DNA of 64,000 bases from assembly GCA_020279385.1 (NCBI GenBank), contig GCA_020279385.1_4762.2. The stretch is one strand, 5' to 3'. Position 1 is the first letter of the stretch; each line of letters starts with the position of its first letter. The DNA is from a phage. Below, in pieces: positions 1 through 64,000 of this stretch. A program made the position numbers and the translations under genes. The notes under the pieces were generated by a model. That model saw only the letters and a list, made by a program, of their open reading frames with translations. It ran no database searches and had not been told where the DNA came from.

Positions 1-3000
1 GTCATTGCCGGATTAGACTGGTCAACAATGTATAAACCGCCTTGTTTCGCATACAGGTTACGACCTGCAATAAAGTCTCTATATGCTGTCGCGTCGCCAT
101 TGTGTTCCATAGCAAAGGCGTAATGCTCGACTAATCCACCATCATTGATTTTACCGAAAGCGATAGCATTACTATCAACAACTTGAGATGTTCCAGTGCC
201 ACCAACGATAATAGACCATGAGTTTTCCATACCTTCCGATGCGGTTGCGCCATGCAGAGTAATTCCGGTGTGACCGTCAACTCCACGCTCACCCAACACC
301 AGATGACCATTACTCGGATCATCAGTCGAGTTCTTAGTCACAAACAGAGTTTCAAAGGAACCTGATTTTAAGCACTCTAAATCGCCCTTCACGTTAACGT
401 TTTTATTAAACGTGTAATTGCTCTCAATGGTCTGGTCAATGTCTCTACGCGCCCATTTAGCGGCCTCTACGTCACCCAATTTCAAACTATTCTGAGCGGT
501 TGCCATCTTAGGTAAGAAATTAGCAAGTGCGTAGTTTAATCCTTTAGGGGTAACAGCAATTCCGTCATGCTGGTAGTTTCCTAGTTCTTGAGTAGAACCT
601 TGCAGATTGTCACCAACAAAACAGTTTTCCTGAGTAGCAACTTTCAAGAAACCACGACGAGCTTCGGTTGCTTTCCATGTATCCTCTGTCTGAACAACAT
701 ATTTGAAGTTCTTCGGAGAAATTGCTACATTAGCCAGTGTACCAGCCACGGTTTCGGCTTGAGTACCAACTCGGATAATACCTTCTTTACCTTCGGTGGC
801 CTTTTTGCCTTGCAGCTTTTTAGGAGTAATGATCGTAGCGTCATCTTCTCCTGCGTCTGTAAGCTGAGTAGTTGCAACTTTAGCGACACCTTTTGTATCT
901 TCGGTTGCATCAAGACCGCTGATCATGATACCCTGCCACAAGTCACCAGTAAGGTTAAGCCCCTGAGTCGGGTCTACTTTCAAACGCTGCGCATTCTCAA
1001 AGAAGGTTTTAATCTTCAATGGGGTAGAAATGCGAGCATCGTCAAGACCTGCGTCAAATTCCGGTTGAGTTGCAATTTCTGCTAAACCATGTAAAGTTTC
1101 CGTTGCGCGGCGAGTATGCAGCTTTTTAGGCGTGATGATATGGTTATCACTTTGACCTAAGTTTGTTTCTTCCTGAGTTGCAATTTCAGCGATACCAGTG
1201 CGCGATTCGGTAGCAGTACGTTTCGTTAGCGTGCGAGTCGTGATTAGTAAAGCATCTTGCGGGGTTGATTCTGTAGCCCCTTGCACTTCCGCGTCAGTTG
1301 CCAGATAACCAACACCACGGGAAGTTTCGGTCGCCTTGACTTCGTTGATGTTTTGTGGCGTAACAATTTTAACATGGTCGTTGATGTTATAGATCCCTGT
1401 ACCAGCTTCACCACGTCTAGCGGCAGCACTACCGCCAGCCTGAACAATTTCAGCAATACCAGCGAGATCTTCGGAAGCGCGACGTTCTTCTAATTTCTTA
1501 GGAGTAATAGCGCGGGTATCGTCTAAACCTTCATTGGTTTCTTGCTGGGTTGCAATTTCCATCACGCCACGACGGGCTTCGGTAGCAACACAATCATTTA
1601 ACTTTTTAGGCGTAACGATAACATCATCCAGGAAGCTGGAACCAGTATCTTGATGCGTTTCCGCTTGAGTTGCAATGCGAGCAATACCGCGTCGAGTTTC
1701 GTTGGCTGTTTTGTTAGCCAGAACCTTTGGAGTCACCGCAACTTCGTCGCTAGGATTATCTTCATGGTTTTTGTTTGTTTCATCCTGGGTAGCCAGTGCA
1801 ATTACACCAACACGATCTTTACGAGTCGGATCTACTCGTTCTACAATCGGGTGAGCATGTGCCACCAACCAGTATTTCTTACCATCATCACCTTCTGAAT
1901 AAGAGAACTCCAGATAAGGTACATAATCATTTGCAGCGTTGAAAGACAATTCAGACACTCCCGTCCATGTATCGGTCCCATTGAATGGGTACTCGCTACG
2001 CTTAGGAAACTGAACCATGTTTTTCTGAATAAGGATTTTTGTATCCTCTGTGGCGGTGATAATACGGCAATTCTGGTTTCCGTGCATATACTGCATAGAA
2101 ACTTGAATACGATCACCCGGCTCGACATTGGTTGGTAAAGTCAAGGTAACATCACGTTCACCAAATACTGCAACATAGCTATTAGGGGATAAGCGAGTAT
2201 CACTAATGATAGGATTCAAGCGAACAGACTGATCACCATCCCACAAACGCCATAAGTTTTCCGGTTTGTCAAATATGAATACACCATGACCGCTACGCTT
2301 ACCAACAATTTCTTTTACCCCGAAAGTACCGATCGATTGTTCTTGTGCACCTTCATGCACTTTTACCGTAACATGGTTGGTTGCAGTCAATCCGTCAAGA
2401 TCGGTAGTCTGGATCATATCACCGTTATTAGCAAACTTAGGAAGCATCAAAACAATGTTACCCAAAGAACTACGGCGGAATACCTGATCACCGTTTTGCA
2501 TCTGGATCGGGTCGATAGATGGTTGTGCATATACCCCGCGTGGCTCCGTTCCCGTCTGGTAAACGTGCCAGCGATTGCGAACAAAAATGAAGTAGTTCAT
2601 TGCATAAGGGGTAGTACAGTACCATTTGCGGTTGTTTACCACACCGTTATGATAGAACTCATGACCAGCCGCAAGGAACGATAACTCATTAACACCGCAC
2701 TTGCCACCGATATCTTTTACTGTTATAGTGTCGCCCTCTGCCGGATTAGTAGGCATTGAGAATGTCAAGTTTGCAAACTGACAGTCCGCTGCGATATAGT
2801 CACCGGACTTTAAAGGAGTATCGCCGGAAGTTGCTGCAACATAATCCCAACGTGGGTCCGTGCGCAGTGCTTGCCATTTAGTCGGGTCAAAGTCACCTGC
2901 TGGTTTTGCGATATCTTCTTTTGCATAATACGGACGGTTTTGATAGATTGTAGTGCCGTATTGATCATAACCGCGAGTTGTGTCATACTGAGTAATACCA

Positions 3001-3134
3001 TTATGGTAATTGAAAAATTCAACGTTGACCGCATCGGTGTTGACATTCTTATCAGCCAATGCTACATTGACGACCTTTTCATTACCAGCGTCAAAGCCAA
3101 ATGTGGCCTTGAAATGTTGAGAAAAATCTGCCAT
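1..3134 (-). CDS. 34: long tail fiber proximal subunit gp34 (partial; ORF continues beyond window start)
   Basis: Continuous minus-strand frame from ATG at 3132-3134 (RBS AGGAG upstream) to window edge; N-terminus MADFSQHFKATFGFDAGNEKVVNVALADK resembles T4 gp34; absent from ORF track because no stop in window. Confidence 0.8.
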   Translation of the reverse strand, partial: MADFSQHFKATFGFDAGNEKVVNVALADKNVNTDAVNVEFFNYHNGITQYDTTRGYDQYGTTIYQNRPYYAKEDIAKPAGDFDPTKWQALRTDPRWDYVAATSGDTPLKSGDYIAADCQFANLTFSMPTNPAEGDTITVKDIGGKCGVNELSFLAAGHEFYHNGVVNNRKWYCTTPYAMNYFIFVRNRWHVYQTGTEPRGVYAQPSIDPIQMQNGDQVFRRSSLGNIVLMLPKFANNGDMIQTTDLDGLTATNHVTVKVHEGAQEQSIGTFGVKEIVGKRSGHGVFIFDKPENLWRLWDGDQSVRLNPIISDTRLSPNSYVAVFGERDVTLTLPTNVEPGDRIQVSMQYMHGNQNCRIITATEDTKILIQKNMVQFPKRSEYPFNGTDTWTGVSELSFNAANDYVPYLEFSYSEGDDGKKYWLVAHAHPIVERVDPTRKDRVGVIALATQDETNKNHEDNPSDEVAVTPKVLANKTANETRRGIARIATQAETHQDTGSSFLDDVIVTPKKLNDCVATEARRGVMEIATQQETNEGLDDTRAITPKKLEERRASEDLAGIAEIVQAGGSAAARRGEAGTGIYNINDHVKIVTPQNINEVKATETSRGVGYLATDAEVQGATESTPQDALLITTRTLTKRTATESRTGIAEIATQEETNLGQSDNHIITPKKLHTRRATETLHGLAEIATQPEFDAGLDDARISTPLKIKTFFENAQRLKVDPTQGLNLTGDLWQGIMISGLDATEDTKGVAKVATTQLTDAGEDDATIITPKKLQGKKATEGKEGIIRVGTQAETVAGTLANVAISPKNFKYVVQTEDTWKATEARRGFLKVATQENCFVGDNLQGSTQELGNYQHDGIAVTPKGLNYALANFLPKMATAQNSLKLGDVEAAKWARRDIDQTIESNYTFNKNVNVKGDLECLKSGSFETLFVTKNSTDDPSNGHLVLGERGVDGHTGITLHGATASEGMENSWSIIVGGTGTSQVVDSNAIAFGKINDGGLVEHYAFAMEHNGDATAYRDFIAGRNLYAKQGGLYIVDQSNPAM
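640..1820. repeat. in-frame tandem repeat array (~120 bp period, about 8-9 units) inside gene 34
   Basis: Recurring nucleotide motif on plus strand (e.g. gttgcaatttc...ataccag...cttcggtagc at ~1180, ~1450, ~1550, ~1670); minus-strand translation gives repeated ATE(A/S)RRG(I/V)xEIATQ peptide units. Confidence 0.6.
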
Positions 3135-3161
3135 TATTGGGTCTCCTTTTATAGTATGTTC

Positions 3162-3169
3162 ATATTTAT
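3162..3169 (-). promoter_or_regulatory. T4-type late promoter TATAAATA for gene 34
   Basis: Plus-strand TATTTATA = minus-strand TATAAATA ~28 nt upstream of gene 34 ATG. Confidence 0.6.
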
Positions 3170-3179
3170 AAAATAAGGC

Positions 3180-3208
3180 TTGATAGAAACAAAAGAGGAT
3201 GATATATT
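3180..3208 (+). promoter_or_regulatory. possible sigma70-like promoter (TTGATA-17-TATATT) upstream of rnh region
   Basis: TTGATA at 3180-3185, TATATT at 3203-3208; -10 abuts the ATG of the 61-aa ORF, so function is uncertain. Confidence 0.3.
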
Positions 3209-3394
3209 ATGGTTAAATTTGATTTGTCAGAAGGTGCAAAATGGATAGTTGACAGAATACCTGATAAGGATTATAATTATTTTCGCGCAGAACTAAACAA
3301 TGCAATTCTGCGAGTTATGGAGAAATACGGGTATGATCGTGAAGTATCTAGCTCGTTTGATGAGTCTGTTGTTGTGAGAGTGGAGAGAACTTAA
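3209..3394 (+). CDS. hypothetical small protein (61 aa)
   Basis: ATG with RBS AAGAGGA upstream; ends just before rnh start. Confidence 0.4.
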   Translation: MVKFDLSEGAKWIVDRIPDKDYNYFRAELNNAILRVMEKYGYDREVSSSFDESVVVRVERT

Positions 3395-3396
3395 TT

Positions 3397-4344
3397 ATGA
3401 CGTATAACCCGTTTACAAAAACTACCGCTACACTTAATGATTTCTTCGATGCTCCAGAAGATAAACTGCCGGAAGGTGTGCATTTGATTGATATGTCGCA
3501 GCTTATGATTGCTACTATCTCGCATACCTTTAAACCGGAAGACCCTATTAGTGAAGGCATGATCCGTCATCTTATTCTTGACACCATGCGTTATAATATG
3601 ACAAAATTCAAAGAGCAATACCCAATTACGGTACTTGCCTTTGATTCAAGCAAAGGTTACTGGCGACGTGATATCGCCCCTTACTATAAACGCAACCGTA
3701 AGGAAAAACGAGACGCAGATCCGCGTGATTGGGAGATGATCTTTGCTGCGATCAATAAGATCACCGAAGAGTTTAAAGAGAACATGCCTTATCACGTTAT
3801 TAAGGTTGACAAAGTTGAAGCGGATGATATAATCGCTGTGTTAACTAAAAAGTTTTCTGTAGAAGGTCGCCAGGTGCTAATCAACTCCGGCGATGGTGAC
3901 TACACACAGTTGCACAAATACAAAAACGTGAAACAGTGGGCGCCAGTACAGAAAGCATGGAAGAAATGCAAATATGGTAGCCCTTACAAAGACCTTATGG
4001 TAAAATGTGTTAAGGGTGACGCAAAAGACGGTGTAGCTTCGATCAAGTGCCGTAGTGATTTCATTATCTCACGACTGGAAGGAGAACGAGCTAAACCAAT
4101 TGCAACCAAATGGTTAGAGCAAATTTTCGATGCCGAAGATCCAAAGTCTTTGATGACAGAGGAAGAAGCACGACGCTTTGACGAAAACCGCGAACTTATT
4201 GATTTTGAATTTATTCCTGATAACATCGAATATGAAATTTTGTTAGCATGGGAAAAATCTAAACCAGCACCACGCGGTAAAATTTATAACTATTTTGTAA
4301 CAAATGCGTTAGTTAAAATGTTGCAGAAAATTGGTGAGTTCTAA
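3397..4344 (+). CDS. rnh: RNase H (5'-3' exonuclease / flap endonuclease)
   Basis: 315 aa; motifs WRRDIAPYYKRNR, EADDIIAVL, GDGDYTQLHKY, PRGKIYNYF colinear with T4 RNase H. Confidence 0.9.
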   Translation: MTYNPFTKTTATLNDFFDAPEDKLPEGVHLIDMSQLMIATISHTFKPEDPISEGMIRHLILDTMRYNMTKFKEQYPITVLAFDSSKGYWRRDIAPYYKRNRKEKRDADPRDWEMIFAAINKITEEFKENMPYHVIKVDKVEADDIIAVLTKKFSVEGRQVLINSGDGDYTQLHKYKNVKQWAPVQKAWKKCKYGSPYKDLMVKCVKGDAKDGVASIKCRSDFIISRLEGERAKPIATKWLEQIFDAEDPKSLMTEEEARRFDENRELIDFEFIPDNIEYEILLAWEKSKPAPRGKIYNYFVTNALVKMLQKIGEF

Positions 4345-4354
4345 GGGTTGACAT

Positions 4355-4951
4355 ATGAAAGAACTTGAATTAAAATACTATGCACACTCACAAATTGGCG
4401 TCGAAACAATCTGTGATTTGTGGGTAGCAATGTATGACGGGTACAATATCGTAGATCATGCTAACACACTAAAACACGAATTTTATTATGATACCGAAGA
4501 ACATGCACTGCGTCGAAAAGGAATTTATGCTCGACTTGACGTTAATAGATCATTGATCATGGTCAAAATAGGTGATGGTGAATCTGGACTATTCAACCGA
4601 GAAGAAATTACTTTTTCAACAATGGATGATTTTTATCACTATGTTGATAGTCTAGGCGTAAACTCCGACCTTATCGTTCCTTTATTGCAAGTAATGACAT
4701 ACCGCAAGTCATTGACACTTGACCTTGAGGGTGCTATAGTGGAAATGTGCAAAGACACTTTATATTATTGCAAAGTCGGTGAAGGGATGGGCGATGCTCA
4801 CTATGAACTTGAGTTCGAGTTAAAATCAGGTGACGAAAAAGCACTTGACATTATCCGAGAAATGATGCTAAAATATGTTGGTGACGATTTACGTCCTAGC
4901 GAAATCTCAAAAGCTGAACGTGGTTTTCAATTAATGACTAAAGAGGGTTAA
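4355..4951 (+). CDS. CYTH-domain (triphosphate tunnel metalloenzyme / CyaB-like) protein
   Basis: 198 aa; N-terminal ExExK motif (KELELKYY), paired Arg (LRRKG), C-terminal acidic ExExE-like strand (YELEFELK); inserted between rnh and dsbA relative to T4. Confidence 0.55.
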   Translation: MKELELKYYAHSQIGVETICDLWVAMYDGYNIVDHANTLKHEFYYDTEEHALRRKGIYARLDVNRSLIMVKIGDGESGLFNREEITFSTMDDFYHYVDSLGVNSDLIVPLLQVMTYRKSLTLDLEGAIVEMCKDTLYYCKVGEGMGDAHYELEFELKSGDEKALDIIREMMLKYVGDDLRPSEISKAERGFQLMTKEG

Positions 4952-4955
4952 TATT

Positions 4956-5231
4956 ATGACTGAACAGAAAAAAGAAAAAGTAGTATTTGATGAAGCAGTA
5001 CACGGAAATACCCTGGCACAACTGATTAAAGAAGCCAGCGATCAGAAAACCATTCAAGAAGCATATGGCGATAAGATCAAAGAGATCAAACAGCGTGCTA
5101 AAGAAGAATTAGGCGTAGATGGTAAAATGTGGGGCATTCTGTTTAAACTGTATCACCAGCAACAGCGCGAAACCTTCGAAGCAGAACGCGACGAAGCGGT
5201 AGAACTCTATGATCGGGTGTTCAATGCTTAA
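4956..5231 (+). CDS. dsbA: double-stranded DNA-binding protein DsbA
   Basis: 91 aa; FDEAVHG...LAQLIKEASD...ELGVDGKM...ELYDRVF matches T4 DsbA pattern; RBS AAGAGGG. Confidence 0.85.
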   Translation: MTEQKKEKVVFDEAVHGNTLAQLIKEASDQKTIQEAYGDKIKEIKQRAKEELGVDGKMWGILFKLYHQQQRETFEAERDEAVELYDRVFNA

Positions 5232-5478
5232 TGAACATGCGGTAAAAGCCGCAAACAAAACAGCAAACGGTCTTGCAATCGAAAAACTGGTTGTTGAAGA
5301 GGGATTGACTTATCTTGAAGCGACAACGCAGTTTGTAGAGGAAAACTCTATCGAATATGGTCACTATCAGAAGTATATTCCGGTGTCCATTATTGACAAG
5401 ATCACACAAGAATGTATAGTAAATAGAACGCTCAGGAAGGGAGTGATCGACGAACCGACCAACACTCTCGATATTTAA
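5224..5478 (+). CDS. 33: late transcription accessory protein gp33
   Basis: IEKLVVEEGLTYLEATTQFVEENSI and C-terminal TNTLD resemble T4 gp33; start chosen at ATG 5224 (track start 5209 is also possible). Confidence 0.75.
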   Translation: MLNEHAVKAANKTANGLAIEKLVVEEGLTYLEATTQFVEENSIEYGHYQKYIPVSIIDKITQECIVNRTLRKGVIDEPTNTLDI

Positions 5479-5487
5479 GGGGTATGT

Positions 5488-6165
5488 ATGATCAGAAACC
5501 GTCTTCCTCCAGATCCAGATATGCGAATTAATGCTAAATCTGTGTATATGTTATATTGCATGATGAAAGCTCATATGAACGGGCGTTATGATTGCGTAAA
5601 ATATAATTGGAGGATGCGGTTGTCTGATGCCGCATTCAATAAACGCAGAGATAAGTATTATTTCGCAAAATTAGCGGAAAAGTACAATCTAAGAGAATTA
5701 TACTTCTTATTCCTAAGCAATCTGGTAGCCAATACCGATGCATGGGTAGGTGAAATCACCGATGTTGACGCATACGGCTTTTATATGGAATACATAGGAA
5801 AGATAACTGATGCAGCAACACGATTTGACGATGACATTAAAAGTCTGGTATACTTCTCAGAGAAACGCGGGGTTACTCTTAAAGAGCTAATTACATACAA
5901 TCCCGCAACCGAAACTAGCGGTATCTTTAAACTACTGCAAAATCGGATTATATCGTTTGAGTCGTTTATGTTGTTAGATAGCTTTCTAAATATAATCGAC
6001 GAACACGATAAGGTAGCCAAAGACTTGATTTGGCAAACTTATAGTGTTAAAATGAAGGCGTACAAGAAACTACTTGTTATTGACGCCGCAAAAGCAAGAG
6101 CATTATTTGTTAAAGTAGTTAAAGAGTGTAAAGAAATATCGAGGTTAAAAGGTGAAAACATATGA
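5488..6165 (+). CDS. 59: helicase loader gp59
   Basis: 225 aa; KSVYMLYCMMKAHMNGRYDCVKYNW...SNLVANTDAW...FKLLQNRIISFESFMLLDSFLNIID colinear with T4 gp59. Confidence 0.9.
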   Translation: MIRNRLPPDPDMRINAKSVYMLYCMMKAHMNGRYDCVKYNWRMRLSDAAFNKRRDKYYFAKLAEKYNLRELYFLFLSNLVANTDAWVGEITDVDAYGFYMEYIGKITDAATRFDDDIKSLVYFSEKRGVTLKELITYNPATETSGIFKLLQNRIISFESFMLLDSFLNIIDEHDKVAKDLIWQTYSVKMKAYKKLLVIDAAKARALFVKVVKECKEISRLKGENI

Positions 6166-6748
6166 TCCTGAATTGTATGCTCGTTGTCATGAACTCTTTA
6201 AATATGATAACGGTAAGCTGATTCGCAAGATATCGACAAACCGAAAGCATAAAGTCGGATCTAGAGCGGGTGGAGTTAATCCTAGTCATGGATACAGATT
6301 GGTGTGTATCGATGGTAAACATCATAAAGAGCATAGAATAATTTTCTTTATGCATCATGGATACATGCCAAAATACGTTGACCATGTTAACCGAATTATA
6401 ACAGATAATCGGATTGAAAACTTGAGAGATGCGAACGAGCAACAAAACTCAAGAAATATGGGTAAACAGAAAGGTCGATCGTCTGAATATATCGGTGTTA
6501 GTCTTTATAAACGAGATGGTAAATATGTTGCCAATATTCAGGTCGAAAGAAAGAAGTTGATATATTTGGGAATATATGTTCATGAGAAAGCGGCAGCACT
6601 TGCGAGAAACTTTGTTGCTGATGCTATAGACCCAAACTTTTTCAACAAAACAGAAGTAGTTGACATTTCTCCCGAAGAGATGTTAGAATTTGAAAATAGA
6701 AAGCCAAAACTGTTAGATATAATTGATAAAGTATTGACAAGCAATTAA
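6152..6748 (+). CDS. free-standing HNH homing endonuclease (HNH_3 + AP2-like DNA-binding domain)
   Basis: 198 aa; GTG start with GAGG RBS; HGYRLVCIDGKHHKEHRIIF...VDHVNRIITDNRIENLRDANEQQNSRN HNH motif; EYIGVS...KYVANI...IYLGIY...EKAAALARN AP2-like; inserted between 59 and 32. Confidence 0.8.
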   Translation: MKTYDPELYARCHELFKYDNGKLIRKISTNRKHKVGSRAGGVNPSHGYRLVCIDGKHHKEHRIIFFMHHGYMPKYVDHVNRIITDNRIENLRDANEQQNSRNMGKQKGRSSEYIGVSLYKRDGKYVANIQVERKKLIYLGIYVHEKAAALARNFVADAIDPNFFNKTEVVDISPEEMLEFENRKPKLLDIIDKVLTSN

Positions 6749-6808
6749 GTATCTGATATAGTATAAAACGTAAATTAATCAATAGTTAATGTATAAAGAG
6801 GTATAATT

Positions 6809-7783
6809 ATGAACATGTTTCGTCGTCAAGATAGCTCCAAACTGCAAGCTCAACTGGCCGCACTGAAAGGTGGCAACGGTTTCTCCAAAGAAGATCCGAA
6901 AGAGTGGAAGATTAAGACTGATGCAGCAGGTAACGGTGAAGCCCTGATTCGCTTCCTGCCGTCTAAGACAGAAGACGGTCTGCCGATTGTGAAACTGGTA
7001 AACCATTCCTTCAAAGTTAATGGTAAATGGTATTGGGAAAACTGCTCCAGCACCCACGGTGATTTTGATTCTTGCCCTGTGTGCAAATATATTAACGAAA
7101 AAGATCTGTACAATACCGATAAAACCGAATGGCAACTGATTAAGCGTAAAGCGTCTTACTACGCAAATATTCTGGTACTGAAAGATCCTCAAGCACCAGA
7201 AAATGAAGGTAAGGTATTCAAATTCCGCTTCGGTCAGAAAATTTATGATAAGATCGTTGCGATGGTGAACGTGAATACCGATATGGGCGAAGTTCCGGTA
7301 GATGTAACTTGTGTGTTCTCCGGTGCTAACTTCCTCCTGAAAGCTAAGAAGGTTGATAAACACCAGAACTATGATGATTCTCGTTTCATGCAGCAATCAC
7401 AGCTTCCGAAAATTGAAGACGAAGCATATCAGAAATATCTGATGGAAAACATGGTTGATCTGAGTGAGATTGTAGCGCCTAGCCAGTTTAAACCGTTCGA
7501 TGAACTGGAAACCAAATTTAAGAAAACTATGGGCGTTTCTATGGTAGCTGGTGCTGCGGCTTCCAGTGCCGCGGCAGCGATTAACAGCCAGCTTGACGAT
7601 TTTGACGCACAGATGAATGCATTCGATTCTGGTATGACCGCAGCTAGCACTGTAGTTGGTATTAACGCAGCTAGCACGGCGTTAGATTCTTCCGCTGATG
7701 ACCTGATGGCATCTCTGGATCTGGGTGGCGGTACTTCCTCCGCTTCTGATCTGGATGACCTGGATTCTCTGTTAGCGATGTAA
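6809..7783 (+). CDS. 32: single-stranded DNA-binding protein gp32
   Basis: 324 aa; LPSKTED...[23 protein letters not shown] (zinc site), [43 protein letters not shown], acidic C-terminus; strongly T4 gp32-like. Confidence 0.95.
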
Positions 7784-7795
7784 TGAATTTTACAG

Positions 7796-7820
7796 CCTCC
7801 CTTCGGGGAGGCTTTTTTAT
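7796..7820 (+). terminator. rho-independent terminator after gene 32
   Basis: Hairpin CCTCCC-TTCG-GGGAGG followed by CTTTTTTAT. Confidence 0.8.
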
Positions 7821-7845
7821 TGCCTAAATTTTTATGAAAAAGGTG

Positions 7846-7873
7846 TTGACATGCTGATGTTAGGATGTATAAT
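7846..7873 (+). promoter_or_regulatory. sigma70-type early promoter (TTGACA-16-TATAAT) with conserved leader
   Basis: TTGACA 7846-7851, TATAAT 7868-7873, leader acaaacatcgaaacaaaggagga before ATG 7904. Confidence 0.7.
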
Positions 7874-7903
7874 ACAAACATCGAAACAAAGGAGGATAAA
7901 ATT

Positions 7904-9082
7904 ATGTTAGTACGTCAAGCACATGAGATTCGTATAGAAATAAAAGGAAACACGAAAACTCCCTTCTATTGGGAAAATGTTGTAAAAAATTCATGTTTGG
8001 AAGTTGGTTATTCTTTCATGGGGTTTGTTGGAGAATGGTCTGGTCTCAAAACAAAAGCTCTTATATTATGTAATAACAAGCATGAATACACATCAACTCT
8101 AGCAAATATCAGGAAAAAAGTTTCGTGTAAGAAATGTGTGGTTGATTCTCAAAGATTAAACCTAAACCATGTGATAGAAAGAATAAAACAAGAAACAAAC
8201 GATGTATTTGTTGGTTTTGTTGGTGGGGAGTATAAAAATAGCAGAACAAGACTCATTATGAACTGTGCAAACGGACACACATACCAACCAACATATACAG
8301 ATTTCATTCATCAAAAAACAAGATGTCCTTTATGTAACGGTGGCAAGATGTATGATAAAGAAGATTCCTTATCTTATATAAATGAAAATAAAGGAGATTA
8401 TAAATTTTTGGGTATAATTGGGGAATGGAAAGGAACAAAAACTAAACTTAAATTTGAGTGTCCTAATAATCACATTTACGAACAAAGTTATGATAAGTTC
8501 AAACTAGGTCGTCGGTGTCACAAATGTAGCGGAACAGCACCAATAACAAAAAGTGACCGATTAAAACAAATTGAAAAAATATGCGAAACCAACAGACTAA
8601 AATTTATTGGGATTTCAGGAAAGTGGAAAGGTGCATTAACAAGAATACTTCTGACATGCGAACGTAACCATGAATGGGTTGTAACTATTGATAATTTTGT
8701 TAATCGCGGAACACGCTGCCCGTTGTGTTCTAAGCATGGTTATCAGGCATTAAAGACAGGAACTCTTTATATACAGAAATTAACCAACAATGATTCCTTT
8801 GTTGGCGTGAAATTTGGAATAACAAACAAAGAAACACATGAGCGCATGAGAAACCAATCTCGTGTTTCAAAGTTCGATCACGAGATCTTTTATGAATTGA
8901 CTTTACAAGATGGTCAAAAGATCTTAGAATTAGAAAACAAAATCAAGGAAGCGATGAAAGGTAAAACTTCCTATATCTCGAAAGAAGATATGCCGGATGG
9001 CTGGACAGAGACAGTAGCGCCGTCTGAATTGAGCACTATCATGTATATCGTAAAATCTTTTGAAAAAGAGTTGACAGCGTAA
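7904..9082 (+). CDS. protein with four tandem Zn-ribbon repeats and C-terminal GIY-YIG-like (T5orf172-type) domain
   Basis: Four ~50-aa repeats of form F(V/L)G..GEW.G.KTK...C...H.Y.......C..C; C-terminus LYIQKL...FVGVKFGITNKETHERMRN...DGWTE; start set at ATG 7904 (track start 7865 lies inside the promoter). Confidence 0.6.
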   Translation: MLVRQAHEIRIEIKGNTKTPFYWENVVKNSCLEVGYSFMGFVGEWSGLKTKALILCNNKHEYTSTLANIRKKVSCKKCVVDSQRLNLNHVIERIKQETNDVFVGFVGGEYKNSRTRLIMNCANGHTYQPTYTDFIHQKTRCPLCNGGKMYDKEDSLSYINENKGDYKFLGIIGEWKGTKTKLKFECPNNHIYEQSYDKFKLGRRCHKCSGTAPITKSDRLKQIEKICETNRLKFIGISGKWKGALTRILLTCERNHEWVVTIDNFVNRGTRCPLCSKHGYQALKTGTLYIQKLTNNDSFVGVKFGITNKETHERMRNQSRVSKFDHEIFYELTLQDGQKILELENKIKEAMKGKTSYISKEDMPDGWTETVAPSELSTIMYIVKSFEKELTA

Positions 9083-9098
9083 CGCAACAGTGTATAAT
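9071..9098 (+). promoter_or_regulatory. sigma70-type early promoter (TTGACA-16-TATAAT) with same leader as the 7846 promoter
   Basis: TTGACA 9071-9076, TATAAT 9093-9098, leader acaaacatcgaaacaaagagagg; overlaps 3' end of previous CDS. Confidence 0.7.
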
Positions 9099-9129
9099 AC
9101 AAACATCGAAACAAAGAGAGGATTATATT

Positions 9130-9459
9130 ATGTGGACAGTAGAAAAAATCGTAGACGAATCAACCGAAATTGTCTCATGCGGGACTATTGAAGAATGTCT
9201 TAACGCCGCTAACCGCGATTGTATTACGGTTTATGAATCTCGTCGCGGGGATGGCAGCTTAATTCAAAGTGATTATCGTTACACCGCACATAAAATTGTA
9301 TTCCGTTTCTGGGAAAACGGTGTTAATGTTGGTGTCAGCTTACTGAAAATGTGGCGTGATTATTCCGAACGCTATTATGTTTCTCCCGATGATGGTAATG
9401 AATTTAAAACCGAGATCACAGAAGAAAATGTAAACGAAAACTTCTTTAAACTGATTTGA
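9130..9459 (+). CDS. hypothetical protein (109 aa)
   Basis: ATG 9130 after promoter and RBS; no recognisable motif. Confidence 0.5.
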   Translation: MWTVEKIVDESTEIVSCGTIEECLNAANRDCITVYESRRGDGSLIQSDYRYTAHKIVFRFWENGVNVGVSLLKMWRDYSERYYVSPDDGNEFKTEITEENVNENFFKLI

Positions 9460-9473
9460 CAGGAGATTATATT

Positions 9474-10043
9474 ATGATTCAATGTGTATTTGCGATTGGT
9501 AACACTAAAATGTCGGATGAAAATTGGGCTTTTGGTTTTAAAGGTGGCTTACCGTGGGGTCGTCCAATCAAAAAAGATATGGAAAACTTTCAAATCCGCA
9601 CTATTGGTGAGGTTGATTTTTCTGCGGTAGTAATGGGACGCAATACCTTTGAAAGTCTGCCTAAAGCACTTTGGGGACGTTTGAATGTGGTTGTTAGCAC
9701 CGATACCAACAAGCCAGAACCGAAAGCTAAAAACGGCGACCAACCTGATGTGTATACTGGAATTGAATTGAAGGATCTGTTAAAAGCCCTAGAGAAAACG
9801 CAAGGTTTGGTAAGTGTTATCGGCGGACCTTCCCTGATTGAAAAAGCGGTTGACTTTGCGGACCGTATTGTGTTAACGTATGTTCAACGTTCAGGGATCA
9901 ACGATCCATTTGAATATGATGTTGGAATCTCTAAGGAAATGATTCAGGAATTATATTTTGACTTTGCAACAAAAGAAGAACATAGTTACTTCCTTGATGA
10001 TTACCTGATCAGCGAACAAATTTTAGAACGTAAGAAGGCGTAA
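9474..10043 (+). CDS. frd: dihydrofolate reductase
   Basis: GLPWGRPIKKDMENF, VVMGRNTFESLP, VSVIGGPSLIE DHFR motifs; ATG 9474 with RBS AGGAG (track start 9456 is TTG). Confidence 0.9.
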   Translation: MIQCVFAIGNTKMSDENWAFGFKGGLPWGRPIKKDMENFQIRTIGEVDFSAVVMGRNTFESLPKALWGRLNVVVSTDTNKPEPKAKNGDQPDVYTGIELKDLLKALEKTQGLVSVIGGPSLIEKAVDFADRIVLTYVQRSGINDPFEYDVGISKEMIQELYFDFATKEEHSYFLDDYLISEQILERKKA

Positions 10044-10044
10044 C

Positions 10045-10137
10045 ATGAAAATTCTGACAGATTATGAGTGCAAACATTGTGGTGAATCTTTGATGTTTGC
10101 TGGTAGTCGGTGTTTACACTGCGGACGGGAACAATAA
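10045..10137 (+). CDS. possible tiny Zn-ribbon protein (30 aa)
   Basis: MKILTDYECKHCGESLMFAGSRCLHCGREQ; CxxC...CxxC; start overlaps frd stop, stop overlaps next ATG (TAATG). Confidence 0.3.
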   Translation: MKILTDYECKHCGESLMFAGSRCLHCGREQ

Positions 10138-10400
10138 TGAAAATCAGTATTATTCGATTATGGTCGGCAACCCATGAAAACTACGCAGTAGCAGAAGATC
10201 TTTACGGGTTGCAATATCTCTATGATGAATCGAAAGCGTCATGGTTTCCTGTACAAGAAAATAGCGATATATCAAGACCTGTTACTGTATTCGGTCCAGA
10301 CGATATTTTTATTAACATTAGCGAGACAGTAGCAAAACTGCGTAAGAAAGCAAAGAAAAAGGGGAAGTGGGATGAAAGAATATTTGAAACTGTTACGTGA
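10137..10400 (+). CDS. hypothetical protein (87 aa)
   Basis: ATG 10137 coupled to upstream ORF; overlaps td start. Confidence 0.45.
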   Translation: MKISIIRLWSATHENYAVAEDLYGLQYLYDESKASWFPVQENSDISRPVTVFGPDDIFINISETVAKLRKKAKKKGKWDERIFETVT

Positions 10401-11607
10401 TGTTATTGATAATGGCTGGCCTCGTGAAGACCGCACGGGGGTAGGTACGCTCTCTAAATTCGGCGCAGAGATGCGAATTGATTTAAGCAAGGGTTTCCCC
10501 TTACTGACCACTAAAAAGATGGCTACAGCCTCTGTAATTGGCGAATTGCTATGGTTTATGGAGGGATCACTTGACCGCCGTCGCTTACAGGAAATTACAC
10601 GCGGCAAGTTTGACGAGGAAGCCTTTGATATTTGGCGCGGCAACTGTCTTGATATGAAAGAAAAGAATCCCTTGCGATTCAATGGTTATAATGTCGGCAA
10701 TATGTATGGTATGGCGTGGCGACGCAAACCGATTCATCCACACGGTGAAATCAAAATTAAGCGAGTTAAGAGCAAATATGCACATACATTTAAGCACCCG
10801 TGGGTAGAAGACTTTACGCCAACCAATGAAACAGAAGACCGTTTATGTGCTATCTGGCGTGGTATGCGTTATGAAGAGTTTGATTCTGAATATAATCAAT
10901 TCTTAGTAGCCGATCACTGGAAGACTCAATCTAATTTTGTTAATGATGCATATTGCTTGTGGGGATTCCAGGAATGGGTAGATGATGGTTATTTCGGTTA
11001 TCTGCTTGATAGTGATTATCTGGGTGGGGATATTTTAGCACCAGATACCACGATCTTTGCTAGTATGGACGTAGACACATCAAGCACTAAAGACGATGAA
11101 GAATATGTCTATCGCCCGAAGATTTGGGAAGACCAGTTACAAAAAGTTATTGACATGATCAAGAATGATCCGTATAGTCGTCGTATTATCATTGATTCAT
11201 GGAACGTACAGGAAACGCATAATGCTGTGTTAGGTGTATGTCATCCGATGGTACAGTTTTATGTTTCCAACGACAACAAATTGAGTTGTTTATTTTTCAT
11301 GCGTTCGAATGATCTCTTTTTAGGGAATCCGTTCAACGTAGCGAGCTATGCACTGTTAACGCATATCATCGCGAAGATTTGCGGGTTAGAAGTTGGCGAA
11401 CTGGTTTATCAGTGTGGGGATTGCCACATTTACAAAAACCATTTTGATCAAGTTATGGAACAGTTAAGCCGTGTTCCGTTTGATAAACCAACAATTGAGT
11501 TGCCGGAATTTAAGTCTTTAGATGAGGTATTGACAAAGACTCCGAAAGACTTTAAAATTCACAACTATCAAAGCCATCCAGCAATCACCGCTCAAATGGC
11601 AGTATAA
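10372..11607 (+). CDS. td: thymidylate synthase with ~110 aa internal insertion
   Basis: 411 aa; TS motifs RTGVGTL, LLWFMEG, PYSRRIIIDSWNV, CHPMVQFYV, FMRSNDLFLGNPFNVASYALL, GDCHIYKNH; extra segment between GMAWRR and DQLQKVI versus ~8 aa in E. coli ThyA. Confidence 0.9.
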   Translation: MKEYLKLLRDVIDNGWPREDRTGVGTLSKFGAEMRIDLSKGFPLLTTKKMATASVIGELLWFMEGSLDRRRLQEITRGKFDEEAFDIWRGNCLDMKEKNPLRFNGYNVGNMYGMAWRRKPIHPHGEIKIKRVKSKYAHTFKHPWVEDFTPTNETEDRLCAIWRGMRYEEFDSEYNQFLVADHWKTQSNFVNDAYCLWGFQEWVDDGYFGYLLDSDYLGGDILAPDTTIFASMDVDTSSTKDDEEYVYRPKIWEDQLQKVIDMIKNDPYSRRIIIDSWNVQETHNAVLGVCHPMVQFYVSNDNKLSCLFFMRSNDLFLGNPFNVASYALLTHIIAKICGLEVGELVYQCGDCHIYKNHFDQVMEQLSRVPFDKPTIELPEFKSLDEVLTKTPKDFKIHNYQSHPAITAQMAV

Positions 11608-11610
11608 ACA

Positions 11611-11627
11611 AAAGGGGGCGAAAGCCC
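11611..11627. other. GC hairpin (GGGGGCGAAAGCCCCC) between td and nrdA
   Basis: Perfect stem-loop; no plus-strand T tract, so probably an RNA structure rather than a strong terminator. Confidence 0.4.
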
Positions 11628-11676
11628 CCAATATGGAGGATAAACTTGTTCCTGCTAAAATATGAAGTGAGGTAAT

Positions 11677-13920
11677 ATGATTAAAAATGTTGTTAAGTCT
11701 TCCGGTCTGACTGTTCCGTTTGAAAAAGAAAAAGTAATGAAAATTCTGGAAGCGGCAGCCGAAGGTCATAACGTTGATCCATATGAATTGTTTGATATGG
11801 TTGAACCACTTCTGACAGAAGGTATGTCTACCAATGATATCCAGAAAGTATTGATTAAGGTCGCCGCAGATAACATTACTGTAGAAACTCCTGATTATCA
11901 ATATGTAGCAAGTAACCTTGCAATGTTCGCGCTTCGTAAATCAGTATACGGTCAATTCCAACCTATTGATTTTTATAGCCATATTGAGCGTAATATTGCA
12001 ACCGGAAAATATGATCGCGAAATTCTACAAAAGTATTCCCGTGAAGAAGTGGAATATCTGGAGAAATTCATCGACCATAAACTTGATTTTAAAATGACCT
12101 ATGCTGGTGCGATGCAGTTAAAAGAGAAATATCTTGTTCAGGATCGCAGCACTAAGAAAATCATCGAAACACCGCAATTTGCGTATATGCTGATCGGTAT
12201 GTGCTTACATCAAGAAGAGACAGAAAATCGACTTGAACATGTGATTGATTTTTATAATGCTGTTGCGAATAAGCAAATCTCTCTGCCTACTCCGATTATG
12301 GCAGGTGTGCGTACCCCAACACGCCAATTTAGTTCGTGTGTGGTGATTGAAAGTGATGACTCATTGCAGGGTATTAATGAAACCGCAAATGCAATCATTA
12401 AGTATATTAGCAAGCGTGCTGGTATCGGTATCAACGCTGGCATGATTCGCGCGGAAGGATCTAAGATCGGGCATGGTGAAGTTCGTCATACTGGCGTTAT
12501 CCCATTCTGGAAACATTTTCAGACTGCCGTTAAGTCATGCTCACAAGGCGGTATTCGTGGAGGGGCAGCTACTCTCTATTACCCAATGTGGCATTTAGAG
12601 TTTGAAAGTCTGATTGTGTTAAAGAACAATAAGGGGGTGGAAGATAACCGCATTCGTCATCTTGATTACGGCGTACAGATTAATAACCTGATGGTAGAGC
12701 GATTCCTTAAACGGGATTACATTACTCTGTTTAGTCCAGATGTTGCAGGTGGCTTGTTGTGGGATCTGTACTTCCGAGATGAGGAAGGTTTCCGCCAGCT
12801 TTACGAAAAACTGGAAAAAGATCCGAGTGTTCGTAAAACTCGTGTTAAAGCCGAAGACCTGTTTTTAGCGGTGGCAATTGAACGTTTTAACACTGGTCGA
12901 ATCTACCCAACATTCACAGACAACATGAACAATCACGGGGCGTTTATTCGTAATGTAGCACCAATTAAACAATCTAACCTGTGTTGTGAAATTGCTCTGC
13001 CTACTAAACCGATGGGGCGTGATGATTCAGAGATCAGCCTATGTACTTTGGCAGCATATGTTTTAGGTAATTTCGATATCGAAAACATGGAAGAAGTAGA
13101 ACGCATTGCTATGGTTATGGTGCGTGCACTTGACAACCTGTTAGATTATCAGGATTATCCTGTAGAACAAGCTCTGACAGCCAAAAAACGTCGCTCTCTG
13201 GGTGTTGGTGTTACTAACTTTGCGTCATATCTAGCGGATAATTTCTTCACATATGAAGACGCTAACGAGTTTACGCATAAAACGTTTGAACGCTTGCAAT
13301 ATGCTCTGATTAAGGCTAGTGTGCAACTGGCTAAAGAGAAGGGTGCTTGCGAACTGATGCACGAAACACGTTATGGACGCGGTGAACTGCCTATCGACTG
13401 GTACAAAAAGACAGTAGATGAACTGGTTGATCCTGTGTATGAGATGGATTGGGAAGAACTGCGCGAAGACCTGAAAAAATATGGCATTCGTAATAGTACG
13501 CTTTCGGCTCTGATGCCTTGTGAGTCGTCTTCTCAGGTATCTAACAGCACAAACGGTATTGAACCGCCTCGCGGGATTGTATCGGTTAAAGGATCGAAAG
13601 AAGGGCAATTTAATCAGGTTATTCCGAACGTAGAGAATAATGCTGATGTTATTGACCTGCTTTGGACACTGATCAAGAAAGGTAACAAGCCCTATCTGAC
13701 ACTGGCAGCGATCATGCAGAAGTTTGTAGATCAGGCGATTAGTTCCAATACATCCTATGATCCAAGCACTTATAAGACTGGTAAAGTCGATATTGCTGAT
13801 GTGTTAGATGATATGTTGTTCGCTCAACATTACGGTCTGAAAACCCTGTATTATGCGAACGTTCGCGACGGTGCAGATGGTACGGAAGACGCTAGCGAGT
13901 GCTCATCTTGCAAGCTGTAA
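11677..13920 (+). CDS. nrdA: ribonucleotide reductase large subunit
   Basis: 747 aa; class Ia RNR alpha features (active-site NLCCEI, C-terminal redox Cys pair ECSSCKL). Confidence 0.95.
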   Translation: MIKNVVKSSGLTVPFEKEKVMKILEAAAEGHNVDPYELFDMVEPLLTEGMSTNDIQKVLIKVAADNITVETPDYQYVASNLAMFALRKSVYGQFQPIDFYSHIERNIATGKYDREILQKYSREEVEYLEKFIDHKLDFKMTYAGAMQLKEKYLVQDRSTKKIIETPQFAYMLIGMCLHQEETENRLEHVIDFYNAVANKQISLPTPIMAGVRTPTRQFSSCVVIESDDSLQGINETANAIIKYISKRAGIGINAGMIRAEGSKIGHGEVRHTGVIPFWKHFQTAVKSCSQGGIRGGAATLYYPMWHLEFESLIVLKNNKGVEDNRIRHLDYGVQINNLMVERFLKRDYITLFSPDVAGGLLWDLYFRDEEGFRQLYEKLEKDPSVRKTRVKAEDLFLAVAIERFNTGRIYPTFTDNMNNHGAFIRNVAPIKQSNLCCEIALPTKPMGRDDSEISLCTLAAYVLGNFDIENMEEVERIAMVMVRALDNLLDYQDYPVEQALTAKKRRSLGVGVTNFASYLADNFFTYEDANEFTHKTFERLQYALIKASVQLAKEKGACELMHETRYGRGELPIDWYKKTVDELVDPVYEMDWEELREDLKKYGIRNSTLSALMPCESSSQVSNSTNGIEPPRGIVSVKGSKEGQFNQVIPNVENNADVIDLLWTLIKKGNKPYLTLAAIMQKFVDQAISSNTSYDPSTYKTGKVDIADVLDDMLFAQHYGLKTLYYANVRDGADGTEDASECSSCKL

Positions 13921-13928
13921 AATAAGTG

Positions 13929-13957
13929 TTGACGCGGGGAGAAATCCCCGCTATAAT
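13929..13957 (+). promoter_or_regulatory. sigma70-type promoter (TTGACG-17-TATAAT) with palindromic spacer
   Basis: Spacer contains inverted repeat CGGGGAGAAATCCCCG; leader acaaccatcaaaaacaagtgagga. Confidence 0.65.
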
Positions 13958-13988
13958 ACAACCATCAAAAACAAGTGAGGATTTTATT

Positions 13989-14156
13989 ATGACCAAATTA
14001 AAATGTGTTGCTGTAGATTTTGAGCTAGCTGATAGCTTTGTTGTCGGTGATGTATATGAGGCTCGATATGATGGGACTTGCTACTACGTTGAGGATGAAT
14101 ACGGCGTAGAATGGGCTATTCTTCCCGATGATAAATGTTTTGAGGTTGTAGGATAA
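13989..14156 (+). CDS. hypothetical small protein (55 aa)
   Basis: ATG 13989 downstream of promoter and RBS GTGAGGA; track start 13926 lies inside the promoter. Confidence 0.45.
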   Translation: MTKLKCVAVDFELADSFVVGDVYEARYDGTCYYVEDEYGVEWAILPDDKCFEVVG

Positions 14157-14329
14157 TGGCTACTGTATGGTTATTGATTGCAATAAGCAATTCAATGTAT
14201 AATTACGGAAATATGTCAAGCATTGAGTTTGCAACAAAGCAGGATTGCGTTAAAGCTCGCGAGATTATCCGTGAAGACAATAAACGCTTTATGAATCTAT
14301 ATTGCGTTGAAAAACAAAAGGTGAACTAA
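14156..14329 (+). CDS. hypothetical small protein (57 aa), tandem paralog 1
   Basis: MATVWLLIAISNS...; ATG overlaps previous stop (TAATG); below track length cutoff. Confidence 0.4.
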   Translation: MATVWLLIAISNSMYNYGNMSSIEFATKQDCVKAREIIREDNKRFMNLYCVEKQKVN

Positions 14330-14496
14330 TGGCTACATTATGGTTATTGCTTTCCGTTAGCGTAGGATCATATAATAAAGGAACTGTTACCAGCGTGGAG
14401 TTTTCATCACATCAAAGCTGTTTTGAAGCCGTGCAGGAATTGCAACAGGATAACGAAATAAACAGAAATACTAAGTTCTTTTGTGTTAAAAAGTGA
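14329..14496 (+). CDS. hypothetical small protein (55 aa), tandem paralog 2
   Basis: MATLWLLLSVSVGS... shares N-terminal MAT(V/L)WLL and central SxEF...C motif with preceding ORF. Confidence 0.4.
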   Translation: MATLWLLLSVSVGSYNKGTVTSVEFSSHQSCFEAVQELQQDNEINRNTKFFCVKK

Positions 14497-14511
14497 TAGT
14501 GAGGTGAATTA

Positions 14512-15699
14512 ATGAGCGTATTTAACCGCGAACATGTTGATATTATGAACGAACCGATGTTTCTGGGTAGTGGGTTGGGTATCGCTCGCTATGATATTCA
14601 GCGTCATCAAGTATTTGAAGAACTGATCGAAAAGCAATTGTCATTTTTCTGGCGTCCCGAAGAGATTTCACTTGCAACCGACCGCATACAATATCTTAAT
14701 ATGGGTGACGTTGAAAAGCGTTTCTTTACCGAAAACTTGAAGTATCAGACATTACTTGATTCTATTCAAGGTCGCGCACCGTCCGCAGCATTTGGTCCAA
14801 TTGTATCTGATCCAACTCTCGATACATGGTTGCAAACATGGACATTCAGCGAAACGATTCATAGCCGAAGCTATACACACATTATGCGTAACTGTTTCAT
14901 TGATCCGGCTAGTGAGTTCGACCAGATCATCGATAACCCTGCTATCATGAAGCGAGCGGAATCTATCGGGAAATATTATGATGATGTTCTTTATTGGATT
15001 CGTAAGTATGAGAATGCAAAAGAAGATCTCCGCTATTGGGAAGAAGAAGTTCTCCACCACTATTGGGAAGAACGAGACGATCAGACAGAATTAGATGATG
15101 CAAGAAGATTTTTTGAAGATACAAAACGAGATCTGATGGCTTCGATTTATCTGTGTGCACACTGCGTCAATGCACTGGAAGCAATCCGTTTTTATGTGTC
15201 CTTTGCATGTACTTTCAGCTTTGCCGAACGTGGTTTACTGGAAGGTAACGCGAAGATCATGAAATTTATTGCGCGTGATGAACAACTTCATTTAAAAGGC
15301 ACACAATACATTATTCGTCAATGGCAAACGGGGGGTGATGGTGATGAGTGGAAACAGATTGCGGAAGAACTTGAAGGCGAAGCAACGAAAATCTTTCTGG
15401 ATGTTGTCGAGCAAGAAAAAGAATGGGTAGACCACCTATTCGCAATGGGGGCAATTCCTAACCTGTCACCGGAAATTCTGAAAACCTATGTAGAATACCT
15501 GGCAGATTCCCGTATGCGTGCTGTCGGACTGAAAAGCCCGTTTAGTGTTCGTCGTCATCCGTTACCGTGGATGCGTAAGTGGTTAAACTCTGACGAAGTT
15601 CAAAACGCGGCGCAAGAAGTAGAGATTATGTATCTGGTGTCTCAGGTTAATACCGATTTAACAGACGATGACTACAACCGATTCGGTAAATATCTATGA
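14512..15699 (+). CDS. nrdB: ribonucleotide reductase small subunit
   Basis: 395 aa; di-iron/tyrosyl radical protein pattern (SETIHSRSYTHI, EAIRFYVSFACTFSF, ARDEQLH); uninterrupted ORF. Confidence 0.95.
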   Translation: MSVFNREHVDIMNEPMFLGSGLGIARYDIQRHQVFEELIEKQLSFFWRPEEISLATDRIQYLNMGDVEKRFFTENLKYQTLLDSIQGRAPSAAFGPIVSDPTLDTWLQTWTFSETIHSRSYTHIMRNCFIDPASEFDQIIDNPAIMKRAESIGKYYDDVLYWIRKYENAKEDLRYWEEEVLHHYWEERDDQTELDDARRFFEDTKRDLMASIYLCAHCVNALEAIRFYVSFACTFSFAERGLLEGNAKIMKFIARDEQLHLKGTQYIIRQWQTGGDGDEWKQIAEELEGEATKIFLDVVEQEKEWVDHLFAMGAIPNLSPEILKTYVEYLADSRMRAVGLKSPFSVRRHPLPWMRKWLNSDEVQNAAQEVEIMYLVSQVNTDLTDDDYNRFGKYL

Positions 15700-16172
15700 T
15701 ATATTTTGTCGATTTAGATTTTACGATCACAGATCCAACACATCGACTAGCAAAGATGCCAACCGAAAATCTTGATAAAGTCGAGTCATGGATCGAATAT
15801 AACAAGGCATGTGGGGGAGATTCCCCCATTTACGATGTAATTCGTGTTATTAATGCTCTTTCCGACAACGGGCATTTGATTTACATCCTCACCGGACGAA
15901 GTTCACATGCTTACATGGAAACAATTGATTGGTTAATTTCTAACGGGGTGTGTTTTGATAAAATCTTTATGAGAGGCCGTACCGATTCCCGTAAAGATTA
16001 TCACATCAAATTAGAGGTAATTAAATCCTTTGATAAAGATGAAGTTGTCGGAGTCTTTGAGGATAACCCAGAAGTGATTAAAGTTTTGCGTGAAAATGGT
16101 TATCGTGTCTTTGACGTAGGAAATCACAAAGATAAGACGCGAGCGGATATTGCAAATCACGGTCATGATTAA
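15696..16172 (+). CDS. HAD-superfamily phosphatase (nucleotidase-like)
   Basis: 158 aa; N-terminal DxDxT motif (FVDLDFTIT), later ILTGR and FEDNPE acidic motif; start overlaps nrdB stop (ATGA). Confidence 0.6.
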   Translation: MIYFVDLDFTITDPTHRLAKMPTENLDKVESWIEYNKACGGDSPIYDVIRVINALSDNGHLIYILTGRSSHAYMETIDWLISNGVCFDKIFMRGRTDSRKDYHIKLEVIKSFDKDEVVGVFEDNPEVIKVLRENGYRVFDVGNHKDKTRADIANHGHD

Positions 16173-16183
16173 TGTTTGTTCAA

Positions 16184-16211
16184 AGTCGCCCATAGTGGCG
16201 ACTTTTTTGTT
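16184..16211 (+). terminator. rho-independent terminator
   Basis: AGTCGCC-loop-GGCGACT hairpin followed by TTTTTTGTT. Confidence 0.75.
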
Positions 16212-16219
16212 ATTGGGTG

Positions 16220-16248
16220 TTGATAATCGGATCTTGCCATAGCATAAT
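16220..16248 (+). promoter_or_regulatory. sigma70-type promoter (TTGATA-17-CATAAT)
   Basis: Followed by leader cgcacatcgaaacggagga and ATG 16273. Confidence 0.6.
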
Positions 16249-16272
16249 ACGCACATCGAAACGGAGGAACAT

Positions 16273-16491
16273 ATGGAAACAGAAGAACAAGTCATTGCAT
16301 ATTTTCATCGTAAAAAGATGAAACTTAGAATCGAAAAACAGTACATCAATCACTATATTGACCGAGTCCACTTAACAAGTACACCTTACCTATTCCGGTT
16401 GATAAACCCTCGAAAACGGTGGGATAAGTTGGATAGAAACACAAAAATAATTGATAAGCTCACTCAATGGTGGAATGAATACAACAAGTAA
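16273..16491 (+). CDS. hypothetical protein (72 aa)
   Basis: Promoter + RBS GGAGGA + ATG. Confidence 0.5.
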   Translation: METEEQVIAYFHRKKMKLRIEKQYINHYIDRVHLTSTPYLFRLINPRKRWDKLDRNTKIIDKLTQWWNEYNK

Positions 16492-16498
16492 AAAGTAG

Positions 16499-16527
16499 TT
16501 GACACTGAATAACGGGGGTAGTAATAT
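16499..16527 (+). promoter_or_regulatory. PeSL-like promoter cassette (TTGACA-17-TAATAT) with hairpin spanning -10
   Basis: Inverted repeat GGGGGTA...TACCCCC around -10; leader catcgaaacgaaacaaaggagaatcaaa; near-identical copy at 16780. Confidence 0.7.
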
Positions 16528-16560
16528 ACCCCCATCGAAACGAAACAAAGGAGAATCAAA

Positions 16561-16779
16561 ATGAAATTTACTTGCACCGACTCTATCAGCAAACACTTTG
16601 TAGTAGGAGAAGTATACGAATCTACTACCATTCGCCAGCGTGACCTGATGGGTCGCCTTTACAATCAGCCAGTATTCATTATTGGTGAAGAATTGTTCTA
16701 CATTGAAAACCGTCCGTGGGTTGCTTTCAATAAACGAGGACGCAAGGTAGCAAAATTCGAACTTGTCATTAAAAAGTAG
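16561..16779 (+). CDS. hypothetical protein (72 aa)
   Basis: ATG after conserved leader. Confidence 0.5.
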   Translation: MKFTCTDSISKHFVVGEVYESTTIRQRDLMGRLYNQPVFIIGEELFYIENRPWVAFNKRGRKVAKFELVIKK

Positions 16780-16808
16780 TTGACAGCATGAAACGGGGGT
16801 AGTAATAT
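16780..16808 (+). promoter_or_regulatory. PeSL-like promoter cassette (TTGACA-17-TAATAT), copy of 16499 cassette
   Basis: Same hairpin/-10 and leader as the 16499 cassette. Confidence 0.7.
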
Positions 16809-16849
16809 ACCCCCATCGAAACGAAACTAACTTACTAAGGAGTATCAAG

Positions 16850-17248
16850 ATGATTAAATTTCAAACTCGCAAAGACGTTCTGGACTTCGTTAAAGTTTTC
16901 GGTTACGCTGCATTGCAACATGCAATGGACAAAATGACCATCTCCCCAGATCAGACTATGCTGATCCGTATGGTTAAAGCAACCGCCTACAAAAACGACA
17001 TTACCCTCTCAGAAATCAACGACGGTAATAATGTCCGCGAGGTAATTGTTTCTTTCGAATCACCGAAAATTGGCGGTTTTCATACCACGATGTTAGGTGA
17101 AATCACTGTCACTGTATACGGGCAAGGTGGCGGAGTGTTTACCGTCAAAGAAGCAATGGAAAACGGAACACTGAACAAAGAAAAACTGGAATTTGTCCTG
17201 AAAATCATCAAGGAGCGTAACGAAGCTCGCGATATTCTGGAAAGTTAA
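16850..17248 (+). CDS. hypothetical protein (132 aa)
   Basis: ATG after cassette leader and RBS AAGGAG. Confidence 0.5.
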   Translation: MIKFQTRKDVLDFVKVFGYAALQHAMDKMTISPDQTMLIRMVKATAYKNDITLSEINDGNNVREVIVSFESPKIGGFHTTMLGEITVTVYGQGGGVFTVKEAMENGTLNKEKLEFVLKIIKERNEARDILES

Positions 17249-17255
17249 TAAGGTG

Positions 17256-17280
17256 GGCGGGAGAAATCCCGCCTTTGTTG
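17256..17280 (+). terminator. rho-independent terminator
   Basis: GGCGGGA-GAAA-TCCCGCC hairpin followed by TTTGTTG. Confidence 0.7.
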
Positions 17281-17298
17281 TGACGTGAGGAAAGGATA

Positions 17299-17760
17299 AT
17301 GATTAATGAGCTAATAGAAAACTATGGATTCGTTAAATATTCATGTTTAGAGTGTAAAGATGGTGATGTGATTCTACCGCCTCAGAAGAACCGTTTAAAT
17401 GTTCTTTACGCTATTGTGGTTGATGATGAACTGGTATATATTGGTCAGACTGTTAATCTCAGAAAGCGGATCAATTATTACCGGACTAGCATTAACAGAC
17501 AGACACCAACGGCGGATACTCGCAAGAGTAAGAATATTCATAAGGCGCTAGAGGAAGGGAAGACAGTAACATTCTATTACCGCCAGTGCTTTGAGTTATA
17601 TATTGAGAATCCAACGGGTAAAGATATTATAAGCACTGCCGATATCGAAGAACCTGTTTTGATCACCAAATTTAAACCAGAATGGAACACAAATTATGTC
17701 AACAAAAGAAAACAACAAAAAAGTTTTAGCATTGTTCAAAAATCTGATGGCACTATGTGA
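17299..17760 (+). CDS. denA: endonuclease II (GIY-YIG nuclease)
   Basis: VLYAIVVDDELVYIGQTVNLRKRINYYRT GIY-YIG core closely resembles T4 EndoII; lies between nrdB and rnlA as in T4. Confidence 0.8.
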   Translation: MINELIENYGFVKYSCLECKDGDVILPPQKNRLNVLYAIVVDDELVYIGQTVNLRKRINYYRTSINRQTPTADTRKSKNIHKALEEGKTVTFYYRQCFELYIENPTGKDIISTADIEEPVLITKFKPEWNTNYVNKRKQQKSFSIVQKSDGTM

Positions 17761-18865
17761 CGGATCTGATACGTTCTATTACAAAGATGAAATTACGGCG
17801 ATGCAAACCCGTATGCGCATTTTTAGCTATCTGTACTTGAGCAAACCGGAAATGTGGAATAAACCAGATGCGTTAGAGTGTCGCGGGATCATGTTTGAAA
17901 TTGACGATAAAGGTCGTCCGGTCCGCATCGCATCTCGTCCTATGGAGAAGTTTTTTAATTTGGGCGAGAATGATCGCGCTCGCTTTAAGCCGGAAGATGT
18001 GGAAATGGTCATGGACAAAATGGACGGTAGTCTAGTAAGCACATACATTGATAACGGCTATGTTCAGTTGAAGTCTAAAGCGGCCTTGTACTCAAGCCAG
18101 GCAGAGAGAGCAAACGGTCTTCTGTATTCAGAGAAGTATGCGGATCTACGCGCTAAGATTGCTGATATTGGGTCTGATTATACTTTCAACTTTGAATATA
18201 CAGCACCCAGCAACCGAATTGTTGTAGAATATTCTGAACCGTCGCTAACACTTCTGAATGTACGCCATAACGTCACAGGAGAGTACGTACCGCATCAAAT
18301 GCTATTTGCTGACGCAATCCTACGTCCTCATCTGGTAAATGCGTTACAGGTTGATTCAGCGCGTTTTAGCAATATTCTTGATGAAGTTAGGATCGCAGAA
18401 GGTATCGAAGGAATTGTTGCCCGCACTAAAGACGGTCAAATGTTCAAAGTGAAGAGTGAATGGTATATTGGTGTGCACAACATTAAAAACACATCGATGT
18501 TTCCTAATAACCTGATCTACTATGTCGTAGAAAGCGAAACCGATGATTTGCGTGCTGCATATGAAGGCGAACCGGAAGCAATGGAACGAATCGAGCTATT
18601 CGAGGAAGCATTCAGGTCTATTCTTCGCAATGCCTTCACGACAGCAACAGAATTTTATAACGCACACGCGGGAGAAGACAGAAAGACATATGCATCAAAT
18701 GCGACTATCGAATCACGTAAACACGGTGATGCACAAGCATATATTTTCATGTGTCTGATGATTGCATTTGATGGTCTTGATTATGACCGTATTATGGATT
18801 CAATGAAAACTTACTATCTACGGAATTATAAGAAACTTATTCCGGCTGATAAGATTGATTGGTAA
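17696..18865 (+). CDS. rnlA: RNA ligase 1
   Basis: 389 aa; ALECRGIMFE, IASRPMEKFFNLGEN, KMDGSLVSTY (ligase lysine motif), NFEYTAPSNRIV, NIEGIVA, KRKTYA colinear with T4 Rnl1 (gp63). Confidence 0.9.
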   Translation: MSTKENNKKVLALFKNLMALCDGSDTFYYKDEITAMQTRMRIFSYLYLSKPEMWNKPDALECRGIMFEIDDKGRPVRIASRPMEKFFNLGENDRARFKPEDVEMVMDKMDGSLVSTYIDNGYVQLKSKAALYSSQAERANGLLYSEKYADLRAKIADIGSDYTFNFEYTAPSNRIVVEYSEPSLTLLNVRHNVTGEYVPHQMLFADAILRPHLVNALQVDSARFSNILDEVRIAEGIEGIVARTKDGQMFKVKSEWYIGVHNIKNTSMFPNNLIYYVVESETDDLRAAYEGEPEAMERIELFEEAFRSILRNAFTTATEFYNAHAGEDRKTYASNATIESRKHGDAQAYIFMCLMIAFDGLDYDRIMDSMKTYYLRNYKKLIPADKIDW

Positions 18866-18871
18866 TAATAA

Positions 18872-18896
18872 GCGGGGCTAGTTCCCCGCCTTTTGT
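18872..18896 (+). terminator. rho-independent terminator
   Basis: GCGGGG-CTAGTT-CCCCGC hairpin followed by CTTTTGT. Confidence 0.75.
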
Positions 18897-18909
18897 CGTT
18901 GGGGGTAAT

Positions 18910-19233
18910 ATGTCAAAGCTGATATACATTGTTATCATATCTGTATTGCTGGGGGTGGGTGGCAATATGTGGTGGGAAAATAAAAAAGAGGTAGATCGAC
19001 TGAATCAGGAATTTACAGAATATAAGAAAAAGACAGATGAAAAGATGAAGGTCGTAGACTCACTACAAAAGGAGATGTACGGAATAAGAACTAAGTTTGC
19101 AGAAGAACAAAACAAAGCAATGAAAGACGCTACACGAGGCTATGTAGTAGCACAAAAACCCAAGTTGGTAGAGAAACAGCTTAATGATTCATTTAAGGAG
19201 TTTACCGAAGAATTAAAGGAGGCGACTAAATGA
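18910..19233 (+). CDS. membrane-anchored coiled-coil protein (i-spanin-like candidate)
   Basis: N-terminal TM helix (LIYIVIISVLLGVGG) then charged helical region; ATG 18910 after terminator; occupies the T4 alc position. Confidence 0.4.
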   Translation: MSKLIYIVIISVLLGVGGNMWWENKKEVDRLNQEFTEYKKKTDEKMKVVDSLQKEMYGIRTKFAEEQNKAMKDATRGYVVAQKPKLVEKQLNDSFKEFTEELKEATK

Positions 19234-19682
19234 GCATAGAAATATTGTCTACGCAAGAGCAGATAAACAATTTTAATCTTGTTGATTATCTGGGGATAGG
19301 TGCAAGCATTATTATCCTGATGGTGTTTTCAATTTTCGTGATACACTGGATGTTTAAGAAAGCACATAAGAATTTTCAGACCGCCATAATCCATGTCTTC
19401 GCTGTGCCTATTGTATTTGCGCTTTCTTCGTGTACAATGGACCATTATTCACAGGAACCGAAATTACATCCTCCACTACCAGCACCAATAGAAAAAGTTG
19501 ACATTGACCTGAAAGTGGATACAATAGACGGTAAACCTAGAGTTTCTATGTCGTGGGAGGACTCCCAAAAATTCAGAGTCTGGCTTGCGGATATTAAGAG
19601 ATATACACTTGAAAGTAAGTTGATCATGTGTTATTATCGAAAAGAACTTAATGAGGAACGGTGCAAACCGAAGGAGAAATAA
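19230..19682 (+). CDS. membrane protein with internal lipoprotein-like signal (o-spanin-like candidate)
   Basis: Strong RBS AAGGAGG; hydrophobic segment; internal MFKK...VFAVPIVFALSSC resembles signal peptide + lipobox; proline-rich PPLPAP follows. Confidence 0.35.
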   Translation: MSIEILSTQEQINNFNLVDYLGIGASIIILMVFSIFVIHWMFKKAHKNFQTAIIHVFAVPIVFALSSCTMDHYSQEPKLHPPLPAPIEKVDIDLKVDTIDGKPRVSMSWEDSQKFRVWLADIKRYTLESKLIMCYYRKELNEERCKPKEK

Positions 19683-20560
19683 TGCCGAAATGTGAAGTGA
19701 TTTTAACCGTTGGTTGTTCTGGGTCCGGTAAAACTACATGGGCTATGGAAACATGTAAAAGGTTTAGTAATTATCGTAATGTGAATCGTGATGACCTTCG
19801 TCTTATGTTGTTTGGTGTTGACTCACTTTTGAAATACAAATATACTAAGGAAAAGGAAAAGCTGGTAGAGTCTATTCAGAGAATGATTGCTCGCGAGACT
19901 CTATCACGCGGATTGAGTATCATTATCTCTGATACCAACCTGAAAGAAAAACATCGTGTATTCTACAAAGAACTTGCAAAAGAATTTAACGCGGTGTATA
20001 CTGAACAAGTGTTCAATGAACCGTTTGAGACACTAAAGAAACGTAATTTCTATCGCGGCGAGAAAGCAATTCCACTTTCTCATTTGCGTAACCAATTTTA
20101 TCTGATGCAGGAATATATGGGTCAAGAAGTATACAAACCGAATACTATGCTGCCAAAGGCAGTGATCTTTGATATTGATGGAACATTAGCGGATAAGGGC
20201 GGTCGTCATCCGTTTGACTGGACAAAGGTCAAAGAAGATAAACCACGTCAGCAAGTGGTCGAAATGCTTAAACTGTATCGTGATAATGGTTATCGTATCA
20301 TTACATGCTCAGGGCGTGAGGATGTTTGCGAAGAAGATACTCTGCAATGGTTGCGTGAACAGGGTATTGAACCTAGTGATCACTTTCAACGTGAAACTAA
20401 TGATCGTCGTCCTGATCATGAAGTGAAGAAAGAGATCTTCTTCTCTGAAATTGCACCGCGTTATCATGTTGTTTTGGCGGTAGATGACCGTGATCAAGTG
20501 GTTGACATGTACCGCGCAATTGGTGTAGAATGTTTTCAGGTTAACTACGGAGACTTTTAA
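19682..20560 (+). CDS. pseT: polynucleotide kinase / 3'-phosphatase
   Basis: 299 aa; Walker A GCSGSGKTTWA, NRDD, phosphatase DxDGT (IFDIDGTLA), SGRE, DDRDQVV, C-terminal GVECFQV..GDF as in T4 Pnk. Confidence 0.9.
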   Translation: MPKCEVILTVGCSGSGKTTWAMETCKRFSNYRNVNRDDLRLMLFGVDSLLKYKYTKEKEKLVESIQRMIARETLSRGLSIIISDTNLKEKHRVFYKELAKEFNAVYTEQVFNEPFETLKKRNFYRGEKAIPLSHLRNQFYLMQEYMGQEVYKPNTMLPKAVIFDIDGTLADKGGRHPFDWTKVKEDKPRQQVVEMLKLYRDNGYRIITCSGREDVCEEDTLQWLREQGIEPSDHFQRETNDRRPDHEVKKEIFFSEIAPRYHVVLAVDDRDQVVDMYRAIGVECFQVNYGDF

Positions 20561-20763
20561 TGTTTACCGATAAACTCAAGCAATTAGGCGAAGCACTTGC
20601 TAAACGTGGTTTTAATGTTGAAATTGAACCCGCACCAGTTAACCCGTTTAGCGATGAGCGTCGTAGTGTATATGTCATTATGAGCAATGGTCATGGCGTG
20701 AATACATTCAATGTAAAACAGTATAGCGACGGATCAGTAGAATACTTTCGCGTATACGGTTAA
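20560..20763 (+). CDS. hypothetical protein (67 aa)
   Basis: ATG overlaps pseT stop (TAATG). Confidence 0.45.
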   Translation: MFTDKLKQLGEALAKRGFNVEIEPAPVNPFSDERRSVYVIMSNGHGVNTFNVKQYSDGSVEYFRVYG

Positions 20764-20784
20764 TTAATATGTGAGGATTATATT

Positions 20785-21291
20785 ATGTTGTCACAAACTT
20801 ACATGCAGATCGCCTATCTGATCGCAAAGAACTCTAAATGTGTTTCGTGGAAGGTAGGCGCACTGATCGAAAAAGACGGGCGAATCATTTCTACTGGATT
20901 TAACGGAACTCCAGCAGGGCAAGTAAATTGTAGCTGTCATGCACATAAAAACGGTTGGCTGGATGATGACGGCAAAATGATCCCAGAAAAACGACCAGAG
21001 CATAGTGCATGGTCACAGAAAAACGAGATCCATGCTGAATTAAATGCTATTTTGTTTGCTGCCCGTAGCGGTGTATCGATTGAAGGCGCTAGTATGTGGT
21101 GTACTGCTTCACCGTGTCCAGATTGCGCTAAAGCAATTGCAAACAGTGGTATTAAACATCTATACTATTGCGATACATACGACCGAAATGGTGGGCGTGA
21201 TTGGGCTGATATTTTGGATAAAGCCGACATTACGGTTACGCGTATTCCAAAAGCATTATTGACTGATTTGAAGGGTATTGATAATGACTGA
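20785..21291 (+). CDS. cd: dCMP deaminase
   Basis: 168 aa; zinc-binding HAELNAI and PCPDCAKAI deaminase motifs. Confidence 0.85.
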   Translation: MLSQTYMQIAYLIAKNSKCVSWKVGALIEKDGRIISTGFNGTPAGQVNCSCHAHKNGWLDDDGKMIPEKRPEHSAWSQKNEIHAELNAILFAARSGVSIEGASMWCTASPCPDCAKAIANSGIKHLYYCDTYDRNGGRDWADILDKADITVTRIPKALLTDLKGIDND

Positions 21292-21598
21292 ACAAATTGA
21301 TAATATCGCACTTCGTGAAGCACTAAAGAAAATGCTTGCTGTAGGTACTCACTCTTTACAGTTTACTAAGAAAGATGGTACTGTCCGTGAGATGTTCGCC
21401 ACGCGAGATCCGGCACTGATGCCGTTTGAAACATACGAAAAGTGGTTAGTTCCTAATGTTGAAAAACCGCGTAAAGAATCAGAAACATCTTTGCCAGTAT
21501 ATGAAATTGCAGTTGAAGGTTTCCGTAGTTTTGGGCTTGATAGTCTGATTAATGTAGACGGGCTGACTCCAGCGCAGATCGTCGAAATTTATAAATAA
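21284..21598 (+). CDS. hypothetical protein (104 aa)
   Basis: ATG 21284 with RBS GAAGGG (track start 21278 is TTG). Confidence 0.5.
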   Translation: MTEQIDNIALREALKKMLAVGTHSLQFTKKDGTVREMFATRDPALMPFETYEKWLVPNVEKPRKESETSLPVYEIAVEGFRSFGLDSLINVDGLTPAQIVEIYK

Positions 21599-21640
21599 TT
21601 CATCATTAAACTGTATTGATTTGAAGAGGTAATAAAAATT

Positions 21641-21964
21641 ATGACCGTTAAAACTCCTAAAGCACTTGGTGATTATGTAATTATCGAAGCTAAAGCAGAA
21701 AGCGCAGGGACCGAAGTAAAAAGCTCTATGGGGATCATTATTGAGCAAAAGCGCACTATGGGTGAGATTCCGCTGGTAGGTAAGATTATTGATATTGGTG
21801 AAACGGTAGATAAAGAATTGCTGGGTAAAACTGTTCTACTGCCACACGGAAAGATGAATAAAGTTCCTCATCCAGACGTTATTAACGGCGTTAAGAAGGA
21901 AGAAGAGATCGACCTGAAATGGACTGTAACACACAAACAGAATATTGTGGTAGTTTACGGTTAA
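21641..21964 (+). CDS. 31: co-chaperonin gp31 (GroES analogue)
   Basis: 107 aa; position between cd and DNA ligase and GroES-like pattern (GDYVIIEA, mobile-loop-like SSMGIIIEQ, VPHPDV). Confidence 0.65.
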   Translation: MTVKTPKALGDYVIIEAKAESAGTEVKSSMGIIIEQKRTMGEIPLVGKIIDIGETVDKELLGKTVLLPHGKMNKVPHPDVINGVKKEEEIDLKWTVTHKQNIVVVYG

Positions 21965-21975
21965 TGATTTTAAAC

Positions 21976-22002
21976 GGCGGGATTATTTCCCGCCTATATT
22001 TT
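21976..22002 (+). terminator. rho-independent terminator
   Basis: GGCGGGA-TTATT-TCCCGCC hairpin followed by TATATTTTGG. Confidence 0.7.
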
Positions 22003-22046
22003 GGCTATATGATTTTGTAAGTTATTGATTATTAAGGAATTTTATT

Positions 22047-22211
22047 ATGAAAACTATGAATGTAAACATCCACGAAATCCATACCGAAGTATTCACCGAA
22101 GAAGACCAGTTTGGTGTATGGGTAAATCCTCATTCGATTACTATCGATATTCCTAATGACGATTATGATCCGTTCTCTCTGATTAGCGAGATTAGTTTCA
22201 ATGACTTCTGA
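22047..22211 (+). CDS. hypothetical small protein (54 aa)
   Basis: ATG 22047; acidic; below track cutoff. Confidence 0.35.
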   Translation: MKTMNVNIHEIHTEVFTEEDQFGVWVNPHSITIDIPNDDYDPFSLISEISFNDF

Positions 22212-22680
22212 AATTGATATCTATGCGGGTGGACCTTATCCATCTGGTGAATTGAGTAATTTCAATAAAAGACCATTCCGTCTATTTGGTTGCGATATTA
22301 ACAGCACAGAAGGATTTTTACAGGGGCTAAGATTTAAGAACCCTCAGAGACAAAGAGAAATCTTTTTGATGCACGGTGGCAAAGCAAAAAGAACCGGAAG
22401 AACTGAAAAGATTGAGAATCACATGTTATATTTTCAGGGTCGCCCGATTCATCGAATGAGTGAGCATTATTACAGACTGGTACATCTGGCATTTGTTACG
22501 ATGGCACGGAATAACCCAGAATTTTGTAAAGCATTACTCGCTACCGGAAATAAGAAATTACGTCATAGCATAGGTGGAACTGATCCGTTAAAGACTATAT
22601 TGACTGAATCGGAATTTTGTAGTATCCTCAATGATATTCGTGAACGTTTAACAAAACGAGGTGAAAATGTCAATTCTTAA
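22201..22680 (+). CDS. NADAR / YbiA-like domain protein (putative ADP-ribosyl- or N-glycoside hydrolase)
   Basis: 159 aa; ELSNF...F......STEGFLQGLRF resembles the YbiA/NADAR FSNF...TSEHYFQA.KF core; LLATG and GGTDP segments also align with YbiA-like proteins. Confidence 0.5.
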   Translation: MTSEIDIYAGGPYPSGELSNFNKRPFRLFGCDINSTEGFLQGLRFKNPQRQREIFLMHGGKAKRTGRTEKIENHMLYFQGRPIHRMSEHYYRLVHLAFVTMARNNPEFCKALLATGNKKLRHSIGGTDPLKTILTESEFCSILNDIRERLTKRGENVNS

Positions 22681-24163
22681 TATCATTAACCAGCTTGCAG
22701 CGACCGACAAAACATCGCTGAAAGAAAAGATTCTGAAAGAATCCGCGAGCAATGAAACGCTGAAAGAATGCTTTTATCTGGCATATTGCAAACAGGTTAC
22801 GTTTGGCGTAAAGAAATACGATAAACCATCGCGCTATTCGTCTGTATTGTCTTTATCCGGTGCATTACAGGTCTTTAAAAATAAACTTGCCACGCGTCAA
22901 GTAACTGGTAATGCAGCATTACAGCTAGTTACCGATACTCTGACTTGCTTGTCAGAGGATGATGCTAAAGTTGCAATGATGGTCCTGAATCGTGATCTGG
23001 AATGCGGTTGTTCCGCCACCACTGCAAACAAGGTATGGAAGAAACTGATCCCCCAGCAGCCGTGTCACCTTGCATCGTCATATTCTGATAAGGCTATTGC
23101 TAATATCAAGTATCCGGCGTATGCACAACTTAAAAGCGATGGTGCTCGTGGTATGGCTGATATTGACGGGGAAACATTAGCAATCTATACCCGTTCAGGT
23201 AATACCTATCAGGGACTTGATGATTTGTTTGCGGTTTTAGAGCGTCTACGAGGCCGTGGAATTGTTCTAGATGGCGAATTGGTATATATGCCTACCCTTT
23301 CGCAAACACCAGCGCAGAACTTCGTTGAGAGCGTTTATGATGGTACTCTGTCATGGATATTTGAAGAAGAGGAAATGCCATTAACGCCAGTAGCGGAAGC
23401 AGTAAAAGAATCCGTTGTTGCAGACCGTCAGACCGGAAATGGTATCCTCAACAAATCACTTAAAGGAACTATTCCAAAAGAAGAAGCCCAATGTATTGTT
23501 TATACTGTCTGGGATGTTATCGACCGTGATGTGTATTACGGAAACGAGAAAGCAACGAAGCAATATAAAGATCGATTCGAAGAACTAAAACAGATTGTTG
23601 AAGAACTTAACGATCCTCGTGTTCAGATAATCGAAAATACTGTAGTTAACAATATCGATGAAGCTCGCGAAGTATATCATCGCTATGTAAACATGGGCTT
23701 AGAAGGTATTATCCTTAAAAATTTACATGGTGTATTTGAAGATCGTCGCAGTAAAGATCAGGTTAAATTTAAAGAAGTGATTGACTTCGACGCTGAAATT
23801 GTTGATGTATATCCGCATAGTAAAGATCCTAATAAGGTAGGCGGTTTTACTGTCCGTAGTGCGTGCGGACGAATGATGACTAACACCGGATCGGGATTAA
23901 CCGACACCACAACCGAAAAAGGTGATGATGGTATTGAACGTGTAATTCCGTTCGATCGTCGAAATGAACTCGACCGAGAAATGTTATGGGCTGACCGTCA
24001 TAACCTGATTGGAAAAGTCATTGAGATGACATGCAACGGGTACATTCGCAGCAAATCACGTAAAGAAGATGAACCGGAGTTCTCTTTATTTCTCCCGATC
24101 ATCAAACGTATTCGCTACGACAAGACCACTGCAAATACAGTAAAAGAGGTATTCGATGTGTGA
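22667..24163 (+). CDS. 30: ATP-dependent DNA ligase
   Basis: ~498 aa; KSDGAR adenylation lysine motif, LDGELVY, NGILNKSLKGTIPKEEAQC, GLEGIILKN, KFKEVID, GGF; colinear with T4 DNA ligase; ATG 22667 after RBS GAGGTG. Confidence 0.9.
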   Translation: MSILNIINQLAATDKTSLKEKILKESASNETLKECFYLAYCKQVTFGVKKYDKPSRYSSVLSLSGALQVFKNKLATRQVTGNAALQLVTDTLTCLSEDDAKVAMMVLNRDLECGCSATTANKVWKKLIPQQPCHLASSYSDKAIANIKYPAYAQLKSDGARGMADIDGETLAIYTRSGNTYQGLDDLFAVLERLRGRGIVLDGELVYMPTLSQTPAQNFVESVYDGTLSWIFEEEEMPLTPVAEAVKESVVADRQTGNGILNKSLKGTIPKEEAQCIVYTVWDVIDRDVYYGNEKATKQYKDRFEELKQIVEELNDPRVQIIENTVVNNIDEAREVYHRYVNMGLEGIILKNLHGVFEDRRSKDQVKFKEVIDFDAEIVDVYPHSKDPNKVGGFTVRSACGRMMTNTGSGLTDTTTEKGDDGIERVIPFDRRNELDREMLWADRHNLIGKVIEMTCNGYIRSKSRKEDEPEFSLFLPIIKRIRYDKTTANTVKEVFDV

Positions 24164-24632
24164 TAATGAAGGGGCGAAAGCCCCTAAACCTAAAAAATTG
24201 TCAAAGAAAGAGCAACGCCAGATCCTGAAAATGAAATACGGTGGACGTTGTGCCTATTGTGGCGAGGAACTAGGGGATCGCTGGCACGCAGACCACATCA
24301 AACCAGTATTGCGACGCTCAAAAGTAGTCTATGATGAAAATGGACGAATTGCCCGTAATGATGATGGATCGTGGAAGTATAAGGTTGTAGGAATGCATAA
24401 ACCGGAACATGATATACTTGATAACATGAATCCGTCGTGTGTGCAATGCAATCTTTATAAAAGCTGTATGGGCTTAGAATACTGGCGTAAGTGTATACGC
24501 GAGAACTTCCAGAAATACATTCAGCGCAATATGGGGTTGCGAGCGGCTAAACGCTTTGGCTTACTGTCAATCCACGACCAGCCAGTAGAATTTTATTTCG
24601 AAAAGTATGAGCGCGAGCATCAAGAAAAATAA
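24156..24632 (+). CDS. HNH endonuclease
   Basis: 158 aa; CAYCGEELGDRWHADHIKPV...NMNPSCVQCNLYK HNH zinc-finger nuclease motif; start overlaps ligase stop. Confidence 0.75.
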   Translation: MCDNEGAKAPKPKKLSKKEQRQILKMKYGGRCAYCGEELGDRWHADHIKPVLRRSKVVYDENGRIARNDDGSWKYKVVGMHKPEHDILDNMNPSCVQCNLYKSCMGLEYWRKCIRENFQKYIQRNMGLRAAKRFGLLSIHDQPVEFYFEKYEREHQEK

Positions 24633-24645
24633 TTCAAAAAAGTTG

Positions 24646-24674
24646 TTGACAGGGGATCACCGATCCCCTATACT
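24646..24674 (+). promoter_or_regulatory. PeSL-like promoter cassette (TTGACA-17-TATACT)
   Basis: Palindromic spacer GGGGATCACCGATCCCC; leader acacataccgaaacgaactaggagaatcaa. Confidence 0.7.
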
Positions 24675-24708
24675 ACACACATACCGAAACGAACTAGGAG
24701 AATCAATT

Positions 24709-24888
24709 ATGAACTTCAACGAAATCATCGCTAAAATCCGCTACAACGAAGAAACCATTGAACTGATGCAAAACAATATCACCAATGGTTATATGATTGC
24801 AGCGTCACAAGAAATCATTGATTTGACGGTAGCAGAAAATGCTCAGTTGAAACATCAACTTTCAACGGCTGGCGTGATTGTTATGTAA
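24709..24888 (+). CDS. hypothetical small protein (59 aa)
   Basis: ATG 24709 after cassette leader; track start 24607 precedes the promoter. Confidence 0.45.
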   Translation: MNFNEIIAKIRYNEETIELMQNNITNGYMIAASQEIIDLTVAENAQLKHQLSTAGVIVM

Positions 24889-24905
24889 TAAAGAGAGGTG
24901 ACTAA

Positions 24906-25208
24906 ATGGCAAAAGTTAAGGTAGGCGAGGTCTTCAAAATGGAAGACCACACCGTGGAAGAGATGAAAGGCGCAGTATTGAAAGTAACTAATTCAATGTG
25001 TCGTAGTGTGCTTTACATCAACTTTATAGACGGTGATGTGTGGTGGGCTAGCGATAGCGATAAATGGGATATCAAGTTCTACAAAGGTCATACTCACTGG
25101 TTAGGAACAGAGGATGTTGTAGAAGTTCTGGCGGTTGATGTTATGCCAGGCGAGATCGAAAGTCTTAGCGGAACCGCAAAAGAAGCATTGACACGCCATT
25201 TTGTGTGA
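24906..25208 (+). CDS. small protein, HxHW-LAVDV paralog family member
   Basis: 100 aa; C-terminal KGHTHWLGTEDVVEVLAVDV motif shared with five neighbouring ORFs. Confidence 0.5.
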   Translation: MAKVKVGEVFKMEDHTVEEMKGAVLKVTNSMCRSVLYINFIDGDVWWASDSDKWDIKFYKGHTHWLGTEDVVEVLAVDVMPGEIESLSGTAKEALTRHFV

Positions 25209-25214
25209 TATAAT
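25188..25214 (+). promoter_or_regulatory. possible sigma70-like promoter (TTGACA-15-TATAAT)
   Basis: TTGACA 25188-25193, TATAAT 25209-25214; short spacer, followed by hairpin GGGAG...CTCCC. Confidence 0.35.
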
Positions 25215-25265
25215 ATAACAATCATTGGGAGGGGTAATACTCTCCCACAAATTGAGGATAATATT

Positions 25266-25457
25266 ATGTGTGGTCTTAAAATGGTTGCTGAATATAAGCG
25301 AACTGGTAATATTATTATGTATCGACGCAATGCCAACGAAGACTGGAAACCTTCCAACCGCATTAAATCCATCCAGACGTTTATGAATAACATCAAAGAA
25401 AACCTTTTCGTTAAGCGTGTTGGCGCTGAACATTGGGAAGTTTACGAAGCTGTATAA
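25266..25457 (+). CDS. hypothetical small protein (63 aa)
   Basis: RBS GAGGA + ATG. Confidence 0.45.
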   Translation: MCGLKMVAEYKRTGNIIMYRRNANEDWKPSNRIKSIQTFMNNIKENLFVKRVGAEHWEVYEAV

Positions 25458-25473
25458 TTTTGAGGAAAATATT

Positions 25474-25776
25474 ATGGAACGTACCAATTTGTTTGTAACC
25501 GAACCTTTCGTTGAAGGAAACAAGAACCTTGCTAATACGGTTATTCTTTACGAAGATTGGATCTTTTACATCGATGAGAATTTAGATGTATATTGTCGTC
25601 CAACCCCAAATGACTCATTCTATATCGAAGAAAACGATACCCATAATCATTGGTATGACGGAAACGACGAAACCGATCTTGCTATTGTTCTCGAATCCGG
25701 CGTAGAATCGGAACATGCCGATGAAGTAGCAGACAAATTTATGAAATACGCATATAAAGATAAAGTTGAAGAATAA
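25474..25776 (+). CDS. small protein, HxHW paralog family member
   Basis: 100 aa; WIFYIDENLDVY and THNHWYDG...LAIVLE motifs; ATG 25474 (track start 25417 is inside previous gene). Confidence 0.5.
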   Translation: MERTNLFVTEPFVEGNKNLANTVILYEDWIFYIDENLDVYCRPTPNDSFYIEENDTHNHWYDGNDETDLAIVLESGVESEHADEVADKFMKYAYKDKVEE

Positions 25777-25784
25777 AAAAGTTG

Positions 25785-25813
25785 TTGACAGGGGATCGGT
25801 GATCCCCTATAAT
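25785..25813 (+). promoter_or_regulatory. PeSL-like promoter cassette (TTGACA-17-TATAAT)
   Basis: Palindromic spacer GGGGATCGGTGATCCCC; near-identical to cassettes at 29045 and 31421. Confidence 0.75.
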
Positions 25814-25846
25814 GCACACATACCAACGAGATATAGGAGAATCAAA

Positions 25847-26014
25847 ATGTTCCAGACTAAAGCAGAATGCGAAGCATACATTGTAGCAAACCACGGTGAA
25901 GACTACCTGAAATTCGATATCGTAGTAGCACAGAAGATCACCGGAATGGTTGCAAAATATCTAGGTGTTAAAGAAGGTTACTATCCAAGCAACGCACCAG
26001 AAATTAACAAATAA
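25847..26014 (+). CDS. hypothetical small protein (55 aa), paralog of the 29107 ORF
   Basis: MFQTKAECEAYIVANHGEDYLKFDIVVAQK... about 85% identical to the 29107 product. Confidence 0.5.
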   Translation: MFQTKAECEAYIVANHGEDYLKFDIVVAQKITGMVAKYLGVKEGYYPSNAPEINK

Positions 26015-26017
26015 TAG

Positions 26018-26046
26018 TTGACAATGATTAAAGGGAGTAGTAAGAT
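26018..26046 (+). promoter_or_regulatory. PeSL-like promoter cassette (TTGACA-17-TAAGAT)
   Basis: Hairpin GGGAGTA...TACTCCC spans -10; leader catcaagacaacaaacggagaatcaaa. Confidence 0.6.
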
Positions 26047-26078
26047 ACTCCCATCAAGACAACAAACGGAGAATCAAA

Positions 26079-26258
26079 ATGAAAGCTATCGAAGTTCAGA
26101 AGTACATGGAACTCATCATTGAAGGTAAAGCACATACAGTATTGACTACCAACGTAGGATATGATAAAAATGTGCATATGCTGGTAGACAATATCGGCTG
26201 GATGAAGTTTAATCCTAATGAGAATGTACAAGCTCAAGAAATGACCATCCCTTTCTAA
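26079..26258 (+). CDS. hypothetical small protein (59 aa)
   Basis: ATG after cassette leader; below track cutoff. Confidence 0.4.
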   Translation: MKAIEVQKYMELIIEGKAHTVLTTNVGYDKNVHMLVDNIGWMKFNPNENVQAQEMTIPF

Positions 26259-26270
26259 GAGGAATATATT

Positions 26271-26549
26271 ATGATGCGAATTACTGCAACGCTGGATAAG
26301 ACACACAAAGAAAGATTTTTCGGTATGATCTTAAAAACGCCGATTTTCGATAATTACCTTTATGTTGACTATGAAGGCCATATTAGCTATAAATGTAAAA
26401 ATGATATTCGTGATTCCTTTGGTGATAAATCACAAGCTGATATTCACGATCATTGGTGGACCTTCGACGAACCTTTACGGATTATCGCAGTTGATGTAAA
26501 AACAATAAAAGAAGCTGATAAGGTAGTTAACGATTATGAGCAAATTTAA
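26271..26549 (+). CDS. small protein, HxHW-LAVDV paralog family member
   Basis: 92 aa; YLYVDYEGHISY and IHDHWWTFDEPLRIIAVDV. Confidence 0.5.
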   Translation: MMRITATLDKTHKERFFGMILKTPIFDNYLYVDYEGHISYKCKNDIRDSFGDKSQADIHDHWWTFDEPLRIIAVDVKTIKEADKVVNDYEQI

Positions 26550-26745
26550 AGACTATAAAGCATATCAACAGATCCTGCGAGTATACGCACCAGAGTTCGC
26601 CGAAAAGATGATGGAAGATGCATCAAAATGCCCGTCCTTTTCTGGAAACAAAAACCATTATTCGACTGGTATTGTGTCATGGAAAGAAACCGCATATACT
26701 CAACAATGGATAGATGTGTTTTCAAAAACTCTTGAGTGGTGTTAA
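26536..26745 (+). CDS. hypothetical small protein (69 aa), tandem paralog A
   Basis: MSKFKDYKAYQ... shares N-terminus and Cys/Trp pattern with next ORF. Confidence 0.5.
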   Translation: MSKFKDYKAYQQILRVYAPEFAEKMMEDASKCPSFSGNKNHYSTGIVSWKETAYTQQWIDVFSKTLEWC

Positions 26746-26747
26746 TT

Positions 26748-26963
26748 ATGAGCAAATTTAAAGATTATCGAGCATATAAAGCGATCTGCGATATATTCGA
26801 TGAAAAGACCGCTCATGAAATGATGGAAGATGCAGAACAATATGAATCATTCGTCAATTCCAAAGATTGCACAGTAAACGGGATTGTGTGCTGGAAAGAT
26901 ACAAAGTATGAAGAAAAATGGATTACCGTGTATTACGGAGAACTAGAATATGAAATTAACTAA
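26748..26963 (+). CDS. hypothetical small protein (71 aa), tandem paralog B
   Basis: MSKFKDYRAYK...; ATG 26748. Confidence 0.5.
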   Translation: MSKFKDYRAYKAICDIFDEKTAHEMMEDAEQYESFVNSKDCTVNGIVCWKDTKYEEKWITVYYGELEYEIN

Positions 26964-27270
26964 AAAGATTTTCCCAGAATTGCGTAACTGTCTGTTATTG
27001 GTTACTGAATATAAGCCGTATACGATCTACTTGTATGTTGATGAAAATCTGAAAATCCGTTACTATGATTATACGTCTCCAGTGATGAAATCATTTGCTC
27101 ACTCGATAGCAAATAACTGTATGAATCACAATCATTGGGTATCAGAAACGGATGACGATGCGTCAGAAGTTGTAGTGGTTGCATGGAATCTATCACCAGC
27201 GGAAGCAGATCAAGCACGCATTAAGCATTATGCGAAAAACAATTGGTTTGACCTTATAAGTGAGGACTAA
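26950..27270 (+). CDS. small protein, HxHW paralog family member
   Basis: 106 aa; IYLYVDENLKIRYYDY and NHNHWVSE...VVVVAWN. Confidence 0.5.
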   Translation: MKLTKKIFPELRNCLLLVTEYKPYTIYLYVDENLKIRYYDYTSPVMKSFAHSIANNCMNHNHWVSETDDDASEVVVVAWNLSPAEADQARIKHYAKNNWFDLISED

Positions 27271-27274
27271 TATT

Positions 27275-27553
27275 ATGTTCAAAGTAGGTGATAAGTTTAT
27301 TCTTAGTCGTGATATTCTCCCTAATCTGAAAGGTTGTATCATCAATCCTAGTAAAAATTCATGGTTTTATCTGTTTATCGACGACAAACTGAATGTACGC
27401 GCAGAATATAAAGAAGGTCTTCGTACTGGTCTAGGTTTCTTTCACGATCATGATCATAGCCATTGGTTAAACGGTGGATTCGAAGCAACGGTGCTAGCGG
27501 TTGACGTGACCTACACAAACATCATAGAAAAATATCAAAAAATTATTTTATAA
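27275..27553 (+). CDS. small protein, HxHW-LAVDV paralog family member
   Basis: 92 aa; WFYLFIDDKLNV and HDHSHWLNGGFEATVLAVDV; ATG 27275 with RBS GTGAGGA. Confidence 0.5.
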   Translation: MFKVGDKFILSRDILPNLKGCIINPSKNSWFYLFIDDKLNVRAEYKEGLRTGLGFFHDHDHSHWLNGGFEATVLAVDVTYTNIIEKYQKIIL

Positions 27554-27559
27554 AAAGTG

Positions 27560-27588
27560 TTGACACCGGATCGGGGATATAGCATAAT
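27560..27588 (+). promoter_or_regulatory. PeSL-like promoter cassette (TTGACA-17-CATAAT)
   Basis: Hairpin GGGGATAT...ATATCCCC spans -10; leader catcgaaacgagataca...aggagaatcaaa. Confidence 0.7.
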
Positions 27589-27634
27589 ATCCCCATCGAA
27601 ACGAGATACACTTTCTAACTAGGAGAATCAAATT

Positions 27635-27922
27635 ATGGCATACATTACTATCACTCTGAAAGTTAACAAATTTGCTCACGCTGCACACGAAACAGACAAT
27701 GCAATCCGTAACAACAAGTTCGCACGTCTGGTACGCGATGCAGTAGCTAAAGAGTTCAACTTCAAATTTGCAGACGGTAAAGTTATCACTAAATGGACTC
27801 ATGACGGAGAAACTAAAGTAGAACTTGCTGATAACTTCGCAAATCAGGAATATGCACACCGTCGCATTAATGAAATTATCAGCGATGAACTCTACTACGG
27901 TGTACAGGAAGGACTGTTTTAA
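27635..27922 (+). CDS. hypothetical protein (95 aa)
   Basis: ATG after cassette. Confidence 0.5.
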   Translation: MAYITITLKVNKFAHAAHETDNAIRNNKFARLVRDAVAKEFNFKFADGKVITKWTHDGETKVELADNFANQEYAHRRINEIISDELYYGVQEGLF

Positions 27923-27927
27923 TATAC

Positions 27928-27952
27928 GGGGCGTTAAGCCCCACCCCTTTTC
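27928..27952 (+). terminator. rho-independent terminator
   Basis: GGGGC-GTTAA-GCCCC hairpin then ACCCCTTTTCAT; same hairpin recurs at 31705. Confidence 0.65.
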
Positions 27953-27975
27953 ATCCAACTATTGAGGATAATACT

Positions 27976-28284
27976 ATGAAAGATAATATCTTTGAATTTA
28001 CCCGCGAAAATCTCCCAATGTTCCGAAAGTCTCTGCTTAAACTAGAGAACAGCAATTACAACGTATATTTTTACATCACCGAAGACCTAGAGATCCTTTA
28101 CGCAGATTATCCAGGTCCGATCCGTACCTTCGAAGAAGCATCGCAGTATAAAAATGTTCACGGTCATGAGCACTGGTTACGAGAAAACCCAGGTCGCAAG
28201 AAAGCACGCGTTAAAGTGTTGGCGATTGACATAACACCAGCATACGCCGACCGGATTGCACTGAATGATTATTTGTCTAAATGA
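27976..28284 (+). CDS. small protein, HxHW-LAxD paralog family member
   Basis: 102 aa; VYFYITEDLEILYADY and HGHEHWL...KVLAIDI. Confidence 0.5.
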   Translation: MKDNIFEFTRENLPMFRKSLLKLENSNYNVYFYITEDLEILYADYPGPIRTFEEASQYKNVHGHEHWLRENPGRKKARVKVLAIDITPAYADRIALNDYLSK

Positions 28285-28292
28285 TTTCATTA

Positions 28293-28320
28293 GCCGACCT
28301 TAGTGTCGGCTTTTTTATTT
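28293..28320 (+). terminator. rho-independent terminator
   Basis: GCCGAC-CTTAGT-GTCGGC hairpin followed by TTTTTTATTT. Confidence 0.8.
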
Positions 28321-28339
28321 CCAAAAATTAAAAAAGTTG

Positions 28340-28368
28340 TTGACACCTGATCACGCCTATAGCACAAT
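28340..28368 (+). promoter_or_regulatory. PeSL-like promoter cassette (TTGACA-17-CACAAT)
   Basis: Same architecture and leader (acacatcgaaacgagataccacttaggagaatcaaa); -10 slightly degenerate. Confidence 0.55.
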
Positions 28369-28408
28369 ACACACATCGAAACGAGATACCACTTAGGAGA
28401 ATCAAACA

Positions 28409-28678
28409 ATGGCACTGACTAAAACCACTACCAACTTTGCAAAACGTCACGGCTTCGACCTTGAAATCAATAGCTTTAACGATTACACCCTTCTGTGTGT
28501 ATATGAAATCGAAAATGATTGCGAGTGGATGTTCAGCTATCGCGTAAACGAAGACGGATCTTTCACTTGGAACGGAAATATCTATCTTGCACAGGAAGTA
28601 AAAGAAGAACTTCCGGCGACTATCAAAGATGAGAAACATTTACGTCAAGTTTTAAAATTTATTTCTGAAAATATCTAA
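28409..28678 (+). CDS. hypothetical protein (89 aa)
   Basis: ATG after cassette. Confidence 0.5.
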   Translation: MALTKTTTNFAKRHGFDLEINSFNDYTLLCVYEIENDCEWMFSYRVNEDGSFTWNGNIYLAQEVKEELPATIKDEKHLRQVLKFISENI

Positions 28679-28686
28679 AAAAGTTG

Positions 28687-28715
28687 TTGACACCAAAGTA
28701 AGAACATAGCATAAT
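28687..28715 (+). promoter_or_regulatory. PeSL-like promoter cassette (TTGACA-17-CATAAT)
   Basis: Leader acacataccgaaacgaactggagaatcaaa. Confidence 0.65.
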
Positions 28716-28748
28716 ACACACATACCGAAACGAACTGGAGAATCAAAA

Positions 28749-29030
28749 ATGAAATTCATCAAAGCAACCGAAATCCTGAAAAACAAAGAAGCATACATCG
28801 GAAACATCGTTGGTATGAACATTCGCGGCGCTGGTAGCCAGTGGACCAAACTGGTTGATGTTAAAGCTAAAGGCGATAAAATTGAGTTCACTGTAAAAAT
28901 GCTTACTCATAACGCACATATGGGTATCAAGACAAAAACGATGGCCGCAGATAAAAGCATCAACTATCAAGATCTGGGCGATTGGTTGAACTGGTGCAAA
29001 ATGCACAACATCGAAACTAATCACGAATAA
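28749..29030 (+). CDS. hypothetical protein (93 aa)
   Basis: ATG after cassette. Confidence 0.5.
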   Translation: MKFIKATEILKNKEAYIGNIVGMNIRGAGSQWTKLVDVKAKGDKIEFTVKMLTHNAHMGIKTKTMAADKSINYQDLGDWLNWCKMHNIETNHE

Positions 29031-29044
29031 TTTTAAAAAAGTTG

Positions 29045-29073
29045 TTGACGGGGATCGGGAGATCCCCTATAAT
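29045..29073 (+). promoter_or_regulatory. PeSL-like promoter cassette (TTGACG-17-TATAAT)
   Basis: Palindromic spacer GGGATCGGGAGATCCCC; copy of the 25785 cassette. Confidence 0.7.
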
Positions 29074-29106
29074 ACACACATAACGAAACGAAATAGGAGA
29101 ATCAAA

Positions 29107-29274
29107 ATGTTCGAGACTAAAGCAGCATGTGAAGCATATATCATTGAAACCCACGGCGAAGATTATCTGAAATTTGACATTGTAGTAGCACAGAAGATTG
29201 TAGGGATGGTTGCGAAATACCTCGGAGTTAAAGAAGGTTACTATCCTAGCAACGCACCAGAAATTAACAAATAA
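29107..29274 (+). CDS. hypothetical small protein (55 aa), paralog of the 25847 ORF
   Basis: MFETKAACEAYIIETHGEDYLKFDIVVAQK...; below track cutoff. Confidence 0.5.
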   Translation: MFETKAACEAYIIETHGEDYLKFDIVVAQKIVGMVAKYLGVKEGYYPSNAPEINK

Positions 29275-29288
29275 TTTTATAAAAAGTG

Positions 29289-29317
29289 TTGACAGGGGAG
29301 GATAACTCCCCTACAAT
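29289..29317 (+). promoter_or_regulatory. PeSL-like promoter cassette (TTGACA-17-TACAAT)
   Basis: Palindromic spacer GGGGAGGATAACTCCCC; leader caaccatcaagacgagataccacttaggagaatcaaa. Confidence 0.65.
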
Positions 29318-29357
29318 ACAACCATCAAGACGAGATACCACTTAGGAGAATCAAACA

Positions 29358-29609
29358 ATGGCTAACATCGAAACCGCAAAGAAAATCGCTAAAGACCTGA
29401 ACGTTAAAGGCTTCCGTAAACTGAAATTACAGCGTGTACGCTACACCATCGGCAAACAGTGCTCTTTCATGAGCGAAGAAGTTGCTAACAGCCTCATTGA
29501 TAACCTGATTGCGGCTGGCTGGGAAGTTGCGGATCTGAAAACTTGCCGCGAACTGGCTAACAAAGGTCTTTTAGATTCTGTTACTATCAAACCAATGGGG
29601 GCAGCGTGA
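29358..29609 (+). CDS. hypothetical protein (83 aa)
   Basis: Starts MANIE, sharing its first 16 nt with the 31486 ORF. Confidence 0.5.
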   Translation: MANIETAKKIAKDLNVKGFRKLKLQRVRYTIGKQCSFMSEEVANSLIDNLIAAGWEVADLKTCRELANKGLLDSVTIKPMGAA

Positions 29610-29851
29610 AAAGAAAATTAATTAAACGCAATAAGGAATTTCTTAATAACTGCATTAAGGCCGCTAATGGTTGGCCTTTGTTCCTCTTCCTTTATGATTG
29701 GTATTCTAAACAATCGGTAGAGGAAACACGACACTATAAGAAGATCAGAAAAGAATCATATACAAAACAAGGCCGCATTAACGGACTTTACTTAATGTGG
29801 CACGGCAAAGAACCTTCTAAAATCTGTGTTGGATTAAAGGGGCGTATATGA
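29606..29851 (+). CDS. hypothetical basic protein (81 aa)
   Basis: GTG start overlapping previous stop; Lys/Arg-rich; uncertain. Confidence 0.35.
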   Translation: MKRKLIKRNKEFLNNCIKAANGWPLFLFLYDWYSKQSVEETRHYKKIRKESYTKQGRINGLYLMWHGKEPSKICVGLKGRI

Positions 29852-30564
29852 AACAAAAATTAATATTCTGCAACTTTGACGGATCGGGGATAATGGGGCT
29901 AGAATGGGCTAAAGCAGGTCATAAGGTGATCTGCTTTAATGCTGACGATGGCGACCACGGCACATACAAAAAGTATAATACCCGATTTGAACATCCAAAC
30001 ATTACCTATGTAAACACATGGATTGATTTGAACTGGCTGGAAAGAGCAATGGACCTTGAATGGGGGAAACCGGATATTATCTTTGCATTCCCACCGTGCA
30101 CCAATTTAGCTGTTAGTGGCGCTGCACACTTTGAACGAAAGAAACGAGAACAAGGACCATTGATTCAAGTTCATGATGTAAGGGCAGCTAAAATAACCGC
30201 TTATTTGGGTGAATGGCTAGGAGTTCCCTACATGATAGAGAATCCTGTAAGCGTTATCTCTAGCATGTGGCGTAAGCCTGATTATATGTTCCATCCGTGG
30301 GAATATGGTGGTTATTTGCCGGAAGATGATAAGCATCCTACGTTTCCTGAGTATATTGCCGCCCGTGATATGTACCCGAAAAAGACTTGCTTATGGACCG
30401 GACAAGGCTTTATGATGCCAGAAAAGAAACCTTTGCAGATTAATAAAGGGTACAGTAAACAGCATTCTAAGCTAGGCGGGAAAGGAACGAAAACAAAGAC
30501 TATAAGGTCACTTACCCCGCGAGGATTCGCAAAGGCAGTATTTGAAGCCAATAAGGATCTATGA
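29848..30564 (+). CDS. C5-cytosine methyltransferase-like protein (compact, no obvious target-recognition domain)
   Basis: 238 aa; motif I-like IFCNFDGSGIMG, motif IV-like FPPCTNLAVSG (Pro-Cys), motif VI-like ENPVSV, motif X-like RSLTPRGFAKAVF. Confidence 0.5.
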   Translation: MKQKLIFCNFDGSGIMGLEWAKAGHKVICFNADDGDHGTYKKYNTRFEHPNITYVNTWIDLNWLERAMDLEWGKPDIIFAFPPCTNLAVSGAAHFERKKREQGPLIQVHDVRAAKITAYLGEWLGVPYMIENPVSVISSMWRKPDYMFHPWEYGGYLPEDDKHPTFPEYIAARDMYPKKTCLWTGQGFMMPEKKPLQINKGYSKQHSKLGGKGTKTKTIRSLTPRGFAKAVFEANKDL

Positions 30565-30893
30565 TGAGATTGTTTAAGTATTCGCTAACGTCAAATTACG
30601 ATAAACAAGGTCATTGCATCCGTTGCCCTGATTGTCATAGCCATAACATCGAAAGCAAGATCACCGATCATATTGATGGACTTTGGTCGCCAGCAAGTGA
30701 AATAGAATACTATTGCTCTGATTGTGGAATTGTAGTAGCATATTGGGCATACGGATCATATGATCCATACTTCCAGATGGGAGAGCGTTCAATCCCTGCG
30801 CTCATCTGGAGAATTAAGAACAATATCCGCCATTCATGGGATGAGTTCTTAAAAGATATTGATTTACGTGATGATCCATTCAGGAGACTATAA
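30561..30893 (+). CDS. Zn-ribbon protein (110 aa)
   Basis: CIRCPDCHSH ... CSDCG; two CxxC pairs; translationally coupled to flanking genes. Confidence 0.5.
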   Translation: MMRLFKYSLTSNYDKQGHCIRCPDCHSHNIESKITDHIDGLWSPASEIEYYCSDCGIVVAYWAYGSYDPYFQMGERSIPALIWRIKNNIRHSWDEFLKDIDLRDDPFRRL

Positions 30894-30894
30894 C

Positions 30895-31413
30895 ATGAAC
30901 CGTTTAACGCCTAAACGCCGCTACTATACCAATACTAAAAACTTTGTTATCTCTGTTTACGAAGCATGGTTAGAAGATGGCTATATCAACATGAACCCAG
31001 ATTATCAGCGTCCTTTAGTATGGGACACCGAAAACAAACGTATGTTTATTGAAAACCTGATTAATGATTTTCCGGTTGGTGCTATCGCAATGGCTAAGAT
31101 TGATGATGGCTCTCGCTATGAGATCGAAATCGTGGACGGTAAACAGCGTTTAAACGCAATATTCTCCTTTATGAAGGATGAGTTTAGCATTGCCGGTAAT
31201 GATGATTCTATGTTGTATTACAGTGATTTTACGCCAGCAGAAAAGCGACGTTTCCGAAATCTCGGACTACCCGCGATCATGATGGAAGAGAGCACACGAG
31301 AAGACCGATTAGAGTATTTCTACAAAACAAACTTTTTCGGTGTGCCTCAATCGGAAGAACATCGCCAGCATGTGATTGCCCTATTGCAAGATGAGCAATT
31401 AAAAAATAACTAA
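30895..31413 (+). CDS. DUF262 / ParB-like domain protein (DGQQR-type motif)
   Basis: ~173 aa; NPDYQRPLVW and EIVDGKQRLNAIFSF resemble the DUF262 DGQQR signature; ATG 30895 with RBS CAGGAGAC. Confidence 0.55.
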   Translation: MNRLTPKRRYYTNTKNFVISVYEAWLEDGYINMNPDYQRPLVWDTENKRMFIENLINDFPVGAIAMAKIDDGSRYEIEIVDGKQRLNAIFSFMKDEFSIAGNDDSMLYYSDFTPAEKRRFRNLGLPAIMMEESTREDRLEYFYKTNFFGVPQSEEHRQHVIALLQDEQLKNN

Positions 31414-31420
31414 AAAGTTG

Positions 31421-31449
31421 TTGACAGGGGATCGGTGATCCCCTATAAT
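31421..31449 (+). promoter_or_regulatory. PeSL-like promoter cassette (TTGACA-17-TATAAT)
   Basis: Spacer GGGGATCGGTGATCCCC identical to the 25785 cassette. Confidence 0.75.
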
Positions 31450-31485
31450 GCACACATACCGAAACGAACTACTAAGGAGTATCAA

Positions 31486-31698
31486 ATGGCTAACATCGAA
31501 ATCATCATTACCGACGTAACTTATGACCGCATTAACGAAATCGGTACTGCATTACTGGAAGATGGAACAACTCGTACCATCAACTACGCAGAATACGTTG
31601 AAATGCGTGGTTGTATTAAACGAGTAGGAAAATATACCCTGATTGAAAAAGACTATTCAGGATACACCTTAGAGCAATTGCTTGATGGTGCATTATAA
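31486..31698 (+). CDS. hypothetical protein (70 aa)
   Basis: ATG 31486 after cassette; starts MANIE like the 29358 ORF; track start 31435 lies in the promoter. Confidence 0.5.
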   Translation: MANIEIIITDVTYDRINEIGTALLEDGTTRTINYAEYVEMRGCIKRVGKYTLIEKDYSGYTLEQLLDGAL

Positions 31699-31704
31699 TA
31701 AAAA

Positions 31705-31728
31705 GGGGGCGTTAAGCCCCGTTTTCAT
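31705..31728 (+). terminator. rho-independent terminator
   Basis: GGGGGC-GTTAA-GCCCC hairpin followed by GTTTTCAT. Confidence 0.7.
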
Positions 31729-31766
31729 AAATATAGGTTTATAGGTTATCAACTAGAGGATATAAA

Positions 31767-33818
31767 ATGTTTAACTTAGAAATCGACGATCTAATGATTG
31801 AATCTTTCGAGAAATGGCTGTTGACGGAAGAGGAAGAAAACTTTGGCAGTATTGCTCCTGTACAGTGCTTAAAGCCTAAGCAGAATCCTAAACAGCTTTT
31901 TGCAGTACAGACACGCGATAAAGATGTGATTGTCCGTCTTTGCAACTTCACCAACAAAACACCTAAAATCATTCGTATGGGCGACAAGACCGCACATGTT
32001 GTACTGTGCGAAATGAACAAAAGCGGTCGTATTGTACAGCTTAAAAATGGTCTAGGCGATAACCCGATTGCAGTCATGGCAAGTGCTTTTGATGTGGTTA
32101 TGGAAACAGCCCGTAAAGCGCAATTAGACGCTGTTATGTTCCGTTTTAACGTATCCCGCATGAAAGGTAAGACCGAACTGATTAAGCGCGTTATAGAGCG
32201 TTTGGTGCGTCGTACACCGAAGTTTGAAGTATTCCAGCAGGAAGTAATGACCAGCAAAAAGATCGCTTTAGTTGTTGTCAAGCGTCGCGGGATAGCGATT
32301 GATAAGATTAAAGGGATTAAACTTGATGAATCCTTGTTCACTAAAGTAGAAAGTGATTTAGGTGATCGCTGGGTATCTAAGGCTACTGGTGAATCTCTGA
32401 CTAAAGATGAAGCGTATGCGGCTAGTCTTGTGTCAGAAGAAGAACGAAACGCGGAAGCAGAACAACGCGTAGCGGCTAAATCTCGTTTGACTAAAGAAGA
32501 AATGCTGAAAACTCAAGCGACCTATAACAGCGACTATGTGAATCATCCAGAAAAAATTAATCTTAAACCGGAAGAAGATATCACCGAAGCCGAACCTAAG
32601 AAACAGTTTAATACTCTGATTGACCGTCAAGCCTTAGAACGTTCAACCGCCCGTTCTCTGAATGACTGGACAAGTGATATTATCACTCGCTATGGTTTCA
32701 TGCGTACTATTTTTGAAAGCGAAGCCGATGCAAAATACGCAGTAAGCGAACTGGTAAAAGTTCAGGATCAATATGATCCGTTGTCTGCGGAAGTTATCGC
32801 AGCATCAATCAAACGCTTAAAAGAAATCATGAGCGAGGAAGTATTCGAAAACAAGATCACCGCCCTGGCAATGGATCGAGTAGACCAGTCTATGCCAGCA
32901 GATGTAAAAGCTGAAATGCTGCGTAGTCATATCACCCAGATTAAAACCGATGCCCTACGTAATGTTGCTTCCGGTATGTTTGAAGCAATTGCTAGCAACA
33001 TGGGTGAAATGATGGCAGATATTGATCTTGATCTGCCAGGTGCGGAAGGTTTTGTGTTGAGCGAATATGCGGATGCAGCATACATCAATATGAACAACTT
33101 CCTAACCGACCGTAAGCTGGAAGAATTTGATGGTATCGCAGATCCAGAAGAATTGGTCAAGATGTGCGATGCACTGGATAATGCCTTCTCTAACTATGGT
33201 GTTAAACTTGATCCGGGTACTATTCTGTATCGTGGTATGGACTTCCGGTCTCAAATGTGGGAAACTGCACGTAAGCAAAAAGCGTTTTACTTTAAAAACT
33301 ATGTGAGCACTTCCCTTGCACCTAACATTTTTGGCGGCTGGAATGCAAACGTGGCTAGTGCCGTTGCTGGTGTTGATTCTATGGCTGGCTCTCGCGGTGA
33401 AGGTGGCGCTAATGTTGCTTTCTCCATTGCTGGCGCGGAAAACATCCCTGTATTGCCAGTAGGTAACAAAGCATTTGCTTACAAAGAATGCGAGATTTTA
33501 CTTCCTCGCGGTGTTGTGTTATCCTTTGATACGGTAACTCGTGCTACGGCATCGACGGATTCACAAGAAACTTATTACATTGAGGCACATATTATGAACA
33601 AAAATGAACTGGCAGCATTACAAGAATCTGGCGAGATGATCGCGGACGGTGATGCATTCATCCGTGAAGGTGTTGTTAAACCTGCTTCTGACCTGTCTTT
33701 CTCCAGCTTTATTACCGAAGCTAAAACCGAACGTAAGAAAGCAGATAAGGCAACTCTACGTCAGCTTATCGCTGATCTGGTATCTGTAGACGCAATGCCA
33801 GATAAATTTAAAATGTAA
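31767..33818 (+). CDS. alt: ADP-ribosyltransferase Alt
   Basis: 683 aa (T4 Alt ~682 aa); C-terminal R-S-ExE ART triad (LYRGMDF, YVSTSL, KECEILLPRG); position next to ligase region and gene 54 as in T4. Confidence 0.75.
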   Translation: MFNLEIDDLMIESFEKWLLTEEEENFGSIAPVQCLKPKQNPKQLFAVQTRDKDVIVRLCNFTNKTPKIIRMGDKTAHVVLCEMNKSGRIVQLKNGLGDNPIAVMASAFDVVMETARKAQLDAVMFRFNVSRMKGKTELIKRVIERLVRRTPKFEVFQQEVMTSKKIALVVVKRRGIAIDKIKGIKLDESLFTKVESDLGDRWVSKATGESLTKDEAYAASLVSEEERNAEAEQRVAAKSRLTKEEMLKTQATYNSDYVNHPEKINLKPEEDITEAEPKKQFNTLIDRQALERSTARSLNDWTSDIITRYGFMRTIFESEADAKYAVSELVKVQDQYDPLSAEVIAASIKRLKEIMSEEVFENKITALAMDRVDQSMPADVKAEMLRSHITQIKTDALRNVASGMFEAIASNMGEMMADIDLDLPGAEGFVLSEYADAAYINMNNFLTDRKLEEFDGIADPEELVKMCDALDNAFSNYGVKLDPGTILYRGMDFRSQMWETARKQKAFYFKNYVSTSLAPNIFGGWNANVASAVAGVDSMAGSRGEGGANVAFSIAGAENIPVLPVGNKAFAYKECEILLPRGVVLSFDTVTRATASTDSQETYYIEAHIMNKNELAALQESGEMIADGDAFIREGVVKPASDLSFSSFITEAKTERKKADKATLRQLIADLVSVDAMPDKFKM

Positions 33819-33835
33819 TTTTTAAGAAATAATGG

Positions 33836-33864
33836 TTGACTCAAACGGGGACTAGTTTTATACT
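33836..33864 (+). promoter_or_regulatory. sigma70-type promoter (TTGACT-17-TATACT); its hairpin may also terminate alt
   Basis: Imperfect hairpin CGGGGACTAG...CTAGCCCCG followed by TTTTCTGTT. Confidence 0.55.
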
Positions 33865-33896
33865 AGCCCCGTTTTCTGTTATATGGGAGGTTTAAA

Positions 33897-34721
33897 ATGT
33901 TCAAACAATTACAGGATTTTCGTCTTTCAGAAGAATCACGCGAATCAATGATGGAACGTATGGACAATTATATTGAAACATATGACATTGAGGGGATTAA
34001 TGGTTACATGATCACTGAGATGATCAGCGATCAGATTAACTTTGATGATTATGTGAAGGTTATCCGCTTCCTTGAGCGTGAGACACAAGATTATGGATTT
34101 GTCAAGAAAATCATTAATGTGATGTATGAAGTACACTCCGAAGACTTTGGAGATAATGTATTCAAACATTACAAACATAACAACATAACCCCAGCAGAAT
34201 ATAATGCAATCTGTGATTATGTATCTGAACAATACGAATGGGTAAATGGTGCTCTCTTAGGGGAAGAAGACATGACCGATGAGATATCAGAGATTGTCGA
34301 TTTGATGGATTGCGTCATGGATAAAACCGAAAAGTTAAACGGTACTCTTTATCGCGGTCAACATCTTGACATTCAGACAATAGAGCGCATCATTGAAGAT
34401 AAGGAGTTTACCTTTAAAAACTTTGTATCGACCAGCATGACACCGATCATCTTTGGAGGATGGCTATCAAACAGCACTAGCCTTTATTGTGAGAATCGAT
34501 ATGAATCAATGACCGGAAAGATGCAACATTCTTGTAATGTATCATGGGTAATTGACGTAAAAGATCATAAAGGTTTTGTTGTTGGGTCAATTGCATGGAA
34601 CCCTTGCGAATGTGAAGTAATTTTACCGCGCGGGACTTGCGTCAAGGTAAACGACGTAGTAGAATCTTTCGGCGATGAGAATCGTAGACAATTTACAATT
34701 TTCGGTGAGGTGACTAAATGA
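33897..34721 (+). CDS. Alt/Mod-like ADP-ribosyltransferase (second ART paralog)
   Basis: 274 aa; R-S-ExE triad (TLYRGQHL, FVSTSMTPIIFGGW, CECEVILPRG) parallels Alt C-terminus. Confidence 0.65.
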   Translation: MFKQLQDFRLSEESRESMMERMDNYIETYDIEGINGYMITEMISDQINFDDYVKVIRFLERETQDYGFVKKIINVMYEVHSEDFGDNVFKHYKHNNITPAEYNAICDYVSEQYEWVNGALLGEEDMTDEISEIVDLMDCVMDKTEKLNGTLYRGQHLDIQTIERIIEDKEFTFKNFVSTSMTPIIFGGWLSNSTSLYCENRYESMTGKMQHSCNVSWVIDVKDHKGFVVGSIAWNPCECEVILPRGTCVKVNDVVESFGDENRRQFTIFGEVTK

Positions 34722-35203
34722 AAATGATTAAACTGATTGGTCTTGCGGCTGCATTCATGCTTACTGGTTGTGCCAACATGGAAGCTATGATGAATGCTAA
34801 ATCAGATCCGGTTTTCTTGCTTCGTGAATGTAAAGCAGCATATGCAAGTGATGATCAGATCGAATCGTGCTTTATTTCTAAAATGGAACGTCGAGACGTG
34901 GATCGCGTTAAAGTTGGTTTAGCACCACAAACGCAGATGTTCAAGGATGCAATCAAAGAAGCGCGGGAAGAGAAAGCACAAGAAGAAAAGAAGCGTCAAG
35001 AAGAATTGCGCAAGCAGAAAGAAGAGTCTATACAACTTGAGAAGATGAAAGCACGGGATCGCTGTATTATCATGTCTGACATGCAGATAGAGCAAGAAGC
35101 AAGAAAGGCAGCATTAAACGGTGATTATGACCGTTATGAAGAACTTAACAGCGCAGAATTTCAAACTAAGGCACTAAAATATTGCAATGATTTAGCAAAA
35201 TAA
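34718..35203 (+). CDS. predicted lipoprotein with charged coiled-coil region
   Basis: 161 aa; signal peptide + lipobox MKMIKLIGLAAAFMLTGC; KEAREEKAQEEKKRQEELRKQKEE helical segment. Confidence 0.6.
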   Translation: MKMIKLIGLAAAFMLTGCANMEAMMNAKSDPVFLLRECKAAYASDDQIESCFISKMERRDVDRVKVGLAPQTQMFKDAIKEAREEKAQEEKKRQEELRKQKEESIQLEKMKARDRCIIMSDMQIEQEARKAALNGDYDRYEELNSAEFQTKALKYCNDLAK

Positions 35204-35206
35204 AAA

Positions 35207-35230
35207 GGCGGGGGATAATCCCCGCCTTTC
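35207..35230. terminator. bidirectional rho-independent terminator between convergent genes
   Basis: GGCGGGG-ATAAT-CCCCGCC hairpin flanked by A run on plus (T run for minus) and TTTCGCTT. Confidence 0.75.
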
Positions 35231-35235
35231 GCTTA

Positions 35236-36168
35236 TCAGAACCAGTTAGTGACAGTATTCACCACACGCCCACCAACGCCATTTAGACGCGATAAAGCAT
35301 TACCAGCAGCAGATAACCCACTATCAAGTAAATTATTGCCGAAAGTGTTTGTTATTGCGTTTATTGCCTTATCCTCAATCCATTCTCGCGCGGCTTGCTC
35401 TCCTACAGCACCAGTTTGCATAGAACGATATGCGAAAGTAACATCGAATGTTGTGATTTCGTTGTTGTTTTCATAGTTTAATTCCGGTGCACTCACACCA
35501 ACAGGAACACAACCATTAAACATCATGATCGTGTGAGGAACTCCCATTCGGTTATGTAAGTTGACCTGAATATCTGCTTCAACGTCAACAGGAAGCGCAC
35601 GAAGCCCTGTAACGGGGTCTTCCACTGAGTTAACCCAATCCTGCATTGCTCTATAGTTTGATGCGCTAGAGTCCATTCTAAAGCTCAATACAAGCGGATC
35701 AAAATCACGTCCGGTAATTCGAATGTTTGGCGCATTGTGGTTACGGTCCATTTCATAATTCAATCTGTTTTCTGGAACCTTAACAGCATACACCAGAAGA
35801 CCGCTTGTCTTATATGCCATATTGAACCAGTCAAGAGCATACGTACCAACATCAAATTGCCCCAGAAGAGATTGAACTACGCGGGATGACATTGCACCTA
35901 AAAGATACTTTTTGACACCGGATGAATCAACAGCACGCCTAACACCCTGTACAGCAAGATTTGTTAATGCGTCAGTATAATCACCACGAGTAATCCCGAA
36001 ATAGTCATTTAATGCATTTGGTATAATATCATATACCGCACCGCCCATACTTTCTAGGATCGCTTGTGTCTTATTACTTGGAGTGGTGGCAAATGCCACA
36101 CTGAATAAGTTCGATCGCTGAAAGTCAAGGTTAGCGGCTTGTTCGTTAAAGTCATTTAAATCAAACAT
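35236..36168 (-). CDS. 54: baseplate tail-tube initiator gp54
   Basis: 310 aa; synteny (54-48-29-28-27-51) and length. Confidence 0.75.
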   Translation of the reverse strand: MFDLNDFNEQAANLDFQRSNLFSVAFATTPSNKTQAILESMGGAVYDIIPNALNDYFGITRGDYTDALTNLAVQGVRRAVDSSGVKKYLLGAMSSRVVQSLLGQFDVGTYALDWFNMAYKTSGLLVYAVKVPENRLNYEMDRNHNAPNIRITGRDFDPLVLSFRMDSSASNYRAMQDWVNSVEDPVTGLRALPVDVEADIQVNLHNRMGVPHTIMMFNGCVPVGVSAPELNYENNNEITTFDVTFAYRSMQTGAVGEQAAREWIEDKAINAITNTFGNNLLDSGLSAAGNALSRLNGVGGRVVNTVTNWF

Positions 36169-37226
36169 TATGCCGCACTCCCAAATATAGTACCACGGGA
36201 AAGTGTCAAGATCTCTCTAAATGATACTTCCAGAACAAAGGTACTCGGCAAGTTAGGAGAAATAGCAAGGCCATTAAACTTACCATCAGGCGACTTGTCC
36301 AGACGTACACTTGAGATCTGAGCGGGACCAAATGCATCGCTACGCCCTTCAAACGATGTACGCTTGCCGAAGTTAGAGATCATCCATATTGTCGGGTTAG
36401 ATACAGTAATTACGTTTGATAGAAAATCGGTGATCCCTTCAAACAGCGTATCATTTCTCTTTGCCTCGGCTGGAGTGGATTTGCTCAATAGTGTATTTTT
36501 ATACCACGCATCAACTTCCGCTTTTAATTCTTTTGCTGTGCTGGAAATACCACTAGAACCATAAGACAACTCTAAAAACGTTTCGTATATGATCAGAATA
36601 TTGCGAAGGTCTTCAATACTACGTGGGGTTAGATGCCATACGTAGTTTTTCGTTCGTGCGTCAGCACCCGCATACATGCTTCGCGCAGTATTATAAATCT
36701 GTTCACCGTGATCGGCAAGGTATCCACCAGTAATACTTTCGATACCACCAAAAACGGCAGTAGATGCCATATTAGAAAGAGCACCGCCTAAAGTACCACC
36801 GCCGCGAGAAATAACAGATTCACCAACATCATTAAACTTATGGCTGGCAGCGTCAACGTCAGATTGACTACGAGGAAGAAGAATATTAGCAATTGCCTCG
36901 CGGTCAAACGCAGCATTTCTCCCTCCCAAATTTAAATCAAAACCAGCGATATTAACGCTACCGCCAAAACCGCTAGCAACATTTTTCTTTTTCCTGAAAT
37001 CACGCAGCGATCCAGTAGTACGAGATGTGTAATCGTATGCAGTGAATAACAGACCATTATTATATAAGTCGTTGATATAATAACCGCTAGCATCATTACC
37101 GCTAGCACGTTCAGCGGGGAATTGAGCGGTTAATGTTTTCCCTTTATTTTTTGAGGTAAAACCAGCGGAGGTTTTAACCCCCGCTTTAAAGCTATCAACG
37201 GCATCATTGATAACACTAATTTTCAT
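36168..37226 (-). CDS. 48: baseplate tail-tube cap gp48
   Basis: 352 aa; synteny/length; start overlaps gp29 stop. Confidence 0.75.
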   Translation of the reverse strand: MKISVINDAVDSFKAGVKTSAGFTSKNKGKTLTAQFPAERASGNDASGYYINDLYNNGLLFTAYDYTSRTTGSLRDFRKKKNVASGFGGSVNIAGFDLNLGGRNAAFDREAIANILLPRSQSDVDAASHKFNDVGESVISRGGGTLGGALSNMASTAVFGGIESITGGYLADHGEQIYNTARSMYAGADARTKNYVWHLTPRSIEDLRNILIIYETFLELSYGSSGISSTAKELKAEVDAWYKNTLLSKSTPAEAKRNDTLFEGITDFLSNVITVSNPTIWMISNFGKRTSFEGRSDAFGPAQISSVRLDKSPDGKFNGLAISPNLPSTFVLEVSFREILTLSRGTIFGSAA

Positions 37227-38959
37227 TAAAAGTTCCCCATATTAATTGTACCGGGGGCATCAATTCTAGTTGTTGGTGCACCCTGTTTAATAGTTCTATT
37301 GTTTGTTACAATTTGTGTATTATTTACGTTTGAGGTCTGATTTGTCGTTTGTTGCTGGATTGCAGCTTGTTTCTGCATTTGTTCAGTACGCTCCGCTTGT
37401 TTTGCTGTTTCCGTTTCAGTTGCAGGAACAGGTTTAGCTGGAACCACACCCTTAGTTTTATCGGTATACATCTCATCAAATTTTTCAATAAGACGCTCTA
37501 ACTGAGAACGATCACTTTCAACTAATGTAGGATCTTGAACTTGCTCACGGTAAACATCAATATCCTTTTTCAACTCTTCCATTCTTTCTTTGTCATAGTC
37601 ACCGCTCAAATTCTCCATAACTTCATTAATATTATTGATCGCTCCCTCGCTTTTAATTCTAAGTTTACGACTAGCAGATCGTTGTTCAGCAGAAACAGAC
37701 TTATATTCTCCGCGTTTTAATTCTTCTTGTCGTTTCTCTGCGTCAACATCCTTTTGATCTCTCCAGCCCAGACTAACAAGACCTTCGTTAACTTTATCCT
37801 TAATAGATTCGCCTATGGCCTCGCCAATATCACGGGCTTTTCCGGTCCAGCCAGTACGCTCCCCGTATTTGTCCTCTTCGTGTTCAGACTCGACCTTATC
37901 CATTAATTCGAGTTCTCTTTCATTTGGCGTATAGCCTTGAGCGACAGCAGATTTTAAAGCACCATATTCTAACTTATCGGCATAATCACCCATACCAGGG
38001 ATCATGCGAAGAATTTTAGCAATACCCGTAGTGATAATTCGATCAAGTTGGATAAAGGTTTTATAGAATGCATCACCAATACCCATAACAAGAGATTTAA
38101 TTAATTCTCCATATTCACCTTTAGACCAATAATCTCGAACTTGACGAATAGTTGTTAGAATATCACTAATTGGTCCAGCCCATTCTCCGGCCTTATCCAT
38201 AAATTCATCGAATTTTGTTTCGAATAAATCACTCCAATATCTGAAATGAATCATAAGGGTGTCGATGGCAAAAACAATACCCATCAAAATAGCGCCCCAT
38301 TTTGCGGCTTCTGCCATAGCGGTCAAGGTGATCTTAAATAACATCCCTAAGACCTTATTAGAGATACCTATGGTTTCTTTAAATCCTCCACGAACAACTT
38401 TAAGAAGATTTTCCATAGAATCCGCATTGCGCTTATCTGCGGCGTTCTTCTTCTTCCGTTCCTCAACATCTGGTTTTTTCTTTGGAAGACCTTGATAGTT
38501 GTCATTATTAGGCTGTTCCGGTACAATAGGCAAAACTGGCTGAGGTGATGGCATTGTTTGCGGTTGTTCCGGTTTTTTCAGTGCTTCTTCAATCGCACCA
38601 ATACCGCTAGCCATTTTACTGACAACACCAAATCTACGTTCCATCATAACACCAAAACCACGTAATTTCTCATTCATCTGAGAAGAGAAATTATTGAGTT
38701 TTTGCAATTCTTCATAAGTTTTTTGGGTATTGCCAGCGGTAGATTGGGTATTCTCTGCCGTCAATTCATTGGCTGCGGTGTTATCCTCTACCGCACCAAC
38801 AACTTCATTAGATTTTTGTTCTACTGTCTCCGCCACCAATTCGGTAGCGGCTTGCAAATTATCAATAGAATCAAGTTTATCTAACTTGTTAAGTTTATCA
38901 ATCGGATTTTCTTCCGCTTCCTTGCGCATCCCGCGAAATGATGTTAATGCGTCATTCAT
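37226..38959 (-). CDS. 29: baseplate hub / tail length determinator gp29
   Basis: 577 aa; synteny/length; coiled-coil rich with Pro-rich segment. Confidence 0.75.
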   Translation of the reverse strand: MNDALTSFRGMRKEAEENPIDKLNKLDKLDSIDNLQAATELVAETVEQKSNEVVGAVEDNTAANELTAENTQSTAGNTQKTYEELQKLNNFSSQMNEKLRGFGVMMERRFGVVSKMASGIGAIEEALKKPEQPQTMPSPQPVLPIVPEQPNNDNYQGLPKKKPDVEERKKKNAADKRNADSMENLLKVVRGGFKETIGISNKVLGMLFKITLTAMAEAAKWGAILMGIVFAIDTLMIHFRYWSDLFETKFDEFMDKAGEWAGPISDILTTIRQVRDYWSKGEYGELIKSLVMGIGDAFYKTFIQLDRIITTGIAKILRMIPGMGDYADKLEYGALKSAVAQGYTPNERELELMDKVESEHEEDKYGERTGWTGKARDIGEAIGESIKDKVNEGLVSLGWRDQKDVDAEKRQEELKRGEYKSVSAEQRSASRKLRIKSEGAINNINEVMENLSGDYDKERMEELKKDIDVYREQVQDPTLVESDRSQLERLIEKFDEMYTDKTKGVVPAKPVPATETETAKQAERTEQMQKQAAIQQQTTNQTSNVNNTQIVTNNRTIKQGAPTTRIDAPGTINMGNF

Positions 38960-39474
38960 GATAGGCGATCCAATATGTTAATTCCACCATAGATAGTGCC
39001 TTCCGGCGTATCCAGCGCAATAGTTTTTCTTAATCCTGTAGCCCAATCCATAATAAAAGCTGGGAAATCATGGAAGTCTACGCTAGGATCGTGATAATGA
39101 TGACTCAAGAAATCAGCGTCATCGATAATGGGGTCAGAAGTATACATTGGATTTTTAAATTTAAAGACTTTACCATTTAAAGTAAATTCAGTCTCTGTAC
39201 AAATATACACATCAGACAGCTTAAGACCATCTTTTTCTTCCAGACACTTACCATTAAACGCACAAAGGTTAAGCATAACCAATTCCGACTCGGCAGCGTT
39301 TAACCCAGGACAGATTGAATCAAGAAGAATCTTTAATGTTTCATCACAGCTACGAACATCTTTTAATAATCGATGTTGCTTAATCCCCATTTTTGGGATC
39401 TTGATATGTTTCCCGTTTATCTCTAAAGTTTTTACAGGAACAACAAATTTTAGCATAGGTTTAGTTTCTGTCAT
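38956..39474 (-). CDS. 28: baseplate distal hub subunit gp28
   Basis: 172 aa; synteny/length. Confidence 0.7.
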   Translation of the reverse strand: MTETKPMLKFVVPVKTLEINGKHIKIPKMGIKQHRLLKDVRSCDETLKILLDSICPGLNAAESELVMLNLCAFNGKCLEEKDGLKLSDVYICTETEFTLNGKVFKFKNPMYTSDPIIDDADFLSHHYHDPSVDFHDFPAFIMDWATGLRKTIALDTPEGTIYGGINILDRLS

Positions 39475-40583
39475 TATATCTTACCTTCAAATTTGACTTC
39501 CTGTAATTCTTCGCTGTTACCGATCATATACAGGTGAGTTAATGATTGTTCTCGGCTAATTTCATGCACCACTTCATCAACAATAAAATCATTGCGTGCT
39601 TGTTGCTTCTCATCAAAGAATCGAATAACCATACCAGGGCGCAACGAAAAATTACCATGACACACGGCGGTAGCATATGAATCATATTGTTCTATTGTGG
39701 CAAGTTTAGAACCTTCCAAAAATGCATTCTTATAAGTCAACTCCCCATAAGCGCCACCATGTGCAAAATGAGCAATGTTATCCCCGTTACCAACAACAAT
39801 TTTATTATACTGCTTAGTAACAAAATCAATAGTCGTGTATGTCACATTGTTAAATGAATTTTTAACTTTAGCATTGCTCTTAGTCTGCCACTCGAAATTA
39901 AAAACCATCAGATTAGGTGACATATCAATAAATTGCCCCATGAGTCTAGGCTCACAGATTATAGCTGGTATTGGCTCATTTTTTAATATTGTATCGTGTC
40001 CGGCTATAGTTATACCATCAAAATCTTCCCAGCAATACACGAAAGACTCGGTTTCTACGCTTTGCCCGTATGCCCTCACAAAATCCATATAGTCATTTAT
40101 GGTACTAACCCACGGACAACGAGGAATAACAACGTTATCACCTTTTATGGTTGGTTTCCATAAAGGAACTTCTTTATAGATAGCGTCAATCATGCTGGTT
40201 ACGTTATTAACAGCGTTATTTGTCAATGCGCGAGAAAATTTAAGGTTTAGTGTTTCGTGATAGCTCTTTAACTGGAATGTTAAAATGTTGTCGGATTTTT
40301 GGTCAATCGTTACATTACTATGAGAGATCCCATAGATTCGGTTGAACACTTCATCTGTGTTGGCAGTAGATAACGAAATCTGAATGATCTCCCGCCCGTT
40401 TAATTTTGTATGCATCGCTTTATTATCATAGAATTGCAACAATCCTTCGTTCACCCCACGAATCGAATCACGCAGAGTCATTGTAACAAAGGTAGCACCC
40501 AATTCTATAAAGCGATGATTTAGAAACGCCTCATAATCCTGATAAAGTTTTATTGAGACATTAGGAAACCCCGTTCTTTGCAT
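39474..40583 (-). CDS. 27: baseplate hub subunit gp27
   Basis: 369 aa; synteny/length. Confidence 0.75.
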   Translation of the reverse strand: MQRTGFPNVSIKLYQDYEAFLNHRFIELGATFVTMTLRDSIRGVNEGLLQFYDNKAMHTKLNGREIIQISLSTANTDEVFNRIYGISHSNVTIDQKSDNILTFQLKSYHETLNLKFSRALTNNAVNNVTSMIDAIYKEVPLWKPTIKGDNVVIPRCPWVSTINDYMDFVRAYGQSVETESFVYCWEDFDGITIAGHDTILKNEPIPAIICEPRLMGQFIDMSPNLMVFNFEWQTKSNAKVKNSFNNVTYTTIDFVTKQYNKIVVGNGDNIAHFAHGGAYGELTYKNAFLEGSKLATIEQYDSYATAVCHGNFSLRPGMVIRFFDEKQQARNDFIVDEVVHEISREQSLTHLYMIGNSEELQEVKFEGKI

Positions 40584-41331
40584 TGTTTGCCTCTTTTACG
40601 TCTTTCTCGACCAGTGTCAGTGCAATGTTTCTCTCGACGGGTAACATTTCCATAAGATCACTGATAGAATAATTTGATTTTGCCAACAGATGATTTATTC
40701 GATAAAATATGAATAACTCATCTGGATTCAACAACAATTTGAATAATGGAAGAAGACCTATGTATTTCAGGTCATGACTTTCACAACAAGATATCTTTTG
40801 TTCGATCTTGATCGTGTGCATTTGTTTAACAACTTCTTCAAATTCAGCAAACGAGATTGAATCGATAACCTGTTCTCTAACTTCTTCCGGTAATTCGGTC
40901 CACAGATAATCATTAACACCATCAGATACACGCTCTATCGCATCTAGAAACGTTTTTGCATAGTCGGTTGATGGTTTCACATACCGGAAAGTTATTTTAA
41001 GCCCTGCGGCCTCCAGAACGATTGGTTTTAGTGCTTCGACCTGTAAGTTGAGCAACATTTTTCTTTCTTTGTTGCAAGTCGGGCAAGTAAAGCAAAGCGG
41101 TATCTTTGTTTTACCTATTGAGCTAGTAAAAACGTTCAGGAAAATATATTCACGAAATGCAGGGTCTACGTCTGGATATATTTCTTCTAGTAGCTCATCC
41201 AGGATAGTTTGTTCTTCTTCTGGATTCATCTTAATTTCAGTTGACACCAGAAGGAAATCTCTGTAATCTTTAACAGTGAAAGGTTTAAATCGCTGTACAC
41301 CTTCCGGTAGTTTTATTCGTATAATATTCAT
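40561..41331 (-). CDS. 51: baseplate hub assembly protein gp51
   Basis: 256 aa; synteny; CxxC pairs. Confidence 0.65.
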   Translation of the reverse strand: MNIIRIKLPEGVQRFKPFTVKDYRDFLLVSTEIKMNPEEEQTILDELLEEIYPDVDPAFREYIFLNVFTSSIGKTKIPLCFTCPTCNKERKMLLNLQVEALKPIVLEAAGLKITFRYVKPSTDYAKTFLDAIERVSDGVNDYLWTELPEEVREQVIDSISFAEFEEVVKQMHTIKIEQKISCCESHDLKYIGLLPLFKLLLNPDELFIFYRINHLLAKSNYSISDLMEMLPVERNIALTLVEKDVKEANNAKNGVS

Positions 41332-41351
41332 GGTATAATCCCCCTTTCGGG

Positions 41352-41359
41352 TATTTATA
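41352..41359 (-). promoter_or_regulatory. T4-type late promoter TATAAATA for gene 51 operon
   Basis: Plus TATTTATA in divergent 51/26 intergenic region, ~20 nt upstream of gene 51 ATG. Confidence 0.55.
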
Positions 41360-41401
41360 AAATACTAAATAATTCTATGTGTTTATAAAGGGTGTTTTAT
41401 T

Positions 41402-42031
41402 ATGCAATACTTTTTCAAGTTCCAAATAGGCGAAAAGTTGATACACGCCCGTGCTTTCACCTTCGGCGAATTTCAAAAACTAGTAGCAGCAAAAGAGACT
41501 GGCAAGCTGTCAGAGGTTGTTATAGAGATCATACATGAATGTACGGGGATCAATGCATTAGAGCTAGAGAAATGCGAAGCAGAATATATTTTTCTTCTCT
41601 TATGGTGTCACAGCCTCAATAAGATGAAAATTGATGCTACTTGGGTGTGTGGTGTATGCAATAAAGAGAAAGTATACTCTCTTGATGTTTCACGCACACA
41701 GATACCAGAAGTTGAACCGTATATTCTGGACGTAGGACAAGTAAAAATCAAGTTTCGTCAACCTAAGTTTACAGAAGATGTTGATATTATGCAGATGGTA
41801 ATTGCATGTATCGAATATATCGTGATCGGCGATCAGCAATTCAATATAGACGACCTGAACGCACAGGACTTTGACCGCGTGCTGGATATGCTTACCACGG
41901 ATAAAGTGGAAGAAGTGATCGACGAGCTAACAAGAAATCAAATCACGCTGGCAGTACCGATCAAGTGCGAATGCGGGGAATCTGGTGTATATTCATTATC
42001 AGGTCTATCCAGTTTCCTTAAAATTCTTTGA
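41402..42031 (+). CDS. 26: baseplate hub subunit gp26
   Basis: 209 aa; divergent from 51, upstream of 25. Confidence 0.65.
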   Translation: MQYFFKFQIGEKLIHARAFTFGEFQKLVAAKETGKLSEVVIEIIHECTGINALELEKCEAEYIFLLLWCHSLNKMKIDATWVCGVCNKEKVYSLDVSRTQIPEVEPYILDVGQVKIKFRQPKFTEDVDIMQMVIACIEYIVIGDQQFNIDDLNAQDFDRVLDMLTTDKVEEVIDELTRNQITLAVPIKCECGESGVYSLSGLSSFLKIL

Positions 42032-42039
42032 GGTATAAC

Positions 42040-42426
42040 ATGGCAACTATTAATCAGATGTATACCGATTTGGATCTCAATATATCCAGATCGTGGAATA
42101 ACGACGTTAAAAAGAACATAGGGATTAAAGCGGTTAAGGATTCTATTCTACTGATCGTTACTACTCGCAAGGGATCTCGTCCATTTGATCCACTGTTTGG
42201 ATGCGATCTCAATAAATCTTTGTTTGAGAACATGAACCCACTGACGGTGGATACCTTATCAAAAAACATCAATGAGGCGATCCGAAACTATGAACCACGG
42301 GTCCGAAACCTGACAGTAGAAGTAACTCCGCAGTACGACGATAACTCAATCATAGTATCAATCTACTTTTCAGTAATAGATAACCCGGATGATCTTGAAC
42401 AACTACGCATAAGACTTGCAAAGTGA
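42040..42426 (+). CDS. 25: baseplate wedge subunit gp25
   Basis: ATG 42040; TTRKGSRPFDPLFGCDL, NYEPRV, FSVIDNPDD closely match T4 gp25. Confidence 0.9.
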   Translation: MATINQMYTDLDLNISRSWNNDVKKNIGIKAVKDSILLIVTTRKGSRPFDPLFGCDLNKSLFENMNPLTVDTLSKNINEAIRNYEPRVRNLTVEVTPQYDDNSIIVSIYFSVIDNPDDLEQLRIRLAK

Positions 42427-42473
42427 TTTTGTGTGTGATATGATATAGGTCTTAGTGTGAATAAGGGGATATT

Positions 42474-42881
42474 ATGGACCTAAACGATTTGAAAGAACAA
42501 TTAGAAGCTGACATGAAGATCGATGCGACTAAGTTGCAATGGGAGGCGCTGAATAATCCGGTAGTATACTCAAAGTGGTTAAGGATTTACAGCGAGGCGA
42601 AGCGAGAGACGATTGCACTTGAGGCTAAAAAGAAAAAGGCTATGAAAAATCGTCTTGACTTTTACACTAACCGTAGTGATGACTGGTGTCGCGCTGAATA
42701 TGAGAAATCAGAATTGAAAGTTGTCATGGCAGCAGACGACGAGATCTTACCGCTTGATACGAAAATTGCATATTACCAGATGGTAATGGATTTCGCTGGT
42801 CGCGCACTTGATATCGTTAAATCTCGTGGATTTGCGATCAAGAATGCTATAGAATTGCGTATGCTGGAATCTGGTCGCTAA
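42474..42881 (+). CDS. uvsY: recombination mediator UvsY
   Basis: 135 aa; KLQWEALNNPVVYSKWL, YEKSELK, KSRGFAIKN colinear with T4 UvsY. Confidence 0.85.
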   Translation: MDLNDLKEQLEADMKIDATKLQWEALNNPVVYSKWLRIYSEAKRETIALEAKKKKAMKNRLDFYTNRSDDWCRAEYEKSELKVVMAADDEILPLDTKIAYYQMVMDFAGRALDIVKSRGFAIKNAIELRMLESGR

Positions 42882-42901
42882 ATACATGCAGGAGGAATTT
42901 T

Positions 42902-43078
42902 ATGAAAATCTGTATTTGTTGTAAACAACCTGTCGAGGATGCGTTAGCCGTCCAGACAGAAAACGGCGTTGTTCACACTGGCTACTGCTTACAGCTAGTA
43001 ACAGAACGTTCGATTAGTGAAGATGCGAACGGCGAAGAACAAGAACAACTCGTAGAGCAAACAATGCTGTTAATGTAA
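42902..43078 (+). CDS. possible small Cys-rich protein (58 aa)
   Basis: RBS GGAGGA + ATG; MKICICCKQP...; below track cutoff. Confidence 0.35.
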   Translation: MKICICCKQPVEDALAVQTENGVVHTGYCLQLVTERSISEDANGEEQEQLVEQTMLLM

Positions 43079-43111
43079 TTTGTTGATAACCGATTTTAAT
43101 TGGTTTATTTT

Positions 43112-43137
43112 GCCCCATCATTGATGGGGCTTTTTTA
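43112..43137 (+). terminator. rho-independent terminator (plus-strand uvsY operon)
   Basis: GCCCCATC-ATT-GATGGGGC hairpin followed by TTTTTTATAT. Confidence 0.8.
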
Positions 43138-43141
43138 TATC

Positions 43142-43378
43142 TTAAAAATCCTCTTCCGGCTCCTCTTCTGGCTCGTTGTCCGCTTCCAATTGCTTACGGC
43201 GTCCAGCGATGGCATCACGGATCGAAATATCATCAGCAGGTTTCAATTCTGTTTCTTTCTTGCGCTTCTCATAATATGCCTCAAGTTCATTTAATCCCTC
43301 GATAGTATTACAAGAATAAATCTTACGCATGAAACCGTCAATAGCGGCCTCAACCAAAAAACGTTTAAAGCTAATCAT
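43142..43378 (-). CDS. uvsW.1: UvsW.1-like small acidic protein
   Basis: 78 aa immediately downstream of uvsW; acidic C-terminus; RBS GGAG. Confidence 0.55.
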   Translation of the reverse strand: MISFKRFLVEAAIDGFMRKIYSCNTIEGLNELEAYYEKRKKETELKPADDISIRDAIAGRRKQLEADNEPEEEPEEDF

Positions 43379-43395
43379 TTTTAATCTCCGTAGAA

Positions 43396-43418
43396 TAAAG
43401 GGGCATTAAAGCCCCTAT
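43396..43418 (-). terminator. hairpin/attenuator between uvsW and uvsW.1
   Basis: Minus-strand GGGGCTTTAATGCCCC followed by TTTATTC. Confidence 0.45.
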
Positions 43419-43421
43419 TTA

Positions 43422-44924
43422 TTAGATCTCGATTGTTTTCGTGACATATTCGAATCGATCGGTGTTGTAAATTTTTATTCTTTCAAGGGCATGTTTAAGA
43501 GCATAATTAAGGTGGCTAAACTGTTTCTTAGCATTCTTGCTCTTTGTCTTAACCGCCAAATGATCGATAAGATCCCAGACCGTTGCAATGTCTTTCGAAC
43601 CATGTTTACGCAATGCACGACCGATACTCTGACGAACGATAGTTGATTCCTTCACTGGATGACCGAAAATAACATGATGCAAATTCTTAATTGAAACACC
43701 AGTAGAGAATACACCATAAGACGCAACACAAATGATCCCGGTGTCACCCTCCGCCATTTTCTTAAATTCATCACGTTCTTCTGTCTTAACTCCACCGTCA
43801 ATATAATAAACCTTGTCATGTACCTTCTGTAACGCGTCATACATAAGTTTTCCGTGCTTAGTATTGCGGAACATCAGGAATACGTTTTCGCCCTTCTTAG
43901 CGAGTTTTAGCGCCAAATTACAAGCAAACTTATTTCGTCGTGGGTTAGACGTAATATACTTGATCTCTTCCGCATATTCTCTCCCCTTAACCGCGCTACA
44001 TTCCTCATCGGTATAACGAAGGAAAAGACAGTTAATTTTCAGTTTTGTCACCTGCCCTTCTTCCATCAGGCGGTCAATACTCACGATCTTAGAAATATCA
44101 CCGAAAAGCCCGACATACTGCATCATGTTAGCTTTCCCATCACGAGGGGAACCAGTCATGCCGATCTTAAATTGGCAATGATCCATATCAGTAACGATGT
44201 TTAGCAGGTTTTTAGCAGTGGCCTTGTGACATTCATCAACAATTACCATCCCAAATTGCTGGAACCACTCACGAGGTTGTTTACATGCAGATTGCCACGT
44301 ACTAACAACGATCAGGCGATCACCTACGTGTTTACTAGTACCGCTCATGATAGTATGAATTGCTTCATAAGGAAACTGGCGATAATCAACAAAGTCATCA
44401 CGCATTTGCAGCACTAGCGACGTGGTAGGAACGATGATCAGCACTTTCCCTTCGTAGTTCTCTAAGTACCAGCGAGACAACATACAAGCAATCGCAGATT
44501 TACCAGCGGACGTAGGCAAAACTAACATACGGCGTTTATGATGAATACCTTCAAAGACAGCCTTTGATTGATACCAATGCGGGGTGATCCTGTTAGCACC
44601 GGAATATAATTCTAAGTCATTACACCATTTTGTAATTTCTTCTTCTGTAACTTGTTCTTTTTCGAATAAGCGAGGATCTACCCATACGCTATAGCCCATA
44701 TTTTTAGCGAAGATTCCCACGGTTTTAGTTAGGCCGATTGGCAGCTTTCCGTTGTAATCTAAAAGACGAATACGCCCATCCCATCCACCATACTTAAATC
44801 TTTTTTGAAACCGCGCTCTCTCGACTTCAAAACTAAAATAATCTCGCATTTCTAATAAAATTGAATCGCTACATTCAATTTGAACATGGGAGTAGTTCAG
44901 AAAGTGAATTTTAATATCTTGCAT
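43422..44924 (-). CDS. uvsW: SF2 DNA helicase UvsW
   Basis: ~500 aa; Walker A PTSAGKS, DECH box, GRALRKHGSK; colinear with T4 UvsW; ATG at 44922-44924 with RBS GAGG. Confidence 0.9.
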   Translation of the reverse strand: MQDIKIHFLNYSHVQIECSDSILLEMRDYFSFEVERARFQKRFKYGGWDGRIRLLDYNGKLPIGLTKTVGIFAKNMGYSVWVDPRLFEKEQVTEEEITKWCNDLELYSGANRITPHWYQSKAVFEGIHHKRRMLVLPTSAGKSAIACMLSRWYLENYEGKVLIIVPTTSLVLQMRDDFVDYRQFPYEAIHTIMSGTSKHVGDRLIVVSTWQSACKQPREWFQQFGMVIVDECHKATAKNLLNIVTDMDHCQFKIGMTGSPRDGKANMMQYVGLFGDISKIVSIDRLMEEGQVTKLKINCLFLRYTDEECSAVKGREYAEEIKYITSNPRRNKFACNLALKLAKKGENVFLMFRNTKHGKLMYDALQKVHDKVYYIDGGVKTEERDEFKKMAEGDTGIICVASYGVFSTGVSIKNLHHVIFGHPVKESTIVRQSIGRALRKHGSKDIATVWDLIDHLAVKTKSKNAKKQFSHLNYALKHALERIKIYNTDRFEYVTKTIEI

Positions 44925-44960
44925 AGCGAATAGCCTCACTCAATAAATACAGTATACAAA

Positions 44961-44968
44961 TATTTATA
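44961..44968 (-). promoter_or_regulatory. T4-type late promoter TATAAATA upstream of uvsW
   Basis: Plus TATTTATA ~40 nt upstream of uvsW ATG. Confidence 0.5.
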
Positions 44969-44994
44969 CAAACACCCCCAATCAGGAGAATAAC

Positions 44995-45720
44995 ATGTTT
45001 GATAAAGAATATTTCGAAGAACTCCGCGCTATTGCGGCGTCCGACGACAAAGAAGCACAGAAAACAGCTAAAACAGAATTAGCTGACTACGCAAAACAAT
45101 TTGATATTAAGGTCAAAAAGACGCTCTCGTTAGAGAACATGATCGAGTTCGTAGAAACCGAATTAACTAAACTGGCTTCCGAAATGGAAGAAGAAACTCC
45201 GGCAGAAGGAACCAGTATTAACGATCTTATTCTGGCAGCAGACACCGCAGATGATAAAGTGGTATTCGACGAAGTTGATCCGTCTCTGGTTGAAGCAATG
45301 AAAGAACCTGAGATCGTCATTGAAGAAACAAAAGAAGAATCTCCAGCAGTTGAACCAGTGGTCGAAGAAGTTAAGTCAGATGTTGAAGAAGCACCGGAAG
45401 TTAAAGTGGAATCTCCGGCAGCCAACATTTTCTCTGACGAAGCAGAACATCGTTCTCCAGCACATAACACTGATTCATTTTGCGATCTTACTGGCTTCCG
45501 TCCGACCATTTGCTTGATCGGTGGCGGTCGTGGTTACTACTCCTGCCCGTGGTGGATTTTCGACTGGATCGTTAATACTCCAGATTGGAAGAAGTATCCA
45601 GAGCGTTTCCCGCACGCGTATGTACACGACACCCTCAAGTCACTGATCTATTATATCAAACGCGATGGGTCTGTCAAGGTGAGAGAGACTAAACATAGCC
45701 AATTCCACACACTCAAGTAA
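44995..45720 (+). CDS. acidic protein, possibly Inh-like by position (between uvsW and hoc)
   Basis: 241 aa; long E/P/V-rich acidic region then Cys/Trp-containing C-terminal domain; assignment by synteny only. Confidence 0.4.
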   Translation: MFDKEYFEELRAIAASDDKEAQKTAKTELADYAKQFDIKVKKTLSLENMIEFVETELTKLASEMEEETPAEGTSINDLILAADTADDKVVFDEVDPSLVEAMKEPEIVIEETKEESPAVEPVVEEVKSDVEEAPEVKVESPAANIFSDEAEHRSPAHNTDSFCDLTGFRPTICLIGGGRGYYSCPWWIFDWIVNTPDWKKYPERFPHAYVHDTLKSLIYYIKRDGSVKVRETKHSQFHTLK

Positions 45721-45985
45721 TTTTTGGGTGATAAAAGTTGTGAAATATTTGTTATAATTTTAATTGTAGTTCCGTTATGCAATTAAAAAGAGGATACTAC
45801 ATGTCTAACAAAATCAATGTATTACATCAAACAGAACAAATACCCAGACGAGATCGATACTATTTCGTCCTCGTTGCATCACTATTCTAATACTCATGTA
45901 TTGGAATCTCGCAATGGTTATCTGGTTGATGGCAATCAACTATTTCAATTAATTAAATTCGGATTTTCTATGGGAGTGGCTTTAT

Positions 45986-47200
45986 ATGGCTTTCACAGTA
46001 TCAATACAATCTAACAAAAGATGTTTTCTTGCTGGTGATGGTTTCACCTTAACGGCGACTGTAGCGGGTGACGAACCATCACCCAGCAATTTGACATATA
46101 CATGGACAAAAGACGGCAAACCGCATGAAAATAAGACAGCTACGCTAACTGTAGAAGGCGCAACAAGTGAAAATGCGGGTAGCTATAAAGTAACGGTACA
46201 AGATACCGATACGACGGAATCAGTAGAATCTGAAGTTTTCCTCATGGAAGAAGCGGAATTAATCGTAAATATCACCGAACCGCCGCATTTCTACGTATCA
46301 TCACAAAAAGACGTAGAATTACATGCAACAGTAAAATTTTCGGGTGGGAAGACTCCAGCAGACAACTATGAACTACATTATAGTTGGAGTAAGGGCGAAG
46401 AAGTTATAGACACAAAACAGAATATTACAATCCAAAAATTTACAGCAGATAAAAACGGCGTGTATACTGTAAAAGTGTGGGGCGAGTCGGAAAATTCAGC
46501 CGATAGCGCATCGACTAAAATCATGCTGGCAACAATGAACGTAGATCAGGATGTGGTGGAATCAAAGACCGTGGCACTAGGTAATGAGATCTTACTTAAT
46601 TATGTTGTGTCAGAGGACATTGTAGGCGATTCTAGCGGTATGCCTGAATTGACGATCAAACATAACTGGTATTTGCAGCGCGAAGGGCAACTGTCACCGA
46701 CTCTGATCGGTAATGAGGTCGGCGAAGCACTGGAAGGATTTTCTATCACTCCAGACGGTCATCTGTTCAAAGAGAGTGCTACTTACGATGACACAGCCAA
46801 ATTCTGGTGTGTTGCTAAACTATATCAACAGATTGAAGATGAACCAGTAGAAGTTGCAACAAGTACAAGTAGAAAATGTTCAATGGAAGTTGTTAAAATG
46901 TTTCGTTACGTACACCCGATCCCGTGGCGCAAAACTTCATTTATCTACATTGGATGGTGGGTATTTGACGAGATTGTTAAATTCAATGAGGCTGGGTTAG
47001 AGTGGCGTGACCGAGAAGTTTATTCTACCAGCAAGTACGCCAAAGATCTGGAGACAATCGCGGCAGCGGAAGAAAAATATAGTGATTGCACTTGCATGGA
47101 ATCTCGCAATGGTTTCATGTATCATTCCAAAGAGTTACATAAACTGGACCGAGATACGTTAGAGCGAGTTCTACGCATTCGTGAAACGCATCCTGCTTAA
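45986..47200 (+). CDS. hoc: Hoc-like outer capsid protein with Ig-like domains
   Basis: 404 aa; repeated Ig-like strand patterns (TLTATVAGDEPSPSNLTYTWTKDGKP, GSYKVTV, YSWSKGEEV, GVYTVKV); position as T4 hoc. Confidence 0.65.
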   Translation: MAFTVSIQSNKRCFLAGDGFTLTATVAGDEPSPSNLTYTWTKDGKPHENKTATLTVEGATSENAGSYKVTVQDTDTTESVESEVFLMEEAELIVNITEPPHFYVSSQKDVELHATVKFSGGKTPADNYELHYSWSKGEEVIDTKQNITIQKFTADKNGVYTVKVWGESENSADSASTKIMLATMNVDQDVVESKTVALGNEILLNYVVSEDIVGDSSGMPELTIKHNWYLQREGQLSPTLIGNEVGEALEGFSITPDGHLFKESATYDDTAKFWCVAKLYQQIEDEPVEVATSTSRKCSMEVVKMFRYVHPIPWRKTSFIYIGWWVFDEIVKFNEAGLEWRDREVYSTSKYAKDLETIAAAEEKYSDCTCMESRNGFMYHSKELHKLDRDTLERVLRIRETHPA

Positions 47201-47211
47201 TGAAATCTATC

Positions 47212-47240
47212 AGCCATCCTTCGGGGTGGCTTTTTTGTTT
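47212..47240 (+). terminator. rho-independent terminator after hoc
   Basis: GCCATCC-TTCG-GGGTGGC hairpin followed by TTTTTTGTTTTT. Confidence 0.75.
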
Positions 47241-47247
47241 TTAGTGC

Positions 47248-47275
47248 TTGACAGAGCGATTTAGATGCCTATAAT
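47248..47275 (+). promoter_or_regulatory. sigma70-type promoter (TTGACA-16-TATAAT)
   Basis: TTGACA 47248-47253, TATAAT 47270-47275. Confidence 0.6.
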
Positions 47276-47402
47276 GACACGCATCGACATGCTACTGTCC
47301 ATAGTGAGGCGAAGAAAATATTATGAATATGGGGTTGAAAATGGCGTTGATAACTGTTACTGTATTATTCGTTGTTGTGTTTATGAATGTATGAGGTGAA
47401 GT

Positions 47403-47600
47403 ATGAATGAGATTGTACGATTGATCAAAGAAGCACCAATCGAGATGTATTTTCTGGCTTTGGTTGCAACAATGGTCTATCAGCTAGTCGCATGTCATGT
47501 GTGGAAGTCGGAAAATGCGTTTATCCGGTTTTTTGGTACTGTCATGATCCAGTTTCCGGTACTGATCACTATCCTGTTAATCGTCAATGGGGCGAAGTGA
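47403..47600 (+). CDS. small membrane protein (65 aa)
   Basis: Two hydrophobic segments; RBS GAGGTGAAG. Confidence 0.4.
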   Translation: MNEIVRLIKEAPIEMYFLALVATMVYQLVACHVWKSENAFIRFFGTVMIQFPVLITILLIVNGAK

Positions 47601-47875
47601 TGGACAAGAAAACAGCGTTAATGGTTTACATGCTACGCGAAGACCACGGTCTTAATTTTGTTGATATTGCTAAGAAGATTGGCGGTATCAGCGGACAAGA
47701 TGCGGCTAAGGCATGGTTGATGGTAAAAGATGCACGCGAGGCTTACGCCAACCGTGAAAAGGTTGTTTATCGTAAACACCACATCAACAAAAAATTTAAA
47801 AATAAAGTTCAAAAACGTGTTGACAAGCCAAATAACACTGTTATAATGGACGCATTCAAACGGGCAATGTCCTGA
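47600..47875 (+). CDS. hypothetical basic protein (91 aa)
   Basis: ATG 47600 overlapping previous stop (ATGA). Confidence 0.4.
   Translation: MDKKTALMVYMLREDHGLNFVDIAKKIGGISGQDAAKAWLMVKDAREAYANREKVVYRKHHINKKFKNKVQKRVDKPNNTVIMDAFKRAMS
47820..47847 (+). promoter_or_regulatory. sigma70-type promoter (TTGACA-16-TATAAT) inside 3' end of preceding ORF
   Basis: TTGACA 47820-47825, TATAAT 47842-47847. Confidence 0.55.
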
Positions 47876-47921
47876 TTTGTAATTAATATTCTGAATAACT
47901 AATCAATAGAGGTGACTAATT

Positions 47922-48359
47922 ATGAAATTCCGTAAAAACCACGTAGCAATGAAAAAGGCAATGTTCGAAGCATTCAAAGCAGTTGATCAGGGCGGTGTTA
48001 CTCTGATTGAGCAAATTAATGTTGATGTTTGGCAATCTCCGGCGATCACCTGCTCCCGTCTTGCTACGGCTGGCCTTCTGAAAGTTCACAGCTCTACCGC
48101 ATACGACGAAGCATTGCAAGTTATTAAGGCTTTTGCTGGAGACGTTACCAGCAAGTGGGTCTATGAGAATAAAGGTGAAATTGCGGTTGCTCACGTAGGC
48201 AACAATATCCAGATGGAAATCAAGATTAAGGAAGGGTCTAAACGCAATCAGATGCTTGTTCGCTTCCAGCCATACAAAACTAACGTAGTGCCGGATGATC
48301 TGATCATCTCTAAGAGTAATGTTACCATTCGCCGAAATCAGATCGTTATCAACAAATAA
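47922..48359 (+). CDS. hypothetical protein (145 aa)
   Basis: RBS AGAGGTG + ATG. Confidence 0.5.
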   Translation: MKFRKNHVAMKKAMFEAFKAVDQGGVTLIEQINVDVWQSPAITCSRLATAGLLKVHSSTAYDEALQVIKAFAGDVTSKWVYENKGEIAVAHVGNNIQMEIKIKEGSKRNQMLVRFQPYKTNVVPDDLIISKSNVTIRRNQIVINK

Positions 48360-48368
48360 TTAACATTA

Positions 48369-48393
48369 GCCGTCCTTCTGGGCGGCTTTTTTG
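48369..48393 (+). terminator. rho-independent terminator
   Basis: GCCGTCC-TTCT-GGGCGGC hairpin followed by TTTTTTG. Confidence 0.75.
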
Positions 48394-48773
48394 TATCTGT
48401 TATTAACATAATTTTAGTTTACATGTGCACAATATTAATACTGTTTGATTAAATTATGATCAAAACGAAGAAAGATCTTTAGAACATAGAAAATGTATCT
48501 TTGGTTAATTATTAATCACTACATATTGTAACACAAATGTTATACTCCGTAGGAGTTCGCGAAGCGATATCCTTTTGTGTAGTTTTTACATGTATGATTA
48601 AATTATGATCAAAACGAAGACTTATCTTATAGAATAATAAAAATTTGTTTCGAACATTTATTAATCAATTACTGGAAGTGTTTTTATTGCTCGCTGTGCT
48701 CGCTTCCGCTACGCGGATACTTGTATTTGTTATTAACTTGTAGTATGATATTGCTTTCTATGGAGGAAATATT
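48394..48773. repeat. AT-rich noncoding region with imperfect direct repeats
   Basis: TTGTAT(C/T)TGTTATTAAC at 48391 and 48721; TTACATGT..TGATTAAATTATGATCAAAACGAAGA at ~48420-48475 and ~48585-48620. Confidence 0.6.
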
Positions 48774-49361
48774 ATGTTTGACCAGTTACAAGATCTATTT
48801 GGAGTAAAACCACTTCGTAGATGTGCTTTAATAGGCTCTAGAAAAGCGCCTAGCGACATTTTGATAATGGCTAGTACCATTGGGAGGGTATTGTCAGAAA
48901 ATCGCGTTGTAGCGCATTCTGGAGGGGCTTACGGTATGGACAATGCTTTCATGAAGTATTACGATCCAGATTATAGAAAAATTTTCATTCCAAATTGGAA
49001 GTTTTATGACCACAAGCATAACGGTCATGATGTTATTGCATGGCAAACATTAGAACAAAAAAATCTGGCGATGGATGAATTAGAACATGTTTATGATAAT
49101 CCTCGTTCTATACCGTTATACATGCAAAATCTGTTTTCTAGAAATGTTGCTCAAGTCTTAGGTGAGACACTTGATGATCCTGTAGATTGTGTGATATTCT
49201 GGGCGAAAGAAGTTAATGGAATCGTTTCGGGAGGAACTAGAATTGCTGTTTATGTTGCCCGTAGACATGGGATACCATGTTTTAACTTATATCATCAAGA
49301 AAATAGATCCGCCGTCGAAAAAATCTTGGGCGGATCTGACTTGTCTTGGTTAGATATTTAG
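48774..49361 (+). CDS. DprA/SLOG-like Rossmann-fold protein (putative)
   Basis: 195 aa; CALIGSRKAPSD...MASTIGRVLSENRVVAHSGGAYGMDNAF resembles the DprA/Smf GSR...SGGARGID core. Confidence 0.4.
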   Translation: MFDQLQDLFGVKPLRRCALIGSRKAPSDILIMASTIGRVLSENRVVAHSGGAYGMDNAFMKYYDPDYRKIFIPNWKFYDHKHNGHDVIAWQTLEQKNLAMDELEHVYDNPRSIPLYMQNLFSRNVAQVLGETLDDPVDCVIFWAKEVNGIVSGGTRIAVYVARRHGIPCFNLYHQENRSAVEKILGGSDLSWLDI

Positions 49362-50603
49362 TTAAGCGTTGTCAATCTCAAGCGGTGGCAGTTCGATTCC
49401 TAAAATGTAGGACATTTCTGAACGTCCAGCCATTTTACCCCAATCGTCACCCTTGATGACCTGGTGTTCTTCCTGATCAACTTTTGATGTGTATGGGTTG
49501 ACAGAGAGTGAATAACGATTCATAATAGCTACATGATGCTGGAAGCTATTGGGGTCAATTACACTCTTATACGCGCCAGCGCCGTCGGCTTCTGTATATG
49601 GGGAGTAGAACAGAGAACCTACACTCTCCATATCACCGATCATGTGCTTACAACCAACGAGCATATAATCGAAAGGTGTTGTCGTGTCTGCGTACACTTC
49701 CAGACCGCAACGTAGACGACCTTCGCTTAGAGCATTGTCGGTTTCTTCCATCCAACCGGAAGATTGCAGGAGGCCAACCACGCGAGAAGACGCCAAAACG
49801 TATGTACCAGCAAAGGAGGAAGTCCGCAACATTTGATTGCTCATTTCGCAAGCATAGCGGTAAAGTTCACGCGCTTGTGCTGGTGCATCCTGAACGCTAA
49901 CGAGAGAAAGTACGCCGTCAGGGGTGATCCCTTTAATTTTATAGCGAGATGATACAGTGATCAACTTCTGAATAATATCTTTGTTGATCTCTTCGGAAGC
50001 GATCGTAGCCAGAAGATCAATTACAGAGTTTTCAGAGTTGATTTGGCTTGCCTCAAGATCCTGCATCAATTCGGTCGTGAATGAGGTTTTCAGTTTACGA
50101 GAACCTACATTAACCTGCCATTTATCAAACTGCATAGAGGTAGACGAAATTTCGGTGTTTTTATCTTCAAAGTATTCTACCGATGCACAATCGCTATAGA
50201 AACGAATTTTGTTTGTCATTACGCCTTTAAAGATTGCGGCTTCTGGAGTTTCGGCATCTTCACCGACTGTACCAGCGGTCACAACTTCGTATACAACATC
50301 GCCTGATTTGAATAGTGCGCCTTCGTCATAAGATTTTTCTTTTGAAAACTCTTCAATCTCTGTGCGATCACCAGCCGCGCCACCGTAGGTTGTAGCAGTT
50401 CGGAAAGTCATCTGACCATCACGATTAAGATAACGTAGTCCGTACAATGCAGATACTGGTTGATCCGTTGGCTGGATTGCTACCAGATCAGAGAAAATCA
50501 GGTTGTTTACCGCGCGAGTTAATGATAATAGTTGCGGTCGCGCTGTCTGGTTAGCTACTGAGGAAGTAGATTCCCGCAACAGTTCAGTAAAAATATGAGT
50601 CAT
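49362..50603 (-). CDS. 24: head vertex protein gp24
   Basis: Start set at ATG 50601-50603 (MTHIFTELLRES... parallels T4 gp24 MAKINELLREST); ATTYGGAAG, KWQVNVGSRKLKT, SNPYT motifs. Confidence 0.85.
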   Translation of the reverse strand: MTHIFTELLRESTSSVANQTARPQLLSLTRAVNNLIFSDLVAIQPTDQPVSALYGLRYLNRDGQMTFRTATTYGGAAGDRTEIEEFSKEKSYDEGALFKSGDVVYEVVTAGTVGEDAETPEAAIFKGVMTNKIRFYSDCASVEYFEDKNTEISSTSMQFDKWQVNVGSRKLKTSFTTELMQDLEASQINSENSVIDLLATIASEEINKDIIQKLITVSSRYKIKGITPDGVLSLVSVQDAPAQARELYRYACEMSNQMLRTSSFAGTYVLASSRVVGLLQSSGWMEETDNALSEGRLRCGLEVYADTTTPFDYMLVGCKHMIGDMESVGSLFYSPYTEADGAGAYKSVIDPNSFQHHVAIMNRYSLSVNPYTSKVDQEEHQVIKGDDWGKMAGRSEMSYILGIELPPLEIDNA

Positions 50604-50640
50604 GTTTATGAATCCTGTATTTGCCTTAATGGATATATCA

Positions 50641-50648
50641 TATTTATA
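50641..50648 (-). promoter_or_regulatory. T4-type late promoter TATAAATA for gene 24
   Basis: Plus TATTTATA ~37 nt upstream of gene 24 ATG, just downstream of a minus-strand terminator. Confidence 0.6.
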
Positions 50649-50649
50649 C

Positions 50650-50677
50650 AAAAAGAAAAAGGAATCCGAAGGATTCC
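50650..50677 (-). terminator. rho-independent terminator between gene 23 region and gene 24
   Basis: Minus-strand hairpin GGAATCC-TTCG-GATTCC followed by TTTTTCTTTTT. Confidence 0.7.
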
Positions 50678-50687
50678 AAAAATAAAC

Positions 50688-50840
50688 TTACTTCTTCCTA
50701 GAAACATTATCAACGCTACGGTTAACTTTGTTTACCAGATTAATTGCATGGTCAGAACGAATAATTGCATAAGCTAATGCTAACATCAATTCGTTGTATT
50801 CCTTACGAGTCATAACATAGCTGTTTTCTTTCTTACTCAT
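50688..50840 (-). CDS. possible small protein (50 aa) between genes 23 and 24
   Basis: ATG with strong RBS GGAGGA; MSKKENSYVMTRKEYNELMLALAYAIIRSDHAINLVNKVNRSVDNVSRKK; not in track. Confidence 0.3.
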   Translation of the reverse strand: MSKKENSYVMTRKEYNELMLALAYAIIRSDHAINLVNKVNRSVDNVSRKK

Positions 50841-51105
50841 GCATTTCCTCCTTATGGAGAATTTGGGGTTAATTCAGGGAACAGCGTACCAAAACCAAAA
50901 TTACCGCTAGCGTCACGCTGAAATGTCATAACAAGGCAGATCTGTATATCTACCAAATCTATCCGACCTAATATCAACATGAACGCTCATTTCATTCATT
51001 GGTCCTTTGCCATGCAGTTACTACGAAAATTTGTGGAATTGTTTGTTGTGTGTATCTATTTTCGCTCCCAATAGAATATAGGCTTGCAACCCTATTTATA
51101 TACGC

Positions 51106-51134
51106 AAAAAGGGAAGACCCTTTCGAGTCTTCCC
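51106..51134 (-). terminator. rho-independent terminator after gene 23
   Basis: Minus-strand hairpin GGGAAGAC..GTCTTCCC followed by TTTTT. Confidence 0.7.
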
Positions 51135-51218
51135 TTTGGAATTAACACTTTACACTGTCATAAGGTTTATGATAAGTCGGGCATTGCACCCGACAGGAGT
51201 TTTCAGGAATGGCTTATA

Positions 51219-52805
51219 TTAGCAACCTTTAACCCATACACGACGGAAGTATGCGTTTTTACCTACGCTGTCTTTGCTCAACATACCGGAGGTGATGCGA
51301 GCGGACGGTGCCTGGGATTTGCTGTCTGCAAACGGGTTAATACCGATGCCGTAGCGAGTCTTGAAGCCCAGAACCGGGTGGAAAGACTGCGGATCAGTTG
51401 CACGCAGCGGAGTCAGAGCAACATACGGAGCATAGTAGATACCAGCATCCATTTCGTTGTCGCCTTTGTAACCTACGGTGAAGTAGTCCTGACGAGCATA
51501 CTGGTCGATGAATACTTTGTACTTACCAGCCAGAACACCAGCGAAAACAGCTTTAGTGGTGTCGGTATTCAGACCTTTTGCAGCACCCTGCATAGCAAGA
51601 CTGATACCCTGATCAGCAGAAGCCAGAATGTTTACAACGTTACGGGAAGCGATAACAAAGTTACCAGCACCGCGACCAGTCTGACGAGCGATTTCAGCAG
51701 CTTCTTTGTCGATCTGGTAGATCAGAGATTTGAAGGATTCACCAGCCCAACGAGCACCGCGAGTATCGATCGGGTCTTGCAGGTCAAATACACCAGCTTT
51801 AGAACCAACGGTCTGAGTCATACCAGTCTTACCCACCTGAGCGGTAAAGTTGATAACGTCAACGATTTCACGGTTGATTTCCAGCAGAACTTCGTTAGCT
51901 AGGATAGCATTCAGTTCAGCGTCAGCGTCCATACCGTGTACAGCACGCAGATCCTGCGCAACTTCGATAGAATAACGAGCTTTCAGTTGGCGAGATTTCG
52001 CTTCAACAACCTGTTTGTCAATACGCATTGACATTTCAGCCCACGGGTTATTGCTGGAACCGTTAAAACCTTCCTGAATTTCGGCAATGGAAGTAGCCAT
52101 ACCATAAGCGATTTCAGCCAATTTACCTTCTTCCATCAGCTTCATAACAGTTTCGTCTGCGGTTTCTTGACCTGCTTTGGTAGGGGTTACTGCGTCTGCG
52201 GTAACGTTTTGCAGATATGCAATACCAGTTTCTGCGAAGGTGTGGTGAACAATATCACCAGCTGCAATCTGAGTACCGATTTCCAGTTTAGCAAACGGAG
52301 TACCAGTCGGGGAACCAGTGGTTGCACCTTTAGCAGCCAGAGAGCTATGGAACACATCAGGCGCATACATCGGATGGAATGCTTCTTTCGCCTGAGATGC
52401 CAGCGGGTTAGGACCGTATACAGAACGGATTGCAAAGATCTGGCTAGTCGGAGTGCTCATCGGCTGAACGCCACAAATATCAAATGCGATCAGGTTAGGG
52501 ATAGCACGGCGAACCATACCGATAACAGCCGGACCTACGTTGGTGATTGCACCAGTAGTCTGACCAGACGCGATATTAGATGCGTCATAACCGTGGTCGC
52601 CAGCAACTTCGGCTTCTGCGATAAAGCCACCGAATGCTTCAACAACTTTTTCATCCTTATAGATCGGGTCTACAGCAAAATCCGCTTCCTGAGATTCCAG
52701 AATTTTAGCAACCAGTTTCTGCTTAGACGCAGTTGCGATTTCCGGCAGTTTTTCGTTCTCCAGCAGCGGGGACCATTTTTCCATCAGTTCTTTGGTAGTT
52801 TTCAT
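51219..52805 (-). CDS. 23: major capsid protein gp23
   Basis: 528 aa; very close to T4 gp23 (VRRAIPNLIAFDICGVQPM, EAFHPMY, DKQVVEAKSRQLKA, GRGAGNFVIASRNV, GIYYAPYVALTPLR, NAYFRRV). Confidence 0.95.
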   Translation of the reverse strand: MKTTKELMEKWSPLLENEKLPEIATASKQKLVAKILESQEADFAVDPIYKDEKVVEAFGGFIAEAEVAGDHGYDASNIASGQTTGAITNVGPAVIGMVRRAIPNLIAFDICGVQPMSTPTSQIFAIRSVYGPNPLASQAKEAFHPMYAPDVFHSSLAAKGATTGSPTGTPFAKLEIGTQIAAGDIVHHTFAETGIAYLQNVTADAVTPTKAGQETADETVMKLMEEGKLAEIAYGMATSIAEIQEGFNGSSNNPWAEMSMRIDKQVVEAKSRQLKARYSIEVAQDLRAVHGMDADAELNAILANEVLLEINREIVDVINFTAQVGKTGMTQTVGSKAGVFDLQDPIDTRGARWAGESFKSLIYQIDKEAAEIARQTGRGAGNFVIASRNVVNILASADQGISLAMQGAAKGLNTDTTKAVFAGVLAGKYKVFIDQYARQDYFTVGYKGDNEMDAGIYYAPYVALTPLRATDPQSFHPVLGFKTRYGIGINPFADSKSQAPSARITSGMLSKDSVGKNAYFRRVWVKGC

Positions 52806-52863
52806 GTTCTTTAAACCTTGTTTGTTGTTAACCTAAAGTATTTATTAGTAGATTTGAATTGCA

Positions 52864-53658
52864 TTAGATGAAATTCAGGTAGCGAGATACGCCGGAATCT
52901 ACAGTTGCTTTTTTCTCTGATTCTTCGACAGCTTCTGCAATAACATTCAGCTTGTCGGCATCAGTATTTAGTGATTCTTCAATCTTCGCTGGTTTGTCTT
53001 CTTTCTTAGCCACCATTTCGACAATTGTAGTTAATTTCTTATCGAAAGTTTCGCTATATTCCAGACCTTCAATCAGCGCGGTTACTTTTTCTTTCTGAGT
53101 ATCGGAAAGATCACGAGTGCTTTCATTGATCGCTTGTTCGCGCTTCATGCCACGAATTTCGCTTTCAAGTTGCAGTTTGGCATCAAAGAGTTCGGAGGTT
53201 TTTTCTTTTTCTTCTTTGAGTGCTTCGTCAAGTTCAGCAACAACGTCTACAGATTCTTCCGGTACTACAACATTGTGAGTAACGAAAACATCTTTCAGAG
53301 AACCAATCAGGGATTCGCACAGATCCGCTTTAATATTACGGGTGACGGCTTCTTTATTTTCTGCCAGCCATTTAGCGCCTAAGTGATTCAGGAATTTATC
53401 TGCATCTTCGTACAGTTTGGTTTCAATCTCGGTGCGTGCTTCTTCGACCTTTGATTCTACCAGTTCATCGGCTTTAGCGGCGATTTTTTCAATGTGGCTT
53501 TCTGCCAGTGCAACAGCATTAGCTTTTACCGCCTGAGCGTAGATAGTACCAAAATTTTCTTTTACTTCCGGCGACAGTTCGACGGATTCAAACAGGTCAT
53601 CGAGAGCAACGTCTACGGTGATCTGTTTTGCTTCTTCGAGCAGCATTTCTTTAAGCAT
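52864..53658 (-). CDS. 22: prohead core scaffold protein gp22
   Basis: 264 aa acidic coiled-coil protein; synteny and length. Confidence 0.8.
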   Translation of the reverse strand: MLKEMLLEEAKQITVDVALDDLFESVELSPEVKENFGTIYAQAVKANAVALAESHIEKIAAKADELVESKVEEARTEIETKLYEDADKFLNHLGAKWLAENKEAVTRNIKADLCESLIGSLKDVFVTHNVVVPEESVDVVAELDEALKEEKEKTSELFDAKLQLESEIRGMKREQAINESTRDLSDTQKEKVTALIEGLEYSETFDKKLTTIVEMVAKKEDKPAKIEESLNTDADKLNVIAEAVEESEKKATVDSGVSRYLNFI

Positions 53659-53689
53659 GGTTATAACCTTCTTGTTGATAACGACGTTA

Positions 53690-54385
53690 TTATTTATAGC
53701 GTTTAGATAACGCTTCTGCGAGCGCCATAAACGCGCTATTATTCGATTCTACGATGTTTTGTTGTGAGACTGTAGGGTTAATCACTTTTTCGGTTTTATC
53801 GCTTTCTGGTGCGTCTGACGCGCTAGAATCGCTATCCGTTGACTCAACCACAGGAGTTACCCACGCATCCGGTGCGCTCGGACCCCAAACAACATCAACA
53901 CCAACCGTCAACACAAAACCTTCCTGTACAATATTGTATCCGCGACCAGAGTCTTTCAACCGACCCAACCCACGGGAGGAAACGCCAGGAATCCAGCCAG
54001 CGCGAATCAGTGCCGCAAGTTTATCACCTGCGCCTTTATCCCCTTCAATAACACGGGCTTTACCCATCACGTTATTACCTTCCCACCATAATTTTTCAAT
54101 TATGATGCAAGCATTAGATGGGTCTGGCATTGCTCTTGCTGGGTGATTAAGTTCGCCTAGAGCTTGATGTGTCTCAACTTGTTCATGTATGTATTTAGTA
54201 ACCGCATTTTCTAGAACACTGCGAGGATACCAGCGTTTATTGCGGTTTACCGTTTCGGCTTGCAGGAAAATCCCTTGAATATAGAGATTTCCTGTAGCCT
54301 TATCATCAAATGATTCAAGCAATGACGAACTACCGCGAGCACAAGGAACGCCCCATTGTTCGATCAGTAATTCGTTCTTTTCCAT
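53690..54385 (-). CDS. 21: prohead core protease gp21
   Basis: 231 aa; QALGELNHP, IRAGWIPGVSSRGLG, VWGPSAPDAWVTP match T4 gp21. Confidence 0.9.
   Translation of the reverse strand: MEKNELLIEQWGVPCARGSSSLLESFDDKATGNLYIQGIFLQAETVNRNKRWYPRSVLENAVTKYIHEQVETHQALGELNHPARAMPDPSNACIIIEKLWWEGNNVMGKARVIEGDKGAGDKLAALIRAGWIPGVSSRGLGRLKDSGRGYNIVQEGFVLTVGVDVVWGPSAPDAWVTPVVESTDSDSSASDAPESDKTEKVINPTVSQQNIVESNNSAFMALAEALSKRYK
53691..53698 (-). promoter_or_regulatory. T4-type late promoter TATAAATA for gene 22
   Basis: Plus TATTTATA ~32 nt upstream of gene 22 ATG, inside 3' end of gene 21. Confidence 0.55.
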
Positions 54386-54396
54386 GTTGTTTCCTG

Positions 54397-54804
54397 TTAT
54401 AATCCTAACGCCTTACGTTTACGCATTGCTTTTTTGCGCTTACGTTCCGCATGACGTTCGATAGATGGATTTGCGCGTTTGGTTTTTGCAGCACGACGGG
54501 CAATTTGACGGCGTTTAGCTTTGCTTAGGCCAGTAGTCATGTAAGCATTACGCTCACGGGTTTTGCGATCTTTCTTACGTGCAACTTCCCCGCGTGCGTT
54601 TACATGTTTAACCATTGCTTCATTTACAGTAATTCCGTCGATGATAGACAGCATTGCTACCGCCAGTTCCGGCTCATCCTCGGAGATACCTTCAACGATT
54701 TTCAATAGTTCTTCTGACTCAAACATAGCCAACATGTCCAATTTTTCCTGTGCTTCCGGCAGAAAAGTTTCTAAGTCAGCTTTAGGAGTAAAATCTTTAA
54801 TCAT
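54397..54804 (-). CDS. 68: prohead core protein gp68
   Basis: 135 aa; basic C-terminus; synteny. Confidence 0.6.
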   Translation of the reverse strand: MIKDFTPKADLETFLPEAQEKLDMLAMFESEELLKIVEGISEDEPELAVAMLSIIDGITVNEAMVKHVNARGEVARKKDRKTRERNAYMTTGLSKAKRRQIARRAAKTKRANPSIERHAERKRKKAMRKRKALGL

Positions 54805-54816
54805 GTTGGCTTCCTA

Positions 54817-55059
54817 TTATTCGTCGTCTTCTTTGTCTTTTTTATCGTCTTTGCGATCTTCGTCTTCGTCGTCCTCATCATCCATATCTTTTTCATCATC
54901 GCGGTCTTTTTCTTCTTCACCTTCGATCATGATACTGGATGCGATTTCGACACGCTGGGATTCGATGATCTGGGCTTTTTTAGCCTCCATGATCTTATCA
55001 AATTCTTTTTCGATCAGCGTTAGATCGCGAGTTTTAATTGCTTCGATAAATTGTTTCAT
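54817..55059 (-). CDS. 67: prohead core protein gp67
   Basis: 80 aa; highly acidic C-terminus; synteny. Confidence 0.6.
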   Translation of the reverse strand: MKQFIEAIKTRDLTLIEKEFDKIMEAKKAQIIESQRVEIASSIMIEGEEEKDRDDEKDMDDEDDEDEDRKDDKKDKEDDE

Positions 55060-56625
55060 TTAAAAATCCTCTATTTCATCGGGAGTTTGTTTAAAGCGCG
55101 GATCGTTCGCTTCTTCTTCGATCTGTTTCTTCTCGGTGTCCATCTGGTCATCGGTATATTTCAGAATGTCACGCATCACTGTCTGGTTAGAGAAATATTT
55201 ACCAATGTAAGGTGTAATACGTTCGATTAGACCGATTCGACGTTCTAAAATTTCCGCGTCTTTAACTTCTGTATAGTAAGAGTCCCGATGGAAAACCACC
55301 TTGATATTATTTATTTCACGATCCCAATCGTCTTCCGTAATTACATTTTTGAGAATCAGATTATATTTCAGAGGATCGCGCAATACTTCCGAAAACTGTG
55401 ATTGCAGAGTTCTAATGAATTTCGAAAATTCCAACTCATCGCGAGTAATTTCTGAACCGTCACCACCGATCACCATATTAGCATCGGAGAGATTACTGCG
55501 TGACAATGGTACACGCAACGCTTCATACAATTTACGGTTAAAGTAGCGAATATCATCGATATCACTCATACCGGATGCACCGGGTAAAGTAGTAACGTCG
55601 GTGATTGCTTTACCATCTCGACGCTGTAACCAGTAGTCCTCTGTCATTGATAGATTTGCTTGCTGGTTTTTAAGTTTACCAGTCGATGCATCATAAACAA
55701 CGCGGTTTTTAAAAGACTGTGCCACTGAGTTCATGTGCTGTGCAGCCTTGCGGTTGTTCATGTTTCCGGTATCAATAAAGAACACTCGGCGTTCCGGTGC
55801 ACGCGTGATACGATAAACGACCATTGCGTCTTCCAACAATTTAAGCTGGTTTGCTGGCTTAACAGCCCGATGCAAATAACCAATGATATATTTATCATCA
55901 CAATCCATCAAGCCGCTGTGAGCGTATGTAATAGCACTACGCGGGATTTTAACGCGACTATTAGGAGAGAATACTTGACCACCCGCGCAATAAGAACTAT
56001 TGCCTACGGTGTAAATGAAATATTCTTTCGTTGCTTTATAAATTTTACCTTCCGGTGTGTCTTCTGTAATGATCTCGCGAACATATTCAAGATTACGTGG
56101 GTCAAGCTGGCGTAATTCTACGATACCATCTTTTGGATTTTTGCCGATGATTTTATGGAAGAAAATACGCGAATCGACATACCAGCGACGGAACATATCC
56201 TGACCGCGCCTATCAAACTGGATAGTGTTTAAAAGATCTTTAAATTCTTCATGAATGCGCTCTTTTACAGATTCACTAAAGCCAGTCGCCTCAAGATTTA
56301 ATGAAACAACTTCATGACCTTCTTCAAATACAATCGCATCGTTAACGATATTTTGTACAGCGTTTTCGACTTCATGGTTATTCATCAAACCGCGATATGT
56401 GTTAACTAATTGCTTAGTTGTGCTGATTTTCTGGTCGGTGCTGTAAAATTGCTGGGTAAGAGAGTTCCACGAGCTAGCCGGAGAATTATCATTAATTTCT
56501 ACTTCCGTAGCACCATCATTGTTTTTAGGTGCGGCGATAGACTCTGCTTTATCTTTAATTTGTTCTTCGTATTTGTCGTTGTCAAAATCAGCCCAACGCG
56601 CAAGCATTTTTAATCTACTAAACAT
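55060..56625 (-). CDS. 20: portal vertex protein gp20
   Basis: 521 aa; FRRWYVDSRIFFHKII, IGYLHRAVKPANQLKLLEDA, MTEDYWLQRRDGKA, EILERRI colinear with T4 gp20. Confidence 0.9.
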   Translation of the reverse strand: MFSRLKMLARWADFDNDKYEEQIKDKAESIAAPKNNDGATEVEINDNSPASSWNSLTQQFYSTDQKISTTKQLVNTYRGLMNNHEVENAVQNIVNDAIVFEEGHEVVSLNLEATGFSESVKERIHEEFKDLLNTIQFDRRGQDMFRRWYVDSRIFFHKIIGKNPKDGIVELRQLDPRNLEYVREIITEDTPEGKIYKATKEYFIYTVGNSSYCAGGQVFSPNSRVKIPRSAITYAHSGLMDCDDKYIIGYLHRAVKPANQLKLLEDAMVVYRITRAPERRVFFIDTGNMNNRKAAQHMNSVAQSFKNRVVYDASTGKLKNQQANLSMTEDYWLQRRDGKAITDVTTLPGASGMSDIDDIRYFNRKLYEALRVPLSRSNLSDANMVIGGDGSEITRDELEFSKFIRTLQSQFSEVLRDPLKYNLILKNVITEDDWDREINNIKVVFHRDSYYTEVKDAEILERRIGLIERITPYIGKYFSNQTVMRDILKYTDDQMDTEKKQIEEEANDPRFKQTPDEIEDF

Positions 56626-56683
56626 TATTCACCTCGAATTGGGAGAAATTAGGCGGGGAACTTCTCCCCGCATGATAATATAT

Positions 56684-57178
56684 TTATTCTACCCAATCGA
56701 TAGCAAAAGTAACTTCAAACGTTTCAACTTCGTTGTTTTGTTCCCAATCGAGGGTTACTTCACCAACGTTGGTCGGGAAAATACCGTACAATGTTTTTTC
56801 GCTAGTTGATTCGGTGTTACGGTTAAGTTGACGAACAATAGCTTGTTTCTTATATTGTGCAGGAGTTGCACCAGTGATTGCCGAACCAGTGCCATGTGTC
56901 TGATCGCTCCATGCAACGATAGCATCACGGATCTTGTGTGCGTCATCGTTGAATACAGTGATGGTCCAGTCGTCGTATACACGGTCGCCAGCGATGTTAA
57001 TTTTACGGTTTTGATAGCCTACAGCAATTTTTTCTACGGTAGCAGCCGGGACAGTAGCAGCCTTACACATCAGCTTAAAGTTTTGCCCCAGATATGGGAT
57101 CTCAACTTCAAACAGGTTAGGACGAGCAAAATCGCCAGACTCGAAACCGCGTGTAATATCATTCAAATCGAGTGCCAT
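56684..57178 (-). CDS. 19: tail tube protein gp19
   Basis: 164 aa; FESGDFARPNLF, NRKINIAGDR, PTNVGE, NNEVETFEVT match T4 gp19. Confidence 0.9.
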   Translation of the reverse strand: MALDLNDITRGFESGDFARPNLFEVEIPYLGQNFKLMCKAATVPAATVEKIAVGYQNRKINIAGDRVYDDWTITVFNDDAHKIRDAIVAWSDQTHGTGSAITGATPAQYKKQAIVRQLNRNTESTSEKTLYGIFPTNVGEVTLDWEQNNEVETFEVTFAIDWVE

Positions 57179-57251
57179 AATTGATATTCCTTAATAGAGC
57201 GGGGATTTTCTCCCCGCTTGATTTAACTTTTAATCTATGCTAATTTACTGA

Positions 57252-59261
57252 TTATGCCTGGTTAGCTGGACCGATAATTTCGTCAAAGTCAGCACCAGTT
57301 GCAACAGCAGTGAAATTGAGCATGATATAGTTGATCGATTTTGCTGGTTTGATGAACATACTAGCAACAAATTCATTACGATCAATTACATCCGGCGTGT
57401 TGTTCGTGGTGTCGCATTGTACTCGGAAGTCATAAATGCCGCCCAGAGAGCGAATCGTGCTGAGATATTGCGAAACCTCCATACGGAAGGAAGCGCGAGT
57501 AAAGTTATCGTTGTTTTCAAACAGTTTGTATTTGCTTGAATCGCCGATATTCTTTTTCAGCATGTTAAACAGACGACGAACGTTAATTCGGTCAAACGGG
57601 CTAGGAACAGTCGTAGCGGTTTTATCACCCATCAGGATAAACCCTTCACCACCAGCACCGATCACCGGGTTAATTGCGGCCTGATACAGACGATCGCGGT
57701 GCGCCTTGCGAGGCTCAATTGCCAGTTTAACCACGTTCATGATCTGACCACGGTTATAACCTGCCGGACTCATCCACGGCTGGGATACAGCATCAGTACG
57801 AGCGCACAAACCAGCAATATCAGCAGCCAACGGAACCCAACGGTTTACGTCGTTGTATTTGTCATACTGATATTTGTAGTTACCATCAATAACCGCGTAA
57901 GTGGTATTAATGTTCATGTTGTTTTCATTATAGTTTCCTGAACCTTCGCGCCATGCAATCAGGTTATCAATTGCGGTAGTCACCGGAATATTAACAACAG
58001 TGCTACGCGGCGGAGAAACCATTACTAAGCAATCCTGACGCTCATCACCGATGGAAACAGCATGTTTCTGTACGGTAGAGAACGCATCGCCTTCGCCAGC
58101 ACATGCACCAGCGATCAACAGGTTTACGTGAATAGATTCACGTTCAGCAAACAGATCCCAACCTTGCATCATCGCACCGATGAACGGATCAGCACCAACT
58201 CCACCAGTCGTTGCTTCGTTAGCAGAAACACCACCAGCAAGAGAGATAATACCACTGAAACCATCTACCCACCCTTGAGCGGTTGCATAGATGTACTGGC
58301 TAGAACCACGAGCAAAGAAGTCGTCCATGTAGATAGAATTTCCGTATACGTCTTTATCCCCTTTCAGAGTAGACAGTACATAGGATTCTACCACAACACC
58401 ATCGCGACGAACAATAAATGCATATTGATTATCATTCTGCGGTGCATATGGAATCAGGTTGCGTGCTGCGGCACGAGTTCCGCCGAACGGATACATAGTT
58501 AATTCAGGTGCTACCGCGCCACTGAACGCGCTACGTGCCAGAATTTCAACTTCCAGCGAGTTGCCAATCTCACCAGCATAGATCGCGCTTACCGCTGGCA
58601 TATCATACTTCTGGAGTTTAGTCAAGAAAGTCTGATTTGTGATATTGGCGCGGGAAGTTTCCAGATCCGTTAACAGAAGACCGGAATCAGTAACAATTTT
58701 AGTTACTGACAGCGCCGCACTACCGTTACCTGACGAAGAAGTGAACTCTGCCGTCCAACCGCCATCAAGTTCTGGATATACACCGATTGCTTTAGCGTGA
58801 GCGATAATTTTACCAGTTGGGATAAATACGCCCTTAACTTTACCATCACCATCACCATCAACTTTAGTTACTTTACCAGCCGTTTCAATATCTTGACGGT
58901 TATGTTTAATCTTGATGGTATCGCCTACTTCATAGTTTGAACCTTCGTTTGTGATTTCAAACTCTACGTTACCAGCTAGGGCAGTTGCGTTTTTTGCTTT
59001 TTCTTTATTGAGTACACGAACAACACGCAGGTCATTGCCATACTGGAGGAAGTTAGCCCCGCTCATGAAATAGTCTGCGGTGTTATTATCCGGCTGACCA
59101 AATTTATTAACTAATTCAACTTCATTAGTTACTTGAACAATCTGGAAAGCTGGACCCCATTGAAATTTACCTACCAGCGCCGCGCGACCAGTCGCAGATT
59201 GCACAATGGTAGTGGAGAGAGTAGTTTCTTTCGTTTCGAAACCCGGTGATAATAGAGTCAT
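57252..59261 (-). CDS. 18: tail sheath protein gp18
   Basis: 669 aa; synteny and length (T4 gp18 ~659 aa). Confidence 0.85.
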   Translation of the reverse strand: MTLLSPGFETKETTLSTTIVQSATGRAALVGKFQWGPAFQIVQVTNEVELVNKFGQPDNNTADYFMSGANFLQYGNDLRVVRVLNKEKAKNATALAGNVEFEITNEGSNYEVGDTIKIKHNRQDIETAGKVTKVDGDGDGKVKGVFIPTGKIIAHAKAIGVYPELDGGWTAEFTSSSGNGSAALSVTKIVTDSGLLLTDLETSRANITNQTFLTKLQKYDMPAVSAIYAGEIGNSLEVEILARSAFSGAVAPELTMYPFGGTRAAARNLIPYAPQNDNQYAFIVRRDGVVVESYVLSTLKGDKDVYGNSIYMDDFFARGSSQYIYATAQGWVDGFSGIISLAGGVSANEATTGGVGADPFIGAMMQGWDLFAERESIHVNLLIAGACAGEGDAFSTVQKHAVSIGDERQDCLVMVSPPRSTVVNIPVTTAIDNLIAWREGSGNYNENNMNINTTYAVIDGNYKYQYDKYNDVNRWVPLAADIAGLCARTDAVSQPWMSPAGYNRGQIMNVVKLAIEPRKAHRDRLYQAAINPVIGAGGEGFILMGDKTATTVPSPFDRINVRRLFNMLKKNIGDSSKYKLFENNDNFTRASFRMEVSQYLSTIRSLGGIYDFRVQCDTTNNTPDVIDRNEFVASMFIKPAKSINYIMLNFTAVATGADFDEIIGPANQA

Positions 59262-59292
59262 TAGAATTTCCTCATCTTTTTATGCATTATCG

Positions 59293-61613
<2,321 letters not shown>

Positions 61614-61626
61614 AATAAATTACCTC

Positions 61627-62460
61627 TTAAAATTCTCTTACAATACGTGGACCCGGTGGAGTCGGTGCAACTGGTATTGGAATATCACTAGAATATGATT
61701 CTTTGATAGTTCCGTCCCAATCTTCTTGCTCGACGTCACGTTTAACGACCTCGTGATCCACTGATTCAAAATTACCGCTAGGATTCAATTCACGAGAATT
61801 GGCATGAAAATCAAGATAAATCGTTCTGATTTCCCCCTTAACGTCGGTAGCTGGAGGATATATAAACCCGATAAATTCGAACATAATGGTCCACTCAAGA
61901 CGACGACGAGAAAACTTATCTTCGCCTACCTGTTCATCTGGAGTAATAGAACTAATTGTGACCTGAATATCTCGATCAATCCATACATCATTACCGTGTA
62001 GTTCTTTAATCTTACAGTTAAAATGAGGCTGGAAGTAAGGAAGAATCTGTTCAATTATTTGAAACATATCATCTTCGTTACGCGTATAAATCCCTAACTC
62101 GAAAGTAAACTTATATGGTACAGGATTATATTGTGTTACGCTCCTGATTCCATCAGCCGTATATTTTGGTACTGTCTTATTTGCAATATTGGTTTTAAAG
62201 TTCTGGGCGTATGTCATATCAATCAAAGAAAGACACATACGCGGTAAAATAGTTTCTACCTTTGCTACGTCTTCCTCACTTGAGATATTGTTATATTTGT
62301 CCAGACTCATCATGAATTTTTCTTTCTTTGCGTAGGTGATAGGAACTTTAATAAACCGCTCACCGTCACTACGCACCCTTTTAATTTGTACGCCGGAGAA
62401 TAAATTACCCAGCAATACAATATACCGTCTAATTGACGAATTGTAAAAATGTGAAAACAT
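61627..62460 (-). CDS. 15: tail completion / sheath stabiliser gp15
   Basis: 277 aa; synteny and length. Confidence 0.75.
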   Translation of the reverse strand: MFSHFYNSSIRRYIVLLGNLFSGVQIKRVRSDGERFIKVPITYAKKEKFMMSLDKYNNISSEEDVAKVETILPRMCLSLIDMTYAQNFKTNIANKTVPKYTADGIRSVTQYNPVPYKFTFELGIYTRNEDDMFQIIEQILPYFQPHFNCKIKELHGNDVWIDRDIQVTISSITPDEQVGEDKFSRRRLEWTIMFEFIGFIYPPATDVKGEIRTIYLDFHANSRELNPSGNFESVDHEVVKRDVEQEDWDGTIKESYSSDIPIPVAPTPPGPRIVREF

Positions 62461-63216
62461 TTATTCATATCTCCATGTAGGAAACTTATCTGAGAGAAGT
62501 CTAGCTTTAACCGTTTTATAACTTATACCAAACATTTTAGCTGCATCACTCAAAATATAAAATTCCATATCGTCGATGAAGAATCTTTTTGCCCTAAAGT
62601 GTTGTTTTCCTCTCGGTGTATTTTGCGTTATTGCTGCCACATGTTCTGGGGGTAGTTTTCTCCCTGTTAATTTTGCCGCAACCTTCTCTCCTATATCTGG
62701 TCGTTTCTTTCCTCGCCACGTTTTACCTATTTTGAACTTGTGTTCTTCTGTGAACTTTCTTCCTGTGTTTGCCTTCTTTAGCGCGTCTATCTGCTTCTGT
62801 GATAGCTTATGACCTTTGAATCTTGCGCTAACCTTATCTCTAGATTCTTGCTTCCATACTCTATTTCGGTTTGCTTCTGCGTGTCTTTCGCTTGCAAGTT
62901 TTCTTCGTTCTTCGCTCATCCCAGCGTGAGTATTTCCACCTTGTCCACCAACCGAAACATTATAGGTATCTTCTCTTTTTACAAATTCCTCTGTAACTAT
63001 TTCTCTTTCTGCTTTCCTTGCCTCTTTCCATGAGTCAAACGTTTTGAGAATTGTTTTTGTGAAGTTTTCTATCCCGTTCTTTTTAATAGACCTCTTAAGA
63101 GTCAATCCACTACCCATATAAGGATCTTGACTTATGTCACCATCATACCCACGAATGCCAACATATATCTTACCATTTATATTGTTCTTTATTTCGTATA
63201 GATAATAGTTTTTCAT
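62461..63216 (-). CDS. free-standing GIY-YIG homing endonuclease (Seg-like) between genes 15 and 14
   Basis: 251 aa; N-terminal YLYEIKNNINGKIYVGIRG GIY-YIG motif; basic repeat region; ends with HTH-like module. Confidence 0.75.
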   Translation of the reverse strand: MKNYYLYEIKNNINGKIYVGIRGYDGDISQDPYMGSGLTLKRSIKKNGIENFTKTILKTFDSWKEARKAEREIVTEEFVKREDTYNVSVGGQGGNTHAGMSEERRKLASERHAEANRNRVWKQESRDKVSARFKGHKLSQKQIDALKKANTGRKFTEEHKFKIGKTWRGKKRPDIGEKVAAKLTGRKLPPEHVAAITQNTPRGKQHFRAKRFFIDDMEFYILSDAAKMFGISYKTVKARLLSDKFPTWRYE

Positions 63217-63256
63217 AAGTCATTAGATCCTTATATTATATCAATACAAGTATTTA

Positions 63257-63997
63257 TCAAAAATCGGCGAAAGGTGAACCCTTGCCATTAATAGGATCAA
63301 ACGGATCAATAAAATCTTGTCCTTCGATTCTGAATTGCTTATCTTCTTTGTACTGATCTAAGTTGATATCTGTTAACCCGTCCAGATTAGTGATCGGTGC
63401 AAGATCCAGATCCGCAAACTCATCAACATTAATTCCCTCATTGCGTTGTAATTCTGGTCGCAATTCCTCACCGCTATACACGAATTTCTCTGCAATAATT
63501 TTACGCATGGCATTTTTGCCAGCCTGAAAAAACGGCTGATATGGCTCGACGTAATTGATTTCAAAGAGATCATTACTCATTGGAATATAAATTAAGTCAC
63601 CTGATTTTGGCTCTTGATCATCTACTTGATGCTTGAATAGGTTGGGGTTAACCGTAAAAGTTAATTCATCATTAGCTTGATACCCGAAACTAGAGAAGAA
63701 ATTACCCGCTCCTTCATACCCATCAAATGAGTTAATATAAGCCGCAAATTTCCATGCTTTAGTAAATTTGCTTTGAACATCCTCACCAAAGATCATATCT
63801 GGTTTGACAAATTCACGAGGGATGTAATATAATTCTACACCTCGCATCTGAATAGCTTCGGCGACCATAACGTCGGCTAACGTCTGGGTGTTTGTATGAC
63901 GGTTGAAATTTACGTAAGGATTGAGAATCTCGGTTTGTCGTGTATTCTCATAATCCTTTTGCGATTCAAGGCGAGCAAAAAGAGTGTTGTTAAACAT
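63257..63997 (-). CDS. 14: neck protein gp14
   Basis: 246 aa; [39 protein letters not shown] colinear with T4 gp14. Confidence 0.85.
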
Positions 63998-64000
63998 ATG

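Follow-up and report, generated by a model that had tools for sequence, protein, structure and literature searches.

The stretch of DNA analyzed here (the window, 64 kb) is a Krischvirus genome, i.e., that of an RB49-like, T4-type coliphage; features given below lie on the plus strand unless stated otherwise. A gene-free spacer (48360-48773, 414 bp, G+C 0.30) is bounded on its left by the terminator of ORF165 and on its right by a gene for a SLOG/DprA-fold protein that adjoins gp24. The first-pass annotation had described a 380-bp noncoding region at 48394-48773 with no credible open reading frame (ORF); the region is real and slightly longer than proposed, and its sole ORF is a TTG-initiated frame of 32 aa (48645-48743). 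This hydrophobic ORF was rejected as a gene because it contains a stop codon in the relative L009 and no Shine-Dalgarno sequence lies ahead of it. A MIKTK... mini-ORF within the repeated box B2 (described below) was rejected as its start codon is lost in a prophage homolog (ATC) and in L045 (ACG), and it also has no Shine-Dalgarno sequence. No tRNA or tmRNA was found in the window, and the late promoter TATAAATA is absent from the spacer. The possibility that the spacer holds a decayed rnlB or neighboring gene was rejected after tblastn and blastn searches in which every E value exceeded 0.1. In the five records examined, a terminator is the only annotation of the spacer, and the labels under the match in 59 Krischvirus hit listings were CDS, terminator, ribosome-binding-site and BREX-site, and nothing more. 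A literature search for Krischvirus transcriptomes returned nothing usable.

The upstream neighbor (47922-48359) is a homolog of ORF165, a 145-aa protein assigned to phrog_15652 (function unknown) and to no Pfam or NCBIfam family. Its early promoter at 47820-47847 (TTGACA-16-TATAAT with a TG) matches at 12 of 12 positions and scores 14.4 bits. The cassette is closed by an intrinsic terminator, T0 (48368-48387; AGCCGTCC-TTCT-GGGCGGCT followed by a T-run), with eight base pairs of which six are G-C, in agreement with the strong terminator noted initially and with the terminator labels in the GEC-3S and Makalu records. Across lineages all cells of T0 pair, with U-G the commonest pair at one position in three of five lineages (plus strand). 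In L031, an RB49-type spacer (97% identity) stands beside a divergent ORF165 (83%), a mosaic indicating that recombination has joined the cassette to its neighbor at the T0 border, and in L033 an HNH-type gene is inserted at this same border. In other T4-like genera, rnlB is located exactly where the RB49 lineage has ORF165 and the spacer.

Two repeats had been noted within the spacer. The 17-mer TTGTAT(C/T)TGTTATTAAC is indeed present at 48391 and 48721, at a spacing of 330 bp; allowing up to three mismatches added two further weak matches in 64 kb, and a count of four matches was reached by none of 100 shuffles. Copy 1 (48391-48407) consists of a −35-like TTGTAT and the palindrome TGTTATTAACA; it resembles the promoter region at 48721 and has no usable −10 in a PWM scan. 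The other repeat, reported as a ~45-bp unit, does occur twice, but its length is 78 nt (48442-48518 and 48591-48667), with 78% identity, a spacing of 149 bp and a blastn E value of 1.5e-10 against the window. It contains an exact 26-mer, TGATTAAATTATGATCAAAACGAAGA, at 48446 and 48595 (expected 0.00), which is identical between the copies although their flanks have diverged. Judged by the shuffles and the blastn E value, the repeats are significant relative to base composition.

Unit 1 (core 48442-48518) is composed of box B2 (TGATTAAATTATGATCA, 48446-48462) at the start of the 26-mer (48446-48471), an AT-rich middle carrying TCTTTAGA, and box B4, the palindrome TGGTTAATTATTAATCA (48502-48518). 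Unit 2 (core 48591-48667) has B2 at 48595-48611, the 26-mer at 48595-48620 and, at 48651-48667, a B4 of which the right half alone is retained. A left arm, TTACATGT, is present in both copies; in copy 1, ~19 extra bases between this arm and the 26-mer correspond to block B1, which is conserved in relatives and missing from unit 2. Blocks B1-B4 could be aligned over 13 units, and both 17-bp boxes are more palindromic than by chance, with 6.36 of 8 symmetric pairs for B4 (2.89 ± 0.34 by chance) and 4.71 for B2 (2.63 ± 0.30 by chance). A dispersed repeat or MITE was rejected: the 64-kb window contains no further good match to the B4 palindrome, blastn found no second locus of the unit there, and no target duplications were seen by eye. 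Extra match places per record in other Krischvirus genomes were attributed to the internal repeat and to the hoc terminator, as checked in the fetched loci.

Three small hairpins accompany the units, none of them assigned to a strand. Hairpin A (48544-48556, ACTCC-GTA-GGAGT, with a G-N-A loop) directly precedes hairpin B (48557-48567, TCGC-GAA-GCGA), which holds the mini-hairpin motif GCGAAGC. Hairpin C (48705-48717, TCCGC-TAC-GCGGA, with the loop GTA on the minus strand) lies directly 5′ of the −35 of a predicted promoter, P3, and ends 3 nt ahead of this −35 in all lineages. The spacer contains three hairpins of the C-GNA-G type, where 0.057 are expected and the maximum in 300 shuffles was one. 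In all three, 86-93% of cells pair, exceeding all 500 shuffles and all slid controls, and covariation was well above that of shuffles (A, 0.422 versus 0.133; B, 0.495 versus 0.167; C, 0.603 versus 0.123; 0 of 500 as high in each case). Hairpin C pairs in 92.9% of cells, with double changes at four of six pairs. One-sided changes were found in none of the three, which vary by fully compensated Watson-Crick substitution alone and never by G-U, whereas T0 tolerates G-U. The loop of hairpin C switches strand among lineages, with G-N-A kept on one strand in six of seven. No U-run directly follows hairpins B and C. Ahead of hairpin C lies a conserved G+C block (GCTCGCTGTGCTCGC, 48689-48703) that cannot form a hairpin in the window; it is retained in L009, L025, L027 and L044 and takes the form of a GCGAGC-TTTT-GCTCGC hairpin in L043. 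A 35-nt non-hairpin stretch before hairpin C (...AGAAG..TTT..GCTCGCTnTGCTCGC) is retained even in the most distant lineages. Further G+C hairpins with a GAA loop lie at other intergenic places, e.g., at 50661-50677 near gene 24, at or beside a terminator annotated in GEC-3S.

P3 (48721-48749, TTGTAT-17-TATGAT) includes 17-mer copy 2 (48721-48737) and is the predicted promoter of the SLOG gene. It has 8 of 12 matches and a score of 6.0 bits, a level commonplace by chance in AT-rich DNA, compared with 13-14.4 bits for true early promoters of the window; a promoter scan of 47800-49500 found four sites versus 6.2 in shuffles, i.e., no excess. The position of P3 is the same in every lineage, at a fixed distance from hairpin C. 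A Shine-Dalgarno sequence read from the DNA (GGAGG, 48762-48766) precedes the ATG at 48774 of ORF164 (48774-49361), a single-domain protein of 195 aa. ORF164 matched PHROG 768 (E 1e-60), and its AlphaFold 2 model (pLDDT 83.5) gave Foldseek matches to Helicobacter pylori DprA (E 4e-6, TM 0.54) and, further down, to a Moco carrier (1e-4), LOG (3e-4) and ShosA (3e-4). By its modeled Rossmann-like fold and its GSR...SGGAxGxD motif, ORF164 is a member of the SLOG superfamily. The initial description as a DprA/SLOG-like protein therefore stands at the level of fold (Foldseek, PHROG 768) and not as a true DprA: scores were below the cut-offs of PF02481 (22.3 versus 29.6 bits) and TIGR00732 (14.4 versus 191), and the match to the DprA families covers residues 15-60 only. 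A metagenome scan with the SLOG alignment recovered close relatives alone. Weak matches to the ORF164 protein were also found for PsyrA and ShosA in the PADLOC defense-system library. Both PsyrA and ShosA are toxic effectors, so that a tightly controlled SLOG gene would be plausible.

The layout of terminator, two to three units, G+C hairpins, weak conserved promoter and SLOG gene is shared by at least eight divergent relatives (L009, L025, L032, L043/L026, L027, L044, L030 and L045), whose flanking proteins are down to 48-58% identical. B2, B4, the hairpins, the G+C block and P3 persist even in lineages with flanking genes that are ~65% identical in DNA. Compared to L009 and L025, overall identity of the spacer (64-67%) is below that of the flanking genes (83-86%). 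In most relatives, the units carry a candidate leftward sigma-70 promoter that opposes the flanking genes and overlaps the palindromic boxes. Such minus-strand sites (TTGATN-16/17-TATAAT, 7-11 bits) were found in L026, L032 (units 1 and 2), L025 (unit 2), L027 (unit 1), L035 and L009 (units 1 and 2). L009 also has two TTGACA-17-TGTAAT promoters (9.1 bits), each 45-65 nt 5′ of a hairpin and then T-rich sequence, and a GAAC/GTTC stem inside the spacer of the plus-strand promoter. The unit promoters are weak or absent in the window and decayed in all 59 isolated Krischvirus genomes.

The unit is also found in a family of E. coli prophages, in which one segment (L046, 4001-4076) is 82% identical to the 76-bp unit 1 and 78% identical to unit 2. 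This copy lies in a gene-free region, is almost invariant over 20 contigs and has no SLOG gene nearby, and the prophage has no protein in common with the phage. An array of six to seven TAGTGTAGGTTT iterons is located ~450 bp from the prophage unit, and an intrinsic terminator (4321-4333), with a TAC loop as in hairpin C, closes a stretch of ~330 nt that starts with the unit. The prophage region, at 2553380-2554650 of NZ_CP028733.1, had no match among plasmids, and a strict pattern of the unit had none among GTDB species genomes.

In order, the locus consists of T0, two tandem 76-bp AT-rich units that each bear the related boxes B2 and B4 and are each followed by short G+C hairpins with G-N-A loops, the G+C block, hairpin C, P3, the Shine-Dalgarno sequence and the SLOG gene. 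Because this layout is kept in related phages and the unit is shared with an unrelated prophage, the spacer probably serves the RB49-like phages as a functional control element, and the significance of the repeats together with their conservation across distant relatives supports a functional non-coding element. Our tentative interpretation is that it could well be a regulatory and insulating cassette that acts at the level of DNA and transcription and has a relationship to the PeSL (promoter-early stem-loop) promoter-terminator elements. Among the roles first suggested for the repeats, a regulatory binding array fits best, as the palindromic boxes overlap promoter-like sites in relatives, with the array itself a candidate. 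T0 would halt the very strong early transcription of ORF165, and hairpins A, B and C, apparently selected on both strands, could block transcription from either side. The palindromic boxes are putative sites for a dimeric DNA-binding factor, and in most relatives read-through may be countered by the leftward sigma-70 promoters, through promoter occlusion or through collision. Expression of the SLOG gene would then depend on P3, its own weak promoter. In the lineage of the window, decay of the leftward promoters would have left the boxes and hairpins. The 17-mers may represent a "−35 plus spacer" present twice, once on either side of the unit cassette, like the paired PeSL elements around ORFs at other places in these genomes. 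As the box-binding protein, gp24.3/DUF2774 was considered and rejected: it gave no informative match to solved structures, and the assignment would be pure speculation.

PeSL cassettes were described in RB49 and phi1 (Arbiol et al. 2010, PMC2839356; Comeau et al. 2014, PMC4122927), i.e., in the same phage group. As in those cassettes, a sigma-70-type promoter and an adjacent stem-loop stand in AT-rich intergenic DNA before an accessory ORF with a Shine-Dalgarno sequence and an ATG (in the order P3, GGAGG, ATG 48774), paired copies flank a cassette (the 17-mers 330 bp apart), and the cassette border is a recombination joint (L031). In contrast, PeSL promoters are near-perfect (TTGACA-N17-TATAAT), whereas P3 has 8 of 12 matches and 6 bits and the unit promoters of relatives score 7-11 bits and are found on the other strand. 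PeSL stems, next to or inside the promoter, are often of the form G(n)-loop-C(n), compared to mixed-sequence stems with G-N-A loops here, and the flanking copies enclose two non-coding units with palindromic boxes rather than an ORF. Furthermore, the units are conserved well beyond the RB49/phi1 pair and are present in a prophage.

Against a regulatory and insulating cassette count the weak or absent unit promoters of the window and the mere 6 bits of P3. In a lytic T4-type phage, so elaborate a control region (~330 bp) would not normally be expected to serve a single small accessory gene, and the finding that other T4-like genera achieve expression of the SLOG gene via coupling to rnlB argues in the same direction. 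The occurrence of the unit in an unrelated prophage without a SLOG gene nearby argues for a function of the unit that is independent of this gene. It is conceivable, though unlikely, that the 76-bp unit and the G-N-A mini-hairpins form a self-contained, horizontally exchanged non-coding module with which a lytic T4-type phage lineage and a family of temperate E. coli prophages engage the same host or replication machinery. Such a module could be a new type of origin or of priming signal; alternatively, it could be a site or an RNA that acts as a decoy for a host factor or a defense system.

A replication-origin or priming element as such, in which the AT-rich units would unwind, the promoter of relatives would yield a primer or R-loop transcript like those of T4 oriF/oriG or the T7 primary origin, and the very stable G-N-A mini-hairpins would act as priming or loading signals on displaced single-stranded DNA, appears unlikely. 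It would account for the AT-rich unit cores (G+C 0.30), the "orphan" promoters of relatives that aim at no gene, and a unit common to unrelated phages of one host. It would also suit the purely Watson-Crick double changes of hairpins A, B and C, which are expected if pairing counts in DNA or on both strands, and the retention of the G-N-A loop of hairpin C on one strand despite strand flips. The mini-hairpin motifs GCGAAGC and CCGAAGG have been reported at priming sites of G4-type phages and of RSF1010 ssiA (Hirao review, PMC13037366). Like these single-strand initiation signals (GCGNAGC/CCGAAGG), hairpin B holds GCGAAGC, hairpin A reads CCGAAGG in most relatives (CCGTAGG in the window), hairpin C has GCGNAGC on one or the other strand in six of seven lineages, and several such hairpins, each with a C-G closing pair and a G-N-A loop, are clustered. 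However, the known signals work together with host primase or RepB′ on the single-stranded DNA of phages or plasmids, a step of which no example is known in T4-type phages; elsewhere in the window the motifs occur at about chance frequency (9 versus 5.7), and the GAA-loop hairpins at other intergenic spots (50661-50677) also speak against a priming role.

An iteron-like origin, as suggested initially, fits the locus poorly. The units resemble the iteron origins of lambda, P1 and plasmids in being direct-repeated, partly palindromic, protein-binding-like boxes in AT-rich non-coding DNA, and the prophage homolog lies near a true iteron array. In contrast to the at least four short phased repeats of such origins, the phage spacer has no iteron array and two to three long units (76-150 bp); even for an iteron definition of at least three short (~17-22 bp) phased repeats, repeat searches and blastn yielded two 78-nt copies and one 17-mer pair. 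No initiator gene was recognized at the locus by Pfam, PHROGs or NCBIfam, where ORF165 and neighboring small ORFs match no family or families of unknown function and gp24.3/DUF2774 and the SLOG protein are also neighbors. No DnaA or IHF sites are conserved across lineages, GATC is not in excess, and the prophage region lacks a plasmid match.

Similar to T4 oriF/oriG and the primary origin of T7, the locus combines promoters without an obvious gene (candidates in relatives) with AT-rich DNA, as a non-coding element inside a region of a T4-type genome where late and early genes meet. The T7 promoters 1.1A/1.1B form a tandem arrangement to which the tandem units may be likened. Unlike these origins, the promoters are decayed in the window, as they are in 59 of 59 isolated Krischvirus genomes, and the map position differs from that of oriF. 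Equivalence to T4 oriE or oriF by position was rejected, since the fetched T4 interval between gene 24 and hoc (rnlB, 24.2 and 24.3) has no annotated origin and the T4 record places oriF at uvsY. The RB49 lineage is not known to have T4-type middle promoters.

Quite unlikely is a spacer that encodes one or more non-coding RNAs with a regulatory role or a role as decoys for a host factor or a defense system; the transcripts would span approximately unit 1 through hairpins A/B, and unit 2 through hairpin C. For a self-contained RNA gene, it is typical to be shared as a bare non-coding unit between phages that are unrelated. The 9.1-bit promoters of L009 ahead of hairpins and T-rich sequence, the conserved 35-nt stretch before hairpin C, which resembles a seed region beside a terminator, and the prophage terminator that closes a comparable ~330-nt stretch opening with the unit point the same way. 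Conversely, the window's own spacer lacks a strong promoter, hairpins B and C do not stand directly before a U-run, and the lack of G-U intermediates is unusual for RNA helices. The earlier proposal of a small-RNA locus, though conceivable for an unstructured or short transcript, found no support for a structured RNA: against Rfam 15, the best match of the spacer had 21.6 bits (cut-off 95) and covered the T0 terminator alone, and even at E values up to 10 no family was found for the spacer, five relatives or the prophage region. Formation of a long structured hairpin by the unit, in RNA or in DNA, was likewise rejected, as such a hairpin was significant in L027, L030 and unit 3 of L043 only (z ~0 in unit 1 of the window, L009, L025, L032 and L044) and the RNAalifold consensus energy was −0.36 kcal/mol. 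Finally, non-functional debris, i.e., a merely tolerated, decaying duplicate of promoter-terminator cassettes or a lost gene such as rnlB, is very unlikely: although rnlB occupies the corresponding place in other T4-like genera, spacer identity is below that of the flanking genes, the window promoters are decayed and unit number varies, no trace of rnlB was found, the blocks, hairpins and P3 outlast ~65% DNA identity of the flanking genes, change in the hairpins is compensated, both copies share an identical 26-mer between diverged flanks, and the unit is 82% identical and near invariant in an unrelated prophage family.

The T4-type phages rank with the best-annotated viruses; nonetheless, this spacer is nearly unannotated, while its layout is kept where flanking proteins are about half identical. 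If the interpretation as a regulatory and insulating cassette is true, the PeSL idea would be broadened beyond simple promoter-terminator joints and take in non-coding cassettes of several parts that carry operator-like boxes. If the spacer is instead an origin or priming element, or acts as a decoy, it would be the first mapped element of that kind in RB49-like phages, several of which are therapy candidates, and also an example of the exchange of a non-coding module between lytic and temperate phages.

The gene-free spacer at 48360-48773, between ORF165 and the SLOG/DprA-fold gene ORF164, is 414 bp long with a G+C content of 30%, and the 1.5 kb around it are 99% identical to RB49, phi1, JSE, GEC-3S and ~55 other Krischvirus genomes. 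In RB49 terms, the gene order is hoc, ORF167, gp24.3 (DUF2774), ORF165 (47922-48359), spacer, ORF164 (48774-49361) and gene 24, the latter on the opposite strand and convergent with ORF164. In five Krischvirus records examined, the terminator at the left end (T0, 48368-48387) was the sole spacer annotation; a few other records carry a "hypothetical protein" under the matching region. No credible ORF, tRNA or Rfam family was found in the spacer, confirming the first-pass annotation of a noncoding region behind a strong terminator. Repeats are likewise present: a 17-mer (two copies in the window) and a 26-mer (exactly two copies), neither expected by chance. The 26-mer is part of a longer direct repeat of 78 nt, whose copies at 48442-48518 and 48591-48667 are 149 bp apart and share 78% identity (E 1.5e-10). 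The suggested iteron-like origin was not supported in its classical form, and the first-pass DprA-like reading of the downstream 195-aa protein held for the fold only, as the ORF164 product is a single-domain SLOG/DprA-fold protein and not a DprA orthologue. A second long gene-poor stretch of the window (50841-51218, between gene 23 and the small ORF162) has no sequence similarity to the spacer.

Relatives came from metagenomes and IMG/VR, where ORF165 and ORF164 served as protein queries and the matching contigs were then looked up; this gave eight further lineages (L009, L025, L032, L026/L043, L027/L028, L044, L030 and L045) plus the near-identical L031, with flanking-protein identities to the window from 93% down to 48%. 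In every contig long enough for both genes, a long gene-free spacer of ~330-575 bp separates the SLOG gene from the ORF165 homologue. The parts share a common order: T0, two AT-rich units of ~76 bp (three in L043), a G+C block GCTCGCTnTGCTCGC, hairpin C, a sigma-70-like promoter, a Shine-Dalgarno site and ATG, with two small G+C hairpins (A and B) after the first unit. Whole-spacer identity drops to ~65% among relatives, yet these blocks persist. In L009, an extra leader of ~160 nt (2290-2440) separates the SLOG start codon from the conserved promoter; this leader carries a long hairpin (GATACCCTAAAA ... TTTTAGAGGGTAT) and matched no Rfam family at gathering score. Overall, the data show a conserved, composite non-coding element, which we tentatively read as a cassette that would regulate and insulate at the DNA level, of the kind formed by promoter-early stem-loop (PeSL) elements.

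Alignment of 13 units defined four blocks: B1 (TATTAATTATACT), B2 (TG.TTAAA..AT.ATCAAA(CG)), B3 (TCTTATA) and B4 (TTTGG.TAAT.ATTAATCAC). B2 is nearly unchanged between the window (TTGATTAAATTATGATCAAAACG) and L027 (TTGATTAAAATATGATCAAACG), where the flanking genes share only ~65% DNA identity. B4 is a 17-bp palindrome, TGRTTAAT-W-ATTAAYCA, which is perfect in L027 and averages 6.36 of 8 symmetric pairs (2.89 +/- 0.34 in shuffled 17-mers); B2 averages 4.71 (2.63 in shuffles) and has the same outer half-sites. As its single central base allows no useful hairpin, B4 was read from its sequence as a putative site for a dimeric DNA-binding protein. The apparent long unit hairpin arises because B2 and B4 have TGATTAA/TTAATCA in common. 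It was energetically significant only in L027, L030 and the third unit of L043; unit 1 of the window and the units of L009, L025, L032 and L044 lacked such significance, and RNAalifold gave no consensus structure for the unit.

In a sensitive search of complete E. coli genomes, 53 of 5,426 proved to carry a 76-bp match to the unit at 80-82% identity, and a strict-pattern search found the element, almost invariant, once each in 20 prophage-sized IMG/VR contigs. In the prophages, it sits in a 1.27-kb gene-free region (L046 3885-5150, NZ_CP028733.1 2553383-2554648; also L048-L067) between a TerS-like gene and the large terminase gene. A small G+C hairpin directly precedes the prophage unit, which is followed by two GAA-loop hairpins, a stretch like the window's post-unit-2 block, further G-N-A hairpins, an intrinsic terminator with the same TAC loop as hairpin C, six to seven TAGTGTAGGTTT iterons (L046 4464-4586) and a B4-type palindrome near L046 4992-5009; CAAAAATTTTGATAG is also repeated in the region, its copies 149 bp apart. 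No protein encoded around the prophage unit has a relative in the 64-kb window, the genes flanking the region matched no family, and neither plasmids nor isolated phages outside Krischvirus gave a match to the region. The regulatory and insulating reading is weakened most by this sharing of the unit with a prophage lacking a SLOG gene, which keeps two rivals alive: that the spacer is an origin or priming element, or that it is a non-coding RNA or decoy, both of which we consider unlikely.

The small G+C hairpins showed compensated changes. The window's spacer has three C-GNA-G hairpins whose stems reach 4 bp or more, where 0.057 would be expected. Across lineages, 88.9%, 85.7% and 92.9% of cells pair in hairpins A, B and C, respectively, with covariation of 0.422, 0.495 and 0.603 (0.133, 0.167 and 0.123 in shuffles); in hairpin C, four of six pairs changed on both sides. 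None of 500 shuffles matched the observed covariation score or percentage paired for any of the three, and slid controls collapsed. Such changes, together with the deep conservation, are hard to square with neutral debris, which we regard as improbable. One-sided (G-U) changes were absent (0 of 113 cells), in contrast to T0, which at one position pairs most often as U-G (three of five lineages). Three lineages have the G-N-A loop of hairpin C on the plus strand, and three have it on the minus strand. Selection on these hairpins therefore seems to act on both strands, a pattern compatible with blocks to transcription from both directions or with hairpins formed in DNA. Hirao and colleagues reviewed GCGAAGC and CCGAAGG as "mini-hairpin" motifs, which have been reported from priming sites of phages and plasmids (PMC13037366). 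However, other intergenic spots of the window genome also hold GAA-loop G+C hairpins, and a 7-bp one, GGAATCC-GAA-GGATTCC, lies just upstream of gene 24 (50661-50677).

Promoters were sought by a position-weight scan for sigma-70, with PeSL promoters of the hyperplastic region (window 9500-29400) as a yardstick. There, at least 28 plus-strand promoters match the consensus at 10-12 of 12 positions, and several adjoin G-run/C-run hairpins (e.g., 11614-11629 and 24170-24185) in the classic PeSL pattern. In most relatives, the minus strand of the unit has a good promoter, in which the -35 (TTGATN) is the reverse of ATCAA in B2 and the -10 (TATAAT) the reverse of B1; this promoter scores 7-11 bits in L026, in both units of L032 and of L009, in L025 unit 2, in L027 unit 1 and in L035. 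Plus-strand promoters occur in some lineages (TTGACA-17-TGTAAT twice in L009, TTGAAC-17-TATAAT in L030). The window's unit promoters are degenerate, with a -10 of TATTAA in unit 1 and no B1 in unit 2. The SLOG-gene promoter (TTGTAT-17-TATGAT, 48721-48749) is weak at 6.0 bits, compared with 13-14.4 bits for true early promoters in the window; all lineages nevertheless keep it at 1-4 nt beyond hairpin C. ORF165 is driven from a consensus early promoter (47820-47847, TTGACA-16-TATAAT) and ends at T0, and thus forms a one-gene promoter-terminator cassette; a second such promoter (47248-47275, TTGACA-16-TATAAT) lies just past the hoc terminator (47209-47238), whose stem closely resembles that of T0.

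One 17-mer copy follows T0 and the other hairpin C, each comprising a -35 and the first 11 bases of the spacing behind it; L009 shows the same pairing when read from sequence (TTGTTTCTGGATTGTTATCA and TTGTTTTTGATATTATCA). The unit cassette thus lies between two similar joints, each made of a hairpin and a -35, as described for the PeSL elements that flank ORFs in RB49 and phi1 (PMC2839356; PMC4122927). L031 (2029-2693, aligned to window 47922-48590) is mosaic, its RB49-type spacer being 97% identical beside an ORF165 of only 83% DNA identity, which places a recombination joint at the terminator border. At the same border, the metagenomic relative L033 (3496-4310) has a homing-endonuclease-type gene (197 aa, DUF723/HNH-like) and a 73-aa ORF inserted between the ORF165 stop and T0.

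In three T4-like genomes outside the RB49 lineage, the SLOG gene lies beside gene 24 and directly overlaps the rnlB (RNA ligase 2) stop (Karamvirus L037 1506-3055; Klebsiella phage Roth16 L038 1491-3046; Pseudotevenvirus L039 1438-3055), an arrangement that suggests the two genes may be a functional pair. The RB49 lineage kept the SLOG gene and lacks rnlB at this locus, with no rnlB remnant detectable in the spacer. In vB_EcoM_Skers (MW748999.1), a feature labelled "putative RNA ligase" falls under the match. To judge from other records, where this place holds nothing but ORF165 and the SLOG gene, the feature is probably the SLOG gene, in which case its label would seem to be carried over from the rnlB neighbor in other genera and not to be evidence of a ligase. 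Within the regulatory and insulating reading, T0 and the strand-symmetric hairpins would shield the SLOG gene from the strong promoter of ORF165. The palindromic boxes, together with the opposing promoters that relatives retain, would modulate what passes, and the SLOG gene would run from its own weak promoter.
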